From assembly GCA_001804285.1 (NCBI GenBank), contig MHFR01000037.1, positions 19,552 to 83,551 on the forward strand: a DNA stretch of 64,000 bases. The letters are read 5' to 3'. The DNA is from Candidatus Danuiimicrobium aquiferis. GTDB taxonomy: Bacteria > Omnitrophota > Omnitrophia > Omnitrophales > Danuiimicrobiaceae. The translations under genes and the position numbers were made by a program. A model generated the notes under the pieces. The model had not been told where the DNA came from. It saw only the letters and a program-made list of their open reading frames with translations, and ran no database searches. Shown in pieces: positions 1-64,000 of this stretch. Within the stretch, counting starts at the first letter, position 1. Each line of letters opens with the position of its first letter.

Positions 1-224
1 AGGGCTGCCTGAGCGTTCCCGGCGCATCCGCCGAAATCCGGCGTGCAACAGAAATTAAATTTCAAGCCATGGATTTGAAAGGGAAAACCTTCACCGAAAA
101 AGCCACCGGCTTCTACGCACGCGTCATTCAGCACGAACTCGACCACTTAAATGGCACACTCATCATCGACAGGGTTGATTTTGTCCGGCGTCAACAGCTG
201 TTAAGCACGTATAAACTTATTTAA
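1..224 (+). CDS. def: peptide deformylase, 3' portion (5' end lies outside the window)
   Basis: Frame-0 translation reads ...GCLSVPGASAEIRR...VIQHELDHLNGTLIIDRVD...KLI*, containing PDF motif 2 (EGCLS-like) and motif 3 (QHExDH). Stop at 222-224, 2 nt before the fmt start, giving the classic def-fmt pair. Confidence 0.9.
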   Translation, partial: GCLSVPGASAEIRRATEIKFQAMDLKGKTFTEKATGFYARVIQHELDHLNGTLIIDRVDFVRRQQLLSTYKLI

Positions 225-226
225 AT

Positions 227-1171
227 ATGTTCAACATCGTTGTCTTCAGTTCCTCGTCGTTTTCGATTCCACTCCTGAATCGGTTGGTTGCTGCAAAAAA
301 ATTCAATATTTATATCATAACAACCCCGGATCAAAAAAAAGGGCGCGGTCAAAAAAAGATTTTAAACGAAATTAAATTATTTGCCGAGGAACAGAAATTT
401 ATCTGCATCGCACCCGAAAGACTTAAAACACCCGAAGTACTTGAACAAGTTAAAAGTTTTCAGCCCGATTTCATGATGATTGCTTCCTATGGCAAACTCA
501 TTCCAAGTTCGCTTTTTTCTCTCTCAAAATATGCGTCACTCAACATTCATCCATCTCTCTTGCCAAAATATCGCGGTGCATCACCCGTTCAAGCGGCAAT
601 CCTGAATGGCGATATCGAGACGGGGGTCAGCATTGCCGAGGTAACGGATCGATTGGACGCAGGCGACATTTTCGCTCAAGAAAAAACACCAATCGCCAGA
701 GACGAGTATTGCGAGGATTTAATGAACCGCCTTGCCCACGTGGGTGCAAATCTCGCAATACAAACAATCGAAAATTTAACAAAAGGGAATCTGTTCAAAA
801 CACCGCAGAACGAGGCGGCTTCGAGTTACGCGAAAAAAATCGAAAAAGACGACGGGCTTATCGACTGGAAGTGTCCGGCGGAAATGATTTACAATCAAAT
901 TCGCGCTTATTATCCTTGGCCTTCGGCATTTACATTCTTGAATGGAATTCGGTTGAAAATTCTGGAAGCGAAAGTTTGTAATGACAGTTCAGATGCAACA
1001 CGGACTAAGACCGGCACAATGACTGTCAAAAATAAACCACCTCACTTGTTTGTGCAAACAGGAGACGGCTCGATTGAGATAGTGCACCTTCAGCCAGAAG
1101 GAAAAACCCCCATTACGGCTGTTGATTTTTTAAACGGCTATCGACTAAACACCGGCGATCACTTAGGATAA
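227..1171 (+). CDS. fmt: methionyl-tRNA formyltransferase
   Basis: 314-aa ORF directly after def. Formyltransferase N-domain (...HPSLLPKYRGASP...) and C-terminal domain are present. Confidence 0.9.
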   Translation: MFNIVVFSSSSFSIPLLNRLVAAKKFNIYIITTPDQKKGRGQKKILNEIKLFAEEQKFICIAPERLKTPEVLEQVKSFQPDFMMIASYGKLIPSSLFSLSKYASLNIHPSLLPKYRGASPVQAAILNGDIETGVSIAEVTDRLDAGDIFAQEKTPIARDEYCEDLMNRLAHVGANLAIQTIENLTKGNLFKTPQNEAASSYAKKIEKDDGLIDWKCPAEMIYNQIRAYYPWPSAFTFLNGIRLKILEAKVCNDSSDATRTKTGTMTVKNKPPHLFVQTGDGSIEIVHLQPEGKTPITAVDFLNGYRLNTGDHLG

Positions 1172-1172
1172 T

Positions 1173-2324
1173 ATGACAAAAGTTCTTCATTTAACCACTC
1201 ATGTCAATGTTGGCGGAATTACTAGCTATATCCGATTACTCACGAAAGAAATGCGCGGACTCGGATATCAGTTTTATGTTGCTTCAAGCGGCGGGAATCA
1301 ACGAGAAACCATAGAAAAAAGCGGCGTTTACTGCAAACGATTTAATATTAAAACGAAGAGTGAATTGAGTCCGAAACTTTATTTCGCTATTTTGCCGCTT
1401 GTCCGATTTGTCAAACGTGAAAAAATTGATATGATGCACGCCCATACGCGCGTCACACAAGTCTTAGCCTGGTGGATCAGGCTTTTCACGGGCATTCCGT
1501 ACGTGTCCACGTGCCATGGTTTTTACAAACACCGGCTTGGAAGAAAATTATTCCCCGCGTGGGGTAATCATGTAATTGCCATCAGCGGGCCGGTCGAAGA
1601 TATGTTAAAAGAAAAGTTTGATGTTCCTGGAAACCGCGCCAGCACAATTTTCAACGCTGTGGATATTGATGATTTGAATGCTCGTTATCAACAAAAGAAT
1701 CCGATAACAATACGAAACGAGCTGAATATCGAGCCCAATGCACCGGTTGTGGGAATTATTGCTCGTGTTGTAGTTGATAAAGGCCATGAATATTTTCTTC
1801 GAGCCGTCAACAAACTTTCGACCGGACAGTTTCCCAATATTATAGTTTTAATCGTCGGAGAAGGACCTAACTTAACTAAAATCGAAAATTTGGTAGATGG
1901 CTTGGCCATGCAAAATAAAGTCCGGTTTCTGGGATCTTTGCATGATGTCACCTATGCGTTATCCGTCATGGATATTTTCGTTTTGCCGGCGATTTGGCGA
2001 GAAGGATTTGGCCTGTCGATTATTGAAGCAATGGCAGTCAAAAAACCGGCAATCGTAACAAATATTTGGGCATTGAACGCACTGATCGAAGATAGAGTAA
2101 ATGGAATCCTTGTCCCGCCGAAAGATGAACACGCACTGGCCGAAGCTATTACGGAATTACTGACAAATAATTCCCTTTATCAAACACTCTCCGAAAATGG
2201 TTTTGCCATGGTCAAAGAACGGTTTTCTATTCCCATTATGGCCGCAAATATGTCGAAACTTTATCAGGAAGTTCTTCGCACGATAAATTCAAAAAACGGC
2301 CTCTTATCCCGCCTTTTCAATTAG
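1173..2324 (+). CDS. glycosyltransferase family 4 (GT4/RfaB-like)
   Basis: 383-aa ORF with a GT4 C-terminal E-x7-E-type region (REGFGLSIIEAMAVKKPAIV). Start lies 2 nt after the fmt stop. Confidence 0.75.
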   Translation: MTKVLHLTTHVNVGGITSYIRLLTKEMRGLGYQFYVASSGGNQRETIEKSGVYCKRFNIKTKSELSPKLYFAILPLVRFVKREKIDMMHAHTRVTQVLAWWIRLFTGIPYVSTCHGFYKHRLGRKLFPAWGNHVIAISGPVEDMLKEKFDVPGNRASTIFNAVDIDDLNARYQQKNPITIRNELNIEPNAPVVGIIARVVVDKGHEYFLRAVNKLSTGQFPNIIVLIVGEGPNLTKIENLVDGLAMQNKVRFLGSLHDVTYALSVMDIFVLPAIWREGFGLSIIEAMAVKKPAIVTNIWALNALIEDRVNGILVPPKDEHALAEAITELLTNNSLYQTLSENGFAMVKERFSIPIMAANMSKLYQEVLRTINSKNGLLSRLFN

Positions 2325-2364
2325 CGAATACTCATTCGTCATTTAAATCATTATAAAACTATAA

Positions 2365-3519
<1,155 letters not shown>

Positions 3520-3528
3520 AATGAACAC

Positions 3529-3590
3529 GCAATCTTGCGGTTGTCTGCGCGAATCGGCGAAGGCAACCGCAAGTTGCTTTGTGAATTTTC
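3529..3590 (+). terminator. intrinsic terminator-like hairpin downstream of gap
   Basis: GCAATCTTGCGGTTG...CAACCGCAAGTTGC (about 14-bp stem with one bulge) followed by TTTGTGAATTTT, beginning 10 nt after the gap stop. Confidence 0.5.
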
Positions 3591-3610
3591 CGCCATACAG
3601 CGCGGACGGA

Positions 3611-3686
3611 TCCGCCAACAATTTGTGGCGGATTCCCGCCTAATGCACGGCGGAGCAGTGCTGCTTCGCTGCATGCGGGAATGACA
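3611..3686 (+). repeat. family-B palindromic repeat copy (ATTCCCGCC...GCGGGAATGACA), preceded by a TCCGCCA/TGGCGGA hairpin
   Basis: Direct read: tccgccaacaatttgtggcggattcccgcc...gcatgcgggaatgacaaag. The same ATTCCCGC-N-GCGGGAATGACA module recurs at 53334, 55373, 57208 and 60358. Confidence 0.55.
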
Positions 3687-3745
3687 AAGATGTTTGGGTT
3701 TACACAAAACCGGTTGCGAATTTATAAGACAAAGGATATTGAACG

Positions 3746-4927
3746 ATGAACAAGAAAACAATCGAGAATATTGACGTTCGGGGCAAACGAGTGATTGCGC
3801 GCGTTGATTATAACGTTCCAATCGAAGGTGACAAAATCACGGATGACGCCAGGATTGTTAAGACACTTCCTACCGTCAAATACTTGATTAAGCAGAAAGC
3901 TAAGATCATTTTGATGGCACATTTGGGCCGCCCAAAGGGTAAGAAAGATCCAAAATACACCCTGAAGCCGGTTGCGGACCATCTTGCAAAACTTCTCGGA
4001 CAGCCTGTGAAATTTGTTCCGGATTGCATCGGCGAAATCGCGCAAAGAGAAACAGCTAATTTAAAAGAAGGGGAAGTTGTGCTTCTTGAAAATCTCCGGT
4101 TTTATGCGGAAGAAGAAAAAAATGATGACAATTTCTCAAAACAGCTGGCTTCTCTCGGCGAAGTTTATGTGAATGATGCTTTTGGAGCGGCGCATCGCGC
4201 ACATTCCTCAACAGCAGGAATCGCAAAATATCTCCCGGCAGTCGCCGGTTACCTGCTTGCCAAAGAAATTGAATACTTTGATAAAGCACTCCAAAATCCG
4301 GAAAAACCGTTCCTCGCTATTTTGGGCGGGGCAAAAGTAGTCGATAAAATCAAAGTCATTGAAAATTTAATGACCAAAGTCGATTCGCTTTTGATCGGCG
4401 GCGCGATGGCCTATACTTTTTTAAAAGCGCAGGGACACACCATCGGTAAATCATTATTTGATGCGGAAGGTTTTGACGTTGCAAAAAGCCTCCTCGAAAA
4501 AGCCAAACAAATGAAAATTCAAATGCTTTTCCCGGTCGACCACGTGATTTCCGACAAAGTCGAAGCGGGCGCGCCAACGCAACTTTGCGGGATTGATATT
4601 CCCGAAGGAAAACTGGGAGTCGACATCGGCCCAAAAACTGTCGATCAATTTACAAACGTCCTCAAAAATGCAAAAACGGTAATTTGGAACGGGCCTCTCG
4701 GCGTATTTGAAATTCCGGCATTTTCAAACGGAACAAAAAAAATTGCCGAATTTTTGGGCGATTTAAAACAGGCAACAAGAATTGTGGGCGGTGGAGAAAC
4801 AGCCGCAGCTTGCACGGAATTTGGTGTTGAAGAAAAAATGTCTCACGTCTCAACCGGTGGCGGCGCTTCGCTTGAGTACCTCGAAGGCAAAGTTCTTCCG
4901 GGTGTAGATGCTTTACTAAATAAATAA
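3746..4927 (+). CDS. pgk: phosphoglycerate kinase
   Basis: 393 aa. Conserved PGK N-domain (RVDYNVP) and C-terminal GGGASLE motif. Confidence 0.95.
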   Translation: MNKKTIENIDVRGKRVIARVDYNVPIEGDKITDDARIVKTLPTVKYLIKQKAKIILMAHLGRPKGKKDPKYTLKPVADHLAKLLGQPVKFVPDCIGEIAQRETANLKEGEVVLLENLRFYAEEEKNDDNFSKQLASLGEVYVNDAFGAAHRAHSSTAGIAKYLPAVAGYLLAKEIEYFDKALQNPEKPFLAILGGAKVVDKIKVIENLMTKVDSLLIGGAMAYTFLKAQGHTIGKSLFDAEGFDVAKSLLEKAKQMKIQMLFPVDHVISDKVEAGAPTQLCGIDIPEGKLGVDIGPKTVDQFTNVLKNAKTVIWNGPLGVFEIPAFSNGTKKIAEFLGDLKQATRIVGGGETAAACTEFGVEEKMSHVSTGGGASLEYLEGKVLPGVDALLNK

Positions 4928-4955
4928 CCAAACAATCGATTGAAAGGTGACTTTT

Positions 4956-5735
4956 ATGAAGAGAGTTCTAATTGTCGGCAACTGGAAAATGTTCAAAACC
5001 ATTCCCGAAGCTGTAAATCTTGTCAATAGCATTAAGGCCGGCGTTCATAAAATCAGCAACTGCGATATCGTCGCATGCCCACCATTCACAGCGTTAACCG
5101 CCGTTTCAGAACTTGTCAGAGATTCCAACGTTGACCTTGGTGCTCAGGATATGCATTTCGAAACAGAAGGGGCCTTTACCGGAGAAATTTCTCCGATGAT
5201 GTTAAAAGACGTCGGTTGCCGATATGTCATCCTTGGTCACTCCGAACGGCGGGCATACTTTAAAGAAACTGATGAACTCATTAATAAAAAAGTGAAAGCT
5301 GCTCTAAAATATAACATCGTACCGATTGTTTGCGTCGGAGAAACCCTGGAAGAGCGGGAAGCTCATAAAGCATTTGAAGTGGTTAAAAAACAATTTGATT
5401 ATTCGCTGGCCGACCTCGATGCCGCGGCCATTGAGCGCGTTGTCGTTGCTTATGAGCCTGTTTGGGCTATCGGCACGGGAAGAACGGCCACCCCAGAACA
5501 AGCGGAGCAAATGCATTCATACATCCGCCGGCTGCTGAATGAAAAATATGGCAGGGAAGTCGCCGCGCGAATCAAAATTCTTTACGGAGGAAGCGTCAAG
5601 CCCGATAACATAGAATTGTTAGTTTCAAAACCAAATATTGATGGTGCTCTGGTCGGCGGTGCTTCGATTAAAGCAGAATCGTTTATTCAGATTGTCAAAA
5701 ATTCATTGCCAAGCGAGATAAAAAGTAATTCATAA
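4956..5735 (+). CDS. tpiA: triosephosphate isomerase
   Basis: The tracked ORF begins with GTG at 4947. ATG at 4956 (MKRVLIVGNWKM) with AAAGGTGA 7 nt upstream is the more plausible start. Active-site motifs GNWKM, GHSERR and AYEPVWAIGTG are present. Confidence 0.95.
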   Translation: MKRVLIVGNWKMFKTIPEAVNLVNSIKAGVHKISNCDIVACPPFTALTAVSELVRDSNVDLGAQDMHFETEGAFTGEISPMMLKDVGCRYVILGHSERRAYFKETDELINKKVKAALKYNIVPIVCVGETLEEREAHKAFEVVKKQFDYSLADLDAAAIERVVVAYEPVWAIGTGRTATPEQAEQMHSYIRRLLNEKYGREVAARIKILYGGSVKPDNIELLVSKPNIDGALVGGASIKAESFIQIVKNSLPSEIKSNS

Positions 5736-5761
5736 AACTTAACTGAGTGAAGGAGATTTCC

Positions 5762-6289
5762 GTGACAATTGTTCTCATCGTTTTACATGTCTGTGCGAGT
5801 TTATTTTTAATTGCGGTCATTTTGCTGCAAGCCGGGCGCGGCCAAGGACTGAGTTGGGGAATGATGGGTGGCTCACCGCAATCTATTTTGGGAACCAAAA
5901 CCGCAAGTTTCTTAACGCGACTTACGACAATTTGCGCATTCCTATTCTTGTTTACCTGCATTGGCCTGAATCTGATCGAAATCAGAAGATCCAAGTCCTT
6001 AATGAATTTAAGCAGGGGGGCAAGCCAAGTCGATTTGACCAAAATCAAAGAAGCCCTGGACAAAATCAAGAAAGAACCGGCTACCGTAGCCGCAACACAA
6101 GCCACTGACAAGACGGCACCTGCCGCTGAAACAACAAAAGCTGATACAGCCGAAACGGCAAAGGCAGCCCAAACAACCGCAGCAGAAGCAACAAAAACAG
6201 CCGAGGCTTCTGCAATCCCAGCAGCCGCTACAGAAAAACCAAAAACTGCCGAAACTAAAGTAGCTAACCAAACGAAACCTCAAACGTAA
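5762..6289 (+). CDS. secG: preprotein translocase subunit SecG with a long Ala/Thr/Lys/Glu-rich C-terminal extension
   Basis: It sits directly after tpiA, the conserved tpiA-secG arrangement. The N-terminal 75 aa carry two TM helices and the LLQAGRGQGL SecG signature. GTG at 5762 is preceded by AGGAG at 5751-5755; the ORF track extends to a GTG at 5747. The C-terminal roughly 90 aa are low complexity. Confidence 0.75.
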   Translation: MTIVLIVLHVCASLFLIAVILLQAGRGQGLSWGMMGGSPQSILGTKTASFLTRLTTICAFLFLFTCIGLNLIEIRRSKSLMNLSRGASQVDLTKIKEALDKIKKEPATVAATQATDKTAPAAETTKADTAETAKAAQTTAAEATKTAEASAIPAAATEKPKTAETKVANQTKPQT

Positions 6290-6308
6290 AAAGCTTAAAG
6301 AGGTCATT

Positions 6309-7334
6309 ATGCCGGAACTACGGAAAGATCCCGTTACGGAACGATGGGTGATTATTGCCACTGAGCGTGGCAAACGTCCCTATGATGCAAGTGAAATCGC
6401 TCATTCATGGGCGGAAAACGATCATTGTCCATTCTGCGCCGGGCATGAACATTTGACCCCCTCCGAAATTGCGGCTATTCGCGATCCCTCATCGAAACCA
6501 AATGGACCAGGTTGGCAGGTTCGTGTCGTTCCCAATAAGTTTCCCGCACTCGGAATCGATACCCCTCTCGCAAAACAAGGGACGGGAATGTATGACCGGA
6601 TGACTGGGTTTGGCGCACACGAAGTCATCATTGAATGTCCTGATCATACTCAGACGCTCCACAAACTTCCGATTGAGAATATAAAAAATGTCTTAGCTGT
6701 ATCCCAAAATCGAATCGAAGACCTTCAGAAAGATACGAGATTCCGATATGTCCTTTTATTTCGAAATGACGGCCCTCAAGCAGGCGCAACGATCGCCCAT
6801 CCGCACTCCCAAATTATCGCAACACCCATCACGCCCAAACGCGTAAAAGAAGAGCTTCGCGGAGCTGAAACCTATTTCAAATTAAAAGAACGCTGCGTGT
6901 TCTGCGACATTATTGACGAAGAAAAGCGGATTGGTGAAAGAATCGTTTATGAAAATGAACATTTTGTTTCCTTTTGTCCTTATTGGTCACGATTTCCGTT
7001 TGAAATTTGGTTGCTTCCGAAGAAACACGAACTCAACTTTTACAGTTCCCGGGCTCATTTGTTTGAAATGGCGCTTGCGCTCAAAACAACCATGGAAAAA
7101 CTGTCTCAGGTATTAAACAATCCGCAATACAATTATATTGTGCACTCGGGCCCAAACATGTTTGCGCGCAGAGGATACTGGCAAACCATCCAAGACGATT
7201 ACCACTGGCATTTCGAAATCATCCCCCGCTTGACCAAAGTAGCCGGTTTCGAATGGGGAACCGGATTTTATATCAATCCGACTCCGCCCGAAGATGCTGC
7301 CAAGTATCTCAGGGAAGCAAACGTCTTCGTGTAG
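6309..7334 (+). CDS. galactose-1-phosphate uridylyltransferase family protein (GalT-like, HIT superfamily)
   Basis: 341 aa. Carries a Cys/His zinc motif (HCPFCAGHE) and the catalytic H-x-H motif (IAHPHSQI) typical of GalT and related nucleotidyltransferases. Confidence 0.7.
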   Translation: MPELRKDPVTERWVIIATERGKRPYDASEIAHSWAENDHCPFCAGHEHLTPSEIAAIRDPSSKPNGPGWQVRVVPNKFPALGIDTPLAKQGTGMYDRMTGFGAHEVIIECPDHTQTLHKLPIENIKNVLAVSQNRIEDLQKDTRFRYVLLFRNDGPQAGATIAHPHSQIIATPITPKRVKEELRGAETYFKLKERCVFCDIIDEEKRIGERIVYENEHFVSFCPYWSRFPFEIWLLPKKHELNFYSSRAHLFEMALALKTTMEKLSQVLNNPQYNYIVHSGPNMFARRGYWQTIQDDYHWHFEIIPRLTKVAGFEWGTGFYINPTPPEDAAKYLREANVFV

Positions 7335-7504
7335 TTTTATATCGGCATGTTCTATTTTCCCGTGCTCATTTTGCTACTTCCTATAGAATCCCGGATCGGA
7401 AGTCGGGTGTGAAACAGATAAAGAGACCGCACAAAAATCGGCAGAAAAGATTTTAAACTACCTAAAAAAAGCGAAGATTATCTCCGCGTAATCTCTCGTA
7501 CCTA

Positions 7505-7533
7505 TTGCACCTCATACGTCCTGCGTATATAAT
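7505..7533 (+). promoter_or_regulatory. sigma70-type promoter for recG (TTGCAC-17-TATAAT)
   Basis: TTGCAC at 7505-7510, a 17-nt spacer, TATAAT at 7528-7533, ending 13 nt upstream of the recG ATG. Any leader would therefore be very short. Confidence 0.45.
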
Positions 7534-7545
7534 AAATAAAATTTT

Positions 7546-9630
7546 ATGGCTGTCATAACTTTCGATTCAAAAAACAAAGATTCCATCCGCTACATTAAGG
7601 GCATCGGCCCAAAAAGGGCGGAAATTTTAAACCGCCTGGGAATTCTCACCATTCGCGACTTGTGCTACTTTTTCCCCCGAACATACGAAGACCGGAGTCA
7701 ATTTCTCCCCATAAATACTGTCACGCCGGGGAGTCAAGTCACGATCCGCGGAACCGTTTTGGGAACATCTGTCAGACCGACCCGGAATATGACTCTTTGC
7801 GAAATGGTGATTCATGACAAAACCGGATCCATCACTGCCGTGTGGTTTAATCAACCGTACTTGAGCAATAAATTCAAACAGGGCGATCAAGTGATCCTCA
7901 GCGGAAAGGCAGAGTTTTACCAAAGGCGCATCCAATTAAGCAACCCGGAACATGAAATTATTCAACAAGGCGATGACGAAACCGTTCACACGGGGAGGAT
8001 TACGCCAATCTATCCGCTAACCGAGGGGCTTTTCCAGCGGGCCCTGAGAACTGTCATGAAAGAAGTTTCGGATCATTACGTCGCCCGGGAAGTCCGGGAA
8101 TTTATGCCTTTAACAATCCATAACAATTTAAACTTAATGGATCTGCATCAGGCACTAAAAACGATTCATTTCCCGGAAACGTTTCAATTACTCGAAGAAG
8201 CCCGGAAGCGGCTTGTGTTTGACGAGTTTTTCCTATTTCAATTGAGCCTGCTTTCAAAAATCAAAGCTTCCCAAACCGAAGGCTCCGGCCTGCCCATCAA
8301 GAAAAATATAAAATTATTAAGTGAGTTCAAGCAAAAACTTCCCTTCGAACTTACCACCGAGCAGGAAAAAGTGATTGATGAAATTATGAAACCCTTATCT
8401 CAGAGCATCCCAATGAACCGTTTGCTTCAAGGAGACGTCGGCTCGGGAAAAACAGTAGTTGCTTCATTTTTCCTATTTTTAGCTGCTCAATCAAAAATTC
8501 AAAGTGCTCTCTTGGTCCCCACCGAAATTCTTGCCGAACAACATTTTCATAATTTAAGCCCGCTCTTTCAAAAACTGGGCATTTCAAGTGTCTTGTTAAC
8601 GGGAGGATTGTCCGAAGAAAACAAAGTCGCCGCCCGCAAAAAAATAAAAACGGGCGGAGTACAAATCGTTATCGGCACCCATGCGCTTTTACAGGATGAC
8701 GTTTCCTTCACGCAACTCGGCCTTGTGATTATCGATGAACAACACCGATTTGGTGTTGAGCAAAGAGCAAAACTTCTGTTGAGAAAACCGCGGCCGCATC
8801 TTTTGGTGATGACAGCAACTCCGATCCCACGCACACTCGGATTAACTTTATATGGCGATCTGGACATCTCAACGATCGAGACGCTCCCGAAGGGGAGAAA
8901 AGAAATTAAAACCTATTGGATTCGTTCAGAAAAAGAACCGGATGTCCTAGAATACATAAATGAACGCATTATAAACGGGGGCGATCAGGCTTATGTGCTA
9001 TATCCGATCATCGAAGAAAATGAAAAGCTCGATCTCCTTGCGGCAAAAAAAGAATATGAAAGACTGAAAAACGGCCCATTTAAGAAATTAAAAGTCGGGC
9101 TTGTTCACGGACGGATTCAAAAAAAAGAACGTGACGAGGTGATGAAAGATTTTTACGCGAATAAAATCCGCGTCCTCGTTGCTACATCGGTCATCGAAGT
9201 CGGCGTCGACAACCCCAACGTGACTTGTATGGTCATCGAAAATGCGGAGCGATTCGGACTTGCCCAACTCCACCAAATGCGCGGACGGATTGGTCGGGGC
9301 ACTAAAGAATCCGTCTGTTTCCTTTTTGGGAGCCCGGAAACAGAAGAAGGAAAAAAGCGGCTCAGGATTCTCACCAAAACAACAAACGGTTTCGAAATTG
9401 CCGAACAGGATTTGCTCCTTCGCGGTCCCGGCGATTTCTTGGGAACCCAGCAAAGCGGAATCCCGTTTTTCAATCTTGCCGATTTCAGTAAAGACCAAGA
9501 GCTTCTGCTTCTCGCAAGGCAGGAAGCTTTAAAACTTCTGGAATCCGATCCAAAACTTTCAAAACAGGAACATCAACTGCTATTAACAGAAATTGAAATG
9601 CGTGAAAAACACGCGGCGGCACTGCCATGA
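7546..9630 (+). CDS. recG: ATP-dependent DNA helicase RecG
   Basis: 694 aa. N-terminal wedge domain, helicase motif I (GDVGSGKT), DEQHRFG and a C-terminal helicase domain. Confidence 0.9.
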   Translation: MAVITFDSKNKDSIRYIKGIGPKRAEILNRLGILTIRDLCYFFPRTYEDRSQFLPINTVTPGSQVTIRGTVLGTSVRPTRNMTLCEMVIHDKTGSITAVWFNQPYLSNKFKQGDQVILSGKAEFYQRRIQLSNPEHEIIQQGDDETVHTGRITPIYPLTEGLFQRALRTVMKEVSDHYVAREVREFMPLTIHNNLNLMDLHQALKTIHFPETFQLLEEARKRLVFDEFFLFQLSLLSKIKASQTEGSGLPIKKNIKLLSEFKQKLPFELTTEQEKVIDEIMKPLSQSIPMNRLLQGDVGSGKTVVASFFLFLAAQSKIQSALLVPTEILAEQHFHNLSPLFQKLGISSVLLTGGLSEENKVAARKKIKTGGVQIVIGTHALLQDDVSFTQLGLVIIDEQHRFGVEQRAKLLLRKPRPHLLVMTATPIPRTLGLTLYGDLDISTIETLPKGRKEIKTYWIRSEKEPDVLEYINERIINGGDQAYVLYPIIEENEKLDLLAAKKEYERLKNGPFKKLKVGLVHGRIQKKERDEVMKDFYANKIRVLVATSVIEVGVDNPNVTCMVIENAERFGLAQLHQMRGRIGRGTKESVCFLFGSPETEEGKKRLRILTKTTNGFEIAEQDLLLRGPGDFLGTQQSGIPFFNLADFSKDQELLLLARQEALKLLESDPKLSKQEHQLLLTEIEMREKHAAALP

Positions 9631-10208
9631 GAATTATCGGCGGAAGACTAAAGCGCAGACTAATCGACTTTCCCAAAACAAGAGACACCCGGCCGTTAAC
9701 TGACCGGTCAAAGGAAACCATTTTCAATATCCTGGCAACACTACCGGAATCAGCCCATATTCTTGATCTGTATGCAGGAAGCGGAAGCTTTGGGCTTGAA
9801 GCCTTAAGCCGTGGGGCACAATTTGTCGACTTTGTTGACCATGCCCCCATCTGCAAAGGGTGTATTTCAGATAACTTGAAAAAATTAGAACTGGCCCAAA
9901 TGGCCAGAATCCACACCCTGGAAGTTGAAATCGCACTCAAACAATTTGAAAAGTCAAACAAAAAGTTCGATTTGATTTTTGTCGATCCGCCTCATAATAA
10001 AGGACTTATAAAAAAAACATTGAATGAAATAGACCGATCTGATATATTACCCATCGAAGGACATGTTATTGTTGGACATTCCAATAAAGAAGATGTTCCT
10101 GAAGACCTGGTCACGCTTATTCCATATAAAAAGGTTAAAATAGGGCAGAGTTTTGTTAGTTTTTTTATTAAATGCGACGTGAAAAATGGCAGTGAAAAAG
10201 GGAAATAA
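9627..10208 (+). CDS. rsmD: 16S rRNA (guanine966-N2)-methyltransferase RsmD family
   Basis: 193 aa. Contains LDLYAGSGSFGLEA (SAM binding) and FVDPPH (the DPPF/Y-type motif). Overlaps the recG stop by 4 nt. Confidence 0.75.
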   Translation: MRIIGGRLKRRLIDFPKTRDTRPLTDRSKETIFNILATLPESAHILDLYAGSGSFGLEALSRGAQFVDFVDHAPICKGCISDNLKKLELAQMARIHTLEVEIALKQFEKSNKKFDLIFVDPPHNKGLIKKTLNEIDRSDILPIEGHVIVGHSNKEDVPEDLVTLIPYKKVKIGQSFVSFFIKCDVKNGSEKGK

Positions 10209-10683
10209 AGCTCTTTATACAGGCAGTTTCGATCCCGTAACGTACGGACATATCGATCTCATTAATCGAGCGTTGAAGATCTTTGACGAAATCCATGTCG
10301 GAATCGCAATTAATATCGATAAAAGCCCTTACTTTTCTCTTGAAGAGCGACTTGATTTTTTGCGGTCTTCAGTCGGAAAAAACCCTAAAATAAAAATCGA
10401 GGCATTCAAAGGGTTGAGTGTAGCGTACGCCAGGGAAAAGGGGATTCGAAACATTATTCGCGGAGTCAGGGTCACTTCGGATTTTGATTATGAGTTTCAG
10501 ATGGCCCTCACAAACCGCCAGCTTGCGCCGGATGTGGAAACCGTATTCCTGATGCCGTCTGAAAAACATTTTTATTTGTCTTCGCGATTGATCAAAGAAA
10601 TCGCATTCTCGGGCGGCAAAATTTCTTCGTTCGTTCCGCCGATTGTGAAAAATGCGTTCCGGAATCGGCTCAGCAGAAAATAA
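10186..10683 (+). CDS. coaD: phosphopantetheine adenylyltransferase
   Basis: 165 aa. GSFDPVTYGHIDLI (T/HxGH nucleotidyltransferase motif). Overlaps the rsmD 3' end by 23 nt. Confidence 0.9.
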   Translation: MAVKKGNKALYTGSFDPVTYGHIDLINRALKIFDEIHVGIAINIDKSPYFSLEERLDFLRSSVGKNPKIKIEAFKGLSVAYAREKGIRNIIRGVRVTSDFDYEFQMALTNRQLAPDVETVFLMPSEKHFYLSSRLIKEIAFSGGKISSFVPPIVKNAFRNRLSRK

Positions 10684-10706
10684 GTTGCGGAAAGGTTTTT
10701 GATCTA

Positions 10707-11117
10707 ATGATATTTGATATCTTGAAATTAAAAGAGGGAATTGCCGAAGAAGTCAGCAACGATTACAATGCTGATAAGCTTGATTTGGGATTATTTGACA
10801 TTCAATTTAAAAGCCTGATTCATCTTGAGGGTATCGTCGAAAAAGTTCAGACAAATTTGCTCTTCCGGGGAAATTTGTCAAGTCAAATCGAACAGGTTTG
10901 TGCGCGTTGTCTGTGCGTGACACAATCGAAATTGACAATCCCCTTCGATTTATGTTATGAAATAGCGGGCATGGAAACACTTAACGCAACAAATGATTTG
11001 CGGGACTACTTAATTTTAGATAATTCGGATCGTTTTATTTGTAAAAAAGATTGCAAAGGCATTTGCCCGACATGCGGCGTGAATTTGAATGAAGCCGATT
11101 GTTACTGCAAGTCATGA
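10707..11117 (+). CDS. yceD: DUF177/YceD family protein
   Basis: 136 aa with a C-terminal CPTCG...C..C zinc ribbon. It sits immediately upstream of rpmF-plsX, as in the conserved yceD-rpmF-plsX-fabH arrangement. Confidence 0.7.
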   Translation: MIFDILKLKEGIAEEVSNDYNADKLDLGLFDIQFKSLIHLEGIVEKVQTNLLFRGNLSSQIEQVCARCLCVTQSKLTIPFDLCYEIAGMETLNATNDLRDYLILDNSDRFICKKDCKGICPTCGVNLNEADCYCKS

Positions 11118-11163
11118 ATATTGATTTGAAATAGGCAGTTTGAGGAAAGGAAGGAAATCTGAC

Positions 11164-11370
11164 GTGGCACATCCAAAAAGAAGACATTCAAATATGCGGA
11201 GCCGCCTTCGGCGGACGCACGACACTCTAAAACTAAACTCGCTCTCAAAGTGTTCGAATTGTGGACATACAATGATGTCCCATAGAATCTGTCCCAAGTG
11301 CGGATTTTATAAAGGAAAGCAAGTCATTACAATCAAAACCAAAGACAAAAAAAATTCGGACAACTCATGA
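11164..11370 (+). CDS. rpmF: 50S ribosomal protein L32
   Basis: GTG start at 11164 gives VAHPKRRHSNMRSRLRR..., the canonical L32 N-terminus, plus a CxxC...CxxC ribbon. A GGAAAGGAAGGAAA RBS lies upstream. The ORF track extends to an upstream ATG at 11140. Confidence 0.85.
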   Translation: MAHPKRRHSNMRSRLRRTHDTLKLNSLSKCSNCGHTMMSHRICPKCGFYKGKQVITIKTKDKKNSDNS

Positions 11371-12431
11371 TTAAAATCGCTATAGACGGAATGGGAGGAG
11401 ATTTCGCGCCTCAAGTTACAGTCGCAGGTGCAGTTGAAGCCGCCAACAGCTTTGACGATATTGAGGTGATTATTGTCGGTCGCGAAGATGCGATTAAGCG
11501 GGAACTTTATAAACACAAAGTAGTCGGTGGTAAAATTTCCATCAAACACGCTTCCGACATGATCGAAATGAGCGATTCACCAGTGCAGTCAATCAAAAAA
11601 AAGAAAGATTCATCTCTCAGCGTTGCCATTGATCTCATTAAGCAAAAGGAAGCGCAAGCAGTTGTCACGGCGGGAAACACTGGTGCTGCCGTAGCTGCTT
11701 CAACCTTACAATTGGGATTGTTGCCGGGCATTAAACGCCCAGGAATTGCAATTATGCTTCCTACACCACACGGAATATCCATCGCCATTGATGTTGGCGC
11801 AAATATCAATCCCACATCCGAACATCTCCTCCAGTACGCGATTATGGCCAATATTTACGCACGGTATCTCCTCAAGAAAAAACAACCTTCGATTGGCTTA
11901 TTAAACATCGGAGAAGAAGAATCGAAAGGAACCGAACTTCAAAAGGAAACTTATAAATTACTGAGGGACTCCAATTTAAATTTTATCGGAAACATTGAAG
12001 GCCGCGATTTTTTTACGGGAAAAGTTGACTGCATCGTTTGCGACGGATTTGTCGGAAACGTCACGTTGAAACTGACCGAAAGCCTTCTGGAAATGATGAT
12101 CTCTCTTATTTCAAAGGAGATTTCAAAAAACTGGCTCGCCAAAATCGGCGCGATTTTATGCAAATCGGCATTTGACTCCATCCGAAAAGATACCAATTAC
12201 GAAGAGGCCGGCGGGGCACCACTTCTTGGAGTCAACGGAATTGTCATCATCAGCCACGGCATTTCTTCCGCACGTGCCATTTCAAATGCAATTCGCGTTG
12301 CACGGGACGCCGTCGTTGAAAGAATCAACGACCATATTATTGACGGAATCACCGAATACTCAAAAATGCATTTGGAATCCGCGACAAATTCAAGCACACA
12401 ACAGCATCCAACTCCCCGGGTTATTTCATAA
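11367..12431 (+). CDS. plsX: phosphate acyltransferase PlsX
   Basis: 354 aa. MIKIAIDGMGGDFAP is the canonical PlsX N-terminus. Overlaps the rpmF stop. Confidence 0.9.
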   Translation: MIKIAIDGMGGDFAPQVTVAGAVEAANSFDDIEVIIVGREDAIKRELYKHKVVGGKISIKHASDMIEMSDSPVQSIKKKKDSSLSVAIDLIKQKEAQAVVTAGNTGAAVAASTLQLGLLPGIKRPGIAIMLPTPHGISIAIDVGANINPTSEHLLQYAIMANIYARYLLKKKQPSIGLLNIGEEESKGTELQKETYKLLRDSNLNFIGNIEGRDFFTGKVDCIVCDGFVGNVTLKLTESLLEMMISLISKEISKNWLAKIGAILCKSAFDSIRKDTNYEEAGGAPLLGVNGIVIISHGISSARAISNAIRVARDAVVERINDHIIDGITEYSKMHLESATNSSTQQHPTPRVIS

Positions 12432-12433
12432 CC

Positions 12434-13417
12434 ATGCATGCTCAATCCATTGGAATTTTAGGACTGGGGGCGTATCTGCCCGAAAAAGTATTGACTAATT
12501 TTGATCTCGAAAAAATAGTAGATACCACCGACGAATGGATCCGGACTCGGACGGGAATACACGAACGGAGAGTTTCGGAAAAAGGAATAGCCACAAGCGA
12601 TCTTGCCTCAAAGGCTTCCCTGGAAGCCCTTCAAAACGCAAATCTGAAACCTGAGGATCTTGATTTAATCATTTGTGCAACGATTACGCCGGATACGTTA
12701 TTTCCGTCTACCGCCTGTTATATCCAAAATAAAATCGGCGCAAAATGTCCGGGTTTTGATATTTCAGCGGCATGCTCAGGCTTTCCGTATGCCCTCACAA
12801 TCGCAAACGGCTTAGTTAAATCCGGAATGTACAAAAAGATTCTCGTGATTGGCGCTGAAGTCCTTTCCAACTTTATCAATTGGAAAGACCGTTCTACGTG
12901 CGTTTTGTTCGGCGATGGCGCCGGCGCCGCTATCATCGGCGAGGTGAATAACGGCCATGGAATTATTGCAACTTATTTAGGGGCGGATGGCGCACAAACA
13001 GAAATTCTTAAAATTCCGGGAGGGGGCTCCGCAATTCCTCTCACTGTTGAAACGTTAGAGGCCGGAAAACAATATGTTTATATGGAAGGGAAGGAAGTCT
13101 TCAAATTAGCCGTCCGTAGCATGTGTGATGCCATTGAAAAAGTGGTCGAGCTGGGTGGTCTTCGGATCGAAGATATTGATTGCCTGATTCCACATCAAGC
13201 CAATATTCGGATATTAGATGCCGTAACCGATCGCGCAGGCATTCCGTCGGAAAAAGTTTTTATTAATGTAAATCGCTATGGCAATATGTCAGCCGCATCA
13301 ACACCGGTCGCATTGTATGAAGCAGTCAAACAAGGAATGATTAAAAAAGGATCGAATGTCGTTCTGGTCGCGTTCGGAAGCGGATTAACATGGGCAGCCT
13401 GCCTCATCAAATGGTAA
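12434..13417 (+). CDS. fabH: 3-oxoacyl-ACP synthase III
   Basis: 327 aa with the catalytic Cys context (AACSGF) and the C-terminal HQAN...GNMSAAS motifs. Confidence 0.9.
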   Translation: MHAQSIGILGLGAYLPEKVLTNFDLEKIVDTTDEWIRTRTGIHERRVSEKGIATSDLASKASLEALQNANLKPEDLDLIICATITPDTLFPSTACYIQNKIGAKCPGFDISAACSGFPYALTIANGLVKSGMYKKILVIGAEVLSNFINWKDRSTCVLFGDGAGAAIIGEVNNGHGIIATYLGADGAQTEILKIPGGGSAIPLTVETLEAGKQYVYMEGKEVFKLAVRSMCDAIEKVVELGGLRIEDIDCLIPHQANIRILDAVTDRAGIPSEKVFINVNRYGNMSAASTPVALYEAVKQGMIKKGSNVVLVAFGSGLTWAACLIKW

Positions 13418-13431
13418 CAAAAGGAAAGAAA

Positions 13432-14379
13432 ATGAAACAATTCGGTTTTTTATTTCCGGGACAAGGTGCACAAGCGGTCGGAATGGGATTCGACTTTTAT
13501 CTAAAAAACCAAGCCGCAAAAAAAGTATTTACTCAAGCAGATGAAATTTTAAATTTTCCGGTTACAAGACTATGTTTTGAAGGCCCTGATACCGAACTTG
13601 TTCGCACAAAAAATACGCAAATTGCTATTTTTGTCACCAGCATGGCAACGCTTGAAAGCGTCAAATTACAATTTCCGGACCTTCAACCGCAGGTTTCGTG
13701 TGGCTTAAGCTTGGGAGAATTTACGGCCTTAACCGCAATCGGGGCTATTTCATTTGAAGACGCTCTCAAGCTCGTGCAAATACGCGGGGAATTGATGGAG
13801 CAAGCCGCTGAATCAAATCCTGGCACCATGGCATCTATTATTGGGCTTTCGTTAGACGATATTCGGGAGATTTGCAACGAAACAGGAGCTGTGCCAGCTA
13901 ATATTAACAGCCCGGAACAAGTCGTGATTTCGGGTTCGGTTGATTCGGTTAAACAGGCTTGTGAACTGTGCGAAGCTAACGGCGCAAAGCGTGCCATCCA
14001 GTTGAAAGTCGGAGGTGCATTTCATTCACCGCTGATGAAAAGTGCCGAAGAAGGCTTAAAAAAAGCCCTTCAGAAAATCAGGGTTTCGAAAACAAATATT
14101 CCATTCATTCCCAATGTTACCGGCGAGGTGGTCAACGAGCCCGAAACGATCCGAATGCTGCTGGCCAACCAGTTGACAAGTCCGGTCGAATGGGTTAAAA
14201 CGATGCAGACTTGCCATCAAATGGGATTGCGCGAATTTTTAGAAATGGGACCGGGAAGTGTCTTGAAAGGATTGGCTCGGAAAATCAATTCAGAACTTAT
14301 CGTTTACAATATTAACAAAACAGAACACCTTGAAAAATTAAATACGATGATGCTGGAGGGAACCACCAATGCTTCTTAA
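13432..14379 (+). CDS. fabD: malonyl-CoA:ACP transacylase
   Basis: ATG at 13432 (MKQFGFLFPGQGAQ), with AAGGAAAG RBS and the GLSLGE active-site serine motif. The ORF track's 13390 start would overlap fabH. Confidence 0.9.
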   Translation: MKQFGFLFPGQGAQAVGMGFDFYLKNQAAKKVFTQADEILNFPVTRLCFEGPDTELVRTKNTQIAIFVTSMATLESVKLQFPDLQPQVSCGLSLGEFTALTAIGAISFEDALKLVQIRGELMEQAAESNPGTMASIIGLSLDDIREICNETGAVPANINSPEQVVISGSVDSVKQACELCEANGAKRAIQLKVGGAFHSPLMKSAEEGLKKALQKIRVSKTNIPFIPNVTGEVVNEPETIRMLLANQLTSPVEWVKTMQTCHQMGLREFLEMGPGSVLKGLARKINSELIVYNINKTEHLEKLNTMMLEGTTNAS

Positions 14380-15112
14380 AGATAAGGTCGCCGTTATTAC
14401 GGGTTCAGGGCGCGGTATCGGAAAAGCCATTGCAGAAAAATTCGCGAAAGAGGGCGCAAAACTTGTTCTTTGCGACATCAACGAAGATTGGGTGAAGCTC
14501 GCGAGCGAAGAATTTAAAGAAAAATATGGAACTCAATCAATTTATTTTTCGTTTGATGTGCGTGATGCTGAAAAAATAGATGCTTGTGTCAAAAAAATTC
14601 TTGACACCTTTCAACGTATCGATATACTCCTCAACAATGCTGGCATTACGCGGGATCAGTTGTTAATGATGATGCCGGAAAAAGATTGGGACGATGTTCT
14701 TTCAATTAATTTAAAAAGTGTTTTCTTGTTCACCAAAGCCGTTACGAGACCAATGATTAAACAACGTTGGGGACGTATTATTAATATGGCTTCGGTTGTC
14801 GGGGTAATGGGAAATGCCGGACAGGCAAATTACGCAGCTTCAAAAGGCGGCGTGATTGCGTTCACGAAATCCGTTGCGAAAGAATTGGCAAAGCGCAATG
14901 TGAATTCGAATGCAATAGCTCCCGGTTTTATCATGACCGACATGACAAAAAAGCTGGACGAAAAAGTTCAGGAAGCAGTGAAGCAAAATATCCCACTGGG
15001 CCGTTTCGGCGATCCGGAGGAAGTTGCAAATTTGGCTTTATTTTTAGCTTCTGATTTATCGAACTATATTACAGGTCAAGTCATCCACGTAGACGGTGGA
15101 TTGGTCATGTGA
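14369..15112 (+). CDS. fabG: 3-oxoacyl-ACP reductase
   Basis: 247-aa SDR: TGSGRGIGKAIA (NAD(P) binding), YAASKGG (catalytic YxxxK). Confidence 0.9.
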   Translation: MLLKDKVAVITGSGRGIGKAIAEKFAKEGAKLVLCDINEDWVKLASEEFKEKYGTQSIYFSFDVRDAEKIDACVKKILDTFQRIDILLNNAGITRDQLLMMMPEKDWDDVLSINLKSVFLFTKAVTRPMIKQRWGRIINMASVVGVMGNAGQANYAASKGGVIAFTKSVAKELAKRNVNSNAIAPGFIMTDMTKKLDEKVQEAVKQNIPLGRFGDPEEVANLALFLASDLSNYITGQVIHVDGGLVM

Positions 15113-15133
15113 ATTTAACAACGGAGGAAAAGA

Positions 15134-15373
15134 ATGGCAATACAAGATAAGATCACTGAAATTATAGTAGAACAACTTGGTGTAAAACCGGAAGAAGTGA
15201 CACCCGAAGCATCGTTTGTCGATGATTTAGGTGCAGATTCTCTCGATACCGTTGAACTCGTCATGGCATTTGAAGAAGAATTTGGAATTGAAATTCCGGA
15301 TGAAGACGCCGAAAAGATTCAAAATGTCGGCGATGCCATTAAGTATATTGACGAAAAAAGCGCTGCCAAGTAA
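15134..15373 (+). CDS. acpP: acyl carrier protein
   Basis: 79 aa with [20 protein letters not shown] (phosphopantetheine-attachment serine motif DSLD). Confidence 0.95.
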
Positions 15374-15453
15374 TTGAACTTCATGATTGGCAGTGTTTTG
15401 ACATTAACTATCAAATCAATCGAAGTTTATACTCTCCTTATTTAGACAACAGC

Positions 15454-16701
15454 ATGAAACACCGTGTAGTCATCACAGGCGCAGGATGTGTTACGCCTGT
15501 TGGAAATACAGTCAAGGAATCTTGGGAAGCCATTATTTCGGGAAGAAGCGGGACTGGCAGGGTCACTCAAGTCAATCCCGATCTTTACAGTTCAAAGGTA
15601 GCGGCTGAGGTCAAGGGGTTTGACCCCGCTCAATTTATTCCTGACAAAAAGCAAATCAAAAAAAATGACCGGTTTGTTCAATTTGCAATCGCCGCAAGTC
15701 AAATGGCCGTTGCGGATGCGCAAATCGATCTGAGCAAAGAAGATCTTTACAGAATCGGTGTGCTCATCGGCTCAGGAATTGGCGGATTACGCGTGATTGA
15801 AGAACAACACAAAGTTCTGATGGAACGCGGGCCGGAACGAATTTCACCGTTTCTGATTCCGATGCTGATTGTCAATATGGCACCCGGACAGGTTGCGATT
15901 CAGTTGGGACTTAAAGGGCCTAATTCTTGCGTCGCAACAGCCTGTGCAACCGGTTCGCATGCACTGGGTGATGCCTGCCGGATTATCCAAAGAGGAGAAG
16001 CGGACGTGATGTTATCCGGAGGAACAGAGTCGTGCATTACACCTCTCGGCTTTGCCGGATTTGATAATATGAAAGCACTTTCAACGCTGAATGACGTTCC
16101 AGAAAGAGCCTCCCGGCCCTTTGACAAAACACGAAATGGTTTTGTGATGGGGGAAGGCTGCGGAATTGTCATTCTGGAACGACTGGAAAGGGCACTCAAG
16201 CGGAATGCAAAGATTTATTGCGAACTTGTCGGTTATGGCATGACAGCCGACGCAACACATATGACCGCACCCGATCCAAACGGTTTTGGTGCGCAGCGTT
16301 GTATGGAAATTGCCATGGAAGACGCCGGTATCAAACCGGAAGATGTCGATTATATCAATGCGCATGGAACATCCACTCAGCTGAACGATAAAGTCGAATC
16401 ACTTGCTATTAAAAAAGCTCTGACTGAACCCATTGCAAAAAAGGTCATGGTCAGCTCTACCAAGTCGATGACCGGGCATTTGTTGGGAGCCGGCGGAGCG
16501 GTAGAAGCCATTTTTACCGCACACGCCATTAAGTATGGAATCGTCCCTCCGACGATTAATTATGAATTTCCGGATCCTGATTGCGATTTGGATTATGTCC
16601 CGAATCAAGCACGCCAGAAAAATATCCGAGTTGCCCTATCAAACTCGTTAGGATTTGGCGGACATAATGTCACATTGTGTTTTAAAAAGTTCGAAGGTTA
16701 A
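15454..16701 (+). CDS. fabF: 3-oxoacyl-ACP synthase II
   Basis: 415 aa. Active-site Cys (ATACATGSHA), HGTST and GHLLGAGG motifs. Confidence 0.9.
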   Translation: MKHRVVITGAGCVTPVGNTVKESWEAIISGRSGTGRVTQVNPDLYSSKVAAEVKGFDPAQFIPDKKQIKKNDRFVQFAIAASQMAVADAQIDLSKEDLYRIGVLIGSGIGGLRVIEEQHKVLMERGPERISPFLIPMLIVNMAPGQVAIQLGLKGPNSCVATACATGSHALGDACRIIQRGEADVMLSGGTESCITPLGFAGFDNMKALSTLNDVPERASRPFDKTRNGFVMGEGCGIVILERLERALKRNAKIYCELVGYGMTADATHMTAPDPNGFGAQRCMEIAMEDAGIKPEDVDYINAHGTSTQLNDKVESLAIKKALTEPIAKKVMVSSTKSMTGHLLGAGGAVEAIFTAHAIKYGIVPPTINYEFPDPDCDLDYVPNQARQKNIRVALSNSLGFGGHNVTLCFKKFEG

Positions 16702-16852
16702 GCCAATCTTCGGATTTTAATCCCGTTTCAGCACTTGTAATACAAACAATAAATCCTGAAGTTAAGATTAAACTCAAGAATACAAACTGACGATATATAA
16801 AGTGTAGTAATACCGCAGATAAGGAAAGGGCAGCGCCGGTTAAAGGCCTTTT

Positions 16853-19800
16853 ATGTATCTAAAAAAAGTTGAACTTTTCGGATTTAAATCTTTTGCTCTC
16901 AAAACGGAAATTGTTTTCGAAAAAGGCGTCACTTGCGTCGTCGGTCCTAACGGTTGCGGAAAGAGTAATATATCAGATTCTATTCGTTGGGTTCTCGGCG
17001 AAAGAAGCGCAAAGCTCCTCCGCGGTGCCAAAATGGAAGACGTTATCTTTGGAGGCACCGAATTTCGAAAACCCTTAAACCTTTGTGAAGTTTCGCTTGT
17101 CATCGATAATACCGATCAAAAACTTCCGCTTCAATATTCCGATGTTGTCATCACGCGTCGGTTACACCGTTCCGGCGAAAGTGAATACCTGATCAACAAA
17201 ACCCCGTGCCGCTTAAAAGATATCCAGGATTTAATCGCGGACACCGGATTGGGTTCAAATTCATACTCGATGATTGAGCAGGGAAGAATCGACTACATTT
17301 TAAATGCCGAAGCCGATGAGCGCCGCTATTTAATTGAAGAAGCGGCAGGCATTTCAAAATATAAAATAAAAAAAGAAGAAGCCATTCGGAAACTTGAACG
17401 CACAGATCAAAACCTTTTGCGTCTGAATGATATCGTTGCCGAAGTCGAGCGCAACATCAAATACGCAGAACGGCAGGCAAAACGGGCCGCCCGTTTTAAG
17501 GACCAACTCGAACAGCTGAAAGTGATGGAAATTAAAAAAGCATTTGAGGAACTTCGGCACTGTGAAGAACAAACGTCTGGGCTCGATCAAAAACGAGCGG
17601 CTCACCAAGAAACCTTAAATCGCATGGAAGAGCAACTCTCTACCAAAAATAAAACGATGAGCGAGCTTGAAGCGCGTCTTAGGGAGCTTGAACAATTATT
17701 CTATGCACAGGAAGCCATCCGCTCCGACATCAAGCAAAAGCAAGTTTCGATTGAGGATCATGAGAAATTTTATCGTGAAAAAATCGAAACTCTGAAACTA
17801 TCCAATGAAAAAGTACTTGGCGAAATCGAGTCTCTTAAAAAACGCTTGGCCGTCGTCAACGGCGAAATCGTACGGAAAGAAGCCGAATACAAAGCGATCT
17901 TGAGAGACCGTGATGACATCCTCCGGAATAAATTAGAGAAAGAATCCGTTTTAGAAACGTTCGCGTCAAAAGACGCAATTCACCAAAACGAATTACAGCA
18001 AAACAAGACCCGGTTGTTCGATTTGGCACGCGAAATTTCTGATTTAAAAAATAAAATCTCAAAAATCGATTCGGATCTGCAATCCATTGAACGTTCTAAA
18101 CATCATTTTTACGCGCAAAAGGATAAACATCTCGCCTCATTGGACAGCCTGTTGGAACGCAATCTCGTCATACGAGAACTAAAAGATTTTTTACAGATTA
18201 AGATTCTTGAGGCTGAGAAAAATCTGCGCACCGTGCTCAACGAGAAAGAAGAAGTCGCGTCCTATTTACAACAACTCTTAAGAGAATCCACTGAACACAT
18301 TATGGAAAAGGCGAAAATCGAAAGCCAAATCCAAATTTTTCAAGAACAGCATGATGCCTATCAAAAAGATTTGAAAGATGCAGGGTCTGCATCCACTGAA
18401 ACCCTTAAATTAGATTTCGTAAAAATCCTATCGGAAACAATTTCGGTCAAACCAGGTTACGAAGCCGCCTTGGAAACTGCACTGGATGAACTTACAAGCA
18501 GCCTTATCGCTTCCGATCTGGATTCTGCCGCCACGATGGTCAAACAATTGAAAGGAGCAAATGCCAGGCGGTTAAATATTCTTATTAGAAGCGATCTGGC
18601 AGGTGTAGGAGATTGGCTGGAAGATAAAATAACAGCGGCACATCCTCTTGTTGGAATACCTTTATTAAATGTTGTCGAAATCGAAGAAGGCTATAGCCCA
18701 TTGATACGTGAGTTGCTGAAAGATGTTTACATTATAAAAGATTGCGCGATTGAACGCCTGAGGGAGGTGCTTGCCTTATCAAAAGCTTCAACCTTTGTGA
18801 CAAAATCCGGATATTTTTTGTTTGCAGCAAATAGAATCTTTTATCGGAATCCCAGCAATCAAAAAACAGACCCCCCTCCTTGGACGGCCAAAAAAGACAT
18901 GCGCGAACTTCGTCAAACTTTGGATAAAGCCTCCGAAAAAATCAACAACATCAACAATTTGTGCTATCAATACGAAGAGCGCCTTTTAATCCTAACCAAA
19001 GAAGAAGATAAGTTCCGGGAAGATTTAAAAAAATGTCAGTCAGCACATGCCCGCATATCTGCCTCCTTTGATGGAATACGTGAACAAGCAATTAGTATTT
19101 TTTCCGAACTGAGGTTAATCACCGCAGAGGGGATCCAAAATGCGGCCGAAATGAAGCAACTGCGAGAAGAGCGAACCGCTTATTCGGGCTCCTTAACAAA
19201 TCTTGAAGCAACAGAAGCAGACCTACGCGCGATATTTGATAAACTGCAACACGCCATCAGCGTTCTTAAAGAGCAAAAAGACCATGTTGTCCGAGATCTT
19301 TCCTATATTTTGGCGCGCTTCGAAGTCTTACGCGAAAAGGAAGATGATATTGAAAACGGCTTGGCGTTCTTAAAAGGCCAATATTCAGATATTGACCAAC
19401 GCGTACTTATATTGACCTCTGAAAGGGAAATAGCTGCTAAGGAAGTTTCCAAACTCACTGAGGAGCTCACAAAGCTTGAAGAAGAAAAAATCATGGTCAA
19501 TCAACAGGTCATTGAGAAAACCGTTCTCGTTGAACACACCAAAAAGGAACGCAACGAAGTTCAAACTTATCGTGAAACACTCCTGTCGGAACTCAATGAA
19601 TTGACACGGTCTGTATCCGACGAGAAACAAAAATTTCACGAAATCAGCATTGAGGAAATTGAAATCGGGCATCGGAAAGAAAATGCACGTCATGAATTGC
19701 AAACACGTTATAAAATTTCTCTCACCGAATTAAATCCTGACGATTACGTTATTGCGGACGAAGAACGCCCGATGATGGAAGAGGAAATCGAGAAGCTCCG

Positions 19801-20476
19801 TTCTAAGCTCGATGAAATTGGCCCCGTTAATTTACTGGCGATTGAAGAACACGATGAACTCAACCAGCGCTACCAGTTTTTAGTGGCTCAACAGAAGGAT
19901 TTGATTGATTCGAAGGAGCAACTGCTCGAAACCATTCGAAAGATTAACAGGACAACCAAGAAATTATTTGATGAAACCTTTTTGAAAGTAAAAGAATCTT
20001 TTCAATCATATTTTAAGGTTTTATTCAGCGGCGGACATGCCGATTTAATCTTGTTAGACGAATTGCATCCACTCGATTCCGGAATCGATATTATCGCACG
20101 CCCTCCCGGCAAAAAGCCGCAACATATTACGCTTCTTTCCGGCGGCGAAAAAGCGATGACTGCCTTAGCATTGCTTTTTTCGCTTTTTTCTGTCCGCCCT
20201 TCTCCTTTTTGCGTATTGGACGAAGTCGATGCGCCGCTTGACGAGGCAAATACGGATCGCTTCTTAAGCGTGTTAAAACCGTTCCTCGATACGACCCAAT
20301 TTATCATCGTGACACACAGCCGAAAAACCATTTCGATCGGTGATTCGTTATATGGAATCACAATGGAAGAACCAGGCGTCTCCAAAATAGTGTCGGTAAG
20401 ATTGTCTCACGATGTCGAGGGAATTGAGCATGAAGACTCTAAACTGGCAGAGGAATTCAATAAAGTCTTAGTCTAA
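16853..20476 (+). CDS. smc: chromosome segregation protein SMC
   Basis: 1207 aa. N-terminal Walker A (GPNGCGKSN), long coiled coils, a hinge, and C-terminal signature LSGGEK plus Walker B (LDEVDAPLD). Confidence 0.9.
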   Translation: MYLKKVELFGFKSFALKTEIVFEKGVTCVVGPNGCGKSNISDSIRWVLGERSAKLLRGAKMEDVIFGGTEFRKPLNLCEVSLVIDNTDQKLPLQYSDVVITRRLHRSGESEYLINKTPCRLKDIQDLIADTGLGSNSYSMIEQGRIDYILNAEADERRYLIEEAAGISKYKIKKEEAIRKLERTDQNLLRLNDIVAEVERNIKYAERQAKRAARFKDQLEQLKVMEIKKAFEELRHCEEQTSGLDQKRAAHQETLNRMEEQLSTKNKTMSELEARLRELEQLFYAQEAIRSDIKQKQVSIEDHEKFYREKIETLKLSNEKVLGEIESLKKRLAVVNGEIVRKEAEYKAILRDRDDILRNKLEKESVLETFASKDAIHQNELQQNKTRLFDLAREISDLKNKISKIDSDLQSIERSKHHFYAQKDKHLASLDSLLERNLVIRELKDFLQIKILEAEKNLRTVLNEKEEVASYLQQLLRESTEHIMEKAKIESQIQIFQEQHDAYQKDLKDAGSASTETLKLDFVKILSETISVKPGYEAALETALDELTSSLIASDLDSAATMVKQLKGANARRLNILIRSDLAGVGDWLEDKITAAHPLVGIPLLNVVEIEEGYSPLIRELLKDVYIIKDCAIERLREVLALSKASTFVTKSGYFLFAANRIFYRNPSNQKTDPPPWTAKKDMRELRQTLDKASEKINNINNLCYQYEERLLILTKEEDKFREDLKKCQSAHARISASFDGIREQAISIFSELRLITAEGIQNAAEMKQLREERTAYSGSLTNLEATEADLRAIFDKLQHAISVLKEQKDHVVRDLSYILARFEVLREKEDDIENGLAFLKGQYSDIDQRVLILTSEREIAAKEVSKLTEELTKLEEEKIMVNQQVIEKTVLVEHTKKERNEVQTYRETLLSELNELTRSVSDEKQKFHEISIEEIEIGHRKENARHELQTRYKISLTELNPDDYVIADEERPMMEEEIEKLRSKLDEIGPVNLLAIEEHDELNQRYQFLVAQQKDLIDSKEQLLETIRKINRTTKKLFDETFLKVKESFQSYFKVLFSGGHADLILLDELHPLDSGIDIIARPPGKKPQHITLLSGGEKAMTALALLFSLFSVRPSPFCVLDEVDAPLDEANTDRFLSVLKPFLDTTQFIIVTHSRKTISIGDSLYGITMEEPGVSKIVSVRLSHDVEGIEHEDSKLAEEFNKVLV

Positions 20477-20492
20477 TCTTCAGTGTGAGAAC

Positions 20493-21050
20493 TTGAATAT
20501 ACCGAATTTTATCACACTCATACGAATCTTACTTGTCCCGGGTATTGTAACTTGCATTGCTTACGCAAATAACACACAGCAGAATTTAAAACTTTGCGCA
20601 TTTCTCCTTTTTATTGTTGCCATTATCACAGACGGTTTGGATGGATATATTGCACGCCGATTCAATTTAAAAACTCAACTGGGCACCTTCTTAGATCCAT
20701 TTGCGGATAAGTTGCTTTTGGTATCCTGCTTCGTCGCCATTTCACTGTCCAGCGCTTATCTTATCAAGCCACCGGCATGGATTATCATCATCATTGTCTT
20801 CAGAGAACTCGTCCTTGTTTGCGGACTTTTGATTCTTTTTTTCACCACGAACAAAATGACCATCAGACCAAACTATTTCGGAAAAATCACAACCGTCCTT
20901 CAAATGATCGCTGTGATCATGCTGCTTGGTCAATGGCATATCACCGAATATCTTTGGTACATCCTTGCGATCGTAACGAGCGCATCAGGCCTCATTTATG
21001 TATTCCGCGACCTCAAACAAATGAATTCGAACGGAAAACATTTAGCTTGA
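20493..21050 (+). CDS. pgsA: CDP-alcohol phosphatidyltransferase (PgsA-like)
   Basis: 185 aa, multi-TM, with DGLDGYIARRFNLKTQLGTFLDPFADK (the D-G-x2-A-R-x8-G-x3-D-x3-D motif). Confidence 0.8.
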   Translation: MNIPNFITLIRILLVPGIVTCIAYANNTQQNLKLCAFLLFIVAIITDGLDGYIARRFNLKTQLGTFLDPFADKLLLVSCFVAISLSSAYLIKPPAWIIIIIVFRELVLVCGLLILFFTTNKMTIRPNYFGKITTVLQMIAVIMLLGQWHITEYLWYILAIVTSASGLIYVFRDLKQMNSNGKHLA

Positions 21051-21074
21051 CAGACCCATCAATATTTATATAAT
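21047..21074 (+). promoter_or_regulatory. sigma70 consensus promoter (TTGACA-16-TATAAT) for the PC4-like gene
   Basis: TTGACA at 21047-21052 overlaps the pgsA stop codon. A 16-nt spacer leads to TATAAT at 21069-21074. AAAGGAGA RBS sits before the ATG at 21153. Confidence 0.55.
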
Positions 21075-21152
21075 GCATAAAGAATTTGCTGAAAAAGCAA
21101 TATTCCTTCCTTACTTTCCCGCAAAAAAATAACAAAAAGGAGACCTATTACC

Positions 21153-21398
21153 ATGGAAAATTCTAAATGTTACAGCTTTGCGCGGGGAGAAAATGAATCA
21201 ATTTTCGTTACCTTAAAGGAATATAAACAAAAGAAATACGTTGATTTACGGCTTTATTTCCGGCCGGAGGGGAAAGAAGAGATGGTGCCAACAAAGAAGG
21301 GAATTACGATCGGTTGTGAATATTTGGGTGATCTCAAAAAAGCCATTCTAATGTGTGAATCCGATTTAGCACCGACCAACGTAAAGGCACATTGCTAA
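21153..21398 (+). CDS. PC4/YdbC-like single-stranded DNA-binding protein (transcriptional coactivator p15 family)
   Basis: 81 aa. The pattern ...SFARGENESIFVTLKEYKQKKYVDLRLYF...KKGITIG... matches the bacterial PC4-like fold signature (K-Y-[VI]-D-[LI]-R ... KG-I-T-[LI]). It has its own consensus promoter and RBS. Confidence 0.5.
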   Translation: MENSKCYSFARGENESIFVTLKEYKQKKYVDLRLYFRPEGKEEMVPTKKGITIGCEYLGDLKKAILMCESDLAPTNVKAHC

Positions 21399-21411
21399 AG
21401 AGAAGAAATTC

Positions 21412-21440
21412 TTTACAAGGTTTGGCTAAGTCTGTATAAT
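21412..21440 (+). promoter_or_regulatory. sigma70-type promoter upstream of recA (TTTACA-17-TATAAT)
   Basis: TTTACA at 21412-21417, a 17-nt spacer, TATAAT at 21435-21440, about 130 nt upstream of the recA ATG. A short GC dyad (GGCGCGA-N6-TCGCGCC, 21540-21560) abuts the start codon. Confidence 0.45.
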
Positions 21441-21572
21441 TCAACATGTTACGAATAAAAACCGGTTTCATAGCTTCAGAAATAACCGCATTATTTTCTG
21501 ACATCATTTTTCTACGATTCCGGAATAAAAATTTTCCATGGCGCGAGGCAATTCGCGCCGAAGGGGTTCAAA

Positions 21573-22667
21573 ATGACAATCAAAAAGAAAACAGAAACTA
21601 AAGAACAACCAACCAGCAAAGCTTCAATAGAAAAACAAAAAGCACTGGAGCTAACTCTACAGCAAATTGAAAAACAGTTCGGAAAAGGCGCAATCATGAC
21701 GCTCGGCCAAGATGTCAGCAAAGACTGGGAAGCCATTTCAACGGGCGCGCTAAGTCTTGACATTATTACCGGAATCGGCGGCATTCCCCGAGGACGGATA
21801 GTTGAAATTTATGGGCCGGAAGGCAGCGGAAAAACTACGCTGACGCTGAGTGTTCTTTCACAAGTTCAAAAAAAGGGGGGCGTTGCAGCCTTTATTGATG
21901 CAGAACATGCGCTCGACCCCACCTACGCAAAAAAATTAGGCGTTAAGCTTGAAGAAATTCTGATTTCGCAACCGGATTCCGGCGAACAGGCCCTTCAAAT
22001 CGTGGAAATGCTTGTCCGTTCTAATGCGATTGATCTGATTGTCGTCGACTCCGTCGCAGCTCTTACGCCGCGCGCAGAAATCGAGGGAGAGATGGGCGAT
22101 GCACACATGGGATTGCAAGCACGCCTGATGTCACAGGCATTGAGAAAGCTGACGTCCATCGCCAGCCGCTCAAAAACCTGTATCATTTTTATCAACCAGC
22201 TCCGGCAGAAAATCGGAATTGTTTTTGGTAATCCCGAAACCACGCCGGGCGGAACAGCGCTAAAATTTTATTCTTCTATGCGCCTCGACATCCGAAAAAT
22301 AGCTTCCATCAAAAAAGGGGAAGACATTATCGGGAATCGTGTCAAAGTAAAAGTCGTAAAGAATAAATGCGCCGCTCCGTTTAAGACTTGTGAGTTTGAC
22401 ATTATGTTTGACGAAGGAATTTCGCGTTCATCAAGCATCCTCGATATGGCGCTGCAATATGAAATTCTGGAAAAGTCGGGGACGTGGATTACCTACGGGC
22501 CTGAAAAACTCGGTCAAGGGCGTGAAGCCGTCCGCTATTTCTTAAAAGAAAACCCCAACTTACTTGATGAAATTGAAGCCAAAGTCAAAGAACGGCTGGT
22601 GACGGATTTGGCGGCCGGAATTGATATCACCAGACGCCCGGAAGTTGAAGCCGAAAGTAAGAAATAA
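21573..22667 (+). CDS. recA: recombinase RecA
   Basis: 364 aa. Walker [10 protein letters not shown] and the RecA L1/L2 regions, with an N-terminal Lys/Glu-rich extension of about 25 aa. Confidence 0.95.
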
Positions 22668-22696
22668 TTTACCAAACGGTGGTCACAAACAAAAAT

Positions 22697-22730
22697 ACGG
22701 TGGGTAAAATATTTATCCGCCGTTTTTTTA
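22697..22730 (+). terminator. weak hairpin plus T7 between recA and recX (possible attenuator)
   Basis: ACGGTGG-N13-CCGCCGT followed by TTTTTTT at 22723-22729. Confidence 0.3.
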
Positions 22731-22754
22731 TCAACCCTCAAAGGCCGGATATCC

Positions 22755-23258
22755 ATGGAAGCCCCTACGACACCGGATTCAAAGTTGAAGCAAGGATATA
22801 TCTATGCAGTCCGTCTTATGGCAATGTCGAATCGGAGCAGGAACGACATCGTTCGGCATATGCAGAAGAAAGGTTATGACGATACGATCATTGCCAACGT
22901 CATTGATCGACTTGAACGCGAAGGCTTTTTAAATGAAAAGAAAACATTAACACAGGCTGTTCAATACGCCATCCAGGGAAAACGGCAAGGCCGGATCCGG
23001 ATGAAATTTGAGTTGAAGCGGAAAGGCTATAAAACAAATTTAATTGACGAAGCATTAAGCGCCTACTCTCGCGAGACAGAGCTCGACTTGGCCCGTTCGC
23101 TTGCGATAGAGCAAATCCATCGGCATCCGAATCTTGACCCCGTCAAAAAAAAGAAACGCCTTTACGATTTTTTGATTCGAAAAGGATTTGATTTTAATTT
23201 ATGCCGTGACATTGTCACAGAGGCCATGAAAACTTCTTCCGGAGAATCCAAAGAATAA
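22755..23258 (+). CDS. recX: recombination regulator RecX
   Basis: 167 aa of helical-repeat protein immediately downstream of recA. recA-recX-alaS is the conserved order. Confidence 0.75.
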   Translation: MEAPTTPDSKLKQGYIYAVRLMAMSNRSRNDIVRHMQKKGYDDTIIANVIDRLEREGFLNEKKTLTQAVQYAIQGKRQGRIRMKFELKRKGYKTNLIDEALSAYSRETELDLARSLAIEQIHRHPNLDPVKKKKRLYDFLIRKGFDFNLCRDIVTEAMKTSSGESKE

Positions 23259-23273
23259 GATTTTGGGAAAGAA

Positions 23274-25868
23274 ATGAAAACTGCCGAAATACGAAAAAGC
23301 TACTTAGATTTTTTTAAAAGCAAGGGCCATTCGGTCATTAAGAGTGATTCGCTCATTCCTCAGAGCGATCCGACGCTCTTGTTTACGGGTGCCGGGATGA
23401 ATCAATTTAAAGAATATTTTCTCGGCATCAAAACGGACCTCAAGCGGGCCACCTCATCGCAAAAGTGCTTGCGCACGGGCGATTTGGATGAAGTCGGCAA
23501 AACGCCTTACCACCATTCTTTTTTTGAAATGCTCGGCAATTTCTCCTTCGGTGATTACTTCAAAGAAGAGGCCATCGCGTGGGCATGGGAATATCTGACA
23601 AAAACATTGAAGATTCCGGCTGAACGGCTTTTTATCAGCGTTCACCGGAACGATCAGGAAGCATTTGATATTTGGTCAAAAAAAATCGGAATTAAAAAGG
23701 AACTCATCGCAAGAATGGGCGATCATTCTAATTTCTGGCCTGCTGATGCACCGGAATCCGGACCGAACGGTCCCTGTGGCCCGTGTTCAGAAATCTATTA
23801 CGAACAAAATGCTGAATGGTTTCCGAATTGTGACCGTTCAAAGTTTTGGATCGAAGACGAATCTCGCCGGTATGCGGAAATTTGGAACTTGGTTTTTACG
23901 CAATATGACCGCCAAAGCGACGGTTCTCTCATTCCGCTCAAGAATAAAAACATCGATACCGGAATGGGGCTCGAGCGTCTTGCCTGTGTCATTCAGGGGA
24001 AAAAGACCAATTTTGAAACCGATATATTCGAGCCGATCTTAACAGCGTTAAAAAACTGTTTCAGGGGAACCCTTCCCGCCCCGATCACTCGTTTATATGC
24101 GGTCGCTGACCATGCGCGCGCGGCCGTTGTCTCAATTTCAGACGGAGCGTATCCTTCAAACGAAGGGCGCGGCTACGTCATTCGCAAACTCATCCGGCGT
24201 GCTGTGTGGCAAGCAAAAATGGCCGGCATGAAAGATTCGTTCATGGCGAAAATTGTCCCGGACATTATCAGTTCGCTTCGGGATGCCTATCCGGAGCTCG
24301 ATCAGTCACGTCAAAGTGTTGAAAAAGTCATCGCAAACGAAGAAGAACGCTTCATTGAAACGTTGGACAAAGGACTTATCGTCTTATCCCGGAAAATCGA
24401 GGATGCTAAAACAAAGAAAAATAAATCCTTGTCGGGCGAAAACGTATTTCTTCTTTATGATACTTACGGTTTCCCCGAGGAATTAACACGCGTGATTGCG
24501 GATGAACAGGGAGTTGCCATCGAAAAAGGAACCTTTAACCGCCTTCTTGATGAACAACGCGCGCGCGCAAAGGAATCAAGTAAAATTGCTGATTCGATTT
24601 TCGTTATTTCCGACGAAGACCTGGAATCGAGATCTATCCCTAAAACAACCTTTTTAGGTTATGAAAAATTGGCGGCCGAAGCCAAAGTCATTTATTTTAA
24701 GAGCACGGAAGAAACCGGCGCGATTATCCTCGATCAGACCCCGTTCTATCCCGAGGGCGGTGGACAAGTCGGAGCTCGCGGGAAAATTTACTCTGACAAA
24801 TTCGAATTTGATGTCCGCGAAACACAGTCAAAAGGACAAGTCATTTATCATTACGGGAAAATGATTAAAGGCATCGCCAAAATAGGCGCGGCATGCAAAG
24901 CCGAGGTAAATCTTGATCTTCGAAACGCAACGAAGAGAAATCATACCGCGACCCATCTTCTTCAATCGGCTTTGAGGAAAGTTTTAGGGACGCATGTCCG
25001 CCAGGTTGGTTCCTATGTCGGTTTCGAAAAACTCCGTTTCGATTTTACTCACGGGGCGGCATTACTTCCGGAAACCGTAAAACAAATAGAAGAAGAAGTG
25101 AACTTGAGCATCTTGCAAAATCGGGAAGTTGAAATCGAAACAATAAGCTATGATCAAGCGATTCAAAAAGGCGCTTTGGCCTTTTTCGGAGAAAAATACG
25201 GGAAAGATGTCCGCCTTGTTAGCGTCCCGGAAGTGAGCCGGGAACTTTGCGGAGGAACCCATTGCGAGCGAACGGGCGATATCGGCGGATTCTCCATCAT
25301 CTCTGAAACTTCGATTAGCAGTGGCACTCGCCGAATTGAGGCAATAACAGGACTCAATACGATTCAGTATGTCAATGACCTTCGCGATCTGTTAGCGAAA
25401 TTATCGTCCATTTTAAAAGTCGGAATCGACGACATCCCTGAAAGAATCGAAAAACTTCAGAAACGAATTAAAGAACTGGAAAAGGGAATCCTTCAAAAGT
25501 CACAGGATCATGTCGATCTTGACGCCCTAATAAGCCATGCTCAAAAATGTGGAAATGTGGCGGTCATTTCGGCTATGATGGAGGGCAAAGACTTATCGGT
25601 TTTACGGCAAATTGCAGATAAGCTTAGAAGTAAAACAAAAGAAACAATTTTGGTTCTCTTTGGGACGACAGACGAAACAGTCAGCATGGTCGTCGCCTTG
25701 ACAAAAGATTTAAACAATTCACAATTTGACGCCCGCAAAATTGCCGCACAATTAACACCGCTCATTGATGGAAGTGCGGGCGGCAGAAAAGATTGGACAC
25801 AGGGCGGAGGAAAATCACTTTCGGGAATCCAGAAAGCTCTCGAGATATTACCGACAATTATCAACTGA
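23274..25868 (+). CDS. alaS: alanine--tRNA ligase
   Basis: 864 aa. Class II catalytic core, editing-domain HxxxH/CxxxH (HTATHLL ... CGGTHC) and a C-terminal DHHA1-like domain. Confidence 0.95.
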   Translation: MKTAEIRKSYLDFFKSKGHSVIKSDSLIPQSDPTLLFTGAGMNQFKEYFLGIKTDLKRATSSQKCLRTGDLDEVGKTPYHHSFFEMLGNFSFGDYFKEEAIAWAWEYLTKTLKIPAERLFISVHRNDQEAFDIWSKKIGIKKELIARMGDHSNFWPADAPESGPNGPCGPCSEIYYEQNAEWFPNCDRSKFWIEDESRRYAEIWNLVFTQYDRQSDGSLIPLKNKNIDTGMGLERLACVIQGKKTNFETDIFEPILTALKNCFRGTLPAPITRLYAVADHARAAVVSISDGAYPSNEGRGYVIRKLIRRAVWQAKMAGMKDSFMAKIVPDIISSLRDAYPELDQSRQSVEKVIANEEERFIETLDKGLIVLSRKIEDAKTKKNKSLSGENVFLLYDTYGFPEELTRVIADEQGVAIEKGTFNRLLDEQRARAKESSKIADSIFVISDEDLESRSIPKTTFLGYEKLAAEAKVIYFKSTEETGAIILDQTPFYPEGGGQVGARGKIYSDKFEFDVRETQSKGQVIYHYGKMIKGIAKIGAACKAEVNLDLRNATKRNHTATHLLQSALRKVLGTHVRQVGSYVGFEKLRFDFTHGAALLPETVKQIEEEVNLSILQNREVEIETISYDQAIQKGALAFFGEKYGKDVRLVSVPEVSRELCGGTHCERTGDIGGFSIISETSISSGTRRIEAITGLNTIQYVNDLRDLLAKLSSILKVGIDDIPERIEKLQKRIKELEKGILQKSQDHVDLDALISHAQKCGNVAVISAMMEGKDLSVLRQIADKLRSKTKETILVLFGTTDETVSMVVALTKDLNNSQFDARKIAAQLTPLIDGSAGGRKDWTQGGGKSLSGIQKALEILPTIIN

Positions 25869-25878
25869 CAGAAAAAAT

Positions 25879-27156
25879 ATGCAGATATTCAATTGGGAAA
25901 AGCAAACGCTTAAAAAAATCAACCGTCCGATCGGCTATGAAGCTGACAAGGAATTAATCAAAAAAGTCAGCCGGATCGTTTTCGAAGTAAAAGCAAAGGG
26001 TGATTCCGCGCTGCTTAAATTTACCCGCCAATTCGACGGACTATTAATGCCGGCAAAGCGAATCGCAGTCAAAGAAAGCGATATTAATCGGGCATATGAG
26101 AAAATCAATTTCGCGTTTGTCCCGCTTCTAAAACAAGTTCGTGACAACGTGACCGCTTATTACGAAGCCGAACTACGGCCCTCTTTTACCATCAAGGGAA
26201 ACGACGGCATCCTCCTTGGAAAAGAATACCGTCCCATCGAACGCGTCGGAGTTTACATTCCGGGCGGAACCGCACCGCTTGTTTCGACAGTTTATATGAC
26301 GTTAATTCCTGCAAAAGTTGCCGGCGTTAAAGAAATTGCGATTGCAACACCGCCAAACCGAGACACGGGCGAAATCGATCCGCACATCCTGGTCGTGGCA
26401 GATTTGCTCGGCGTAAAAGAAATTTATCGGGTTGGCGGAGCACAGGCAATTGCAGCCCTGGCATTCGGAACAAAAACCATTCGAAAAGTTGATAAAATTG
26501 TTGGCCCCGGAAATCAATATGTTGCCGAAGCAAAGCGGCAAGTTTATGGATTTGTGGATATCGACATGGTCGCGGGCCCCAGCGAAGTTGCTATCCTCGC
26601 CGACCAGGATGCCGATCCAAATTATGTGACTTGCGATCTGCTGGCACAGGCGGAACACTTTGGCGGAATTTCTTATCTTGTCACCACCTCGAAAAAACTG
26701 GCAGAAACGATTAAAGGCCGCGTTGAACAAGGTTATATTATTCTTGTCAAAAATTTAAAAGAAGGGTTTGATGTCGTTAATGAAATCGCACCGGAACACC
26801 TTGAAATTATGACGGAAAATCCGGAAGATTGCCTCAAGTACATCAATCATGCCGGTGCTATCTTTTTAGGCCCCTATTCACCCGCAGTCATTGGCGATTA
26901 TGTTGCCGGGCCAAGCCACGTTCTCCCGACAAGCGGAACAGCTCGGTATTATTCGCCGCTCAGCGCCGCATCATTTATCAAGGGCTCTCAAATCATCCGT
27001 TACACAAAAGAAGCACTGGCAAAAGTCAGGGAGCCGGTTCGGAAGCTTACGGAAATCGAGGGATTGATTCTTCACCGGATATCTCTCGAATCAAGGTTTG
27101 TGGACGAATTAACAAATTCAAAAGCAGAAAAAGAAAAGGAAAAAACGAATGCCTAA
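25879..27156 (+). CDS. hisD: histidinol dehydrogenase
   Basis: ATG at 25879 (MQIFNWEKQ...) lies 10 nt after the alaS stop. The ORF track's 25765 start would overlap alaS. Confidence 0.9.
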   Translation: MQIFNWEKQTLKKINRPIGYEADKELIKKVSRIVFEVKAKGDSALLKFTRQFDGLLMPAKRIAVKESDINRAYEKINFAFVPLLKQVRDNVTAYYEAELRPSFTIKGNDGILLGKEYRPIERVGVYIPGGTAPLVSTVYMTLIPAKVAGVKEIAIATPPNRDTGEIDPHILVVADLLGVKEIYRVGGAQAIAALAFGTKTIRKVDKIVGPGNQYVAEAKRQVYGFVDIDMVAGPSEVAILADQDADPNYVTCDLLAQAEHFGGISYLVTTSKKLAETIKGRVEQGYIILVKNLKEGFDVVNEIAPEHLEIMTENPEDCLKYINHAGAIFLGPYSPAVIGDYVAGPSHVLPTSGTARYYSPLSAASFIKGSQIIRYTKEALAKVREPVRKLTEIEGLILHRISLESRFVDELTNSKAEKEKEKTNA

Positions 27157-27745
27157 GCGCAGGTCAAAGATTCTTAGGGAAACCAAAGAAACGAAAATTA
27201 AAATTGTTTTAAATATAGACGGCTGCGGGAAATCAAAAATTTCGACCGGAATCCCGTTTCTCGATCACATGCTGACGAGTCTGGCCAAGCACGGTTTGCT
27301 GGATCTTCAAGTCAAAGCCAAAGGGGACTTGGCGGTTGATATTCATCACACCAATGAAGATATCGGAATTTCCTTAGGGAAAGCTTTCGCGAAAGCATTA
27401 GACAAAAAAACCGGCATTCAACGTTTCGGCTTTTCATCGGTTCCAATGGACGATACGCTTGTTCGTATAACGCTCGATTTTTCAGGACGGCCGGCATTTA
27501 ACGTCATTCAAAATAAAGGTGTTAAATTTACACGAATGGAAACATATTCCTTCCACGACGCGACCGAATTTCTGCGGGCATTTTCACAAAATTCGGAAAT
27601 TAACCTTTTCGTCGAAATTGTCAGCGGCCAAGACACGCATCACATTATTGAAGCGACCTTTAAAGCACTCGCAAAAGCTCTGGAAATGGCCACTCGCCGC
27701 AATCCGCGCATCAAAGGCGTGCCCTCCACCAAGGGAACATTATAG
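27149..27745 (+). CDS. hisB: imidazoleglycerol-phosphate dehydratase (monofunctional)
   Basis: 198 aa with the D-x-H-H-x2-E metal motifs (DIHHTNED ..HHIIEA). Overlaps the hisD stop. Confidence 0.9.
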   Translation: MPKRRSKILRETKETKIKIVLNIDGCGKSKISTGIPFLDHMLTSLAKHGLLDLQVKAKGDLAVDIHHTNEDIGISLGKAFAKALDKKTGIQRFGFSSVPMDDTLVRITLDFSGRPAFNVIQNKGVKFTRMETYSFHDATEFLRAFSQNSEINLFVEIVSGQDTHHIIEATFKALAKALEMATRRNPRIKGVPSTKGTL

Positions 27746-27752
27746 TCATGCC

Positions 27753-28376
27753 ATGGTAAAAAATCTTATCGGAATCATCGATTATGGCATGGGGAATCTG
27801 AGAAGCGTCAGCAAAGCTTTTGAAGCGCTCGGCGGAAGTGTCTATGTCGGGAGCAATCCTGAAAAATTATCAAGATCAAATAAATTGGTTCTTCCGGGTG
27901 TCGGCGCATTCGGCGATGCCATGAGTGAACTTAAAAAAAGAAAACTCATTTTAACGATTCGTAATTTCATTAATGACGGAAAGCCTTTTTTCGGAATTTG
28001 TTTGGGCCTACAACTTTTGTTTGAAGGGAGCGATGAGAACAAAGGAATCCCCGGGCTCGGAATTTTCAAAGGAACCGTAAAACGGTTTCCCAAAGACCAA
28101 ACAAATGAATTGAAAATCCCGCACATGGGTTGGAATCAAGTGAATATTAAAATGAAATCGCCGATCCTGAAAAAAATTCTGAAAAATAGTCATTTTTATT
28201 TCGTCCATTCCTATTATGGAAAACCGAAACGGACGGAAATCATCGCCGGAGAGACCGATTACGGAATTACATTTCCGGCCATATTATCACAAGCAAATAT
28301 TTTTGCAGCCCAGTTTCATCCCGAAAAAAGCCAAAAAATGGGACTGCAAATTCTAAAAAACTTTATTGAGATCTGA
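27753..28376 (+). CDS. hisH: imidazole glycerol phosphate synthase, glutaminase subunit
   Basis: ATG at 27753 (MVKNLIGIIDYGMGN). Catalytic GICLGLQ (Cys) and a C-terminal HPEKS motif. The ORF track's longer 27519 start overlaps hisB. Confidence 0.9.
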   Translation: MVKNLIGIIDYGMGNLRSVSKAFEALGGSVYVGSNPEKLSRSNKLVLPGVGAFGDAMSELKKRKLILTIRNFINDGKPFFGICLGLQLLFEGSDENKGIPGLGIFKGTVKRFPKDQTNELKIPHMGWNQVNIKMKSPILKKILKNSHFYFVHSYYGKPKRTEIIAGETDYGITFPAILSQANIFAAQFHPEKSQKMGLQILKNFIEI

Positions 28377-28377
28377 C

Positions 28378-29109
28378 ATGTTAATCATTCCGGCAATCGA
28401 CTTAAAGGGTGGTTGCGTCGTTCGTTTAACACAGGGAAAACGCGATCAACAGGTGGTTTATTCTCACACCCCCGAAACAGTTGCGCTTCTCTGGCAGCGC
28501 GCTGGCGCAAAAATGATTCATATTGTTGATCTGGACGGAGCGTTTGAAGGCCATCGCCAAAATTTAGGAAGTTTAAAAAATATTATGACTGTCGTCAATG
28601 CTTCAATCCAATTCGGCGGAGGATTGCGGACATTTGACGATGTTAGAGAAATCTTGGAATCCGGCGTCTCCCGGGCTGTCCTTGGCACCAAAGCCACCGA
28701 TATTGATTTTCTGAAAAACCTTCTCAAAACTTTTGCCGAACGGATTGCGGTGGGCGTTGACGTAAAAGATAAAATCATCCAAACTCACGGATGGGTGAGC
28801 GGGGATGCGAAATACGAATTGCTGCCTTTTTGCAAGCAACTTCAAGACATGGGCGTCAAAACGATTATTTATACCGATATTCACCGTGATGGAATGCTGA
28901 TGGGTCCGAACATAAAAGGATTGGAACAACTTCTAAATGACACCAGCATGGATATCATTTTGTCCGGAGGCATATCGAACCTGTATGATTTAAAACAGCT
29001 TTCAAAAATTAAAACCGAAAAATTCAAAGGCGTCATCATCGGGAAAGCACTTTACGAACAAAAAATTGATCTGAAAGAGGCAATCGAGACCTATCAAAAT
29101 TCTAACTAA
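28378..29109 (+). CDS. hisA: ProFAR isomerase
   Basis: ATG at 28378 (MLIIPAIDLKGG) immediately after the hisH stop. The ORF track uses an upstream TTG at 28366. Confidence 0.9.
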   Translation: MLIIPAIDLKGGCVVRLTQGKRDQQVVYSHTPETVALLWQRAGAKMIHIVDLDGAFEGHRQNLGSLKNIMTVVNASIQFGGGLRTFDDVREILESGVSRAVLGTKATDIDFLKNLLKTFAERIAVGVDVKDKIIQTHGWVSGDAKYELLPFCKQLQDMGVKTIIYTDIHRDGMLMGPNIKGLEQLLNDTSMDIILSGGISNLYDLKQLSKIKTEKFKGVIIGKALYEQKIDLKEAIETYQNSN

Positions 29110-29119
29110 AGGTGACTTT

Positions 29120-29533
29120 ATGTTCCAAGAAATCCAGCAATCTATCGGGGACGGGCGAAACTGGTCGTGGGCATTGATCGCAATTGTATCAATTCTTGTC
29201 GGCCTTACTTTTCGCCAGCTTGTCCTTGGCGATTTGTTACGCAAGTTAAAAAATAAAAATAAAACGTGGTACAAAAAAACTCAACAGCGATACGAGTCAC
29301 TATCCCTCATCGGTTGGGGCTTGTTTGTGATATCCATTTTTGGCTTTATCATGATCTGGCATAATGAATCGTTATTCACACGTTACTTGAATTTAAGCTA
29401 TTGGTTGATTGTATTTTCCGGCTTAATCGTTGTGTCTTACATCTTTCATTTGCGGGCCTATATGCAAGCCATGGTGGATTCGATACAGGAAAATATTATG
29501 ACTGAGAAAGAATTAACGCCCCATGCTGACTAA
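29120..29533 (+). CDS. hypothetical small membrane protein (3 predicted TM helices) embedded between hisA and hisF
   Basis: 137-aa ORF that fills the 413-nt gap between hisA and hisF with overlapping ends. It has three hydrophobic segments of about 20 aa each. No family recognised. Confidence 0.45.
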
Positions 29534-30281
29534 GCGGATTATCCCTTGTTTGGATGTCAATCGCGGGCGCGTTGTCAAAGGAGTTAACTTTGTCAATCTG
29601 CAAGATGCGGGCGACCCCGTCGCATGTGCAAAAGCTTATGATAATTCTGCGGCAGATGAATTGATTTTTTTAGATATTACAGCGTCGCACGAATCAAGAC
29701 CAATCACATTGCAGATGGTCGAAAAAGTGGCCGAAACCATATATATACCGTTCACCGTCGGCGGGGGAATTCGATCTTTGGAAGATATCCGTCAATTGCT
29801 AAAAGCGGGGTGTGATAAAGTTTCACTCAACACGAGCGTCGTCGAAAATCCGATTCTGGTTGCGGAAGCAAGTACACGGTTCGGTTCTCAATGTATTGTT
29901 GTCGCAATCGATGCCAAAAAAACCGGCAAAAATAAATGGAGCGTTTATACCCATGGCGGACGCAAAGAAACACCTCTTGATGTAATCGAATGGGCTCAAA
30001 AATGCGTAAAACTCGGGGCCGGCGAAATTTTACTAACCAGCATGGATCGCGATGGAACCAAGATGGGTTACGATCTTGAATTGACAAAACGCGTTTCAGA
30101 GGCCGTTTCAATTCCGGTGATCGCTTCCGGCGGCGCAGGTTCTCTGCGGGATTTTTATGACGGATTCGTGAGCGGAAAAGCTAGCGCAGTTCTTGCAGCC
30201 TCCTTATTTCATTTTGGAGAATTAACAATACAACAAGTTAAACAATATTTGAAACGAAAAGGTTTACCAATCCGCATCTAA
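29523..30281 (+). CDS. hisF: imidazole glycerol phosphate synthase, cyclase subunit
   Basis: 252 aa, [12 protein letters not shown]..., canonical HisF. Confidence 0.95.
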
Positions 30282-30296
30282 ACACAAGAGGTTTAA

Positions 30297-30677
30297 ATGA
30301 TTAATTTTAAATTTGATGAACAGGGGTTAATGCCGGCAATCGTTCAGGATATCAAAACCAAAGAAGTCTTGATGGTCGCATATGTCAATGAAGAGTCTCT
30401 TAAAAAAATGCTGAAAATTAAAAAAACATGTTTTTATTCAAGATCTCGAAAAAAATTCTGGGTGAAAGGCGAAGAATCCGGTCACATTCAAATCGTTAAA
30501 AAAGTATTCACGGATTGCGATCGGGACACACTCCTCATTCAAGTTGCTCAAAAAGGCGGCGCATGTCATCTGGGTTATAAAAGTTGTTTTGTGTTTCCCG
30601 TCAACGAAAAGGGAAATATGAAACCGGTTACGGCAAAACAATTATTTGATCCTAACAAGGTTTATAAGAAAAAATGA
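30297..30677 (+). CDS. hisI: phosphoribosyl-AMP cyclohydrolase (HisI domain only)
   Basis: 126 aa with a C-x15-C-x6-C zinc-site pattern (CDRD...C.LGYKSC). No HisE domain is fused. Confidence 0.85.
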
Positions 30678-32155
30678 AGATTACTCCTTCTTATCCGGAA
30701 TTTTTAAAACTTTGCAAAAAAGGAAACACCATTCCGGTTTCGTTCGAATTTCCGGCAGACCTTGAAACGCCGGTCTCCGTTTTTCTAAAAATTGCGTCAA
30801 AAAAAGAAAATGCGTTTCTTCTCGAATCCGTTGAGCTCGGGGAAAGATTAGGGCGTTTTTCATTCATTGGCACTGATCCTGACGCAATCCTCGAATATTC
30901 ACGCGGTTCATGTCACCTGATTAAAAAGGGGCGGCGGAAAACATTCAAAGACCAAAAAGATCCGCTGCACATCATCGAACGAATTATGGAATGTTACCGC
31001 TATGTTCCGGATCAAACACTTCCCAAATTTACGGGTGGATTTGTCGGCTATATCGGATATGAATTAGTCAGCCAGTTTGAAGACATTAAATTAAAAACGA
31101 AACCCGGTTTAAACTTTCCGGATGCGGTCTTGTTTTTCGCACGCAACCTGATTGCTTTTGATCACATCAAACATCATTTAAAAATTATTCACCTCGCCCA
31201 TGTCGATCGCAAACCCGAAAGAATTTATCAAAATGCAATCATGCAACTGAAAAAAATTGAATCGCAACTAAAGCGTCCGCTTCCGCTGAAATCAGGCCTT
31301 TTAAATGTCGAACAAAGCGGCTCGAACACCACCTTCCGATCAAACATAACCCGAAGGCAATTCGAGGGAATGGTTAAAAAAGCGAAGGAATATATCCGCG
31401 CAGGAGACATTATCCAGACTGTCTTGTCACAACGATTCGATTTGGGGCTCGTCAACAACGAATTCGAAGTTTATCGGAGACTCCGATCTTTAAATCCGTC
31501 TCCCTATATGTTCTACTTCAAATATGGCAAGAAAACCCTCGTTGGATCGTCACCAGAAGTTTTAACCCGGAAAACAAAAAACATAGCGGAAGTAAAACCG
31601 ATTGCGGGAACACGTCCGAGGGGTGATACGGAAAAAGAAGATCTGGCATATGAAAATGCGCTCCGTTCATCGCCCAAAGAGCTGGCCGAACATTTGATGT
31701 TAGTCGATTTAGGCCGCAACGATTTAGGCCGGGTTTCGGAGCGAAGCAGCGTCCATGTCAAACAATTCGGACGAGTTGAGCGATATTCTCACGTCATGCA
31801 TTTGGTAAGCGACGTTGTTTCTAAATTAAAAACAGGAAAGACGGCATTTGATCTATTACGAGCAACGTTTCCCGCCGGAACCGTTTCAGGTGCGCCGAAA
31901 ATCAGGGCCATGCAAATCATTAACGAATTGGAACCCGAAAAACGCGGACCGTATGCGGGCTCACTCGGTTATTTCAGTTTAAACGGCGATATGGATATGT
32001 GCATTATCCTCAGAACCATCTTCATTGATCACGGAAGGGCCTATGTGCAAGCGGGTGCCGGCATTGTCTATGATTCGAAACCGAAAAACGAATATCAAGA
32101 AACAATTAACAAAGCAAAAGCATTGTTTTTAGCAGTCAAAAAAAGCAAAACGTGA
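30674..32155 (+). CDS. trpE: anthranilate synthase component I
   Basis: 493 aa. Chorismate-binding C-terminal domain ([11 protein letters not shown]..., GYFS). The start ATG overlaps the hisI stop (ATGA). Confidence 0.9.
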
Positions 32156-32162
32156 GTCCGCC

Positions 32163-32729
32163 ATGATTTTAATGATCGACAATTATGATTCATTCACTTA
32201 TAACCTGGTCCAATATTTATATGAGCTTGGCACGGACGTTAAAGTGTATCGCAATGATAAAATTTCCGTTTCCAAAATCAAGAAAATGAAACCGGAAGGA
32301 CTCGTTATTTCTCCGGGCCCATGCACACCTCGGGAAGCCGGAATTTCAAATGAGGCCATTCAGGCTTTTAGCGGAAAGATTCCCATTCTGGGCGTTTGCC
32401 TCGGACATCAGTGCATCGGACACGTTTTTGGCGGGAGAGTCATTCGCGCAAAAAAAATTATGCATGGGAAAACTTCGAAAATTTATCATGACCATTCCCA
32501 TCTTTTCAAAAAAATCGAAAATCCGTTCACCGCAACACGCTATCACTCACTGCTGGTTGAACGAAAAACACTCCCGTCACTGCTTAAAATTACGGCATGG
32601 ACAAAAGAGCAGGAAATCATGGGGCTTAAACACAGCCACCATCCCACGTTCGGCGTTCAGTTTCATCCGGAATCAATCCTAACAAATTGCGGAAAAAAAA
32701 TATTATCCAATTTTCTCGAGTTGCTGTAA
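32163..32729 (+). CDS. trpG: anthranilate synthase component II (glutamine amidotransferase)
   Basis: 188 aa with the catalytic triad context GVCLGHQ ... HPES. Confidence 0.9.
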
Positions 32730-32732
32730 AAA

Positions 32733-33773
32733 ATGATCAAATTGAATCTTGTCATCGACCGCCTATTACTCGGAAAAGATCTAAGTGTCCGTGAAATGAA
32801 GGATGCTTTCCGCTATTTGTTTCTAACAAAAAAATCCAATCTCAATTTTGGCGCAACCGTGCTCCTCCTCCTGCAAAAAAAAGGAATCCATTTAAACGAG
32901 CTTTACGGGTTGGTAAAGCTTGTTCACGAACTGGAGCCACCTCTACGGCTCGGAAAGTCACTCACGTTAGTTGACGGCTGCGGCACTGGCGGAGATAACG
33001 CGCATACATTTAATATTTCAACGCTTGCATGTCTGGTCGCGAGCGGGGCAGGGGCTTCGATTGCAAAACACGGAAACCGAAGCATTTCATCTCAATGCGG
33101 CAGTTCGGACTTGATGGAAAGTTTGGGTGTTCGAATTGACGCGAGCCCAAAATTGATGCTTCACGCAATCGAGAAACATGGTTTCGGTTACTTTCATGCC
33201 CCGTTATACCATCCGATATTTAAACGGATTCAACCTATCCGACAATCTTTGGGCCGAAAAGGAATCAAAACTATTTTCAATCTCGTTGGACCTCTCGTGA
33301 ATCCATTACGTCCAAAACGGCAAGTCATTGGCGTTTTTCGAAAAGATTATGCCGCCATAGTAGCACAAACAGCAAAAAAAATAGGATATGATCATGCTGT
33401 TGTTTTTTATAATCTGGGAGGTTTCGACGAATTAACCATCTTTTCAAAAGCTTTTCTGTTCGAAATTAAACGCCACCAATTAAATCATTCGATATTCAAT
33501 CCTCGCGAATTGAAACTGAGATCCGGGAATAAAAACGAAATTGCGGGTAAAAATAAAAAATATAACACCCGACTCGCTCATCAAATCCTGCTTGGAAAAG
33601 TAAAGGGAACAAAACGGAACGTTGTCATTTTGAACGCAGCGGCAATTTTGTATGTCGCGGGTTTGGCCAAATCCATCAAGGAGGGATTGTCATTATCGGC
33701 GGAATCCATCGACAGCGGTTCTGCATGGAAATCTTTACAAAATCTGGTAAAATCAAGCCATGATTCTAGATAA
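32733..33773 (+). CDS. trpD: anthranilate phosphoribosyltransferase
   Basis: 346 aa. GTGGD and KHGNRS motifs. Confidence 0.9.
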   Translation: MIKLNLVIDRLLLGKDLSVREMKDAFRYLFLTKKSNLNFGATVLLLLQKKGIHLNELYGLVKLVHELEPPLRLGKSLTLVDGCGTGGDNAHTFNISTLACLVASGAGASIAKHGNRSISSQCGSSDLMESLGVRIDASPKLMLHAIEKHGFGYFHAPLYHPIFKRIQPIRQSLGRKGIKTIFNLVGPLVNPLRPKRQVIGVFRKDYAAIVAQTAKKIGYDHAVVFYNLGGFDELTIFSKAFLFEIKRHQLNHSIFNPRELKLRSGNKNEIAGKNKKYNTRLAHQILLGKVKGTKRNVVILNAAAILYVAGLAKSIKEGLSLSAESIDSGSAWKSLQNLVKSSHDSR

Positions 33774-34572
33774 AATAGTCTGTTATAAAAAACGGGAATT
33801 ACTCATTCAGAAGCAGAAAATGCCACTCGCGCATTTACTCAAAATAGCCCGTCAACTCCCCCCTAAAAAACACGGCTTTATGAAAGCCTTGAACCGCAAA
33901 AAAGGGATTAATTTGATTTGCGAGCTTAAAAAAGCCTCACCCTCTCACGGGCTTATCCGAAAAAACTTCTCGCCGGTTTCACTCGCAAAAGATTTCGAAA
34001 AAGCAGGAGCGTGCGCAATCTCAATCTTGACTGAAGAACGTTTCTTTAAAGGGAGCCCAAAAATATTGAAACAGGTTCGCCGCAACACTAAGTTACCGAT
34101 TTTACGAAAAGATTTCATCATCGATCCTTATCAAGTCTGCGAAACATTCGTGCTCGGCGCAGATGCTTTTCTCCTCATTGCTTCGTTGTTAGACGACAGA
34201 AATCTGGAAATGTTAATCAGCCTTGGCGAATGGTTCGGTATGGACCCGCTTATCGAAGTCCGTTCCAAACACGAACTTAGACGAGCATTAAAAGCCGGTG
34301 CAAAAATCATCGGCATCAATAACCGGGATTTAAAAACATTACGCATTAATCCATCCTATGCAAAACAATTACTTTCATCCGTACCCAAAACAATCATTCC
34401 AGTCATTGAAAGCGGAATCGAGTCACACAAACAGATCTGCGAGTATTTAAATTTAAGGGTTAATTCTTTTCTCGTCGGAACTTCGCTCATGAAATCCAGA
34501 AACGTCAAATCGACGATCCTGGAAATGCTGGGCAAAACCAAAAAAGGAAAACCAAATAATGCCAAAAATTAA
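33760..34572 (+). CDS. trpC: indole-3-glycerol phosphate synthase
   Basis: 270 aa, TIM-barrel IGPS (ICELKKASPS, INNRDL). Confidence 0.9.
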   Translation: MILDKIVCYKKRELLIQKQKMPLAHLLKIARQLPPKKHGFMKALNRKKGINLICELKKASPSHGLIRKNFSPVSLAKDFEKAGACAISILTEERFFKGSPKILKQVRRNTKLPILRKDFIIDPYQVCETFVLGADAFLLIASLLDDRNLEMLISLGEWFGMDPLIEVRSKHELRRALKAGAKIIGINNRDLKTLRINPSYAKQLLSSVPKTIIPVIESGIESHKQICEYLNLRVNSFLVGTSLMKSRNVKSTILEMLGKTKKGKPNNAKN

Positions 34573-35194
34573 GATTTGCGGAAATACAAATTTCGATGAC
34601 GTCAAACTTGCGATTGATTTGGGAGCCGACTATCTTGGATTTGTTTTTGCGGAAAGCAAGCGAAAGATTGATCCCGTTGTTGCGAAATCCATCATTGGCA
34701 AATTCCCACATTTCAAAACCTTCGTCGGTGTCTTTGCGAATCAATCGAAAGATGAGGTAGCATCAATCGCAAACCTTTTAGGGCTTAAGTGGCTTCAGTT
34801 TCACGGAGACGAAACATCTCGGCATTGTGATTATTTTACTGATAAAGGCTTCAACGTCATCAAAACCTTCCGCATCAAGGATCGAATGAGTTTAAAACGC
34901 CTGGAGGAATATAATGTCGAAGCTTTTCTATTTGATACCTACTCAAAAAACGAACTGGGCGGAACCGGGAAAACATTTGATTGGAAAATCATAGAAGATA
35001 AACCTTATGTCCGGGAAAAATTATTTCTAGCCGGCGGATTAACCGTGGATAATATTGACGCGGCCCTGAGCACCATTAAGCCTTATGCCGTTGATACAGC
35101 CAGCGGAATCGAAAAAAGCATCGGACAGAAAAATCATGATCTGTTGAGAAAAATGATTGAAAAAGTCAAAGCCGTGCAGTATTCATACAAATGA
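34559..35194 (+). CDS. trpF: phosphoribosylanthranilate isomerase
   Basis: 211 aa, MPKIKICGNTN... This is the last trp gene here; no trpB/trpA follow. Confidence 0.85.
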   Translation: MPKIKICGNTNFDDVKLAIDLGADYLGFVFAESKRKIDPVVAKSIIGKFPHFKTFVGVFANQSKDEVASIANLLGLKWLQFHGDETSRHCDYFTDKGFNVIKTFRIKDRMSLKRLEEYNVEAFLFDTYSKNELGGTGKTFDWKIIEDKPYVREKLFLAGGLTVDNIDAALSTIKPYAVDTASGIEKSIGQKNHDLLRKMIEKVKAVQYSYK

Positions 35195-35218
35195 ACCTTT
35201 TAAAAAACCCATGAGAGC

Positions 35219-36397
35219 ATGATCACCAACGAATTTATAGACCGATTGATCCATCGAATCGATAAAATTGATAAAAAAAACCTGCAAAGTTATGTTCTCG
35301 AACTTGGACAGGATAGAAATTTTCTTTTCTCCCTGTTCGATCATATTCTCGAAGGCGTGATGGTCCTGTCGGCAAAACAGGAAGTCGTTTTCATTAACCG
35401 CCGGATCCGGCAACTCTTCGACCTGTCCTCAGAGCAGTCCCATGAGCGAAATTATATGACTATTCTACAGGACACCCGATTAAAAGCCCGCGTCCAATCC
35501 GCGCTGCAGGAACGGAATGAAGTTTCCCATGAAAACATTGAGGTTTTAATTCCACGTCCAATGCTGATTAAGTTATCGCTCAGATATGAAACCATCATGG
35601 CGAAAACATATTCTGTCATTCTCATCGAAAATATCAGCCAAAATGAAATTCTGATTCGCGAACAGTTTCAAAAAGAAAATTGGAAATCCATATTTGAATT
35701 GGCAGCGGGAATCGCCCATGAAATCGGCAATCCGCTCAATTCCATCAACATCCACTTAAAACTTCTTTCGAACAAAATACAATCCCTGAAACAAAAAAAT
35801 ACAGACCCTTTGACAAACGAACTCGCAATCCTCAGAGAAGAAACGAATCGCCTCGACGAAATCATCAGGAATTTTCTTCGGGCAACGCGGAAAAAACCTC
35901 TCAATTACGAATTGACCAATATCAATGATCTGATTTCCAAAACCGTTGACTTTCTCAGGCCAGAACTCAAAGAATCAAAAATTCAAGTGACACAACAGCT
36001 GAATGCCGAAATTCCGCTTTTTCTGATCGATCAGGATCGCATGCAACAGGTGTTCATCAATTTGGTTAAGAATTCTATTCAGGCTATGGTGCGCGGCGGA
36101 AAATTAAACATTCAGACGGGTTTAAAAGACAAATTATGTTTCATACAAATTCAGGATACCGGCGTCGGCATTCCGGAATCCAAACTTCCAAAAATATTCG
36201 ACGCCTATTTCACCACCAAGGAAGAAGGTAGCGGTCTCGGACTGATGATTGCCTATCAAATCATTTCGGAACATCACGGAAGGATCGAAGCCACAAGCAA
36301 GGTAAATATGGGCACTACTTTTCGAATCGTTCTTCCAATCCGAAAAGAAAAGCTTGAATTACCGCTTAATGAAACTTCCCAAAAAGGCAAAGGTTAA
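35219..36397 (+). CDS. cytoplasmic PAS-domain sensor histidine kinase
   Basis: 392 aa with no TM segment. H-box HEIGNPLNSI and an HATPase region (GSGLGLMIAYQII). Sits 24 nt after trpF. Confidence 0.8.
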   Translation: MITNEFIDRLIHRIDKIDKKNLQSYVLELGQDRNFLFSLFDHILEGVMVLSAKQEVVFINRRIRQLFDLSSEQSHERNYMTILQDTRLKARVQSALQERNEVSHENIEVLIPRPMLIKLSLRYETIMAKTYSVILIENISQNEILIREQFQKENWKSIFELAAGIAHEIGNPLNSINIHLKLLSNKIQSLKQKNTDPLTNELAILREETNRLDEIIRNFLRATRKKPLNYELTNINDLISKTVDFLRPELKESKIQVTQQLNAEIPLFLIDQDRMQQVFINLVKNSIQAMVRGGKLNIQTGLKDKLCFIQIQDTGVGIPESKLPKIFDAYFTTKEEGSGLGLMIAYQIISEHHGRIEATSKVNMGTTFRIVLPIRKEKLELPLNETSQKGKG

Positions 36398-36399
36398 TC

Positions 36400-37770
36400 A
36401 TGGGAATGTGGGCAACGATTTTAGTCGTCGATGACGAAAAAAATACACGGGAAGGAATCAAACCGATTCTTGAGTCATGGGATTACGACGTTGTCCTTGC
36501 GGAAAACGGAAAGGCGGCACTTGAACTCATGAAGGAAGATTGCCCGGATATTGTTTTGGCCGATCTAAAAATGCCGGAAATGGACGGCATTGAATTATTA
36601 AATACAGTCAAACGCAAATACCCGCAGGTTATCTTCATTGTCCTCACCGCCTACGGCACGGTTCAAACCGCCGTTAGCGCCATGCAAGACGGTGCCTATT
36701 ACTATTTGACCAAACCGGTTAATTTTGAAGAGCTGGAATTAATTCTTAAAAAAGCGCTCCACCAAAGATCTATAGAACAAGAAAATGTAAATCTCCGCGC
36801 AGAGCTCATGCAAGAACGGCATGAAGCAGGCGAAATCATCGGGAATTCAGAGACGATTAAGAAAGCCATCTCAACGGCAAACCAAGTTGCACAAACTGAC
36901 TCGACGGTTTTAATCCAGGGCGAAAGCGGAACCGGAAAAGAACTGTTTGCCCATTTAATCCATTTTGGAAGCTCCCGCAGAAATCAACCGCTGATCACTG
37001 TCCACATGGCCGCGCTTACGGAGACTTTACTCGCCAGCGAACTTTTTGGACATGAAAAAGGGGCATTCACCGGGGCAACCGAACGCCGAGTCGGTCGTTT
37101 TGAACGTGCAAACGGGGGAACGCTCTTCCTCGATGAAATATCGGAAATTCCGGAAGGCATGCAGACAAAGCTCTTGCGCGTCCTTCAGGACGGCCTGTTT
37201 GAACGGGTCGGGGGAACAAAAACGATCAAAACGGATGTTCGTTTGATTTGTGCCACCAACAAAAATTTAAAGGACGAGGTCACAAAAGGGAAGTTTCGCG
37301 AAGACTTATATTATCGGATCAATGTTATTTTGCTTGAAATTCCGCCGCTGCGCAACCGCCGATCGGATATTTCGCTTCTGGTAGATCATTTTCTAAATTA
37401 TTTTACACGAATTAACCGGAAAAATATCGATGGAATAACCCCGGAAGCAAGCCAGGCGCTCAAGCAATATTCATGGCCTGGAAATATCCGTGAATTAAAA
37501 AACGTGATGGAACGCGCCGTCGTTCTTGGAAACAACGGAACGATCGGCCTTGAACAATTTCCGGACGACATCAGGCACAATCAACCCATCCGTATAGAAT
37601 CCGACGCAACAACCACGAAATCAGTCGAATCGATTCGCGGAATGGAAGATCAAATGATCAGGAAGGCTCTCAAGCAATCCGGCGGAAACAAAAGTATCAC
37701 GGCCAAACGTCTCGGAATTTCCCGCAGAACGCTTTACAGGAAAATAGAAGAATATAAAATTTCCGACTAA
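36400..37770 (+). CDS. sigma-54-dependent response regulator (NtrC family: REC + AAA+ + Fis-type HTH)
   Basis: 456 aa. REC domain (ILVVDDE...D...KMPEMDG), Walker A GESGTGKE, the GAFTGA sigma54-contact motif, and a C-terminal HTH. Confidence 0.9.
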
Positions 37771-37772
37771 CC

Positions 37773-37965
37773 CGGTTATTCTCATCGTTTTTTTCACTCG
37801 CTGAGAATAACCGCTTTGGACAATATGGACGTGCTGTCCAAAGTTTTGCGCGCATAGACAAAACAGCGCGCAAAAGATAAGCCCTTTTGCGAAAGCAATT
37901 TAAATGATTTCCGCAAAAGCTCTTTGAGCGCATTTCTCATCCCTAAAGATGAGAAATGCGGGCTA
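37773..37965 (+). repeat. family-A composite structured repeat (at least 5 hairpins, divergent full-length copy)
   Basis: H1 CGGTTATTCTCA..TGAGAATAACCG. H2 CTTTGGACA..TGTCCAAAG. H3 TTTTGCGCGC..GCGCGCAAAA followed by ATAAGCCC. H4 TTTTGCG..CGCAAAA. H5 GCATTTCTCAT..ATGAGAAATGC followed by GGGCTA. Module order and spacing match copy 47128-47316, but the stem sequences differ by compensatory changes. Confidence 0.7.
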
Positions 37966-38159
37966 ATACTGGCACGCCAGTGTATCGATATGGCCCACTG
38001 CACATATCTTATCAATAAGTTTTTTGATGGACATTGCAAGTCGTTTCTTAATAACAAGTTATACTAGCAATAAAATCAATTGTTTGGCACGGAAATTGAT
38101 GTACTGAAGATAGAAATTGAAATCATTTACAACAATTTAATAAAAACAGGAGAATTAAA

Positions 38160-40082
38160 ATGGCAAAAATCATCGGAATTGATTTAGGAACTACGAATTC
38201 ATGCGTCGCAATCATGGAAGGATCTGAACCCAAAGTGATCCCAAACGTTGAAGGAAATCGAACAACCCCTTCTGTCGTTGCACTCACTAAACAGGGAGAA
38301 AGACTGGTAGGACAAACAGCCAAGCGTCAGTCTATCACAAATCCGGATCGTACCATTTTCAGCGCAAAGCGTTTTATCGGACGCCGCTACAACGAAGTTT
38401 CGGAAGAAATTAAACTGGTTCCATATAAAGTTGAATCCGGAAAAAATGCGGACGTGGTTTTTAATATCGACGGCCGCAATTATACGCCGCCTGAAATTTC
38501 TGCGATGGTGCTTCAAAAATTGCGTTCAGACGCCGAAGCTTTTTTGGGCGAAAAAATCACAAAAGCCGTCATTACCGTTCCGGCCTATTTCAACGATTCA
38601 CAGCGCCAGGCAACGAAAGATGCAGGACAAATCGCCGGTTTAGAAGTGTTGCGGATTATCAATGAGCCTACAGCCGCCGCACTCGCGTATGGATTGGATA
38701 AGAAAAAAGACGAGCGGATCGCTGTTTACGATCTCGGAGGCGGAACTTTTGATATCTCCATTCTTGAAATCGGTGAAGGCGTCTTTGAAGTCAAAGCCAC
38801 CAATGGCGACACACATCTCGGCGGCGATGACTTTGATCATTGTGTTATGGATTGGCTTACCAGCGAATTTAAAAAATCAGAAGGAATCGATCTTTCAAAA
38901 GACCGGATGGCGCTGCAACGTCTGCGTGAGTCGGCAGAAAAAGCAAAATGCGAACTTTCAACCGCAGAAACCACCGAAATCAATTTGCCATTTATCACGG
39001 CAGATGCTTCCGGACCAAAACATTTGGTCATGACACTGACGCGGGCGAAACTTGAGCAATTGGTTCAGGCCCTCATTGATCGCACCGTTGGCCCTTGTGA
39101 ACGCTGCATGAAAGACGCCGGCGTAACACCGGACCAAATCGATGAAGTGGTTTTGGTGGGCGGGCAAACCCGCATGCCGGCTGTCCAACTCCTTGTGAAA
39201 AAACTATTCGGAAAAGAACCGCACAAGGGAGTCAATCCTGATGAAGTGGTCGCGATTGGCGCCGGTATTCAGGCCGGGGTCCTCGGAGGAGATGTCCGTG
39301 ACGTATTACTTCTCGATGTCACTCCGCTCTCCCTCGGAATTGAAACATTGGGCGGGGTCATGACAAAATTAATCGAACGGAATACAACAATCCCGACTAA
39401 AAAGTCAGAAATCTTTTCAACGGCGGCAGACAATCAAACAGCTGTTACCGTCAAAGTACTTCAGGGTGAGCGGCAAATGGCCGCGGACAGCCGAACACTC
39501 GGACTTTTTAATCTCGAAGGAATTCCGCCGGCCCCTCGCGGTATTCCGCAGGTTGAGGTCACCTTCGATATTGACGCAAATGGAATTGTGCATGTTTCAG
39601 CCAAAGATCTCGGAACAGGCAAAGAACAGAAAATCAGAATCGAATCATCTTCCGGGCTTTCGAAAGATGATGTTGATAAACTCATAAAAGAAGCTCAATC
39701 ACACGCGGACGATGATAAGAAAAAACAAGAGTTAGTCCAAAGCAGAAATGAACTGGACAATTTAATTTATCAGTGCGAAAAATCACTTAAAGACTACGGC
39801 AGCCAAATCTCAGGCGAAGAAAAATCAAAGATTGAAGACGCCGTCAAAGATGCCCGTAAATCTTTAGATTCAAATGATGCTGAGAGCATGAAACAGGCTA
39901 AAGAAAAACTGGCAACAGCTTCTCATGTCATCGCACAAAAAATGTATGAAGAGGCCGCTAAGAAAAAAACGGCAGAGACCGGAAAAACACCGGACTCCGA
40001 AGGCCAAGAAAAAAAGAAAGACAAAGGCGACGCGGTAGATGCCGATTACGAAGTTGTGGATGACGATGATAAGAAGAAGTAA
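38160..40082 (+). CDS. dnaK: molecular chaperone DnaK (Hsp70)
   Basis: 640 aa. [18 protein letters not shown], and a C-terminal acidic tail. Confidence 0.95.
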
Positions 40083-41024
40083 ATGATCGGTTTTCATCAC
40101 CAAGGCGTAACAAAGCAGAATAAAACTTTCCGGTTTGGTGCGCTTTTATCAAAAACCGGGCGCGGAAGTTTTATTCTGCTTGTTTACTTTTTTATCTGCT
40201 TCTGCTCCCGCTCCACATTTGCAGCAAATAATGATACCTCTTCGGGTGTTACCATCATAAGGCAACCGGAACAAACATACTATATAACCGACGAAATAAT
40301 CTATGAAATATCGATCCGCTGGGATTCGAAACTAAACGAATCGCGGATGTCTTCGCCACGAATGAATCTTGAAAATCTCGTATTCGTAGGCGCCCGGCAA
40401 TCAACACAATCCACATCGGGAACAGGCGCCCCTCCGGAACAAATCTTTCAATTTTCTTTTAAAGGCAATCAAACCGGCCGCGCCGCCATTCGTAAACTTG
40501 AACTTGAGTTTTTTTCAGGACAGGGCGCGGAAGTGACAAGATTTCAAATACCACCCGTTGAATTGGAAATTAAAAGTGATTTCCGTTTGATCATTCGAAC
40601 AATTTTTATCGCTATCGCTGGAATCATTGTTCTCTTCTCAAGCATAATGCTTTTTCGGAAAAAATTTTATCGCAAACCCGCCGCTTCAAAAACAACGCCG
40701 GAAGAAGATATCTGCGGCCAATTAGCCCGGCTCAAAATCGAACTAACCTCAGCGCAGAAACCTGACCGGATTTTGAAATATCTCGTGTCAGTCACTGAAG
40801 ATTATCTTCTTAAAAAATTGGATTGGAAAGCGCGGCGGGATAGCTATAATCTACTAAAAAGCAAGGCGGCCGAAACATGGTCTAAAAAAGAAGCGCAAAC
40901 ATGGCATGATTTCATGAAAAAGCTCGAAGATTACCGGTATTCGGGAAAAACATGCGGCAGGGAAGAGATTAATGAATTATTGAACACCATCAACTCGTTC
41001 ATTCGAACCGAACGTTCGTTATAA
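40083..41024 (+). CDS. BatD-like membrane protein (signal-anchor / ecto-domain / TM / cytoplasmic tail); start uncertain
   Basis: 313-aa ORF whose ATG abuts the dnaK stop. Hydrophobic segments lie at about aa 30-47 and 190-212. The architecture parallels ORF 43060-44052. A terminator-like nested hairpin (40123-40179) lies inside the annotated 5' end, so the real start may be downstream. Confidence 0.4.
   Translation: MIGFHHQGVTKQNKTFRFGALLSKTGRGSFILLVYFFICFCSRSTFAANNDTSSGVTIIRQPEQTYYITDEIIYEISIRWDSKLNESRMSSPRMNLENLVFVGARQSTQSTSGTGAPPEQIFQFSFKGNQTGRAAIRKLELEFFSGQGAEVTRFQIPPVELEIKSDFRLIIRTIFIAIAGIIVLFSSIMLFRKKFYRKPAASKTTPEEDICGQLARLKIELTSAQKPDRILKYLVSVTEDYLLKKLDWKARRDSYNLLKSKAAETWSKKEAQTWHDFMKKLEDYRYSGKTCGREEINELLNTINSFIRTERSL
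40123..40179 (+). terminator. nested hairpin plus U-rich tail just after dnaK
   Basis: AAAACTTTCCGGTTT...AAACCGG-GCG-CGGAAGTTTT (outer stem of about 10 bp, inner of 7 bp), followed by ATTCTGCTTGTTTACTTTTTT. Confidence 0.4.
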
Positions 41025-41072
41025 TAGTCTAAATTATATTTTACGTTTCCATCACATAAAACTGGAGGACTC

Positions 41073-42062
41073 ATGGAACCAAATATCAAAGAACTTTCCG
41101 AACAAATCAAGGAAGCCCAAAAAAGCATTGACATCCTGTGCCGCGAAATAGGAAAAGTAATCGTCGGTCAAAAATATTTAATGGACCGGCTCATTGTCGG
41201 CCTGCTTGCAGACGGCCATATCCTCATTGAAGGTGTTCCGGGACTCGCTAAAACGATGTCCGTTCGAACCCTGTCTCAAGCCATTCAGGCAAAATTCCAG
41301 CGAATTCAATTCACCCCCGACCTATTGCCCGCAGACTTAATCGGAACGCTGGTATATAGCCCCAAGGATGGCAGTTTTTCGACCAAAAAGGGCCCTATTT
41401 TCGCAAATATCATCCTCGCTGATGAAATTAACCGTGCCCCATCCAAAGTCCAAAGTGCGCTTCTTGAAGCCATGCAGGAGCATCAAGTGACGATCGGGGA
41501 AAACACCTTTAAACTCCCTGAACCGTTTCTTGTGCTCGCGACTCAAAACCCGATTGAACAGGAAGGCACCTATCCGCTTCCTGAAGCTCAGGTGGACCGT
41601 TTCATGATGAAATTAATCGTAGATTATCCAAATAAAAATGAGGAGAAAGAGATTCTCAATCGGATGTCAACCGGATTTCCGATTGAAGTTTCTCCGGTTG
41701 TCGACTCTCAAAAAATTCTCGAATTGAGAAAACTTGTCAACCAAATTTATATCGACGAAAAAGTAAAGGATTACATAGTCGATTTGGTTTTTGCGACACG
41801 TTTTCCGGCGCAATACAAACTCGAAAATCTAAAGCCCTTGATTTCTTATGGCGCTTCACCGCGCGCAAGCATTATGCTAACTGTCGCCGCAAAAGCGCAT
41901 GCTTTTCTTCAGGGAAGAGGGTATGCCACCCCGGAAGACGTGAAATTAATCGGAAACGACGTTCTGCGACACAGAATTCTTGTCACTTACGAAGCGGAAG
42001 CAGAAGGAATGACTTCTGAAAAAATCATTGAACAGATTTTTGATCAAGTTGAGGTCCCGTAA
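41073..42062 (+). CDS. moxR: MoxR-family AAA+ ATPase
   Basis: 329 aa. Walker A GVPGLAKT and the AAA_3/MoxR C-terminal region. First gene of the Bat-type module. Confidence 0.9.
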   Translation: MEPNIKELSEQIKEAQKSIDILCREIGKVIVGQKYLMDRLIVGLLADGHILIEGVPGLAKTMSVRTLSQAIQAKFQRIQFTPDLLPADLIGTLVYSPKDGSFSTKKGPIFANIILADEINRAPSKVQSALLEAMQEHQVTIGENTFKLPEPFLVLATQNPIEQEGTYPLPEAQVDRFMMKLIVDYPNKNEEKEILNRMSTGFPIEVSPVVDSQKILELRKLVNQIYIDEKVKDYIVDLVFATRFPAQYKLENLKPLISYGASPRASIMLTVAAKAHAFLQGRGYATPEDVKLIGNDVLRHRILVTYEAEAEGMTSEKIIEQIFDQVEVP

Positions 42063-42093
42063 TTAAACCGGCTTTACCATAGGCTCATGCTAA

Positions 42094-42165
42094 CCCGCCT
42101 TTCTCATCGATTTTGTAAATCGACGAGAAAGGCGCTTCGGGCATAATCAGTTGCGCCCAAAGTTT
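42094..42165 (+). repeat. family-A repeat, partial copy (H1+H2 modules)
   Basis: CCCGCCTTTCTCATCGATTTTGTAAATCGACGAGAAAGGCGCTTCGGGCATAATCAGTTGCGCCCAAAGTTT. Relative to 47128 it shows a compensatory GAC..GTC to GCC..GGC swap in the H1 stem. Confidence 0.65.
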
Positions 42166-42181
42166 CCTGAAAAGAGGATCG

Positions 42182-43063
42182 ATGGATATCAAGCTTAGCC
42201 AAATTCTCGATCAAGTTAAACAGATCGAAATTAAATCAACCCGGCTCGTCAATGAAATCTTTGCTGGCGAATATCAATCCGTCTTTAAAGGCCGGGGCAT
42301 GGAATTTGCCGAGGTCCGTGAATATGTTCCCGGCGATGATATCCGAACCATCGATTGGAATGTCACCGCAAGATCTCAACATCCGTTTATCAAAAAATTT
42401 ATCGAGGAACGGGAACTTACCGTTATTTTCGTGGTGGATGGATCCCGTTCACTTTATTTCGGTTCCACAGAAAAAATGAAAGCAACTCTCGCCGCTGAAA
42501 TCGCCGCGCTTCTTGCCTTTTCAGCCGTCAAAAACCATGACAAAGTCGGACTTTTGATTTACACCGATACCATTGAAAAATTTCTGCCCCCCAAGAAGGG
42601 AAAAAGCAATGTTCTTCGAGTCGTCCGTGAAGTGCTTTACCATCAACCAACGGGCAAGCAAACAAACTTAAAAATCGCACTGGAATATCTCAACCAAACG
42701 GTTAAACGAAATGCCGTCGTCTTCGTCATTTCCGACTTCATCGACCATGGCTATGAACAAGCACTGAAAATCGCAAACCGCAAACACGACTTAATCGCCA
42801 TTCAAATCATCGATCCGCGCGAACAAAAACTGCCTCCTTGCGGTTGGATTGAAATGGAAGACGGGGAAACCAGCGAGCGAGCGCTGGTCAACACACAAGA
42901 TAAGCGTTTTCGTGACGACTACGAAAAAGTCTGTTTAAAGCGGGAAGCTAAAACCGATTACTTGTTTAAATTGATGGGCATCGACTCCGTTAAAATTATC
43001 GCAGGAACTTCGTATGTGCATCCGTTGGTTAAATTTTTTCGCCGGCGGGAGAAGCGGCTATGA
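42182..43063 (+). CDS. DUF58 domain protein (VWA-like, MoxR partner)
   Basis: 293 aa with the ...FKGRGMEFAEVREYVPGDDIRTIDWNVTAR... DUF58 signature. Confidence 0.8.
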   Translation: MDIKLSQILDQVKQIEIKSTRLVNEIFAGEYQSVFKGRGMEFAEVREYVPGDDIRTIDWNVTARSQHPFIKKFIEERELTVIFVVDGSRSLYFGSTEKMKATLAAEIAALLAFSAVKNHDKVGLLIYTDTIEKFLPPKKGKSNVLRVVREVLYHQPTGKQTNLKIALEYLNQTVKRNAVVFVISDFIDHGYEQALKIANRKHDLIAIQIIDPREQKLPPCGWIEMEDGETSERALVNTQDKRFRDDYEKVCLKREAKTDYLFKLMGIDSVKIIAGTSYVHPLVKFFRRREKRL

Positions 43064-44052
43064 TTCAATCAAAAGCCGGTATAAGATACTTCTTCGGTTT
43101 CATTTTATTTCTGCTCATAAATTCGACGTTTATTTTTGCTGACGATATTTCGCTTAAAACCGAAATTGACAAAGCGTTCATGACCATCGGCGATAAAGTC
43201 CACTTCAAAATCACCGCATCTCACCCCAAAAATATTCAAATACTGAATTTTGATATGAGCATCGCCCTGAGCGATTTTGAAGTGAAAGAAATAAAAGATT
43301 TTTCAATTGAGGAAAAAGGCCTGATCCAAGAAGGCAGAGAAGCCATCCTCACTAATTTCACACTCGGAGAATATGTCATTCGCCCCGTTCAGGTTCAATA
43401 TCGGGATACAAAAGGGGAGACAAAAACCATTCAATCACACCAGTTATACCTCACCGTGCAAAGTACAAATCAAAAAATGGATCCTGCAAGTGATATTCGA
43501 GGAATCAAAGGTGTCCTCAACATCAAAACAAGCCCATGGATTTGGATTGTGCCTACTGTCATTCTCATGACCGTTATTTTAAGCCTTCTGATTAGACATT
43601 ATCTCGTGAAACGCTCGTTCTTGGGCGCAGGCAAAGAGGAATCGCTTTTATCTCCGTCTGATGAAGCATTCAGGGCACTCGCAGAATTGGAACTCACAGA
43701 TTGGCTTAAACGAAATGAATTCAAACGCTATTTTTTTCGCCTATCCGAAATTGTTCGGAAATATCTCGAACGGCGATATCAAATGCCCGCTTTAGAATCG
43801 ACCACCAGCGAAGTCAGCCGTTCGCTCTCTCGAATCAAAGAACAATGCAACCCGGAAAACACAAAATCGATTGTTGATTTGCTCGAATTCTGTGATTTGG
43901 TTAAGTTCGCGAAATATATTCCGTCCCCGATAGAAATGGTCCACAAAAACAAACAAGCGAAAGCCATCGTTGAAAAGACAAAAGAAATACCAGCCGAAAA
44001 CGTTCAGAGCGAAAGCGAAAAACAATTTCCGGGAGAGGAGAAAAAACTATGA
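43060..44052 (+). CDS. BatD-like membrane protein (signal peptide, ecto-domain, one TM, charged C-terminal tail)
   Basis: 330 aa. N-terminal hydrophobic signal (FFGFILFLLINSTFIFA), a TM at about aa 160-180, and a Glu/Lys-rich C-terminus. Confidence 0.45.
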   Translation: MIQSKAGIRYFFGFILFLLINSTFIFADDISLKTEIDKAFMTIGDKVHFKITASHPKNIQILNFDMSIALSDFEVKEIKDFSIEEKGLIQEGREAILTNFTLGEYVIRPVQVQYRDTKGETKTIQSHQLYLTVQSTNQKMDPASDIRGIKGVLNIKTSPWIWIVPTVILMTVILSLLIRHYLVKRSFLGAGKEESLLSPSDEAFRALAELELTDWLKRNEFKRYFFRLSEIVRKYLERRYQMPALESTTSEVSRSLSRIKEQCNPENTKSIVDLLEFCDLVKFAKYIPSPIEMVHKNKQAKAIVEKTKEIPAENVQSESEKQFPGEEKKL

Positions 44053-45032
44053 TTCATTTTCACTCACCCTACGCATTCTTGCTTTTACTTCTGATCCCGC
44101 TTTTCTTTATGGCGGACTGGATAACCAAGCGTAGCACCTTGCGTTTTTCCTCGCTGTCAGAAATCAAACTCTGTCAAAATAAAAGCACCGCACTGATTAA
44201 ACCTTTTCTTTTCATCCTTCGCATGCTCGCCTATATCTTGCTTGTCACGGCACTTGCGCGCCCTCAAACAACCGAATCTGAACGGGAATACGAAACAAAA
44301 GGAATCGATATTGTGCTGGCTTTAGATATCTCCGGATCCATGTTAGCGGAAGACTTTAAGCCGAATAATCGTGTCACCGTGGCAAAAATGGAGGCTAAAA
44401 AATTCGTGCAGGGCCGTGAAAACGACCGGATCGGTCTTGTTGTTTTCTCGCGAAAAAGCTACACCCAATGCCCGCTGACACTGGATTATCACGTTCTTGC
44501 TGATTTAATTGAGAACGTCAATGTAGGCCTCATCAAGGACGGAACCGCGATCGGTCTTGGGCTCGCAAATTCCGTGAACCGGCTTCGTGAAAGTGACGTG
44601 AAAAGCAAAGTTATTATCTTATTAACGGACGGCGAAAATAACGCCGGAAATATCGACCCCATCACAGCTGCAGAACTTGCGAAAAGCTATGGAATCAAGG
44701 TGTACACGATCGGCATCGGCAAATCCGGATTGGTTCCGTTTCCGATTGAAGATCCCGTTTTCGGGAAACGTTATATCCAAACGCAGGTCAACGTTGATGA
44801 TAAAACACTCAAACGGATCGCCGACATTACCGGCGGACAATATTTTGCGGCAACCGACGCCAACGTACTTCATCAAATTTATCGGCAAATTGACAAATTG
44901 GAAAAATCAAAAGTCAAAATCAAGGAATACACAAGTTTTAGCGAACAATATAAAATTTTCCTGATTCCGGCAATTTTTATCTTGATTTGTGAAATCATAT
45001 TTAGAAATTTATTTTTTATTAAAATTCCGTAA
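44049..45032 (+). CDS. batA: VWA-domain protein BatA-like
   Basis: 327 aa. Two N-terminal TM helices, then a VWA domain with a MIDAS motif (DISGSM). Confidence 0.8.
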   Translation: MIHFHSPYAFLLLLLIPLFFMADWITKRSTLRFSSLSEIKLCQNKSTALIKPFLFILRMLAYILLVTALARPQTTESEREYETKGIDIVLALDISGSMLAEDFKPNNRVTVAKMEAKKFVQGRENDRIGLVVFSRKSYTQCPLTLDYHVLADLIENVNVGLIKDGTAIGLGLANSVNRLRESDVKSKVIILLTDGENNAGNIDPITAAELAKSYGIKVYTIGIGKSGLVPFPIEDPVFGKRYIQTQVNVDDKTLKRIADITGGQYFAATDANVLHQIYRQIDKLEKSKVKIKEYTSFSEQYKIFLIPAIFILICEIIFRNLFFIKIP

Positions 45033-45065
45033 CCCGGATTTCTCATTCGTGCTGAGAAACCCGGG
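45033..45065 (+). repeat. family-A repeat, minimal copy (single H1/H5-type hairpin)
   Basis: CCCGGATTTCTCATTCGTGCTGAGAAACCCGGG between batA and batB. Confidence 0.5.
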
Positions 45066-45080
45066 ATAAAGGCAAAAACC

Positions 45081-46097
45081 ATGCAACTCGTTTACCCTGA
45101 ATGGCTGAATGGACTTTGGCTGGTCGCCGGCTTATTCCTGTTTTATGGGTGGACTCAACGCCGGAAACGACAGATGCTTCAATATTTCGGGAATTGGCAA
45201 ACGCTCAAGTCGTTAACCGAATCTCATTCTCGCCAGAAAGAATGGGCAAAAAAAATTCTACTGATGGTCATTTTAACACTTTTGATTATCGCGGTAGCTC
45301 AGCCGCAATGGGGTGAGGTCAAGAAAGAAGTAAAACGGAAGGGAATTGAAATTGTATTCCTTTTAGATACGTCTCTCAGCATGCGTGCCGAAGACGTCTC
45401 TCCGAGCCGAATCGAAAGAGCGAAAATCATAATGAAATCGTTTTTACGGGAATTGAAAGGGGACCGCGTTGGAATTGTGACATTTGCGGGATCCGGGTTC
45501 ATCCAGTCACCATTAACACTCGATTACGATGCCTTTCTCCTATTTGCAAACTCGATCCAAGTCGGCTATATTCCGGATCCCGGAACGTCCTTGGGAGAAG
45601 CCATTAAAACCGCGATTAAAGCCTTCCCCGAGAACAAACAAAAGAACCACACCATGGTTTTACTCAGTGACGGGGAAAACCTCGAGGGAGCCGTCGATTT
45701 TGCCATCCAGGCGGCACAGAGCGCGAATATCCGCATTTATACAGTCGGCCTCGGAACCCCGGACGGCGCACCGATCCCTTTACGCTCGGAACAAGGAGAG
45801 CAAGTTACGGGTTATAAAAAAGATAAACAGGGACAGGTGGTCATCACAAAACTCAACGAACAGCTACTGAAAGATATCTCCGAAAAAACAAAAGGTGTTT
45901 ATTTTCTGGCCACGCCGGACGGTCGGGAAGTAGATTGGATCTATCAGCACATGCAAAACATCGAAAAGAAAGAATTAAAACAAAGAGTCGTCGTTGAGCG
46001 GGAAGAACATTTTCAAGCTTTTCTCGGATTGGCGGTTTTTTTGTTGATCATCGAAATGTTGCTAAGCGAAACACAAAAGGCCAAAGCACATGCATAA
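45081..46097 (+). CDS. batB: VWA-domain protein BatB-like
   Basis: 338 aa. TM helices, a VWA domain (DTSLSM MIDAS) and a C-terminal TM. Confidence 0.8.
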   Translation: MQLVYPEWLNGLWLVAGLFLFYGWTQRRKRQMLQYFGNWQTLKSLTESHSRQKEWAKKILLMVILTLLIIAVAQPQWGEVKKEVKRKGIEIVFLLDTSLSMRAEDVSPSRIERAKIIMKSFLRELKGDRVGIVTFAGSGFIQSPLTLDYDAFLLFANSIQVGYIPDPGTSLGEAIKTAIKAFPENKQKNHTMVLLSDGENLEGAVDFAIQAAQSANIRIYTVGLGTPDGAPIPLRSEQGEQVTGYKKDKQGQVVITKLNEQLLKDISEKTKGVYFLATPDGREVDWIYQHMQNIEKKELKQRVVVEREEHFQAFLGLAVFLLIIEMLLSETQKAKAHA

Positions 46098-47115
46098 GCG
46101 CAAGGGGGTCCTTATTTTTTCCCACGTTTTTTACTTCGTTACATTCTGCGCATTTTTCACAACCACATCCGGCCTTAACCGGGACGGAAATAAACTTTAC
46201 CAGGAAAAACGTTATGAATCGGCATTAAAAAATTACAGGGAAGCACAAGTTCGAAATCCAGACCAGGCCGAGACGCAATACAATCTTGGAACCGCTCTTT
46301 ACCAAACGGATCAATTTCAAGAAGCCGATGAGCACTTCAAAAAATCCATCGAACTGATGAAAGATAAAGACGACAAGGCAAAGGCCTGGTATAACTACGG
46401 AAATTCTCAATATCGCCTGGGCCAATTCGAAAAAGCGATTGACGCCTATAAACACGCGCTTGATTTAAATCCGGCCGATCAGGACGCCAAATACAATATA
46501 GAGTTGCTTCAAAAGAAAAAAAACATGTTTGACATCAAACAAAAAAACCGGGATGAAAAGAAAAACGAGCAAAACCAAAACCAACAAAAACAAAACCAGC
46601 AACAAAGTAAACAACAGCAAAGCCAGAATCAACAACAGAACCAGCAGCAACAGCAGCAGAACCAACAAAACCAGCAGAACGAGCAACAACAGCAGCAAAA
46701 CAAGCAGAACCAAGAACAAAATCAAAAACAGAATCAACAGGATCAACAAAACAAAGAACAACAAAAACAAGATCAGCAGAACCAACAACAAAAAGAGCAG
46801 AATGAACAACAGCAGCCCGATCAAGGCGAAGAAGAACAAAATCAGCAGCAAAAAGAACAGGCAGAAAAAGAGCAGCAACCAAAAGAACAACGAGAACAAG
46901 AAACACCGGCCGCGCCACAGCCCGATCAATCACAAAATCAACAAGGCGGCAAACCTGAGGAGCAACAACAAAAACAGTTATATCAGGGGCAAATGTCCCG
47001 CGAAGATGCGGAAAGAATTCTAAATGCCCTCAAAGATACCGAGCAGGAGTTGCAAAGCATCGTACGCCGCCCCCAGGAAAAATTCCCGGACCACAACCCA
47101 GAAAAAGATTGGTAG
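46090..47115 (+). CDS. batC: TPR-repeat protein BatC-like with a roughly 150-aa Gln/Asn/Glu/Lys-rich low-complexity insert
   Basis: 341 aa. A signal/TM segment, three TPR units (aa 30-140), a Q/N-rich tract, and a short conserved C-terminal segment. Confidence 0.7.
   Translation: MHKRKGVLIFSHVFYFVTFCAFFTTTSGLNRDGNKLYQEKRYESALKNYREAQVRNPDQAETQYNLGTALYQTDQFQEADEHFKKSIELMKDKDDKAKAWYNYGNSQYRLGQFEKAIDAYKHALDLNPADQDAKYNIELLQKKKNMFDIKQKNRDEKKNEQNQNQQKQNQQQSKQQQSQNQQQNQQQQQQNQQNQQNEQQQQQNKQNQEQNQKQNQQDQQNKEQQKQDQQNQQQKEQNEQQQPDQGEEEQNQQQKEQAEKEQQPKEQREQETPAAPQPDQSQNQQGGKPEEQQQKQLYQGQMSREDAERILNALKDTEQELQSIVRRPQEKFPDHNPEKDW
46540..46960 (+). repeat. cryptic simple-sequence region (CAA/CAG/AAC codon repeats) inside batC
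   Basis: For about 420 nt the + strand is composed almost exclusively of A and C, with few G and almost no T. The antisense frames give poly-Leu artefact ORFs. Confidence 0.8.
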
Positions 47116-47127
47116 CAATCATTTAAA

Positions 47128-47316
47128 ATAACTTTAACCCGACTTTCTCATTGATTTTGTGAATCGACGAGAAAGTCGCTTTGGGCGCAATCAGTTAAGC
47201 CCAAAGTTTTGCGCCCTTGTTAATTTGGGGCGCAAAAGATAAGCCCTGCGTCGCAAAGATGAATACCCTCTTTGCACCGCAGCTCTTACGAGCGGAATTT
47301 CTCATTAACAATGAGA
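47128..47316 (+). repeat. family-A composite structured repeat, full-length copy (left arm of a roughly 190-bp inverted pair)
   Basis: CCCGACTTTCTCAT-CGATTTTGTGAATCG-ACGAGAAAGTCG, CTTTGGGC..GCCCAAAG, TTTTGCGCCC..GGGCGCAAAAG-ATAAGCCC, ..., GGAATTTCTCAT..ATGAGAAATCCGGGCT. The reverse complement of 50621-50819 is more than 90% identical over about 190 bp. The element ends about 30 nt before the yqeY ATG. Confidence 0.85.
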
Positions 47317-47345
47317 AATCCGGGCTAAATATTCAGGAGCATCCC

Positions 47346-47792
47346 ATGACACTGACAGAACAGCTTGCAGAAGATCTTAAAACCGCTATGAAACAAAAGG
47401 AAGAAGTCCGGCTATCAACCATCCGGATGCTTAAAGCCGCCATGCAGATGAAAGCCATCGAAAAGAAGGTGAAAGCGCTTGCCGACGAAGAAGTCCTCGA
47501 TGTTATTCAAAAACAAGTCAAACAGCGGAAAGACTCAATCGCCGAATATGATAAGGGAAACCGGCGGGATTTAGCAGAAAAAGAACAAAAAGAAATCGAT
47601 GTTCTCATCACTTATTTGCCAAAACAGCTCTCCAAAGATGAATTAAAACAAATCGTACAAGGAGCGATCACCGTCACAGGAGCGACCACTAAAGCCGATA
47701 TCGGCAAATTAATGAAAGAAATCATGCCTAAAGTCAAAGGAAAAGCCGACGGGAAAGAGGTCAATCAGCTAATCAGCGAGCTCTTGCCGTAG
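47346..47792 (+). CDS. yqeY: GatB/YqeY domain protein
   Basis: ATG at 47346 (MTLTEQLAEDLKTAMK...) with AGGAG at 47334-47338. The ORF track's 47217 start would read through the repeat. Confidence 0.7.
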   Translation: MTLTEQLAEDLKTAMKQKEEVRLSTIRMLKAAMQMKAIEKKVKALADEEVLDVIQKQVKQRKDSIAEYDKGNRRDLAEKEQKEIDVLITYLPKQLSKDELKQIVQGAITVTGATTKADIGKLMKEIMPKVKGKADGKEVNQLISELLP

Positions 47793-47815
47793 AAAGCTTG
47801 CAAACAGATTATAAT

Positions 47816-47843
47816 TGTTTACATAACATATATTATAGGACGT
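47816..47843 (-). other. dif: candidate dif site (XerC/XerD chromosome dimer resolution site) at the gene-orientation switch point
   Basis: The reverse complement of 47816-47843 is ACGTCCTATAA-TATATG-TTATGTAAACA. The B. subtilis dif is ACTTCCTAGAA-TATATA-TTATGTAAACT. That is 24 of 28 identical, with 10 of 11 in the XerD arm. It lies in the 69-nt convergent intergenic region where coding strand polarity flips from + to -. Confidence 0.5.
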
Positions 47844-47861
47844 TATTGACAGCATTAAAAA

Positions 47862-48350
47862 CTACTTCTTTCTTCTAAATACGTCGATCTTCAACGAAGA
47901 TACCCGATCAAGAAATAAGATTCCGTTTAAGTGATCAACTTCGTGTTGAATACACACAGCTTCAAGCCCATCGGTTTCTATTCGGTTGACTTTCATGTCA
48001 AGGTCAAACCATTCTACTTTAATGGTATTCGCTCGCCTGACATTGGCCGTAAAATCCGGAATACTCATACATCCCTCCCGAAAGATTCGAAAATCCGATT
48101 CGGCGGTAATTACAGGGTTAATCATCACAAGCTGGGCTTTCCCTTGGATTTTCCGTGAGACATCGATAATGATCACGCACTTAAGAACGCCTACTTGCGG
48201 CGCAGCAATACCGATACCGCCTGGCTGCTGATGCATGATTTCGTCTAAATCTTTAATAAACGTTCTAAACTCGGCATCAATACGTTGAACCGGCTCAGAT
48301 ATTTTTTTAAGAATCGGGTCCGGATATGTGTAAATATGATATGGCTTCAT
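47862..48350 (-). CDS. def: peptide deformylase (second copy)
   Basis: 162 aa with all three PDF motifs: GIGIAAPQ, EGCMSIP, QHEVDHLNG. Confidence 0.9.
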   Translation of the reverse strand: MKPYHIYTYPDPILKKISEPVQRIDAEFRTFIKDLDEIMHQQPGGIGIAAPQVGVLKCVIIIDVSRKIQGKAQLVMINPVITAESDFRIFREGCMSIPDFTANVRRANTIKVEWFDLDMKVNRIETDGLEAVCIQHEVDHLNGILFLDRVSSLKIDVFRRKK

Positions 48351-48908
48351 TTAAAGGCGCGCTGTTTCAAGTGGTTTAAACGACACATCCACTTTCAATT
48401 TCTTCTTTATTTGATCGATTTTTTTCTCAACTGTTCGAATCCTTGCATTTTGAGGGGCATCAACCTCCAAAATAAGCGCATAAATTGAATTTTTTCCGGA
48501 TCCCGCAATGTTGGAATTCAAATCGGTAATATTCAACCCCTCATCCGCTAAAACCTTGGAAACTTGATAAACAATACCCGCGTGATCCCTTCCATAGACC
48601 GAAAGAATGTACGGAACCGAACCTTTTAGATGCTTTTCACCGCGTGTCAATCGCCGCTTTATCGGTCTTATTTGAATGCTCAAAGCCAATGTTTTTTTGA
48701 TTCGCTCAATTGAAGCAACAAACTTTCGGTAACCGGAAGCACTGCCGATTTCCGCCAAAAGAATCATGGCAAACTCCCCTTCCAAAATCGTCATATTGGC
48801 ATCTTCCAGATTGCCACCGCATTTAAAAATTGCGCCCGTAAACGCTGCGATAATTCCCGGCTGATCCTTCCCTGTAATCGTCATCAATAATTTCATGGAA
48901 CCCCTCAC
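48351..48908 (-). CDS. tandem ACT-domain protein (GcvR-like)
   Basis: 185 aa with two ACT-like repeats (MTITGKDQPGIIAAFTGAIF... and LSVYGRDHAGIVYQVSKVLA...). Abuts the def2 start and overlaps the cca stop by 4 nt. Confidence 0.65.
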   Translation of the reverse strand: MRGSMKLLMTITGKDQPGIIAAFTGAIFKCGGNLEDANMTILEGEFAMILLAEIGSASGYRKFVASIERIKKTLALSIQIRPIKRRLTRGEKHLKGSVPYILSVYGRDHAGIVYQVSKVLADEGLNITDLNSNIAGSGKNSIYALILEVDAPQNARIRTVEKKIDQIKKKLKVDVSFKPLETARL

Positions 48909-50227
48909 TGGTTAATCAGTTTTTCCTTTACGTACAAAATGGCATCCTCTTTCGATTTGAATTTCAATTCGAGCTGAAGTTCATAAATCGCATTTAAGAT
49001 TTCTTTCATTATCGGGCCTTCCGAAACCCCTAACGCCATCAGATCATGGCCGTTGATAATACATTTCGGCTTTAAATCTTCTTTCTTGAATTCTTCTCGT
49101 TTCTGAATCAAAAAATAATAATTATCAAGCGAACCGTGGCTCGCCAGGCAATCTGCCCGATGAAGTTCCAGTTCCATTTCAAAGGTTTCTTTGCCGATCA
49201 ACTGTTTCAGTTTCCCGATCCTCATTTCTTTCACATCCCCATAACGCATGTGATTCCCGATCGCCCATGTAATCCGATCAATTTCCTGATTCGAAAAGCG
49301 GAGCCGGGTTAACGCTTCCCGCGCAATGTCAGCCCCCACCGCGGCATGATTATAAAAATGGATATCGCCCGTTTCCGTTCGCCCGAAAGTACCGGGCTTA
49401 CCGACATCATGAAAAATCGCAGAAAAAGCCAACTCAACCGAAACCGGCTGCTTCAATTGATCCAACATGAGTTTGGTATGGACAAAAACATCGCCTTCCG
49501 GATGATACGCTTCCGGTTGTTTGACACCCTTTAGCGCTTCGATTTCTGGTAAAACCTCTGCAAGCAAACCGCTTTCTGACAGCAAAACAAGCCCCTTCCC
49601 CGCTCCCGGCCGAGTAAACATTTTAACGAGTTCATCGCGGATCCGTTCCTGGCTGACCCTGTGAATGCTTGTCCGGTTACGAATCATCGCAGCCCATGTT
49701 GCTGCCTCAATTTCAAAATTCAAATTTGCCGCAAACCGGATCGCGCGTAAAATCCGGAGATGATCTTCCTCAAAGCGCTCCTGCGGATTTCCGATCGTAC
49801 GGATAACTTTCTTTTCAATATCCATTTGCCCGGAAACGAAATCGATCATTCGGCGATTCATCGGATCGTAAAACAATCCATTGATCGCGAAATCCCGCCT
49901 TTTCGCATCTTCTTCGGGCGAAGAAAAAGACACTGACTCGGGATGGCGGCCATCCACATACTTCGCATCAGAGCGGAACGTGGTCACTTCAAATTGATAC
50001 CCCTCCAGGACAACAATTTCGACACCGAATTTTTTCCCGACAGAAATACATTTCGGGAACATCGCTTCAATGTCATCCGGAAGCGCACTGGTCGCAATAT
50101 CATAATCTTTGGGCGTATTTCCCATAATCAAATCCCGGACATATCCGCCGGCAAAAAACGCCACAAATCCGGCGGCTTTCAGCTTTTCAATAATTTGAAT
50201 TGCGATTTTTTCTGCCTGTTCAGCCAT
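48905..50227 (-). CDS. cca: CCA tRNA nucleotidyltransferase (pol-beta-like NTase head + HD domain)
   Basis: 440 aa. GGYVRDLIMG...DYDIAT NTase motif, ...RRDFAING..., and a C-terminal HD domain (HDVGK...HH...D). Confidence 0.85.
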   Translation of the reverse strand: MAEQAEKIAIQIIEKLKAAGFVAFFAGGYVRDLIMGNTPKDYDIATSALPDDIEAMFPKCISVGKKFGVEIVVLEGYQFEVTTFRSDAKYVDGRHPESVSFSSPEEDAKRRDFAINGLFYDPMNRRMIDFVSGQMDIEKKVIRTIGNPQERFEEDHLRILRAIRFAANLNFEIEAATWAAMIRNRTSIHRVSQERIRDELVKMFTRPGAGKGLVLLSESGLLAEVLPEIEALKGVKQPEAYHPEGDVFVHTKLMLDQLKQPVSVELAFSAIFHDVGKPGTFGRTETGDIHFYNHAAVGADIAREALTRLRFSNQEIDRITWAIGNHMRYGDVKEMRIGKLKQLIGKETFEMELELHRADCLASHGSLDNYYFLIQKREEFKKEDLKPKCIINGHDLMALGVSEGPIMKEILNAIYELQLELKFKSKEDAILYVKEKLINQ

Positions 50228-50240
50228 AAAAGATTCCCAA

Positions 50241-50291
50241 TACCCCTCACCCTATCCCTCTCCCCGTGGGAGAGGGATAGGGTGAGGGGTA
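50241..50291 (-). repeat. family-C GC-rich perfect hairpin (24-25-bp stem, 3-nt loop)
   Basis: TACCCCTCACCCTATCCCTCTCCC-cgt-GGGAGAGGGATAGGGTGAGGGGTA, located between the acyP stop (50331) and the cca start (50227). A related copy lies at 57841-57896. Confidence 0.8.
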
Positions 50292-50330
50292 TCTGTTAAT
50301 CACTTCAAAACGCTAAATAATTACTTCCAA

Positions 50331-50603
50331 TTAACGGACTGAAAACGTTACAAAATTCTGCTGTGGCTCTTCAACCGTAATCGCCACATCATCCACTTGC
50401 GCACCCGGCGGTCCGGAATGACACCATTTGACTAATCGCGCAATATAGGCTTCTTCGCCTTGCGCCACAATCTCAACCTTTCCATCGGGTAAATTTCGCG
50501 CAAAACCAACTAATTTCAGGCTTCTTGCGTTCTCTGCGGCCGAAGCGCGATAAAACACCCCTTGAACTCTTCCGGAAATCAACAAATTGACCTGTTTAAT
50601 CAT
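50331..50603 (-). CDS. acyP: acylphosphatase
   Basis: 90 aa with VQGVFYR...GFARN acylphosphatase signatures. Confidence 0.85.
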   Translation of the reverse strand: MIKQVNLLISGRVQGVFYRASAAENARSLKLVGFARNLPDGKVEIVAQGEEAYIARLVKWCHSGPPGAQVDDVAITVEEPQQNFVTFSVR

Positions 50604-50620
50604 GATCCCCTATCGCCCTC

Positions 50621-50819
50621 AGCCCGGATTTCTCATTCTGAATAAGAAATTCCGCTCGTAAGAGCTGCGGCGCAAAGATGGTCCGTATGTTTGCGACGCA
50701 GGGCTTATCTTTTGCGCCCTGATTTAACAAGGGCGCAAAACTTTGGGCGTAACTTATTGCGCCCAAAGCGACTTTCTCGTCGATTCACAAAATCGATGAG
50801 AAAGTCGGGTTAGGACTCA
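50621..50819 (-). repeat. family-A composite structured repeat, full-length copy (right arm, inverted)
   Basis: The reverse complement aligns base-for-base with 47128-47316 (same five hairpin modules, ATAAGCCC and GGGCT landmarks). Its 3' end, in the transcribed sense, lies about 18 nt upstream of the acyP ATG. Its 5' end overlaps the last 11 codons of the MFS gene. Confidence 0.85.
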
Positions 50820-51996
50820 TATTCTTGCTTAGTTTACGGATAAACCAAAAGCCGGTCAAACTCAAAAATGCGGTGGCAAGAATAAGCCAATTCAAGCCAA
50901 TGCCTTCATAGAGCATTCCGCCTGCCGAACGGAAAATAGCCTGGCTTAGATTATAGATACTTGAAATCATGGCAAATAATGACCCTTCGACACCGGTTCC
51001 GTGTGATAACTTTGCCGCCAAGGACATGAATGGCAGCAAACTGATATAACCCAAAATACCGCCAATCACAGATAAAACACCTGCCGACACTCTGCCCCGG
51101 ATAGCAAAAACGAGAAGCACGTCAACAAAGGTAATCATAACTGCCCAATATAGCGCCGTTTGGTCTTTCATGGTTTTAAAAAACCGCGCATAAAACAAAC
51201 AGCCGATAATCGCCCCAAGCCACGTTAAACTTTGAAGGAGCCCGAGAAAAAACTCATTAAACCTGAGCTGGTCCTTCATGTAAAAAAAGAATGGCGTTCC
51301 AATCGCTACCGGCAGCGCTGAAACGGCAAAAAGCAGCATGAACCATAGAATCTTGCGTTGAAATAAATATTTGAAACTTGTAAAAACCGCCTCTGCAATT
51401 TTTTCTTTTCGCGATCGTGCATCGGAAGGCTGTTCGTGAATAAAAAATGAAACCACAAATGAAATCATGGGCAAAAACCCGGTTAATAGGAAAACGGTCC
51501 GGTATCCAACCTTCACCGTCAAATACCCACCCGTCACACCCGCGAGTAAAGCGCCTATGCTTCGGGCACCCCACGATATGCTTTGATACGTCTGGGCGGT
51601 ACTTTTATCCGAATATTCCACAACTAAACCATCCGTGATCACATCTGTGGCGGCGAGCCCTAAATTGGCAAGTGTCAACGCAAAAATCACCGTCACGTCT
51701 TGAGCTTGTCCAACCGCCAGCAAAAACCATCCGGCAGCCGAAAAAAGTGAACAAATAATTAAATACGGTTTTCTCCTCAGTCCGAAAATCGGAATCCCGT
51801 CACTGATGATTCCATAGAGGATTTTAACAAACCACGGCCATGTCGTCAGCGATGTGATCCATGCAATTTTTGAAATACTGTAACCGTTTTCACGCATGAA
51901 TAGCGGCAGTGCAATAGCGGAAAGACCGAGGGCTCCCTGGATAAAATACACGACAAAGGCAAGGCTTCCAACATTCTTATTGATACGTTCTTTCAT
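50785..51996 (-). CDS. MFS-type transporter (12 TM; folate/biopterin-transporter-like)
   Basis: 403 aa of polytopic membrane protein with an MFS-like 6+6 arrangement. Confidence 0.6.
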   Translation of the reverse strand: MKERINKNVGSLAFVVYFIQGALGLSAIALPLFMRENGYSISKIAWITSLTTWPWFVKILYGIISDGIPIFGLRRKPYLIICSLFSAAGWFLLAVGQAQDVTVIFALTLANLGLAATDVITDGLVVEYSDKSTAQTYQSISWGARSIGALLAGVTGGYLTVKVGYRTVFLLTGFLPMISFVVSFFIHEQPSDARSRKEKIAEAVFTSFKYLFQRKILWFMLLFAVSALPVAIGTPFFFYMKDQLRFNEFFLGLLQSLTWLGAIIGCLFYARFFKTMKDQTALYWAVMITFVDVLLVFAIRGRVSAGVLSVIGGILGYISLLPFMSLAAKLSHGTGVEGSLFAMISSIYNLSQAIFRSAGGMLYEGIGLNWLILATAFLSLTGFWFIRKLSKNMSPNPTFSSIL

Positions 51997-52019
51997 GTCG
52001 TGTCAAGTTAGGTAAGTTT

Positions 52020-52337
52020 TTAAGACGAGAAAAAGTCCCTGGCTGTTTGCTGACCTGTGAGTTTTTTAAAATCATCATAATCAATCCATGTGAGATCCTG
52101 CCTCGCGGCATGAAGATGCTTCACAATCCGGAACCTTTCTCCGGGATTACTTGCGAATCGCCTGCTCGTTACATACTTAAACGGCGTTTTGCACTTGGGA
52201 CATTCTTTTGCGGTTTTATAACTGATGCCAAGTTCTCTGCAATTTCCGCAATCGCCCATGAGATCGCCGGCAATGAGCAAATGTTTTTGAATGTCGTTAA
52301 GGTCCTTCTCCGCCCAAATTCGAATCCAGCATTGCAT
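52020..52337 (-). CDS. hypothetical zinc-ribbon protein
   Basis: 105 aa with CGNC...CPKC. No family recognised. Confidence 0.35.
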   Translation of the reverse strand: MQCWIRIWAEKDLNDIQKHLLIAGDLMGDCGNCRELGISYKTAKECPKCKTPFKYVTSRRFASNPGERFRIVKHLHAARQDLTWIDYDDFKKLTGQQTARDFFSS

Positions 52338-52365
52338 AACGACTCCTTAGATTAAGCACCTCTTT

Positions 52366-52971
52366 TTACTTAACAATAAACACTTCGTCCCCTGCTCTCA
52401 CCCGCTCTTTCACCTCAATGCCAACCTCTTCACCTTTTCGTCCGGTATCCACGGGAATCCGGCTGATTTGAAGAGACTGAATCTTTTGACGGAAATCCGT
52501 CGTCTCACCCTTAAACAATACAAAATCCCCGACAGAAAGCGGTTTCGCCAACTTCACCGCAGCAGCATTTACATTCGGGAAAAAATGAGTCACATCCGCA
52601 ACCTTTACCAATCGTTTTTGAATTCCAGCCGGCTTGACGGCTTTTGCCTTTTTGACACTGTGAGATTTAACTTTCGGTCGACTGTGCCGTTTCTTTTTGT
52701 TACGGACAATTTTCTTTTTCGATTTCCGTTTTGGTCTTGCTTCCGTTTTTCTTCTTTTCGGCTTACCTTTTTTTCGTTGTTTTCGCTTCGCAGGAAACCG
52801 TCCGCTTGTTTTAGACTGAATATCTTCGCCGGCCAGTAGCCGTTTAGAAAATTTGATAACTTTTTTTAGCAGTCCAAACACTGAAAGCCTATTTTTTTGT
52901 CTTTTTTTGTTTAAAAAAAGAATCCACCCATTTGACTGACCATGAAAATATTGAGTCACCGCCTTTTTCAA
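52366..52971 (-). CDS. hypothetical highly basic protein with an EF-Tu domain-2-like C-terminal beta-barrel; start uncertain
   Basis: A Lys/Arg-rich central tract is followed by ...PLSVGDFVLFKGETTDFRQKIQSLQI...GRKGEEVGIEVKERVRAGDEVFIVK, which resembles the EF-Tu/IF2 domain II pattern. The annotated N-terminus overlaps ORF 52889-53266 by 83 nt. Confidence 0.35.
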   Translation of the reverse strand: MKKAVTQYFHGQSNGWILFLNKKRQKNRLSVFGLLKKVIKFSKRLLAGEDIQSKTSGRFPAKRKQRKKGKPKRRKTEARPKRKSKKKIVRNKKKRHSRPKVKSHSVKKAKAVKPAGIQKRLVKVADVTHFFPNVNAAAVKLAKPLSVGDFVLFKGETTDFRQKIQSLQISRIPVDTGRKGEEVGIEVKERVRAGDEVFIVK

Positions 52972-53266
52972 CTGTATGAACTGTTTTATCGGTTCCCTTC
53001 CCGATCAAGTTTGATGACTTCTCGGTCACATCAGCCGTATTGTCCTCAACCACCTTCAACGTCTTTTTAATCGCTGCGCGCTTTGCGGGCGACTCGGCAA
53101 CCGCCGCTGCTGGCGTTCCTGAAAATGTCGCTTCTTTTCGGTCTTCAACTTGGCGGATCGCAATATCTGGGTTTAAGTCTTTATTTTCATTGCCGGCAAG
53201 TAAAAAAAACGGCGAGACTATCAGGATTAACAAAAATAGGCCTGCAAAATAGATGATTCGCTTCAT
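52889..53266 (-). CDS. hypothetical secreted protein (signal peptide)
   Basis: 125 aa. N-terminal MKRIIYFAGLFLLILIVSPFFLLAG signal, then a hydrophilic Ala/Lys/Glu-rich body. Confidence 0.4.
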   Translation of the reverse strand: MKRIIYFAGLFLLILIVSPFFLLAGNENKDLNPDIAIRQVEDRKEATFSGTPAAAVAESPAKRAAIKKTLKVVEDNTADVTEKSSNLIGKGTDKTVHTVEKGGDSIFSWSVKWVDSFFKQKKTKK

Positions 53267-53333
53267 AGTAACCTCGCTATTTATTCATCAGTAACAATGA
53301 CCAACACTGCGACACGGTAACACATATATTTTT

Positions 53334-53394
53334 GTCATTCCCGCGGAAGCGGGAATCTATAAACTATGGATGCCCGCTTTCGCGGGCATGACAG
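53334..53394 (-). repeat. family-B palindromic repeat copy (two hairpins)
   Basis: GTCATTCCCGCGGAAGCGGGAATC ... GATGCCCGCTTTCGCGGGCATGACA, immediately downstream of rng. Confidence 0.7.
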
Positions 53395-53413
53395 AAGTTC
53401 ATGTGCCCGAACG

Positions 53414-54913
53414 CTACTTCACAAATGTAATATTCGTATCTTCCCTGTGCATACTCGGATCGGCAAGAATATAAATCTTACTCTTCGAATTTTTTTCCAA
53501 CTCCTTGATCGACTGCTGTTCCTGATTTAAGAGCCGCTCCGCAACATCCGGATGAACATACGCATTAATCACTTTGTTGTGAGAATGATTAAGCGCTTTC
53601 TTGATTTCTTTAATCGTATGAATCGTCATCGTCGTCACTGACTTGACGCTTCCTTTTCCCGTGCAATAGGGACAAGAATCATACACGGCGCTCTCAAGTG
53701 ACGGGCGTATTCTCTGGCGCGTCATTTCCACAAGGCCAAGCTCGGACATCTGCAGAATATTCGTCTTTGCACGATCGCGCCTGACCGCATCCTTGAAAAG
53801 CCGGTAAAGATGCCTCCGGTGATCTTCTTCCTCCATATCAATAAAGTCAATAACGACAATTCCGCCCATGTCGCGCAACCGGACCTGTCTCGCAATTTCC
53901 GAAGCCGCTTCAAGATTGGTACGATAAACCGTTTCTTCCAAATCTTTGCTGCCGGTAAATTTTCCGGTGTTCACGTCGATAGCAACCAGGCCTTCTGTCT
54001 GTTCGATAATAATATGGCCCCCGGAGTGTAAATAAACTTTCTTGTGAAAAGTCCTCTCCACCTCTTTTTCAATGTGATATTTTTCATAAAGGGGAGCATC
54101 GCCCTTATACCAGTCAAATTTAACCTTCACTCCGGGAAGATAAATATTGAGAAAGCGCTTGACCTGATTATATAAATTTTTGTTATCGACAACGATTCGC
54201 TCGACTTCCTCATTATAGAAATCGCGGATAATACGCTCCACCAAATCGAGCTCGGAATGAATCAGGCACGGCGCCGTTTTATTTTGACATTCCGTTTTAA
54301 TTTTACTCCATACCCGGGTTAAATATTTAATGTCGCGCGCAAACTCCTTTTTCGTTTTCCCTTCCCCCGCCGTCCGGACAATAAAACCGATATCGCTCGG
54401 GCAACTCAATTCCTGAAAAATAGCCCGGATGCGGTCTCTCTCGGAGCGGGAATCAACACGCCTGGAAATGCCTAATTTATGATCCCCCGGCATTAAAACA
54501 AGATAACGCGCCGGAATGGCAAAGTGAGTCGTTAAACGCGGGCCTTTCGAGCGGATAGGTTCTTTGACAATCTGGACAATGACTTCCTGTCCGGGTTTTA
54601 GAAGATCTTCAATTCGCTGAAACTGCTTTCTCTCGCTTTTCTCTTCGTATTCAATATCTTCAAACGCAGAATCTAAACCAAGCGGGGACTCAAGCGCATC
54701 CGTAACATATAGGAAGCCATCCTTTTGCGTTCCCAAGTCGACAAACGCCGCCTGCATCCCGGGAATCACTGACTTCACGATTCCTTTGTAAATATTCCCA
54801 AACATTTTGTACGTGTCGGCCCGCTCGATAAAAAACTCTTCGAGCTTCCCATTTTCGAGAATCGCCACGCGTCTCTCGTTCACTTCTTCTGAAATTAAAA
54901 TATCTTTTTTCAT
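53414..54913 (-). CDS. rng: ribonuclease G/E family endoribonuclease
   Basis: A start at 54913 (MKKDILISEEVNERRVAILENGKLEEFFIER) gives about 499 aa, with an S1 domain, DNase-I-like catalytic region and a CPxCxGxG zinc link (CPYCTGKG). The ORF track's longer 55021 start is less likely. Confidence 0.85.
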   Translation of the reverse strand: MKKDILISEEVNERRVAILENGKLEEFFIERADTYKMFGNIYKGIVKSVIPGMQAAFVDLGTQKDGFLYVTDALESPLGLDSAFEDIEYEEKSERKQFQRIEDLLKPGQEVIVQIVKEPIRSKGPRLTTHFAIPARYLVLMPGDHKLGISRRVDSRSERDRIRAIFQELSCPSDIGFIVRTAGEGKTKKEFARDIKYLTRVWSKIKTECQNKTAPCLIHSELDLVERIIRDFYNEEVERIVVDNKNLYNQVKRFLNIYLPGVKVKFDWYKGDAPLYEKYHIEKEVERTFHKKVYLHSGGHIIIEQTEGLVAIDVNTGKFTGSKDLEETVYRTNLEAASEIARQVRLRDMGGIVVIDFIDMEEEDHRRHLYRLFKDAVRRDRAKTNILQMSELGLVEMTRQRIRPSLESAVYDSCPYCTGKGSVKSVTTMTIHTIKEIKKALNHSHNKVINAYVHPDVAERLLNQEQQSIKELEKNSKSKIYILADPSMHREDTNITFVK

Positions 54914-55372
54914 GATTATCAACCACTCTTTCTGTAATTCCGTGTAATTCCCCGCATCCGCCGGAGCAGTCGCAATCCTGAGATTCATCCAGCCATGGAA
55001 TTGAATCTTTACCGGAATCAATATTCAAAATGTCAAAATTGAACAGGCCTATTATCAAGGCCTGCAAAGATCGCCACGAAGTTTCACGCTTCTGTGACGT
55101 TGTGTGGCAAGAGAATAAACAATGCGGCATCGAATTCGTCAATAGAACACGAAAGATGTCTCTGGCTATGGAATGGACACTTTGAATAATTGATTGGACC
55201 TGCTCGCAAAGGCGAGTAAATACAATGCTAATAAATAGTTTAAACTTTAAAATTTTTTCACCTAAAATGCTTGCGAATCCGCTTAAATCAACGTCAATTA
55301 TGTGCGAATTCAAAAAACTAATCTTGTCAAAAACCTTCAAAATCATAAATAAAAAACCATTTTGCGTTTCTC

Positions 55373-55481
55373 TGTCATTCCCGCAATCTTCCCTCGGTAA
55401 ATCGAGGGCCGGCCCTGTATTTCCAGGGTAGGCGGGAATCTCTGAATCGTAGATGCCCGACATAAGCATTCGGGCATGACA
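55373..55481 (-). repeat. family-B repeat, expanded copy with a nested GGGCCGGCCC core
   Basis: CTGTCATTCCCGC-[CCCTCG..CGAGGGCCGGCCCTG..CAGGG]-GCGGGAAT ... GATGCCCGA..TCGGGCATGACA. It lies in the roughly 670-nt region upstream of rng. Confidence 0.7.
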
Positions 55482-55586
55482 CAATACAATCTGTCGTAAC
55501 TTATACCCATTACAAAAACCAGTCAAATTAAGTATTTTAAGATAATATCGAACTCTGACAGCTGTATTATACCATACTTTCACAAC

Positions 55587-57140
55587 TTATACGACAGCCG
55601 TTTTCCCCGGAACTTTAGGTGCTTGCAACACAACCGGTTCGCCGGCTGTATCAACAACATTCACGGTAACAAAAAACAAGGTTTCCTGTTTAGCGTTTGT
55701 GTCTCCAGACGCCTTGCGTTTTGAACGAAATGCCTTACCCAATATAGGAATATCGCCTAACACCGGAACTTTTGTGTAACTCTCAGAACCCTTATCTGTC
55801 ATCAGCCCGCCGACTGCAATCGTTTCGCCGCTTTTTATCATCACTTGCGTGTGAGCCGACTCCACGTTGAACGTTGGAAATTGATCAAACGAAGTTGACG
55901 CACTAGCCCCTGAGCTAAAAGAGACAAGACTTCCTTGTGAACTAACCTCCGGCTTTAAATCTACCAAAATCTCATCCGCATTATTAATGTGAGGAGTCAC
56001 CTCCAGCACAACGCCTGTCTCGCGATAGGAAAAACCAGAGACTTCAAAACTTCCGGATGTCTCATTACGTTCAAGTGTCGGAATCGGTACATCGACACCA
56101 ACTTTTACTTTTGCTGTTTGATGATTTAAAACAGTAATCCGCGGATTTGAAATAATTTTAGTATTAGCGCGGCTTCTTAAAAAATTGAGCGTCGCCTGAA
56201 AAGCCGTGAAATCCAAAGCACCAAATGTAAACGATGTCGTTCCTGCAGAGGCTGCCGGAATCGTAGGGAAACCGCGCAAATTATCCGAATTGGGAGTTAC
56301 AGTAGCAGCAGAAACCTCTGTACCGACGTTCGAAGCCAAAGTGGGGAAAACAGGTTTAAAGAATTCTTCGAGAAAAAAATTCTTATCATTCGCAAACGGA
56401 AATGTCGATGGCCTTTTCGACCCCGAAATAGTTGCTCCAGGTGACCACTGAATTCCCAGGTTTTCTCCTTCCTGCATTGCTGTTTTTACAATCTTCGCAT
56501 CAATATACGCTTGCGGCGTATTCTTATCTAATTTTCTAACCACCTCTGTGATTTTGGTGATATTGGTCGGAATATCCGTCACAATCAGCATATTGGTACG
56601 TGCAACCGATTTTACCCGGCCACGCTCCGACAGCACATCCTTAATCGCTTCTTCGGCTTCCTGGCACGTCGTGTAATTCAAAATAAAAGTTTCCGTGATC
56701 AATTCCTCGGTCGTCAGACTCTCTTTGGTCGTCACGCGAATAATATTGCCGTCACGCTCGTAAACATATCCATAGGTTCTTAATACAATATCAAGCGCCT
56801 TATCCCACGGAACATCTTCAAGCCGGATCGTAACGGTTCCCTGGACTTCCGGCCCGGAAACGACATTGATATTACTCTTGAGTGCAATAATACGAAGCAC
56901 GTTATTGATATCCGCATCTTTAAAATCCAAACTGACATTTCCGGAAGCTTCAGAAATTTCAACATGGTCTTCTGAAACAGCCATCTCATCAGCAACAACA
57001 TTGTACTCGGTCACTTGAGCGGGGTCTTTCGCTGTTTCTTGCTTCACTTCTGGACTTGTCTCCTGTTTTGCTTCTTGAGCAAAAGCATCGTGCGCCATAA
57101 ATATAAATATGATGCTAAGAAAAACAATTATCTTTTTCAT
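55587..57140 (-). CDS. pilQ: type IV pilus secretin PilQ
   Basis: A start at 57140 (MKKIIVFLSIIFIFMAHDAFA signal) gives about 517 aa, with an AMIN/N0-like region and a C-terminal secretin domain (...VPVLGDIPILGKAFRS...). The ORF track's 57287 start reads through a family-B repeat. Confidence 0.85.
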   Translation of the reverse strand: MKKIIVFLSIIFIFMAHDAFAQEAKQETSPEVKQETAKDPAQVTEYNVVADEMAVSEDHVEISEASGNVSLDFKDADINNVLRIIALKSNINVVSGPEVQGTVTIRLEDVPWDKALDIVLRTYGYVYERDGNIIRVTTKESLTTEELITETFILNYTTCQEAEEAIKDVLSERGRVKSVARTNMLIVTDIPTNITKITEVVRKLDKNTPQAYIDAKIVKTAMQEGENLGIQWSPGATISGSKRPSTFPFANDKNFFLEEFFKPVFPTLASNVGTEVSAATVTPNSDNLRGFPTIPAASAGTTSFTFGALDFTAFQATLNFLRSRANTKIISNPRITVLNHQTAKVKVGVDVPIPTLERNETSGSFEVSGFSYRETGVVLEVTPHINNADEILVDLKPEVSSQGSLVSFSSGASASTSFDQFPTFNVESAHTQVMIKSGETIAVGGLMTDKGSESYTKVPVLGDIPILGKAFRSKRKASGDTNAKQETLFFVTVNVVDTAGEPVVLQAPKVPGKTAVV

Positions 57141-57207
57141 TATTTTATTTCCTGTTTTACTCAAACTGACCGTTTTTTTAATAAGTGGGACATCACATCT
57201 TAATATT

Positions 57208-57255
57208 CTGTCATTCCCGCCTGAAGCTTGCGGGAATGACAGAAATTCGCAGAAC
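57208..57255 (-). repeat. family-B repeat, minimal copy
   Basis: CTGTCATTCCCGC-ctgaagctt-GCGGGAATGACAG-AAATTCGCAGAAC. The 3' tail CAGAAA.YCGCAGAAC is shared with the copy ending at 60521. Confidence 0.7.
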
Positions 57256-57264
57256 TCAATTCCT

Positions 57265-57777
57265 TTATTTAGCTTCTTTTCCGTCATTCAATACTTTTTG
57301 TCTGGTCATCTCCGCCAAACCTTCCAATCCGGAAACTTTTTTCTCCTTCTTATTTTCGGCTTTTGGCACGGGTTCTTTATTGCTTATTTTTTTCGCTTTG
57401 GTCGATTGTTTTGCAAGCATCTCTTTCAGCATTTCTTCTTCTTGATTAATCACCATCTCAAACATTTCGCCGTTGTCTTTTATAAATACGATGACATCTT
57501 TCTTAATGTCTTTAATCCGAACTCCGTCGAATTCTTCACCGATTCTGCGAGGTTCCCCGTTGATCAATGCATAGGATCCATTTTTTTTCGGATCTATAAT
57601 CACGCCCTCAATGTGAATATTGGTCATCCCCAATTTGGCTCCTTCTTTGACTGCCATTCCCGCTGGCAGAAATGGATCGCGTTTCCCTTCGCTTTGGTAA
57701 ATAAAATCCCCGGCAGATATAACCACGGGGGAAAAGCATCCAAAAATTACGAAGGAAAATAAAAATGGATAGATCAT
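57265..57777 (-). CDS. pilP: type IV pilus lipoprotein PilP-like (start ambiguous)
   Basis: A start at 57777 (MIYPFLFSFVIFGC, lipobox-like signal) gives about 170 aa. An upstream ATG at 57939 overlaps the pilO stop (ATGA), but would place a family-C hairpin inside the coding region and leave the signal peptide internal. Confidence 0.5.
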   Translation of the reverse strand: MIYPFLFSFVIFGCFSPVVISAGDFIYQSEGKRDPFLPAGMAVKEGAKLGMTNIHIEGVIIDPKKNGSYALINGEPRRIGEEFDGVRIKDIKKDVIVFIKDNGEMFEMVINQEEEMLKEMLAKQSTKAKKISNKEPVPKAENKKEKKVSGLEGLAEMTRQKVLNDGKEAK

Positions 57778-57840
57778 TTTAGACCAATACTGAGACGTGT
57801 TTTTAGTGCTTCGCTCAATAAATTCGAATCGATTTTCATC

Positions 57841-57896
57841 CCCCTCACCCTCCACGTTGAATTTACCCTCTCCCTCAGGGAGAGGGTGGGGTGAGG
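57841..57896 (-). repeat. family-C GC-rich hairpin, imperfect copy
   Basis: CCCTCACCC-tccacgttgaattt-ACCCTCTCCC-tca-GGGAGAGGGT-g-GGGTGAGGG. It shares both stem modules with 50241-50291. Confidence 0.7.
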
Positions 57897-57935
57897 GTAA
57901 TTCCGGTACTGATTTACTGAATAGCTTACTCCGTT

Positions 57936-58544
57936 TCATTTTCCCACCCGCTCAATAAGTGCCGCTAATACAAAATTAGACTGAAGGATCCCCGAACGAG
58001 CATCTTTGCCTTTCAAATAAAAATTCGGAATGATAAAACTTTTGCCGTAACGCTCCAGCCCGTTAAAAAACGATCCGATTTGGTGATAACTCCCTTCGAT
58101 GCTCAAATCGTAAGAAACGGCTGTATAGAGTTTGTCAAACGGCGCCTCCAACTTCAACTCGAGATTACTCGGCCTTGACGCCGTGATCCGGATTCCGGCT
58201 TTTTGAGCCGTCGATGAAATAATTTCAATCAACTGATCGATTTCACCCATTTTAAAGAATTTCTGCCGGACTATTTCTGCGCGTTTGCTTAAAAATTCTT
58301 TTTCTTTTTTCATTGCCGGAATTTTTGAAATTCGAACCGTTGCATCACGAACATGAGACTGCAACTCTCTCACCTCGCCGATCATTTTTTGATTCGTGAT
58401 AAAAACGGGAACAACCCCCACAAAAACAATGATCAATAAGATGGCCCCAAAAATGGAATTTTGGATCAGCATTCGCCGATCCAACTTAGCCAACCACTCG
58501 CGAACTTTTTTGATGGATATTTGTTCTTTTGCTACTTTTGCCAC
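57936..58544 (-). CDS. pilO: type IV pilus assembly protein PilO
   Basis: 202 aa with an N-terminal TM anchor, coiled coil and periplasmic domain. Overlaps the pilN end. Confidence 0.6.
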   Translation of the reverse strand: MAKVAKEQISIKKVREWLAKLDRRMLIQNSIFGAILLIIVFVGVVPVFITNQKMIGEVRELQSHVRDATVRISKIPAMKKEKEFLSKRAEIVRQKFFKMGEIDQLIEIISSTAQKAGIRITASRPSNLELKLEAPFDKLYTAVSYDLSIEGSYHQIGSFFNGLERYGKSFIIPNFYLKGKDARSGILQSNFVLAALIERVGK

Positions 58545-59164
58545 GTGGATCCCTCTTCGGAATTTACCGTAATCGCAAATTGTGTCTGATTTTCGCCGCG
58601 AACACCTTCAGCAGCGCTGCTCGTCGTCACCGAAGCCTTAAACACCTTCTTCTCTTTAGAATCAACCGGATTCGCCGACGCTGAAAGCTCTTCTGCTTTT
58701 TCTTTCAAATTATTTGCAAATTTTTGAATCTCTACGAGTTTCGAAGCCGCTTGGGAAACTTCGGAAAAACCATTCATCACCACTTGTATTTTACCGCGCT
58801 GCCCCTCGTATTTTAGATCCACCAACCGCACACTGTCCGGAATTAGCTCACTAATAAACCCGAAAATCATCCCCACTTCAATGGGCGGATCGACAACCGT
58901 ATCATAAAAATTCACTTCTTGTTTAAGCCCCATACTCAATTCACGCTGAAGCTGCTCTGCTTCTTTATTTTGAATTTTTAACCTTTCCCATTGCGTTTTC
59001 AAGCTGCGTAGTTCCTGGCTTTTATTCACAAAAACATATAAATTGATTAAAGATACCCCAATAAAAATAATGAACAAACCGATGGCAATCGGAAGAACCG
59101 GGATTTTCGTCTGCTTGACGACCCTGGGCCGTAATTCGATCGGTAATAGATTAATAAGAATCAT
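58532..59164 (-). CDS. pilN: type IV pilus assembly protein PilN
   Basis: A start at 59164 (MILINLLPIELRP... then TM) overlaps the pilM stop as ATGA. The ORF track's longer start would overlap pilM by about 110 nt. Confidence 0.65.
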   Translation of the reverse strand: MILINLLPIELRPRVVKQTKIPVLPIAIGLFIIFIGVSLINLYVFVNKSQELRSLKTQWERLKIQNKEAEQLQRELSMGLKQEVNFYDTVVDPPIEVGMIFGFISELIPDSVRLVDLKYEGQRGKIQVVMNGFSEVSQAASKLVEIQKFANNLKEKAEELSASANPVDSKEKKVFKASVTTSSAAEGVRGENQTQFAITVNSEEGSTWQK

Positions 59165-60279
59165 TTGAGTCGAATCGCTAATCCGATACTGACCGGTAAA
59201 TATGGAATGAGAGGTTTTAACAGTTCCGATTTTAACGACGGATCCAGCTTCAACCTTTGTGTTGGGTCCCACTTTTGGACCGGAATTTCAAGCCGTTTTT
59301 GTAAAAGCTCCGGCAGCATCCCCGTCTGTGAATACCCCCCCGAGATAAAAAGAGATTCGATCGGCGGTGCATTTTCACGCTGATTGAAATAATAATTGAT
59401 CGAAAGTTTTAATTCGTGAAACACACGTTCAAGGCTCTCTTGAATCGCCTCTTGATATTCCGGTTTTGTCGCGTCGTTTGAATACTGAATCTGCGCAGCC
59501 TCTCCATCCGTTATGTTTAATTTCCGTTTAATACTGGCGATTGCGTCACTTCCGCCAAATGCAATATCACGGGAAAACACCAGCATCCCTTTGTCCCGAA
59601 TCATAAAAGTCGTATCTCGCCCCCCAAAGTCCACCACGCCGACCACTTTTTCGCTCATTTCCGGCATCCCTAATTCAAATGCGTTTGAGCATGCAAGCGT
59701 ATCCACATCAATCGCGTTGATTTCGAGGCCCGCAAATTGTGCAAGCTGAATTAATTTTTGGACCTCGGTCTTGCGGGCTGCGACCAAAATGACCGGCATC
59801 GTTGTCCCGGATTTACCGGGCTCGTTATCTTTCTCGTTAATATGAAAATCCAGCATCACATCTGAAAGATTGAAAGGAAGATATTTTTCCGCTTCAAATT
59901 GAAGAGCACTTTCAAAATCCGAACGGTTCATGCGAGGAAAACGCAAGAACCGAATGACAATCCCCTGCCCTTTCAGCGAAAGATTGACTTTCTTCGACTG
60001 AAAACCCGCTTCCTGCAAAAACGTCTTGAGCTGCTGCCCAACGGACCCTTCCGTTAACTCTTTCCGGTAGCATTTCTCAAGAACGAGTTCGCTTCCGCCA
60101 TGAAGCATTTCTGCAGCGATAATACTCGATCGGCCAATATTTAATCCAATCCGGCGCGTAATCTCGACTGTTTGTTTTTTTTGTCCGGATGAGAATTTCA
60201 TCTTATCTTTAAGCGAGCTGAAAAATTTAACAACTTCTTGCGTCGGCAATTGCTTTAACATAACAATACCCGTTTTCAT
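59161..60279 (-). CDS. pilM: type IV pilus assembly ATPase-fold protein PilM
   Basis: 372 aa with an actin-like ATPase fold (..GLNIGRSSI.., DIGGGTT-like DFGGRDTTF). Confidence 0.85.
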   Translation of the reverse strand: MKTGIVMLKQLPTQEVVKFFSSLKDKMKFSSGQKKQTVEITRRIGLNIGRSSIIAAEMLHGGSELVLEKCYRKELTEGSVGQQLKTFLQEAGFQSKKVNLSLKGQGIVIRFLRFPRMNRSDFESALQFEAEKYLPFNLSDVMLDFHINEKDNEPGKSGTTMPVILVAARKTEVQKLIQLAQFAGLEINAIDVDTLACSNAFELGMPEMSEKVVGVVDFGGRDTTFMIRDKGMLVFSRDIAFGGSDAIASIKRKLNITDGEAAQIQYSNDATKPEYQEAIQESLERVFHELKLSINYYFNQRENAPPIESLFISGGYSQTGMLPELLQKRLEIPVQKWDPTQRLKLDPSLKSELLKPLIPYLPVSIGLAIRLK

Positions 60280-60357
60280 TTAGCTTACTCTTCAATTATT
60301 TACTTAGGTTCTGAAAATTTTAAGGCGTCATAATCACAACTCTTTGATAGGAATGAG

Positions 60358-60521
60358 CTGTCATCCCCGAATGCCTTCCCGCGGAACAGAGCGGGCCGGC
60401 CCAATTTTCCCTGGGTGTCGGGGACCCATATTTTTTCTGGATTCCCGCTTACCCCTGAAAAGCTGGGGCCGGCCCTTTCTTTCCCAAGGGAAGCCTGCGG
60501 GAATAACAGAAAACGCAGAAC
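60358..60521 (-). repeat. family-B repeat, largest expanded copy (two nested GGGCCGGCCC cores)
   Basis: CTGTCATCCCCG...GCGGGCCGGCCC...GGATTCCCGC...GGGGCCGGCCC...GCGGGAATAACAGAAAACGCAGAAC. Located between the glycosyltransferase-like gene and pilM. Confidence 0.7.
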
Positions 60522-60568
60522 TTAAATTATTATACTATCTTTATGAACGTCCAAAACAGGTTTTATGT

Positions 60569-62191
60569 TTAGCTTGTTTTTGCTCTATTTTCAGTCAGGG
60601 CAAAACCTGGCACACCGTTATATTGATTCGTTTTAATTCGCCGCAACACAAAGGCTCCTTTTTGAACTAAAATATCGGTATATTTTGAAAGAAATGTTTG
60701 AAAGATTGCGAGTTCTCTCACTTCTAACCCAAATTTCGGATCAGCAATAAACTGTTCGTCAATCAGCAAATGCGTCATTTTATTTGCCTCAAAAAACTGG
60801 AAAAGCTGCTCCGGTTTTTCAATTTCTTTCAACCTTTTGTCCAGTCTCCATCGCTCAAAAACAAAATCAGCTGTCCAATTGCAGTTAAGGTAATAAACAT
60901 AATTTTTCGTATTCACCAAATAGACTTTGTCATTAGGCCCCACAATTTTATTCGTCTGCCGATACATCTCAAAATAAACACCCAATCGACGGGATAAATA
61001 AGCTTCGCGGCTTTCTTTGCCAAGCCAAAAATTGAGCGGCTCCGCAGCCCAAAGTGCCCGAACCCCCGTCAAGCAATTAAACGCGATCAAACCATATACG
61101 ACAAAACGGATGATTTTGCTTTTCGTCTGTGAAAGCCCGTATCCAAGCAAAACGCACATCACCGGTAGAATGGGGACTAAAAACCTCACTTGCATAGTCG
61201 TAAACGCCCAGTAATAAAAGTATAAAATTGTGAATAAACCCAGCAATTTGATTTCTCTCGACAGTTTTTTCTTATATAGTAAAAAAGGGATCAAAAGGAA
61301 TACGGGGCCAAGGACACCCTCATAATAGCGCTGATCGTCAAACTTTCCCTGAATAAAAATTAAAATCGGAGCAAGAACCGTATGCCAAATTGATTCTTGT
61401 CCTATCGGCGCTCCAAATGTCCCGAGCCAACCCAAATAAAACCGTGCACGTTCCGGATCCCAATTAATCTCGGGTTTCAATGGGAGCCCGCCGAAATCAA
61501 ACGGAAAAAACGGCCAGCCAGTTAGAAAATAATTCCTGATTAAATACGGAGAAACGACGGCAATTGAAACTACCGGCAAAATCACGAGCTCAAATGGAAA
61601 ATTCTTTCGTTTGCCGATCAATCGCTCGATTAAAATAAAAATTGTCGCAAGAATCAGCAACTGAAACCCTGTATACTTCGTCGCCATCGCCCCGCCAACC
61701 ATCAAACTAATTGCAAAAATCCACCTCATTCTCCCGTTCTCAAAATATTTCAGCATCGAAACAACCGCAAGAAATGTAAATAAAGTATAAAATAAATCAA
61801 CATAGGCAAGCGTCATCAGTTCCATAATTGACGGGGCCGTTAGAAAAATAACCGCCGATAGCACGGCCTGCCCAGGAGCCAGATATTTCCGTGAAAACCG
61901 GTAAATTGCCGCCGCGATGGCGAGTCCGCATAAAAAATGAATTGCCTTCGCTCCCAAAACGCCGAACAAAGGATAAATCAGAGAAAACAAAGATTCTCCA
62001 AGCTGGGGAAAATAAAAATATATATTATCCGCGGAAAACGGAAACCCTTTATGCTGAAAAATCGAACTCGCAAGCGGAAGGTGATAAATCAGTTCGTCAG
62101 TAGAAATGGGCGGAAGAAATATGAAGCCGAACAGAAGCAATAAAAAACCGGCACCGGCCAACCACAACAGGATGTCTGATTTTTTTGTCAT
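60569..62191 (-). CDS. multi-TM glycosyltransferase-like membrane protein (GT39/ArnT/PMT_2-like)
   Basis: 540 aa with more than 10 hydrophobic helices and a long loop with aromatic residues. The family assignment is tentative. Confidence 0.45.
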   Translation of the reverse strand: MTKKSDILLWLAGAGFLLLLFGFIFLPPISTDELIYHLPLASSIFQHKGFPFSADNIYFYFPQLGESLFSLIYPLFGVLGAKAIHFLCGLAIAAAIYRFSRKYLAPGQAVLSAVIFLTAPSIMELMTLAYVDLFYTLFTFLAVVSMLKYFENGRMRWIFAISLMVGGAMATKYTGFQLLILATIFILIERLIGKRKNFPFELVILPVVSIAVVSPYLIRNYFLTGWPFFPFDFGGLPLKPEINWDPERARFYLGWLGTFGAPIGQESIWHTVLAPILIFIQGKFDDQRYYEGVLGPVFLLIPFLLYKKKLSREIKLLGLFTILYFYYWAFTTMQVRFLVPILPVMCVLLGYGLSQTKSKIIRFVVYGLIAFNCLTGVRALWAAEPLNFWLGKESREAYLSRRLGVYFEMYRQTNKIVGPNDKVYLVNTKNYVYYLNCNWTADFVFERWRLDKRLKEIEKPEQLFQFFEANKMTHLLIDEQFIADPKFGLEVRELAIFQTFLSKYTDILVQKGAFVLRRIKTNQYNGVPGFALTENRAKTS

Positions 62192-62253
62192 AGAATCATC
62201 AACGATTATCTACCTCAAAACCTTTTTTTATGAAAATATCATATTAGCGGAAT

Positions 62254-63483
62254 TCAAGCGCTTAAAAATCGCGATGCGGAAATTTTGTAATCGTTCTGCT
62301 TCCCGACATGCAGGACGCCTTCTTCCTTGACGATCTGGACAAGCGGGATTCCGCCCAACACCGAAGCGAAGTGATACAGATGTGGCGCCAATGGTTCATC
62401 CTTCAGTTTGGCCTCGATAAGCAACCATGGCTCGCGATTTTTCAGAATCAAAAAATCACATTCCTGACCTTTCCGGTTCTTGATATATTGTAGCTCGAAC
62501 GTTCCAATTCCGGAATCTGACCACAGCATCGTCCAACCAAATAACTCTACAGCAACATAATTTTCAAATTGTTTGCCCAAATCCGGCATGCGTGTCCAGT
62601 CAAAAAAATAAACCTTCCGTTCCTTCTTCAGGGAACGATTAATTTTCTTGGTATAAACGCAAAGCTCAAACAAAACGTAACACAGCCTAAGCGCATCGAG
62701 ATAATTCCGGATCGCTTCATGACTCACTTCCAAATCGCCTCGCAGAGAATTAACGGAAAGCGGACTGCCAATCCTGGCCGGAAGCAATGTCACAAGTGTC
62801 GCAACATTCTCAAGATGAGCTATTCTCGTCAAATCTCTCAAATCCTCTCTCACAAGACGGTCCAGCCCGTCCCGCTGCCAAAGGCGCAAAAACGAGGCAT
62901 CTGCGTGAAAAAACGGTTCCGGAAACCCGCTATACGCCAACAAGGCTTCCATCGTCGATTGATCTGAATGACGGGTGTGCGCAATTCGCCGTTGAATAAA
63001 ATCGCTTGCCGACACACAATGCTCCAGTTCGACCTCAGACTTGCGGGTCAGTTCAAACAAGTTAAGCGGAAGAAGGTGAAAGAGAAAATATCGCCCCGCG
63101 AGGCTGTCTCCCGATTTTCGGAACAAATCAAGCCGCGCACTTCCCGTAATAAGAAATCGGACACTATCTTCATAAGCGTCAAAGTAGGATTTTAGAATAT
63201 TTTTCCATTTTGGCATCTTATGAATTTCATCAAAACACGCCCATTGAATGTGCTTCTGGCTTGGGGAAATTGCACGGGATTCCCGAATTAAATCAACACC
63301 TTTAGCATGTTTAATTTTAATATCCCGCTGATCCCAATTCCAATAAGCAACGGAACAGGATTCGGCGTCTAAGTGCGCCTTAGCGAGCGTGGTTTTTCCG
63401 CTCTGTCGCGGGCCGGCAATAAACCTCATTTGCCGCCCCCACTTGGGCGAACAAGCTATCGAGGAAAGCAATCTTGTAACCAT
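62254..63483 (-). CDS. AAA+ ATPase with a DUF4143-type C-terminal domain (COG1373 family)
   Basis: 409 aa. Walker A GPRQSGKTT and Walker B LVFDEIH... Confidence 0.8.
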   Translation of the reverse strand: MVTRLLSSIACSPKWGRQMRFIAGPRQSGKTTLAKAHLDAESCSVAYWNWDQRDIKIKHAKGVDLIRESRAISPSQKHIQWACFDEIHKMPKWKNILKSYFDAYEDSVRFLITGSARLDLFRKSGDSLAGRYFLFHLLPLNLFELTRKSEVELEHCVSASDFIQRRIAHTRHSDQSTMEALLAYSGFPEPFFHADASFLRLWQRDGLDRLVREDLRDLTRIAHLENVATLVTLLPARIGSPLSVNSLRGDLEVSHEAIRNYLDALRLCYVLFELCVYTKKINRSLKKERKVYFFDWTRMPDLGKQFENYVAVELFGWTMLWSDSGIGTFELQYIKNRKGQECDFLILKNREPWLLIEAKLKDEPLAPHLYHFASVLGGIPLVQIVKEEGVLHVGKQNDYKISASRFLSA

Positions 63484-63631
63484 ATGACAAGTTTACCCCA
63501 TACCCAAAAAATGTCAAGCCAGATTTCGACACCACCTGAAAATTGTCATTCTGATAAGGAGGAATTCCACTGGAGACATCTTTTCATTGCAACCAAAAAC
63601 CATGGCTTTCGATCGACTGTCACCAGAAAAT

Positions 63632-63640
63632 CCCCCCCCC
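63632..63640. repeat. homopolymeric C9/G9 tract in the promoter region of the AAA ATPase gene
   Basis: tCCCCCCCCCa read directly, followed 10 nt later by T7. It lies about 150 nt upstream of the minus-strand ATPase start. Confidence 0.8.
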
Positions 63641-63686
63641 ATGGTCTCCGTTTTTTTGCGCACAGTTCCGTCACTTGTTAGTTATT

Positions 63687-64000
63687 TTAGCTCAAATCAT
63701 AAATTTTATAAGTCCTATTTTCATAAACAATCGGCAGATCAAAAGCCCTCTTTTCAACCAAATATTCTGCGTGAACCAATTGACCCAATCGTTGAAAATC
63801 AGCCGCGGTTTTAAATTTTTCATTGTATGCTTTCGTTGTTTCCTGAAACCAGCGCCCAACCGTAGCTGTTTGATAGGCTTTATTCACCCCAAGGAGATTG
63901 ATTAAAAATTGATCTATCTTGAATGCTTCTATGTTCGGATAATACATATACTCCAGTTGCGGATAAGGATTAAACACCGGCCGCTCACTGAAGCTTCTCC
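63687..64000 (-). CDS. hypothetical protein, 3' portion (gene continues beyond the window end)
   Basis: Open frame of at least 96 aa running into the window edge (...DFQRLGQLVHAEYLVEKRAFDLPIVYENRTYKIYDLS*). No family recognised. Confidence 0.35.
   Translation of the reverse strand, partial: RSFSERPVFNPYPQLEYMYYPNIEAFKIDQFLINLLGVNKAYQTATVGRWFQETTKAYNEKFKTAADFQRLGQLVHAEYLVEKRAFDLPIVYENRTYKIYDLS

Follow-up and report, generated by a model that had tools for sequence, protein, structure and literature searches.

The question raised by this locus is whether a long run of same-strand genes that joins recA, recX and alaS to histidine and tryptophan biosynthesis genes and to a sigma54-type two-component system is one operon. 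The window analysed here is a 64 kb stretch from an Omnitrophota metagenome-assembled genome (Rifle aquifer). A sequence-only reading of it had described an unusually long co-directional train that runs without a break from recA to the regulator, with histidine and tryptophan synthesis translationally coupled in one transcription unit. We find that the gene train is a conserved, lineage-typical Omnitrophota super-operon built from separable parts, neither seamless nor surprising, and we think it likely that the block comprises three nested units, not one seamless operon. The genes are as follows, all on the + strand:

21573-22667, +, recA (Pfam RecA, 3e-135)
22755-23258, +, recX (three RecX HTH domains)
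23274-25868, +, alaS (Pfam tRNA-synt_2c, 1.5e-180)
25879-27156, +, hisD, with its ATG 10 nt past the alaS stop and no Shine-Dalgarno site in the window genome
27149-27745, +, hisB, IGPD domain alone
27753-28376, +, hisH
28378-29109, +, hisA (Pfam; TIGR00007 cut-off passed)
29120-29533, +, membrane ORF of 137 aa with three transmembrane segments, an Omnitrophota-only orphan family sitting among the his genes
29523-30281, +, hisF
30297-30677, +, hisI, monofunctional, cyclohydrolase only (Pfam PRA-CH; NF000768 cut-off passed)
30674-30677, +, ATGA stop/start overlap of hisI and trpE
30674-32155, +, trpE (TIGR00564 cut-off passed)
32163-32729, +, trpG
32733-33773, +, trpD
33760-34572, +, trpC
34559-35194, +, trpF
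35219-36397, +, cytoplasmic sensor kinase, PAS-HisKA-HATPase
36400-37770, +, response regulator of the NtrC class, REC-sigma54 AAA+-HTH_8, with no equivalog
38160-40082, +, dnaK, which opens the next unit

All of the genes originally named are present, based on Pfam and on the NCBIfam equivalog cut-offs passed by HisI, HisA and TrpE, and the kinase, which had been called a cytoplasmic PAS kinase, has a PAS domain and lacks a hydrophobic segment. An NCBIfam search with the 137-aa membrane ORF gave no match. The block joins his and trp genes physically, and hisG, hisC, hisE, hisN, trpB and trpA, which had been reported missing from the operon, are indeed absent from the train and also from the entire 64-kb window. 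The gap sizes given earlier from recX through the regulator agree with ours (in nt, overlaps negative): recX to alaS 15, alaS to hisD 10, hisD to hisB -8, hisB to hisH 7, hisH to hisA 1, hisA to the membrane ORF 10, membrane ORF to hisF -11, hisF to hisI 15, hisI to trpE -4 (ATGA), trpE to trpG 7, trpG to trpD 3, trpD to trpC -14, trpC to trpF -14, trpF to kinase 24, and kinase to regulator 2.

All genes from recA to the regulator share a strand, and they overlap or are separated by short gaps, with the exception of the 87 nt between recA and recX. The part from recX to the regulator (16 genes, 15 kb) has no gap above 24 nt and five stop/start overlaps, and its 15 successive junctions of 24 nt or less form a series three times longer than any other stretch of such junctions in the 64 kb. 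The same-strand run is far longer than the train as first described. The + strand carries all of the ~50 ORFs between 227 and 47792, and about 58% of the junctions that do not belong to the train also measure no more than 28 nt, so co-directionality and tight spacing are the local norm.

Because the sequence is from a metagenome-assembled genome, we considered whether the arrangement could stem from faulty assembly or binning, or from a rearrangement that is recent and unique. We regard this explanation as refuted, with next to no chance of being correct. Independent assemblies from five sources gave the same sequence, an identical TrpE occurs on 24 contigs from assemblies of ENA, JGI, Logan and NCBI (at the six places listed, the gene order is the same), and G+C varies little along the region (0.41-0.46). 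The order recA-recX-alaS-hisDBHA-(small membrane ORF)-hisFI-trpEGDCF-kinase-regulator-dnaK is found in 10 other Omnitrophota contigs (L087-L096), with identities of 53-66% for TrpE and 46-59% for AlaS, and the core recA-recX-alaS-hisDBHAFI-trpE is kept in two deeper lineages (L010, L015), so the train is neither an artefact nor a one-off rearrangement. Independent his and trp operons in relatives had been raised as a possibility; instead, the order was kept in 12 of the 12 related, divergent contigs. The block does tolerate disruption, since unrelated genes (an amino-acid permease, VanY, ABC-F) have been inserted into it among the relatives and trpGDCF has been lost in L015.

At the recA end of the block we observed the following features:

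21047-21074, +, sigma70-type promoter-like site, TTGACA-16-TATAAT (12/12), preceding the PC4-like ORF
21153-21398, +, PC4-like small ORF (Pfam PF02229), always directly 5' of recA
21412-21440, +, recA promoter-like site, TTTACA-17-TATAAT (11/12)
22697-22730, +, intrinsic-terminator-like hairpin inside the recA-recX gap, with a 12-bp stem, a 3-nt loop and a T7 tail

The PC4-like ORF is present in L087-L090, L095 and L096, and in L087-L090 it is preceded by the same TTGACA-16-TATAAT element. The recA promoter-like hexamers are identical in L087-L090 and near-identical, with a TAAAAT -10, in L095 and L096. The hairpin is the best + strand terminator-like site of the scanned region (-23 kcal/mol, z -2.9); in the same gap of relatives, L087-L089 have a related hairpin with a T-run and L091, L092 and L094 have other stable hairpins. 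Two statements of the sequence-only reading fail here: the run is not without a break, since the 87-nt gap holds this 12-bp hairpin and T7, and the first strong hairpin is not the one after the regulator stop, since a stronger terminator-like one already lies 3' of recA. We believe that this hairpin is probably a leaky stop. Comparable hairpins, the majority of them with a T-run, occur 3' of recA in most of the relatives.

In E. coli, alaS has its own autoregulated promoter. The same three genes occur there in the same order and on the same strand, likewise with a terminator-like hairpin between recA and recX, although E. coli alaS lies 127 nt past recX and is followed by csrA, while in the window it lies 15 nt past recX and is followed by hisD; in six relatives alaS overlaps recX by 4-17 nt. 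Read-through of the E. coli recA terminator yields 5-10% recA-recX transcript (PMC6662834). The first unit would thus be recA, with its own conserved sigma70-type promoter followed by the terminator-like hairpin and T-run, and the hairpin most likely leaks, keeping recX low relative to recA as in E. coli.

The hisI/trpE junction is an ATGA overlap in nine of 13 genomes, another overlap in three and a 6-nt gap in one. Median Shine-Dalgarno duplex energies in 11 genomes are strong for recA (-8.2 kcal/mol), dnaK (-8.9) and hisI (-7.0), and weak for trpE (-1.1), trpD (-1.5), recX (-2.1) and alaS (-2.7), so that a good Shine-Dalgarno site precedes hisI and trpE consistently has none. With the overlap conserved and the site missing, coupling of trpE translation to hisI is the best reading and is well supported, and trpE would re-initiate at the hisI AUGA. 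Translation of trpE, trpD and alaS is probably coupled to the preceding gene in each case, given that their ribosome-binding sites are weak or absent and that each of them begins inside that gene or no more than 15 nt away from it. The claim of translational coupling between his and trp in one transcription unit is therefore well supported as to the coupling (an overlap in 12 of 13 genomes, no Shine-Dalgarno site at trpE), but the single transcription unit is put in doubt by the hairpin that sets recA off and by a conserved promoter-like element before hisI in six relatives.

In these six relatives, which form a sister clade, the hisF-hisI gap is 106-157 nt, and all six carry a conserved sigma70-like cTTGACAca-N16/17-CATACT. 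The block is thus probably not obliged to be transcribed as a single unit, and its natural seam would lie before hisI and not at hisI/trpE. In the sister clade, hisI-trp-kinase-regulator would be a unit of its own with a putative promoter before hisI. In the window genome, the block contains no promoter-like site that is conserved. A 10/12 promoter-like match at the alaS 3' end (25698-25725) is not conserved in position, and a TTAACA-16-AATATT match in hisF, considered as a promoter, is explained by conserved codons. Between recX and the regulator no terminator-like structure is conspicuous, terminator-like sites are not enriched in the scanned region as a whole (27 against 24.3 expected), and the junctions alaS/hisD, hisI/trpE and trpF/kinase lack structure. 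We also found no leader, T-box or attenuator in the block; there was no Rfam match and the gaps are too short.

Based on these features, the second unit would run from recX to the regulator, most likely as a long polycistronic mRNA in the window genome. The recA terminator and recX lie too close together for a promoter to fit in between, so this mRNA would be fed by recA read-through, with possible help from promoters that lie hidden within coding sequence. For an essential and usually abundant enzyme such as AlaRS, it is awkward to depend on leaky read-through and on coupling to a weakly expressed recX; this suggests that recA or recX contains promoters that have escaped detection. Given the hisI promoter-like element in the sister clade, hisI-trpEGDCF-kinase-regulator would be the third unit, a separable sub-operon with hisI as the leading cistron. 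The read-through and co-transcription are what we infer from this layout.

Two other explanations bear on the same observations. It is possible, though rather doubtful, that the synteny is conserved without long co-transcription, with compaction and a low rearrangement rate keeping separate modules adjacent (recX-alaS, hisDBHAF, hisI-trp and kinase-regulator), each with promoters buried in upstream coding sequence. The many other tight junctions in the window, the 47 kb of unrelated housekeeping genes on a single strand, the tolerated insertions and partial loss, the sister-clade element before hisI and the site at the alaS 3' end all fit this explanation. However, ribosome-binding sites are consistently lacking at trpE, trpD, alaS and recX, and the overlaps of stop and start codons persist across roughly 50% protein divergence, which argues for coupled translation and hence for a shared mRNA at those junctions; moreover, the candidate internal promoters of the window genome are either not conserved in position or, in hisF, a product of codon conservation.

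It is unlikely that the whole train is one seamless unit, transcribed from the recA promoter through the his, trp and two-component genes, with histidine and tryptophan synthesis co-regulated via PRPP and enzyme paralogy. The tiny co-directional gaps from recX to the regulator, the order conserved in 12 related contigs and the hairpin-to-recX stretch that is too small for a promoter would all agree with it, but not the strong hairpin 3' of recA, recurring in most relatives, or the conserved element before hisI. The PRPP and TIM-barrel-paralogy rationale offered earlier is not evidence. The train lacks hisG, the his step at which PRPP is used, and it has hisA and trpF as two ordinary genes: HisA passes TIGR00007 and does not pass the hisA-trpF model (165 vs 306), and a separate trpF is present.

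Clustering of his with trp and of recA-recX-alaS is already known, and the Omnitrophota block with its three proposed units varies on both. In Actinobacteria, his and trp genes share a common genomic context (PMC13055916), and trpF has been lost, with the dual-substrate PriA used instead (PMC13055916, PMC5036795). The his order there, D..B-H-A-(extra gene)-F-I and then trpE on one strand, resembles the Omnitrophota order, and in an Actinomycetota metagenome-assembled genome (L021) we observed hisBHAFI with trpE 6.3 kb further on. In contrast, the Omnitrophota block has both hisA and trpF where PriA replaces trpF, lacks the hisC found within the actinobacterial cluster and the trpBA that follows it as trpC-trpB-trpA, has trpE directly overlapping hisI, and is flanked by recX-alaS upstream and the sigma54 two-component system downstream. 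The aromatic supraoperon of Bacillus subtilis nests its trp operon with a his gene. Like 'supraoperon' or 'uber-operon' gene orders in general, it fuses co-directional operons of different pathways with internal promoters or terminators, as does the Omnitrophota block, but the B. subtilis genes differ (aro, tyr and hisC) and the trp genes there are TRAP-controlled, unlike the Omnitrophota block with its lack of leader, T-box or attenuator. The term 'supraoperon' has been used for this type of gene-order conservation (PMC1173090).

The kinase and regulator scored far below every NCBIfam equivalog cut-off (AtoS 234 vs 646, AtoC 498 vs 714, NtrC 436 vs 559), and identification as AtoSC, NtrBC or ZraSR equivalogs was rejected. 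The regulator has a sigma54-interaction AAA+ domain (PF00158, 2e-70) plus HTH_8, and three features lie between its stop and dnaK:

37773-37960, no strand assigned, cluster of four hairpins inserted past the regulator stop, specific to the window and absent from relatives
37971-37986, +, palindrome-like site GGCAC-N6-GTATC, a candidate regulator binding site
38085-38099, +, sigma54-type -24/-12 motif TGGCACGGAAATTGA, lying 75 nt 5' of the dnaK start codon (ATG)

The motif TGGCAY-N5-TTG[AT] is found in 11 of 11 orthologous regulator-dnaK spacers, 43-75 nt before the dnaK ATG, and none of the other exact gene-strand matches in these loci is intergenic (one lies inside trpF of L093). Its -12 element is TTGA or TTGT, compared to the canonical TTGC, and the motif alone is not rare, with one match in the window vs 0.66 expected. 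No rpoN gene was seen among the genes of the 64-kb window. The GGCAC-N6-GTATC pattern, which was selected after the data had been seen, occurs in four of eight relatives. From these motifs, we believe that the kinase/regulator pair probably acts on the putative sigma54-type promoter before dnaK and not on his/trp; it would activate this promoter immediately downstream of its own genes. As in NtrC-class systems that drive an adjacent sigma54 promoter (NtrBC, AtoSC, ZraSR), a REC-AAA+ sigma54-interaction-HTH_8 regulator is paired with a PAS kinase and the following spacer has a -24/-12 type motif, here ~115 nt 3' of palindromic sites; the difference is that the presumed target is dnaK. To our knowledge there is no precedent for dnaK as the target of an NtrC-class pair, and none was found in the literature that we searched. 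HsfAB-lonD of M. xanthus is an NtrC-class two-component system that drives an adjacent sigma54 promoter.

Pfam matches in the plus-strand block between positions 21573 and 37770 give the order recA, recX, alaS, hisD, hisB, hisH, hisA, a membrane ORF, hisF, hisI, trpE, trpG, trpD, trpC, trpF, sensor kinase and response regulator. By the same matches hisB encodes the dehydratase only and hisI the cyclohydrolase only, and HisI, HisA and TrpE pass the NCBIfam equivalog cut-offs. The main features are the following:

21573-37770, plus strand, gene train from recA to the response regulator
22697-22730, plus strand, hairpin between recA and recX
29120-29533, plus strand, membrane ORF between hisA and hisF
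35219-36397, plus strand, PAS-HisKA-HATPase sensor kinase
36400-37770, plus strand, REC-sigma54 AAA+-HTH_8 response regulator
37771-38159, spacer between the regulator and dnaK
38085-38099, plus strand, sigma54-type -24/-12 motif
38160-40082, plus strand, dnaK

The sequence-only reading had described this train as an unbroken run containing a fused his-trp operon. That observation was largely correct: the block is real, and the gap sizes agree exactly once the starts of hisD (25879) and hisH (27753) are set from the sequence, as the gene calls also have them. However, "seamless" should be replaced by "punctuated", since a hairpin after recA had been omitted. From recX to the regulator there are 16 genes and 15 junctions in 15 kb, and 15 consecutive tight junctions are three times the next longest such run in the window. 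Tight spacing is normal in this window, since about 58% of the junctions outside the train are also no larger than 28 nt, and the true co-directional run spans 227-47792 on the plus strand, with about 50 ORFs including fmt, glycolysis, recG, fatty-acid synthesis and smc genes.

No further his or trp genes were found anywhere in the 64-kb window outside the train. According to a recent preprint, almost every one of 176 complete Omnitrophota genomes has trpA/B and hisG/C, and the phylum has full Trp, His and Arg pathways, with others lost (bioRxiv 10.64898/2026.06.07.730766, 2026), so the genes missing from the train most likely sit elsewhere in the genome; the gene arrangement of the train is absent from that account. 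Scanning the entire window against Rfam gave no element, and hence no T-box, leader or riboswitch, and a tRNA scan gave no tRNAs.

The exact TrpE sequence occurs on 24 contigs from ENA, JGI, Logan and NCBI assemblies of Rifle-aquifer samples, and the gene order is identical at the six places listed for it (15 similar ones were collapsed). An assembly artefact is thus excluded by the same order around the exact TrpE in several assemblies. All of the closest TrpE homologues are from Omnitrophota. Ten other Omnitrophota contigs (L087-L096, hereafter the relatives) share the order of the train, with 53-66% identity to the window for TrpE, 46-59% for AlaS and 67-79% for RecA. Where a contig is long enough, the full order is PC4-like ORF, recA, recX, alaS, hisDBHA, (membrane ORF), hisFI, trpEGDCF, kinase, regulator, spacer, dnaK, unknown ORF, moxR and DUF58. 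Two deeper lineages keep the core, as recA-htrA-recX-alaS-hisDBHAFI-trpEGDCF followed by unrelated genes in L010, and as recA-recX-alaS-hisDBHAFI-trpE followed by secDF and mfd in L015.

For background, a TrpE-alignment scan of a genome collection gave a sample of 80 loci from many phyla among the matches listed, mostly from phyla other than Omnitrophota, to which two of the loci listed were assigned. Among these matches, hisI lies within 200 nt 5' of trpE in four of about 76 informative loci (L010, L014, L015 and L035). Relatives with independent his and trp operons, which the sequence-only reading had named as a refuting observation, were not seen in L087-L096, L010 or L015. On the evidence of gene order, the arrangement is old and lineage-typical, because it is kept in the relatives, its core is kept in the two deeper lineages, and hisI-trpE adjacency is rare in the background sample. 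The adjacency does recur outside Omnitrophota, since such pairs are found in a Poribacteria MAG (L035, 9455-11476), where no other his gene lies within 9 kb upstream, and in a MAG labelled Clostridia (L014, 86-1950).

The train is interrupted immediately after recA. The recA-recX gap of 87 nt carries ACGGTGGGTAAA-ATA-TTTATCCGCCGT followed by T7, so the run is not without a break, and this hairpin, rather than one after the regulator stop, is the first strong one. It ranks first among the plus-strand terminator-like sites of an 18-kb scan (-23 kcal/mol, z = -2.9), in which terminator-like sites overall are at chance level (27 found vs 24.3 expected). Nothing comparable occurs from recX to the regulator, and the alaS/hisD, hisI/trpE and trpF/kinase junctions are unstructured. 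In L087-L089 the corresponding hairpin is ACGGCGGA..TCCGCCGT plus a T-run, and L091, L092 and L094 have other stable hairpins after recA. Only about 4 bases in L088, and about 25 nt in the window, are left between the T-run and the recX ATG, so recX and the downstream genes must rely either on read-through or on a promoter that overlaps the hairpin or lies 5' of it. E. coli offers a comparable picture, with recA-recX-alaS in identical order and, where the window has a terminator-like hairpin, a terminator between recA and recX with 5-10% read-through (PMC6662834).

Upstream of recA, four relatives share with the window an identical promoter-like TTTACA-17-TATAAT, and two others have a near-identical version. 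In relatives, this promoter (21412-21470 in the window; L087-L090) is overlapped around the -10 by TAAG..(about 18 nt)..CTTA, an inverted repeat that could be an operator, perhaps LexA-like. Between this promoter and the recA ATG, the window additionally carries an insert of about 115 nt with a GGCGCGAGGCAATTCGCGCC hairpin. Directly 5' of recA in the window (21047-21398) and six relatives is an 81-aa PC4-like (PF02229) ORF, whose own promoter is a perfect TTGACA-16-TATAAT; its product is perhaps a partner of the recA locus that binds single-stranded DNA.

Three gaps are constantly larger across the genomes: before recA, between recA and recX (34-248 nt) and between the regulator and dnaK (155-513 nt). 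The gap between hisF and hisI varies by lineage, being 106-157 nt in L091-L096, 5-24 nt in the window and L087-L089, and a 4-nt overlap in L010 and L015. About 65 nt 5' of hisI, (A)AGTGTA..cTTGACAca-N16/17-gGCATACT is well conserved in all six genomes with the large gap. In L091-L096, hisI-trpEGDCF-kinase-regulator would therefore be a separate unit with a predicted promoter of its own. The his/trp seam falls 5' of hisI rather than at hisI/trpE. The contiguity of hisF and hisI looks ancestral and the promoter-bearing gap derived, because the genes are close in the window and L087-L089 and overlap in the deeper lineages. The interpretation given in the sequence-only reading is partly supported; an obligate single transcription unit is not, given the terminator-like hairpin after recA and the promoter-like element before hisI in relatives.

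Two other promoter candidates were rejected: TTGACA-16-CACAAT in the 3' end of alaS, whose position is not conserved in relatives, and TTAACA-16-AATATT in the 3' end of hisF, where conserved codons account for the match and which degenerates in relatives. Foreign genes also occur in the relatives' trains, with overlapping stop and start codons. These are an amino-acid permease between recX and alaS (L091, 1191-2504; L094, 1186-2499) and, between hisF and hisI, VanY in L092 (8689-9489) and TPR-ORF-ABC-F-S4 in L093 (6503-9469).

Nine of 13 genomes have ATGA at the hisI/trpE junction and two have TAATG; of the other two, one has an overlap of 11 nt and one a gap of 6 nt. In 11 genomes, median anti-Shine-Dalgarno duplex energies are strong at the genes that lead a unit (recA -8.2, dnaK -8.9 and hisI -7.0 kcal/mol) and near zero for trpE (-1.1), trpD (-1.5), recX (-2.1) and alaS (-2.7 kcal/mol); hisD in the window starts 10 nt after alaS without a Shine-Dalgarno site (0.2). 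We infer that trpE would be translated by re-initiation after hisI, because the ATGA-type overlap is conserved and the trpE Shine-Dalgarno energy is near zero, and the proposed translational coupling of the two genes is in this respect well supported. Re-initiation is probable likewise for trpD after trpG and for alaS after recX.

The membrane ORF encodes 137 aa with three hydrophobic segments. Against Pfam it scores only a sub-threshold Tetraspanin hit, which is not convincing, and NCBIfam has no family for it. Its own orphan family comprises 131 clusters in which every named member is from Omnitrophota, and an identical copy is deposited at NCBI under Omnitrophica bacterium RIFCSPLOWO2_12_FULL_44_17. 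It evolves fast (18-38% identity vs 50-75% for its neighbours), is missing from L087, L010 and L015, and has invariant residues R32, Y58, G65, W66, F69, H110 and A113.

The kinase lacks hydrophobic segments. In the window and relatives it always adjoins trpF, with a 24-nt gap in the window and, in the relatives, spacings between an 11-nt gap and a 38-nt overlap (overlapping in 7/10). Identification of the pair as NtrBC or AtoSC was rejected, with scores far below every equivalog cut-off. In the window and relatives dnaK is always next after the regulator. In the window, the motif TGGCACGGAAATTGA lies in the spacer, 75 nt 5' of dnaK. TGGCAY-N5-TTG[AT], with A or T in place of the -12 C, is present in 11/11 spacers, 43-75 nt 5' of the dnaK ATG; the spacers are otherwise too diverged to align easily. 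No other exact gene-strand match occurs in these loci save one inside trpF of L093; a sigma54 motif alone is not rare in the window, so its weight comes from conservation in position only. Because the motif is conserved in every spacer, the NtrC-class regulator is adjacent and such motifs are otherwise near-absent from the loci, the regulator probably activates this candidate sigma54-type dnaK promoter; no rpoN was seen in the 64-kb window. The two-component system at the 3' end of the train would thus probably serve the downstream dnaK. Several spacers have GTGTC/GACAC palindromes about 115 nt 5' of the motif, and the pattern G[GAT]CAC-N5-9-GT[AG]T[CG], devised after the data were seen, matches 4/8 spacers and is a lead only. 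We found no precedent for sigma54-controlled dnaK in the literature and know of none described.

Omnitrophota are uncultured and often genome-reduced, and unrelated operons are known to fuse into conserved "supraoperons". The train is an extension of known gene clustering patterns and does not overturn current understanding; the dnaK lead is its most unusual element. The PRPP and TIM-barrel rationale of the sequence-only reading is not evidence, and hisA and trpF are separate genes here, unlike in Actinomycetota, which lack trpF and have a bifunctional PriA encoded among the his and trp genes (PMC13055916, PMC5036795); hisC and trpBA are also absent from the train. An ancient phylum-wide super-operon, with trp-enzyme synthesis tied to hisI translation and a co-transcribed sigma54 two-component system switching on dnaK, seems to us quite unlikely. 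If true, genome-reduced Omnitrophota would link the supply of His and Trp (the two most PRPP-hungry amino acids) with AlaRS and RecX levels and with chaperone capacity, and sigma54-dependent dnaK would be a type of heat-shock gene control for which no description exists elsewhere. The conserved block joins recX-alaS, nine his/trp enzymes and a signalling pair without a pathway-specific leader or attenuator, which shows the regulatory economy of streamlined genomes. It is a ready synteny marker for Omnitrophota, and the hisI-led trp sub-operon is a natural experiment in operon fusion and splitting, with a promoter gained in one clade and absent in another. If confirmed, a sigma54-type dnaK promoter with a dedicated kinase and regulator would stand out as the more unusual finding.

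Only the window genome has a cluster of four hairpins in the approximately 190 nt after the regulator stop (37773-37960). Counting variants, there are 11 occurrences of the arm GATGAGAAATGCG in the window vs 2.9 expected, also at 42096-42134 and other sites, which suggests a small REP-like repeat family. After dnaK, 40083-47115 encodes an unknown 313-aa membrane ORF, moxR, DUF58, an unknown ORF, batA, batB and a TPR protein, a Bat/MoxR-VWA "aerotolerance"-like cluster that also follows dnaK in relatives, to the extent that their contigs cover it. Genes switch strand at about 47800, with all ORFs at 47862-63483 on the minus strand, and GC skew drops to about -0.15 beyond this point; the convergence could be a replication terminus or mere gene-strand bias.

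Follow-up and report, generated by a model that had tools for sequence, protein, structure and literature searches.

Family A, a multi-hairpin element of the Rifle aquifer bacterium Candidatus Danuiimicrobium aquiferis (Omnitrophota) and of at least one other uncultured organism, is a previously undescribed family of a known kind of element and is not a riboswitch or a conserved regulatory leader. Its insertions occupy numerous intergenic spacers next to core genes, and these spacers are unrelated to one another. Family A consists of gene-less, non-autonomous mobile DNA of ~194 nt with six hairpins, and our working hypothesis, which we consider fairly likely, is that it is moved as a folded single strand by an HUH/Y1 enzyme. 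We infer this mechanism from the anatomy of the element alone: hairpins near both ends together with the oriented YTAA target and CTAA terminus point to single-strand mobilization of the HUH/Y1, IS200/IS605 type.

The window, i.e., the whole 64,000-nucleotide stretch of D. aquiferis DNA that was analyzed, contains five copies of the element. All five had been recognized in the original prediction and are real, with bounds that we corrected by using the ends common to the family. The reference copy (47135..47328, + strand) is a full copy of 194 nt of subfamily A1 that lies between the stop codon of the last bat-operon gene (47113-47115) and the ATG of yqeY (47346), in a spacer of about 39 nt once the element is subtracted. 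The second full A1 copy, also of 194 nt (50619..50812, - strand), is located between an MFS transporter gene and acyP and has the variant 3' end GGGCTGA. The third full copy (37768..37966, + strand; 199 nt) belongs to subfamily A2 and lies between a sigma-54 response-regulator gene and dnaK, which starts 193 nt downstream. The two A1 copies are 92% identical, and the A2 copy is ~68% identical to both. The predicted proximity of the two full copies at yqeY and acyP to a start codon holds, although at slightly less than the 18-30 nt given before (17 nt for yqeY and ~15 nt for acyP). The two remaining copies are shorter: a 3'-truncated A1 copy of 75 nt between moxR and a DUF58 gene (42091..42165, + strand) consists only of the TAA, hairpin M1, here with a compensated GCC/GGC variant, and hairpin M2, and in a terminal-only copy of 41 nt (45030..45070, + strand) the left and right ends are fused into one hairpin, TAACCCGGATTTCTCA...TGAGAAACCCGGGATAA. 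The 5' TAA is also the stop codon of batA in the 41-nt copy and of the sigma-54 response-regulator gene in the A2 copy (37768-37770), i.e., the element supplies the upstream stop codon in two of the five window copies, as it does in about 11 sampled insertions. With at most one mismatch allowed, the window contains 11 occurrences of the motif CCCGnnTTTCTCA compared to 1.65 expected, a count reached in 0 of 100 shuffles. A possible sixth copy (53189-53229) lies inside a coding sequence and was rejected as a chance match.

A metagenome scan with one internal 20-mer yielded 49 distinct full-length copies, a set that is biased towards intact full-length elements. The boundaries of all 49 are TAACCCG...CGGGCTAA, with flanks that are unrelated; the fixed ends of the discrete unit are TAA-CCCG...CGGGC-TAA. 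The 5' TAA is present in all 49 copies and the 3' CTAA in 48 of them, and no copy among the 49 is flanked by TTA...TTA. The base at -1 is strongly skewed (C in 39 copies, T in 8, and G in 2; p = 3e-17) and does not co-vary with the element's own C before the 3' TAA. Insertions always adjoin a 5'-YTAA, their orientation towards the target being fixed, and the element's own end is CTAA. Empty sites contain one TAA and filled sites two, a count that is indistinguishable from an oriented 3-nt duplication.

The reference copy (all positions on the + strand) begins with the target-side trinucleotide, the 5' TAA (47135..47137), which is preceded by T here and by C in 39/49 copies. The left subterminal hairpin M1, GACTTTCTCAT...GAGAAAGTC (47140..47178; helix 1), has one A.C mismatch in A1, and five of its pairs have changed on both sides in the alignment of 49 copies. 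It is followed by hairpin M2, CTTTGGGC...GCCCAAAG (47179..47206), the tip of which is variable and longer in other subfamilies, and by hairpin M3, TTTTGCGCCC...GGGCGCAAAA (47207..47237), with a C-G to G-C swap in 14 copies. The linker GATA plus AGCCC (47238..47246) leads into a multi-helix junction closed by helix 5, in which AGCCC is the 5' side and GGGCT at 47322-47326 its partner; the invariance of AGCCC over the fetched loci is partly a product of the search pattern used to fetch them. Hairpin M4, TGCGTCGCAAAG...CTTTGCACCGCA (47247..47281; helix 6), reads TTTTGCGGAAAT...ATTTCCGCAAAA in A2/A3 and has six pairs changed on both sides. The mini-hairpin GCTCTTACGAGC (47282..47293; helix 7) has GCCC/GGGC or CTCC/GGAG variants in other copies and is followed by the right subterminal hairpin M5, GGAATTTCTCAT...ATGAGAAATCC (47294..47321), with a stem sequence related to that of M1. 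The 3' end GGGCTAA (47322..47328) provides the element-encoded CTAA terminus, which is present in 48/49 copies. M1 is separated from the 5' end by 5 nt and M5 from the 3' end by 7 nt, and both share TTTCTCAT/ATGAGAAA. The ends of the element are 14-nt inverted repeats of each other, CCCGnnTTTCTCAT / ATGAGAAAnnCGGG, which is a by-product of having two similar palindromic hairpins. Forms of 41-290 nt lack coding capacity, the only ORF across a copy being a spurious 87-aa TTG ORF on the opposite strand, and matches to intrinsic terminators or promoters inside the element were weak and at background frequency.

The fold of the element is exceptionally stable both as RNA (-88.1 kcal/mol, z = -10.6) and as DNA (-54.1 kcal/mol, z = -10.3) for the reference copy. 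Independent folding reached the same six-helix shape, [][][][[][][]], in 45/49 copies, bearing out the proposal of a multi-hairpin element with stem-loops in fixed order. The paired stem differences listed in the original prediction are likewise present and hold in the alignment of 49 distinct copies, in which 93.2% of the cells are paired compared to 37-48% with partners slid by 1-3 columns, and in which changes on both sides affect 18 pairs and 142 cells, values reached in 0 of 500 shuffles. The covariation is strong but without strand specificity. Specifically, G.U and A.C deviations are equally frequent within A1 (33 each, compared to 34 compensated cells), and the antisense fold is more stable than the sense fold in 30 of the 33 A1 copies. 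Among A1 copies, stems diverge by 4.0% and loops by 13.3%, with invariant termini, and most of the compensation is between subfamilies, across which identity is only about 64%. It had been argued that the covariation excludes a mobile element. This argument fails because compensation lies mostly between subfamilies and a transposase that recognizes hairpins would also constrain stems and termini. Family A is a cautionary case in that stem covariation alone cannot separate a functional RNA from hairpin-dependent mobile DNA.

The reading preferred in the original prediction was a cis-regulatory RNA, i.e., a 5' leader, riboswitch, or attenuator controlling the downstream gene, and strong structure and covariation, the sense orientation (5/5 in the window, 29:7 overall), and 3' ends that are often 10-40 nt upstream of a start codon all agree with it. 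However, start-codon proximity follows from insertion into spacers that are only 11-44 nt long, and the sense strand has no folding advantage. Three syntenic relatives, in which BatA is 80%, 70%, and 66% identical and gene order is kept, jointly cover all five insertion sites, and the element is missing from every orthologous spacer covered in these relatives (L137, L139, and L140); nhmmer detected no copies in these loci. In L137, the spacer is 42 nt at the yqeY site (47135 copy), 82 nt without the element at the acyP site (50619 copy), and 30 nt at the moxR/DUF58 site (42091 copy); at the batA site (45030 copy), the spacers of L140 and L137 are 12-15 nt; and at the 37768 site of L139, the stop codon is followed by CTGGCAC with nothing in between. 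Moreover, the downstream genes are functionally unrelated (dnaK, DUF58, batB, yqeY, acyP, PHO4, and others), eight insertions are in convergent spacers and seven are antisense, copies are nested in one another, and there is no Rfam match. With the element missing at orthologous spacers, unrelated neighbors, nesting, and no sense-strand fold advantage, we reject the leader or riboswitch reading as hardly tenable. We also considered an orthologous insertion between D. aquiferis and the Ga0247727 organism and rejected it, as the elements are 1-12 kb away and differ in position and orientation; homologous genes in the two sets of loci overlap at chance level.

Orientation towards transcription had been described as strictly sense. 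This holds inside the window, where five of five copies lie between co-directional genes in sense orientation, but not across the sampled genomes, where the sense:antisense ratio of 29:7 is a bias, eight insertions are between convergent genes, and divergent spacers are also occupied. Target availability was rejected as the cause of the bias, element-free spacers containing 46 CTAA compared to 62 TTAG. A replication-strand cause is unsupported in that GC skew in the window is not mirrored across the strand switch. The sense bias is, in addition, equal in low- and high-skew gene blocks, sense-strand GC skew being a noisy proxy for the replication strand; because the bias does not track GC skew, the classic lagging-strand explanation for the orientation of IS200/IS605 elements is unsupported here. 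We speculate that antisense insertions within operons are probably selected against, which would produce the bias; on the antisense strand, a hairpin precedes CTTATCTTTT. Alternatively, the exposed non-template strand might be targeted.

A bias that neither target availability nor GC-skew class explains would also fit a mobile element that has been co-opted at the RNA level as an mRNA stabilizer, RNase processing site, or inter-cistron insulator, a scenario that is compatible with single-strand mobilization. RNA-level roles have been proposed for REP/BIME, ERIC, BOX, and Correia elements, and many REPs are thought to act as RNA elements (PMC3733652; PMC3184786). Copies inside operons would be co-transcribed, conservation among A1 copies is three times better in stems than in loops, and the internal hairpins are maintained across subfamilies. 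On the other hand, neither the equal numbers of G.U and A.C deviations nor the more stable antisense fold suggests selection on the sense transcript, and related genomes run the same operons without the element. We consider RNA-level co-option rather doubtful.

Next to single-strand mobilization by an HUH/Y1 enzyme, the inverted ends and the TAA count raise the possibility of a classical MITE moved by a DDE transposase, with the inverted repeats as binding sites, TAA as a 3-bp target-site duplication, and hairpins that are incidental or derive from internal palindromes. Indeed, the 14-nt terminal inverted repeat and the direct TAA repeat formally constitute a DDE-type MITE signature and count against the HUH reading: the ends are inverted repeats of each other, and filled sites have two TAAs compared to one at empty sites. 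Size, lack of coding capacity, intergenic location, and stable fold also match the definition of a MITE (PMC3184786). However, the Y conserved at -1 and the C that the element carries ahead of its 3' TAA do not form a duplicated pair, and the internal hairpins are kept by compensation although a DDE MITE has no need of them. A two-fold symmetric DDE complex is expected to insert both ways, whereas the non-palindromic TAA is in one orientation at 49/49 5' ends and 47/49 3' ends. Finally, we found no IS with these inverted repeats and no paired ends 0.7-3 kb apart in the loci searched, which comprise only ~0.55 Mb. We regard a DDE-moved MITE as possible, albeit unlikely.

Returning to the HUH/Y1 hypothesis, we suggest that the element would be moved in trans as folded single-stranded DNA, most likely by a transposase of the IS200/IS605-RAYT type. 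The recognition sites of this enzyme would be M1 and M5, the two subterminal hairpins of related sequence. Cleavage would follow the 3' CTAA of the element itself, which would then be joined to the 3' side of a YTAA target, invariably in one orientation. A circle intermediate would join the right end to the left end as ...CCGGGCTAA/CCCGAC... (the slash marking the junction). The compensatory stem changes would be explained by selection on mobilizable master copies to keep their hairpins, with individual copies decaying afterwards. The element would, in this scheme, count as a repeat similar to PATEs or to REP/BIME. For IS200/IS605 elements, insertion takes place 3' of a fixed tetra- or pentanucleotide, in a specific orientation and with no duplication (PMC5027513), and target-adjacent as well as element-encoded motifs are present (PMC10055086). 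Further observations count against the HUH reading in addition to the inverted ends. One is the 29:7 sense bias, for which target availability gives no explanation and which does not track GC skew. Another is that compensation between subfamilies also preserves M2, M3, M4, and the mini-hairpin. An IS200/IS605 transposase is not known to require internal hairpins, so something else may constrain these four.

Searches for a cognate enzyme covered the surroundings of the copies, and their outcome also counts against the HUH reading. In the window with 10 kb on either side and among the 10 ORFs adjoining copies, we found no transposase of any type, and the ORFs next to or between copies encode PhoU-like, PHO4, methyltransferase, LacI-type, enolase-superfamily, and unknown proteins. 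Using tblastn with IS608 and IS200 TnpA probes, we detected no Y1 transposase below E = 0.7 in about 0.55 Mb of loci. A 353-aa protein encoded between two inverted composite copies was rejected as a transposase, as by eye it appears to be a membrane-anchored SGNH-type hydrolase (Pfam, no match). The end sequences that would mark the flanks of a parent element are TAACCCGnnTTTCTCAT / ATGAGAAAnnCGGGCTAA.

A close resemblance exists to PATEs (palindrome-associated transposable elements), which are gene-less derivatives of IS200/IS605 elements (Haloquadratum, Geobacillus). Like these, Family A is too short for a transposase, has related palindromes near both termini and a short conserved terminal oligonucleotide at its end, seems to lack an ordinary symmetric target duplication, forms families of >90% identity that are present as strain- or lineage-specific insertions, has terminal-only versions of ~50 nt that arise by deletion between the near-terminal palindromes, and is often found nested with other small repeats. 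The same terminal-only core deletions occur in PATEs (PMC3119063; PMC10055086, also for the other features compared). In contrast, PATEs are defined as lacking inverted terminal repeats whereas Family A has 14-nt inverted repeats at its ends, its target is no longer than YTAA, compensation maintains four additional internal helices, and the host phylum Omnitrophota is new for such elements. Membership of the PATEs is putative, a parent IS200/IS605 element or tnpA being absent from the loci searched.

Among the three readings in the original prediction, a REP/BIME-like DNA element came closest, although a RAYT-type tag is absent and the unit size differs. As in REP/BIME/REPIN systems (RAYT), Family A consists of high-copy extragenic palindromes in mosaic or modular arrangements, lies mainly between co-directional and convergent genes, and is probably transcribed together with flanking genes. 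REP/BIME/REPIN elements have been proposed to be moved by an HUH/Y1 enzyme that acts on hairpins in DNA, and REPs are palindromic units of 20-40 bp with an unpaired GTAG or CGTC tag (PMC3733652). By contrast, Family A is a fixed 194-nt unit with six helices, ends TAACCCG / CGGGCTAA, and no conserved GTAG/CGTC tag, and no RAYT gene flanked by copies was found in the loci searched (~0.55 Mb and the ORFs adjoining copies).

Bacterial MITEs and modular repeats (Correia/NEMIS, ERIC/IRU, RUP, and BOX) are also similar in several respects: they are gene-less repeats of 100-200 nt with inverted ends, have a short TA-containing direct repeat at the flanks and a stable RNA/DNA fold, reside in transcribed intergenic spacers, and have size variants that arise by gain or loss of internal modules (PMC3184786). 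Unlike these, Family A has an orientation that is fixed relative to a non-palindromic target (49/49) and internal helices kept by compensation across subfamilies that are ~64% identical.

The conserved internal architecture, i.e., three tandem hairpins followed by a three-hairpin junction that stops exactly at the right boundary, may be entirely dispensable for transposition. It may conceivably serve a PATE as an RNA scaffold acting in trans, which we consider very improbable, and such a scaffold may be either an omega-RNA-like guide for a TnpB/IscB-type nuclease encoded elsewhere or a new transposon-borne structured RNA. In this scenario, host operons transcribe the element because it is inserted in sense orientation. 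If true, it would represent an unrecognized class of guide RNA or structured RNA in Omnitrophota. The specific version in which a PATE carries an omega-RNA-like scaffold for a TnpB-/IscB-type nuclease, with the guide taken from the 3' flank and YTAA as the target-adjacent motif, draws on the report that omega-RNAs, which work in trans together with TnpB, are often encoded by PATEs (PMC10055086). It agrees with a conserved multi-helix architecture that fills the 3' 150 nt and stops at the element boundary, and sense insertion in host transcripts would allow transcription of the element without a recognizable promoter. However, there is no Rfam match even at permissive thresholds, no tnpB or iscB in the window plus or minus 10 kb or among the ORFs adjoining copies, and no folding advantage of the sense strand, and a target-adjacent motif of 3-4 nt would be unusually short. 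We consider this version very improbable.

Database comparisons agree with an undescribed family. Rfam 15 gave 0 matches at the gathering score over the whole window and, at E up to 10, only hairpin-type noise resembling microRNAs or snoRNAs, which supports the original statement on the lack of a matching riboswitch family. The element had no match in BLAST searches of plasmids and phages or in a scan of IMG/VR. The 17-mer GCGCAAAAGATAAGCCC was found at 64 loci in GTDB genomes, about the number expected by chance, none of which has a second element motif. In the literature and sequence collections searched, such repeats have not been described in Omnitrophota. In an integron cassette array, attC sites with R''/R' core sites (RYYYAAC...GTTRRRY) mark the 3' ends; we rejected this identity for Family A, in which the sequence following the 3' TAA shows no conservation and the neighbors are dispersed housekeeping genes rather than cassettes.

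With its oriented YTAA target and hairpin ends, Family A clearly exemplifies a small mobile element in a phylum of which all known members are uncultured. Should its cognate enzyme be identified, the compactness of the ends and the very short target could make the family interesting for research on single-strand transposition. For annotation, it is important to note that structured repeats of ~200 nt break assemblies, supply upstream stop codons, and can be mistaken for riboswitches or leaders; indeed, assembly contigs break inside Family A copies.

Nested insertions and derivatives also occur. Nested insertion has turned a single TAA, located in the M5 loop of the receiving copy, into TAA-core-TAA in L075, L096, and L098; in L133 and L120, copies lie inside another palindrome family; and in one case a full copy abuts the 3' remnant of another copy with one TAA common to both. 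Derivative forms comprise terminal-only copies of 40-52 nt (41 nt in the window), truncated copies, and a form of about 290 nt. The 95 extra nt of the long form were rejected as the relic of a coding region, as no coding relic is traceable in them; half of these 95 nt are another small repeat, which also occurs alone.

All five copies of Family A (the multi-hairpin intergenic repeat of ~194 nt) reported in the original prediction were found in the window, and a permissive BLAST search with the element returned the same five. With bounds set by the ends common to the whole family, they comprise three full copies at 37768-37966 (+, 199 nt), 47135-47328 (+, 194 nt; the reference copy) and 50619-50812 (-, 194 nt), a 3'-truncated copy at 42091-42165 (+, 75 nt) and a copy with its two ends fused at 45030-45070 (+, 41 nt). 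A sixth, weak match (53189-53229) was rejected because it is located within coding sequence. The window contains the end motif CCCGnnTTTCTCA 11 times compared with 1.65 expected. The folding energy of the reference copy is -88.1 kcal/mol as RNA (z = -10.6) and -54.1 kcal/mol as DNA (z = -10.3), and its fold has hairpins M1, M2 and M3 followed by a GATA linker and a junction that is closed by AGCCC/GGGCT and contains M4, a mini-hairpin and M5. Proteins encoded in the window are identical to those of Omnitrophica MAGs recovered from the Rifle aquifer under the name Candidatus Danuiimicrobium aquiferis. The gene content of the window is housekeeping only (glycolysis, fatty-acid synthesis, SMC, RecA, AlaRS, the his and trp operons, a sigma-54 two-component pair, dnaK, the bat operon, yqeY, def, cca, acyP, RNase G and pilus genes).

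A GTDB scan with a Family A 17-mer gave chance matches only, and a metagenome scan with the 20-mer GNGCGCAAAAGATAAGCCCT returned 66 loci, mostly from Rifle genome bins and metagenomes and otherwise from the unrelated metagenome Ga0247727 and an ENA set. These loci contain 49 distinct full-length copies, a predominance of intact copies that is partly a sampling effect, as is the invariance of the M3-linker region, because the 20-mer maps to this region. All 49 copies start with TAACCCG and finish with CGGGCTAA or a one-base variant, while their flanks are unrelated. Subfamily A1 has 33 copies (mean pairwise identity 89%), to which copies of subfamilies A2 and A3 are 56-71% identical. Folded individually, 45 of the 49 copies reach the abstract shape [][][][[][][]]. 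In the 49-sequence alignment, 93.2% of the stem cells are paired vs 37-48% with slid partners, changes on both sides are seen in 18 pairs and 142 cells, and no shuffle reached the observed pairing or covariation values; moreover, entire stems are exchanged between subfamilies, e.g. TGCGTCGCAAAG/CTTTGCACCGCA vs TTTTGCGGAAAT/ATTTCCGCAAAA for M4. Based on the pairing, the double-sided changes and the shuffle controls, the suggested covariation of the stems is borne out. We note that two near-identical A1 copies (L080 2461-2653 and L116 808-1000) have a common right flank and differing left flanks, so that either the copies have recombined or the assembly is chimeric at the repeat. Contig ends fall within Family A copies in several assemblies.

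Using BatA homologues, we identified three syntenic contigs of relatives (80%, 70% and 66% identity) in which the gene order RR-dnaK-...-moxR-DUF58-...-batA-batB-TPR-yqeY / def-...-cca-acyP-MFS is kept (RR, the sigma-54 response-regulator gene) and in which nhmmer detected no member of Family A. The batA-batB spacer is 12-15 nt in two of these contigs (L140 and L137) and in the window consists of TAA, 38 nt of element and AGGCAAAAACC; the TPR-yqeY spacer is 42 nt in L137 and 39 nt in the window minus the element; and the moxR-DUF58 and MFS-acyP spacers in L137 are 30 and 82 nt, respectively. The motif CTGGCAC follows the RR stop codon in the third contig (L139, ~3832-3838) and the 3' TAA of the element in the window (37971-37977). 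In both, this motif upstream of dnaK resembles the -24 element of sigma-54 promoters, and a second TGGCACGgaaaTTGA lies at ~38125 in the window. L139, which is without Family A, has palindromic repeats of its own in the same bat-operon spacers (7921-8123, 10981-11086, 13012-13136 and 16368-16523; e.g. GGGGACAC...GTGTCCCC and GGGCACATTTTAACGTGCCC), and small repeats seem to have landed in these spacers recurrently. The last bat-operon protein in the window (341 aa), the orthologues of which are annotated TPR in the relatives, includes a Q/N-rich low-complexity stretch encoded by a CAA/CAG/AAC-rich repeat with 9-nt periodicity (46552-46913).

Family A copies are also nested. In L075, L096 and L098, an A2 copy lies within the M5 loop of a reversed A1 copy, the loop reading CATCGT-TAA-TGAGAAA when empty and CATCGT-TAA-[core]-TAA-T(G/A)AGAAA when filled; other copies are inserted within a different palindromic repeat (L133 and L120), and one full copy adjoins the 3' remnant of a second with one TAA common to both. 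Derivatives include terminal-only single hairpins (window 45030, L113 1630, L122 11072 and L106 10259), the truncated copy at 42091 in the window, a ~290-nt variant carrying an acquired small repeat, and an A1 copy in which M2 is split by a ~140-nt GC-rich insert of CCCCCGGGCAAGCCCGGGG palindromes (L131 1228-1365). Such terminal-only, truncated and enlarged derivatives are typical of small transposons. Because the sites in relatives are empty, copies are nested, derivatives exist and contigs end within copies, we regard the element as mobile DNA and reject the proposed reading of the element as a cis-regulatory leader or riboswitch.

Other repeats accompany the family. A hairpin repeat, GGTTTTGACTCCC...GGAAAGTCAAACC, lies inside long A1 variants (e.g. 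L087 853-946) and is also free-standing (L084 5951-6000 and L114 5741-5782). The palindromes hosting copies in L133 (~6360-6640) and L120 (~3205-3500) have the form CCCTCACCC..CCCTCTCCC-N3-GGGAGAGGG..GGGTGAGGG and are also present in the window (50240-50292 and 57866-57886), the one between cca and acyP having perfect 25-nt arms. An unrelated REP-like palindrome family, TGTCATTCCCGC...GCGGGAATGACA, occupies several intergenic spacers of the window (3675-3686, 53319-53393, 55360-55440, 57209-57241, 57652-57663 and 60497-60508).

The 5' TAA is present in 49/49 copies and the 3' CTAA in 48/49. The 5' TAA is preceded by C in 39 copies (background C 22%; p = 3e-17), by T in 8 and by G in 2, and no other flanking position is conserved among the 49 copies. 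Of the inspected copies with T at -1, only that in L075 also has T before the 3' TAA, arguing that the fourth base is a target preference and not a duplication. TAA is non-palindromic, and flanks of the form TTA...TTA were seen in none of the 49 copies; hence, the element inserts in one orientation relative to an asymmetric target. In the IS200/IS605 family, insertion of the left end always takes place 3' of a specific tetra- or pentanucleotide (PMC5027513), and there are both a target-adjacent and an element-encoded motif (PMC10055086). The oriented target, the terminal tetranucleotide encoded by the element and the relatedness of its subterminal hairpins fit this peel-and-paste transposition, by which Family A has probably moved. 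The mechanism is inferred, as the loci examined yielded neither a Y1 or RAYT nor any other transposase, and none lies in the window or within 10 kb on either side of the region examined. The main rival and formal alternative is a DDE MITE with inverted repeats of 14 nt and duplication of TAA, which leaves the fixed insertion orientation unexplained. The M5 loop (47303-47309 in the reference copy and the same positions in other copies) usually reads TTAA or TTAG, the complement of the terminal CTAA (47325-47328) and of the YTAA target, and is also an insertion site for other Family A copies. At L098 1256-2834, a locus also represented by L075 8171-9262, a 353-aa membrane-anchored protein lies between two inverted composite A1::A2 copies. 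It had no match in a Pfam search; by eye, its motifs resemble those of an SGNH-type hydrolase, and it has paralogues in L124.

Family A had no match in Rfam, plasmids, phages or IMG/VR, in agreement with the original prediction, which had noted no match to a riboswitch or REP family. The closest known kind is the PATE, a gene-less IS200/IS605 derivative, followed by REP/BIME/REPIN-RAYT and modular MITE-like repeats, with membership of the PATE class being provisional. PATEs give rise to ~50-nt terminal-only forms via deletion between near-terminal palindromes and attract nested repeats (PMC3119063). Family A shares with them the subterminal hairpins, terminal-only forms and nested repeats, and its oriented target and element-encoded terminal tetranucleotide would fit a PATE as well; however, its two end hairpins are alike and, therefore, it formally departs from the PATE definition of having no inverted repeat. 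The alternative suggestion of a REP/BIME-like element was essentially right. Family A falls outside the definition of REPs as units of 20-40 bp tagged by GTAG or CGTC (PMC3733652). We conclude that Family A represents a new family within a known kind of small mobile repeat. In a literature search, no paper connected Omnitrophota with MITE, REP or IS elements, and such repeats have no prior description in this phylum in the collections and literature searched.

The orientation of the element had been described as strictly transcription-sense. After removal of duplicate loci, insertions between co-directional genes were sense in 29 and antisense in 7 cases (p = 3e-4), demonstrating a bias but not strictness; a further 12 insertions are between divergent and 8 between convergent genes. 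In ~11 sense cases the 5' TAA serves as the upstream gene's stop codon, and leaving these out gives a ratio of 18:7 (p = 0.04). Target availability was rejected as the cause, with 46 CTAA vs 62 TTAG in element-free co-directional spacers. IS200/IS605 elements show a lagging-strand bias, and where the genes of a genome are co-oriented this could generate a sense bias. However, sense copies are equally present in gene blocks with a sense-strand GC skew of ~0 and ~+0.15, and the skew in the window is not mirrored at the strand switch, leaving this route unsupported. In the window, all genes are on the + strand from 227 to 47792 and on the - strand from 47862 to 63483, with a GC skew of ~0 and -0.15, respectively, and the two blocks are, therefore, not mirror images. 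This leaves two putative causes: antisense copies in operons may be selected against, or insertion may target the non-template strand. On the antisense strand of the element, a hairpin precedes CTTATCTTTT, making up a weak terminator-like site.

Within A1, the consensus pair is replaced by G.U in 33 cases, by A.C in 33, by other mismatches in 43 and by compensated pairs in 34, documenting that individual copies decay with no preference for the strand that is transcribed; compensation mostly sets sublineages apart. In 30/33 A1 copies, the antisense RNA folds more stably than the sense RNA (mean difference 7 kcal/mol), and A2/A3 copies show no difference. Divergence from the consensus is 4.0% in stems vs 13.3% in loops (p = 9e-8), and the termini are invariant. 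This pattern fits mobilisable master copies diversifying under a hairpin constraint, possibly alongside a host-level role. A transposon-borne guide or structured RNA appears very improbable. The internal helices M2-M4 are kept by compensation between subfamilies, a preservation that exceeds the needs of a transposase requiring end hairpins only.

Follow-up and report, generated by a model that had tools for sequence, protein, structure and literature searches.

In the IS5-family bacterial MITEs and the eukaryotic PIF/Harbinger (Tourist) MITEs, insertion is accompanied by 3-bp TNA/TWA duplications. Both TAA and TTA are encountered, in either orientation, and the element ends typically begin with GG or GA. 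Other bacterial MITEs fold into long RNA hairpins and reside in operons, such as Correia/NEMIS in Neisseria, ERIC/IRU in enterobacteria, and RUP and BOX in pneumococcus (PMC2229807; PMC3049150). REP/BIME and REPIN elements are mobilised by RAYT (TnpA-REP) Y1 transposases (PMC3333891), and palindrome-associated transposable elements (PATEs) are protein-less derivatives of IS200/IS605, found for example with ISGst elements in Geobacillus stearothermophilus (PMC10055086). The repeat described here, family A, occurs in the window organism, whose cca protein bears the NCBI name Omnitrophica bacterium RIFCSPLOWO2_12_FULL_44_17, and in related metagenome lineages, and appears to be undescribed.

The repeat pair and the genes it encloses

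The initial annotation of the 64,000-nt stretch of DNA analysed here (the window) described a pair of inverted repeats of about 190 bp and more than 90% identity. A repeat search of the window recovered this pair at 47135-47326 (+) and 50621-50812 (-), as two 192-nt arms that are 92% complementary and 3294 nt apart, and blastn aligned them at 91.7% over 192 nt (E=1.6e-76). By direct count, 176 of the 192 positions match and 16 do not, the longest stretch free of mismatches being 39 nt. The pair is thus confirmed, although its left arm had been placed at 47128-47316, about 7-12 nt off. The full elements, including the flanking TAA and CTAA, were delimited by the covariance model R1 (Table 1). 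The pair is not a unique feature, a point that had been missed: the repeat search, blastn and model R1 detect three further members of the family in the window. Each of the five window copies is sense relative to the neighbouring genes.

Table 1. Family-A copies, neighbouring genes and the dif-like site in the window
Feature	Position	Strand	Basis or context
Third full-length copy, divergent subfamily A2	37768..37966	+	blastn; model R1 147 bits; fold z=-7.5; alignment
3'-truncated copy, hairpins 1 and 2 only	42091..42165	+	MoxR/DUF58 junction; repeat search; model R1 71.8 bits
~40-nt mini form, TAA-CCCGGATTTCTCA...TGAGAAACCCGGGA-TAA	45030..45072	+	BatA/BatB junction; model R1 14.2 bits, E=0.006
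Left arm, full-length element, subfamily A1	47135..47328	+	TPR stop (47115) to yqeY start (47337); model R1 221 bits, E=8e-68
Bracketed block yqeY(+), def(-), ACT(-), cca(-), acyP(-)	47337..50603	.	Pfam; order and orientation identical in L069-L073
YqeY	47337-47792	+	Pfam
dif-like XerC/D site ACGTCCTATAATATATGTTATGTAAA = ACGTCCTATAA-TATATG-TTATGTAAA	47818-47843	-	convergent yqeY/def gap
def (Pep_deformylase)	47862-48350	-	Pfam
ACT protein	48351-48908	-	Pfam
cca, CCA-adding enzyme (PolyA_pol/HD)	48905-50227	-	Pfam
acyP, acylphosphatase	50331-50603	-	Pfam
Right arm, full-length element, A1	50619..50812	-	model R1 221.6 bits; fold z=-9.3
MFS/BT1 transporter gene	50785..51996	-	Pfam; alignment with relatives

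The five enclosed genes are those originally named, and Pfam likewise bears out that no transposase or integrase domain is encoded in them. Within the segment, the dif candidate also proved real. It occurs once in the window, where 0 occurrences are expected by chance, and the block is conserved in the same def/yqeY gap in four lineages (the window and three others), within a surrounding spacer that is unalignable. Long ORFs turn from the plus to the minus strand exactly at this site, the sole exceptions being two short minus-strand ORFs upstream, and the GC skew changes at about 46-48 kb. Judged on these features, the dif-like site marks the predicted replication terminus and the flip in gene polarity.

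Origin of the two arms

The arms are very probably independent insertions of a dispersed, non-coding mobile repeat of ~194 nt that came to face each other via the polarity flip at dif. Because genes to the left and right of the terminus are directed towards dif (47.83 kb) and both copies are sense, the left arm at TPR/yqeY and the right arm at MFS/acyP, the arms are mutually inverted. The initial annotation had offered as a fallback that the orientation of the element follows a transcription polarity that flips here, and both the copy orientations and the ORF strand switch support this.

The empty sites compared come from a paralogous hairpin (see below) and from distant relatives, not from a conspecific strain: cca identity is only 63-65% in the three Omnitrophota lineages (L069/L070, L071/L072 and L073), which have the same gene order and orientation, and in whose syntenic junctions the model found no match to family A. 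There, MFS and acyP overlap by 4 nt, and the gaps are 18-28 nt at TPR/yqeY, 7-10 nt at BatA/BatB and 0-8 nt at MoxR/DUF58. Excision in silico of the left arm, which starts with TAA and ends with CTAA, leaves a TPR/yqeY spacer of 30 nt. The BatA/BatB gap is 48 nt at present and 8 nt minus the mini form, in which both termini are fused into one hairpin and the TAA is the BatA stop codon. The right arm, with CTGA as its 3' end, lies at an out-of-frame TAA six codons ahead of the ancestral MFS stop; once 191 nt are taken out in silico, MFS again ends at a TGA in a 4-nt overlap (ATGA) with the acyP ATG, matching the relatives. According to this reconstruction, six ancestral residues were replaced by the last eight codons (NPTFSSIL) and stop derived from the arm. 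The right arm had indeed been said to supply the MFS C-terminus, but the contribution is eight codons plus the stop (28 nt) and not 11 amino acids.

The same annotation had proposed RecA-mediated inversion between the arms. Such recombination would flip the 3.3-kb segment, move dif by about 2.3 kb and reverse it, as a regulated or recurrent polymorphism. Arms of 192 nt with 92% identity and uninterrupted matches of up to 39 nt are enough for rare homologous recombination, and an inversion symmetric about dif would keep all genes co-oriented with replication and would therefore be tolerated. Three contigs (L002, L004 and L005) break inside the arms, and a short contig, L046, links the flanks of two different copies via the element, so that recombination between copies may occur; however, such breaks and such a hybrid are expected from short-read assemblers at a multi-copy repeat longer than the k-mer. 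The contigs of the window organism from five different samples (L001-L005) are 100% identical to the window and collinear with it wherever they overlap in the 44-54 kb region, and each contig that spans an arm, including the two that span both (L001 and L003), has the window arrangement; no inverted form was seen in these consensus assemblies, which would not reveal an inverted form present in a minority. The orientation, but not the arms, recurs in the three divergent lineages, and Pfam detects no recombinase nearby. Furthermore, the arms are less alike mutually (91.2%) than to copies elsewhere (97.4% between the right arm and L012; 93.8% between the left arm and both L051 and L054), so that they bear no footprint of homogenisation or exchange. 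Inversion is thus not supported as the explanation of the pair, and we consider it very improbable.

A discrete gene set flanked by inverted repeats might also be a composite transposon or a mobile five-gene cassette. The likelihood of this is close to nil: the arms (194 nt) are without coding capacity, and the enclosed housekeeping genes keep their position beside dif in distant relatives without arms. It was correct to reject a classical composite transposon. Comparison of gene order with L069-L073 indicates that the five genes are an ancestral, conserved terminus neighbourhood, and neither a cassette nor a switch.

Fold, ends and orientation of family A

Beyond the window, contigs of related groundwater metagenomes hold more than 50 further copies. 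A strict family-A pattern matches 59 further metagenome loci, and the covariance model identifies at least 50 copies of full length. Each of two contig sets with a common name prefix, apparently genome bins, holds ~17-19 loci. The copies lie mainly in tight junctions between operon genes, and it is common for a copy to be truncated, nested or interrupted. Five loci with different flanks share a 290-nt composite that contains a 96-nt internal insert. Since composites with foreign inserts have spread to several loci, we infer from this distribution that the element is mobile and would move through recognition of its ends.

Folding of a single strand gives three hairpins in a row and then a three-way junction (five hairpins in all). 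Single-sequence fold z-scores of the three full window copies range from -7.5 to -9.3, with the left arm at -88 kcal/mol (z=-8.9). In the alignment, 96% of cells are paired, versus 34-49% when the partners are slid, and 19 of the 64 pairs have changed on both sides (167 cells in all); neither this cell count nor the covariation score was reached in any of 500 shuffles. Conservation of hairpin 3 and the following linker is by construction, since the collection pattern fixes them. The A2 copy at 37768-37966, whose initial TAA terminates the gene before it (36400-37770), is 67-69% identical to the arms and keeps the five-hairpin architecture via compensatory changes.

This very strong, covariation-backed structure, including its three-way junction, might be that of a functional RNA: a processing, stabilising or regulatory module within operons, or a multicopy small RNA, with spread being secondary and the sense orientation resulting from transcript function. 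Placement exactly behind stop codons and a sense bias within operons would agree with this. Between co-directional genes, 18 copies are sense and 2 antisense (p=4e-4; about 50 copies examined), and the gene upstream of a copy is on the same strand in 31 cases and on the opposite strand in 11. However, G-U and A-C mismatches are about equally frequent in the stems (73 vs 55, or 52 vs 54 without one inherited pair), so the signature of a strand-specific RNA is absent. The neighbouring genes are functionally unrelated, relatives function without copies at the orthologous junctions, many copies are truncated, nested or interrupted, and Rfam gives no match even at E up to 10. A primary role as RNA is accordingly improbable. 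The sense bias of the mobile repeat may reflect strand-specific insertion, selection against antisense copies (a hairpin and then a T-rich run), or both. One antisense copy, within a nine-gene same-strand run at L037, would be expected neither under strict strand-specific insertion nor under strict selection.

The element starts with TAA in 53/53 copies and with TTA in 0/53. The preceding base is C in 44 of these (83% CTAA), 49 of the 53 end in CTAA, and in 10 of 31 cases the upstream gene terminates on this TAA. At the position that the element occupies in L048 and L061, a paralogous hairpin without the interruption shows one CTAAC only. These observations might fit a classical MITE of the IS5/IS1031 or PIF/Harbinger type, moved by a DDE transposase, with short terminal inverted repeats (CCCGnnTTTCTCAT), a 3-bp TAA duplication, and hairpins that are incidental or serve RNA stability. 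TAA is present on both sides and once at the unfilled paralogous site, the ends are imperfect inverted repeats of each other (31 nt, 77%), mini forms with only the two ends exist, and bacterial MITEs typically have a similar size, copy number and intergenic location (PMC2229807). However, a symmetric transposase acting on the non-palindromic TAA should yield TTA in about half of the cases outside stop codons. What looks like a terminal inverted repeat results from the similarity of two palindromic hairpins, and the internal hairpins, which a DDE MITE does not require, are all kept by compensatory change between subfamilies. About 530 kb of loci yielded neither a DDE gene with these ends nor any other transposase or autonomous partner whose ends match. 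A classical symmetric DDE transposase with target duplication therefore fits less well, and we regard it as unlikely. Instead, the asymmetric, orientation-fixed target suggests a strand-specific, IS200/IS605-like single-strand mechanism. In such an IS200/IS605- or PATE-type route, a Y1/HUH transposase would insert the element 3' of a short motif.

Comparison with known systems

Similar to the IS5 and PIF/Harbinger MITEs, family A is flanked by TAA on both sides; unlike these elements as generally described, it uses only TAA and has the ends CCCG...CGGGC. Family A also resembles Correia, ERIC, RUP and BOX in being non-coding, 100-200 nt long, intergenic and co-transcribed with its neighbours, in using TA-containing targets, and in its capacity to change gene ends and act as a rearrangement substrate. 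There is no sequence similarity, and those elements have true terminal inverted repeats, symmetric TA duplications and both orientations. In contrast, the junction of family A is asymmetric (TAA/CTAA), its copies are strongly biased towards the sense orientation, and its fold is multi-branched.

With REP, BIME and REPIN elements, family A shares intergenic hairpin arrays, compensatory stem changes, dozens of copies, frequent location within operons and, presumably, an HUH-related origin. It differs from REP in having no conserved GTAG/GTGG tetranucleotide at the hairpin foot and no RAYT gene seen with it, and in being a 194-nt unit in which five different hairpins have a fixed order, instead of a 20-40 nt single or doublet.

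Several features set family A apart from PATEs. No TnpA, TnpB or IscB was found, and the element resembles neither the HEARO RNA family nor another Rfam family. Only 4-5 nt separate its left hairpin from the boundary, whereas in IS608 this spacing is reportedly about 19 nt. In family A, the two boundary motifs are the same, where those of PATEs differ at one or two positions; it also conserves three additional internal hairpins, and exceptions to the strand bias exist. Nevertheless, like PATEs, family A is free of ORFs, has hairpins adjoining both ends and reaches many copies per genome. It is inserted in fixed orientation directly 3' of a short motif (CTAA, the 'TAM') and carries a near-identical motif as its own 3' boundary (CTAA, the 'TEM'), and in the window the lagging-strand template carries its top strand on either side of dif.

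The inverted pair around dif and the terminus

The initial annotation had reported a long inverted repeat pair around a dif candidate, and the pair is real. A repeat search places its arms at 47135-47326 and 50621-50812 (192 nt, 92% complementary, spacing 3294 nt), and the arms align with each other by blastn at E=1.6e-76; they differ at 16 positions, and the longest stretch without a mismatch is 39 nt. Both are copies of subfamily A1 of a dispersed repeat of about 194 nt, family A; subfamily A2 is represented in the window by a copy further to the left (Table). The five enclosed genes listed in that annotation match the Pfam assignments, with a TPR protein (+) and an MFS/BT1 transporter (-) as outside neighbours. 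Pfam finds no transposase or integrase domain in the enclosed or adjacent genes, in agreement with the earlier reading. A classical composite transposon, already doubted there, is rejected: the arms are 194 nt long, contain no ORF and encode no transposase.

Table. Coordinates of family A copies, genes, dif-like sites and junctions in the window, in related lineages (L069-L073) and in metagenome loci
Feature	Position or length	Strand	Remark
Family A copy, full length (A2)	37768-37966		67-69% identical to arms; blastn/repeat search
Family A copy, first two hairpins only	42091-42165		blastn/repeat search
Family A mini form	45030-45072		40-nt hairpin made of both termini; blastn/repeat search
Left arm (A1)	47135-47328	+	TPR|yqeY junction
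YqeY	47337-47792	+	Pfam
dif site	47818-47843	-	yqeY|def gap; GTCCTATAA-TATATG-TTATGTAAA, also given as ACGTCCTATAA-TATATG-TTATGTAAA
Peptide deformylase (def)	47862-48350	-	Pfam
Two-ACT-domain protein	48351-48908	-	Pfam
CCA-adding enzyme (cca)	48905-50227	-	Pfam
Perfect palindrome	50240-50292		25-nt arms ATACCCCTCACCCTATCCCTCTCCC/GGGAGAGGGATAGGGTGAGGGGTAT; fills cca|acyP gap (relatives ~5 nt)
Acylphosphatase (acyP)	50331-50603	-	Pfam
Right arm (A1)	50619-50812	-	MFS/acyP
dif-like site in relatives	L069 ~10400-10525; L071 ~10385-10496; L073 ~10379-10517		ACGTCC[T/G]ATAATGTATCTTATGTAAAG
MFS/acyP in relatives	4-nt overlap
TPR|yqeY in relatives	18-28 nt
BatA|BatB in relatives	7-10 nt
MoxR|DUF58 in relatives	0-8 nt
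Nested A2-in-A1 insertion	L009 8172-8570; L029 3223-3620; L031 1272-1500
~96-nt insert	L018 5578-5673; L021 853-948; L025 11280-11374; L044 3452-3547; L063 3086-3181		same internal position of family A

Two mechanical ORF calls touch the elements and are likely artefacts: a TTG start at 47217 extends the yqeY call (47217-47792) into the left arm, and an 87-aa minus-strand ORF is called at 37794-38057, in the region of the A2 copy. ORF calls that start or lie inside elements could mislead automatic annotation. In the TPR (Bat-operon) protein, the C-terminal half contains a long low-complexity stretch rich in Q and N, encoded by a CAG/CAA/AAC tract with a 9-nt period at 46552-46913.

The cca protein of the window bears the NCBI name 'Omnitrophica bacterium RIFCSPLOWO2_12_FULL_44_17', and its homologues at 63-65% identity lead to contigs of three other Omnitrophota lineages (L069-L073). 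The arrangement of the window recurs in all three, in gene order as in orientation: secretin - RNase E/G - ... - MFS - acyP - cca - ACT - def >< yqeY - TPR - BatB - BatA - ... - DUF58 - MoxR. The def|dif|yqeY neighbourhood is thus conserved at this distance. The dif site was located via conservation among these relatives and not by an E. coli query; even with 3 mismatches allowed, the whole E. coli site has no match in the window. The right arm of the site, TTATGTAAA, resembles TTATGTTAAAT of E. coli. The site has the 11-6-11 architecture, occurs once in the window, is the sole conserved block of the yqeY|def spacer across four lineages and lies at a strand switch, since long ORFs left of 47.8 kb are on the plus strand, apart from two short exceptions, and those beyond it on the minus strand. 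GC skew changes at about 46-48 kb. On these sequence features the dif assignment of the initial annotation is convincing, which makes the yqeY|def region the replication terminus. The def|dif|yqeY arrangement gives a practical terminus marker for Omnitrophota genomes.

The orientation of family A follows that of the genes. Copies between co-directional genes are sense in 18 cases and antisense in 2 (p=4e-4); the upstream gene lies on the strand of the element in 31 cases and on the opposite strand in 11, and in 10 of the 31 the 5' TAA is the stop codon of that gene. When both sides of dif carry a sense copy, the two are necessarily inverted to each other. This, together with the strand switch, supports the fallback explanation of the initial annotation, that the element is oriented with transcription and that transcription polarity flips here. 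The top strand of the element is also the lagging-strand template for all five window copies, on both sides of dif, a regularity that is confounded with gene orientation. Outside the window GC skew is too asymmetric to orient loci, and local gene majority together with skew showed that exceptions exist. In the metagenome locus L037 (4755-4947) a full-length copy is antisense amid nine genes of one strand, so neither the transcription rule nor the replication rule is absolute. On the antisense strand a hairpin is followed by CTTATCTTTT, flagged as terminator-like; the sense bias could come from strand-specific insertion or from selection on this strand.

The other explanation in the initial annotation was that the pair is a substrate for RecA-mediated inversion, which would flip the segment and reorient dif. 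This is not supported. Firstly, L001-L005, consensus contigs of the window organism from five samples, show 100% identity and collinearity with the window throughout their overlap with 44-54 kb, and L001 and L003 span both arms. Secondly, all three distant lineages have the orientation of the window, and both orientations were seen in neither set. Thirdly, the arms are not mutual closest relatives: they are 91.2% identical to each other, whereas the right arm shares 97.4% with the copy in L012 and the left arm 93.8% with those in L051/L054. The arms derive from different source copies and bear no trace of exchange.

The contigs L002, L004 and L005 end inside the arms. In L046 (1-1744) the flanks of two copies are joined through the element (compare L014 1654-2658 and L026 6704-7641), which reflects either genuine recombination of dispersed copies or a chimera of the assembly. 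Both the contig ends and the hybrid are expected when a repeat has many copies and exceeds the k-mer of the assembler in length, and neither is evidence of inversion. Family A interrupts assemblies from short reads and may give rise to chimeric contigs. Rare RecA-mediated inversion is possible, and nothing observed requires it; an inversion symmetric about dif would keep genes co-oriented with replication, and would therefore be tolerated. The inverted repeat around dif is best regarded as a by-product of a repeat oriented by gene polarity rather than as a terminus switch, and as such it matters little; the greater value lies with the repeat family itself.

Copies and insertion sites of family A

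A covariance model made from 43 copies, applied to the window without filters, finds exactly five copies in the 64 kb, all within 37.7-50.8 kb. They are confined to 13 kb beside the terminus, with none in the other 51 kb, and the MoxR-DUF58-BatA-BatB-TPR operon has four of the five at its junctions. With a strict pattern, taken from the centre of the element, 59 loci were retrieved from JGI/ENA metagenome contigs, and at least 50 full-length copies were recovered from metagenome loci with the covariance model. The contig sets Ga0155201, Ga0156235 and Ga0247727 are among the carriers of the family. Two contig sets with a common name prefix, apparently genome bins, hold about 17-19 loci each; their G+C content, 44%, is that of the window. 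In a third set, with 47% G+C, only a divergent subfamily occurs; the nearest named homologue of this lineage (45% identity) is in Candidatus Omnitrophica, which weakly suggests that the lineage belongs there.

In a collection of one genome per GTDB species the element pattern has no match and cca finds only distant matches (31-47% identity, in Bryobacterales, Bdellovibrionales and other MAGs), so this collection gave no close relative. The strict pattern has no match in viral contigs, phage records or plasmids. Rfam 15 gives no match in the window at gathering thresholds, and a search with the element at E up to 10 returns noise only (best E=0.56, eukaryotic miRNA/snoRNA models). No description was found in Rfam or in the searchable literature, including Omnitrophica combined with MITE, and family A is apparently undescribed so far. 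It is a highly structured, seemingly mobile repeat in the candidate phylum Omnitrophota, known almost only from metagenomes.

Comparison with the relatives points to insertion. The covariance model finds no family A copy in the L069-L073 loci. When the right arm is deleted in silico (191 nt after TAA), the MFS frame is restored and ends ...SPKGDRGS, and its TGA overlaps the acyP ATG exactly as in these lineages. This restored overlap indicates that the target of the arm was a TAA that is out of frame and lies six codons short of the MFS stop. Deletion of the left arm leaves a 30-nt spacer, and that of the mini form 8 nt. In the interrupted gene six C-terminal residues are replaced by eight element-encoded ones, NPTFSSIL, and the protein has 403 aa, against 390 in relatives. 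The donation of this C-terminus, as claimed earlier, is real, although its extent of 11 aa was put slightly high. Judged by such comparisons, family A copies are lineage-specific insertions, which split translationally coupled genes and rewrite the C-terminus of a protein.

The insertion site is defined narrowly. The 5' TAA is present in 53 of 53 copies examined, and the base before it is C 44 times, T 7 times and G twice; the 3' end is CTAA in 49 of 53, and the next base is unconstrained. TAA therefore stands on both sides of 49-53 of the 53 copies, and TTA flanks none of them in the frame of the element. The palindrome between cca and acyP belongs to a second repeat family, also found in L026, L048 and L061, and the central TAA of its hairpin is a target of family A. 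In L026 this 'B' hairpin is uninterrupted and has a single TAA (CCCCTCCCCC-TAA-CCCTCTCCCC), while in L048 and L061 the element sits exactly at that TAA. The single TAA of the uninterrupted paralogue means that the inserted unit is 191 nt plus one TAA. The paralogous hairpin was the sole match in a search for joined flanks, which found no empty site from the same species. In the nested copies, A2 lies in inverted orientation within the hairpin-5 loop TAA of an A1 copy.

Two readings of the TAA junction are possible: a duplication of 3 bp, or an element with CTAA as its own end that inserts 3' of (C)TAA. Such a target is not palindromic, and the consistent lack of TTA speaks against an enzyme that cuts and pastes symmetrically and in favour of a fixed-polarity mechanism as in IS200/IS605 elements.

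A 41-nt inverted repeat (78%) with the core GCGGGAATGACAG occurs at 55360-55400 and 57214-57254. The same core adjoins a family A copy in L054 (flank ~11330-11350), and this is probably a further small repeat family.

Fold of the element

Folded as a single strand, the element forms three hairpins in a row and then the helix AGCCC/GGGCU, which closes a three-way junction; the branches of the junction are a long hairpin, one of 4 bp and a terminal one. The folds have energies between -83 and -94 kcal/mol, with z from -7.5 to -9.3. Across 50 model-aligned copies standard pairs fill 96% of cells; shifting the partners by 1-3 columns lowers this to 34-49%. In the same copies both sides have changed at 19 of 64 pairs, in 167 cells in total, and none of 500 shuffles attains this count or the covariation score. 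An independent run of RNAalifold on a MAFFT alignment gives 14 compensated pairs. The invariance of hairpin 3 and the linker AAAAGATAAGCCC carries no meaning, because both were set by the search pattern. Stem mismatches are G-U in 73 cases and A-C in 55, or 52 and 54 without one inherited pair; this near equality gives no sign of selection on one RNA strand after insertion.

Hairpins with covariation support are subterminal at both ends, on the same strand: hairpin 1 is separated from the 5' boundary by 4-5 nt, and hairpin 5 from the 3' boundary by 7 nt. The termini read TAACCCG...CGGGCTAA. They form a 31-nt inverted repeat (77%), which arises because hairpins 1 and 5 share the palindromic stem TTTCTCAT/ATGAGAAA.

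Mobilisation and comparison with known systems

A 290-nt composite, carrying a foreign insert of 96 nt, is found at five loci with different flanks, which is consistent with mobilisation through the element ends. The insert reads CCCTTGCGCCACTCTCAAACG...GTCAAACCTG and is placed after AAGCCCTG; partial matches outside family A copies lie at L018 5949-6000 and L045 5741-5784. The insert may be a third small mobile element; alternatively, the composite is a subfamily whose parts spread together. The loci around copies, about 530 kb in total, contain no left- and right-end pairs at insertion-sequence-like spacing and no multi-copy ORF that would point to an autonomous partner, and no transposase for family A was found there or in the 64-kb window. 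A mobilising enzyme is presumed. Family A works like a small non-autonomous mobile repeat and is at most a putative member of the systems compared below.

Three systems are rejected from the sequence. The ends of family A are direct (CTAA...CTAA) and not the inverted RYYYAAC/GTTRRRY of integron attC sites; the flanks past CTAA are unrelated between copies, against IS110/bridge-RNA elements; and a dispersed element of 194 nt that follows gene orientation is not a Ter/KOPS-like polar site. A DDE-mobilised MITE would be expected in both target orientations, whereas family A has only TAA (53/53). The strictly asymmetric TAA/CTAA junction makes the choice between HUH and DDE mobilisation directly testable.

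It is conceivable, though improbable, that family A is a protein-less member of an undescribed HUH or RNA-guided lineage of Omnitrophota, with a (C)TAA target and a 3' scaffold resembling a guide RNA. The 3' three-way-junction domain, which ends exactly at the boundary, would then read into the flanking DNA, and the omega/right-end RNAs of TnpB and IscB are the proposed analogue. If the (C)TAA-target reading is true, family A would home to stop codons.

IS200/IS605 elements insert 3' of a transposon-adjacent motif (TAM), have a similar motif (TEM) at the right boundary, and have protein-less derivatives, the PATEs (PMC10055086). Family A likewise has (C)TAA at its 5' side (53/53, with C in 44) and CTAA at its 3' side (49/53). 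Its left-end geometry differs from that of IS608. REP/BIME-RAYT systems differ in having GTAG/GTGG at the 5' foot of a 20-40-nt hairpin; GTAG is absent from hairpin feet in the alignment of 43 family A copies, where the 5' end is TAACCCG. In ecology the closest elements are the operon-resident MITEs Correia, ERIC, RUP and BOX (PMC2229807, PMC3049150). In logic the closest are PATEs and REP/REPIN, which, as in family A, combine end hairpins and polar insertion by a short motif with a lack of coding capacity.
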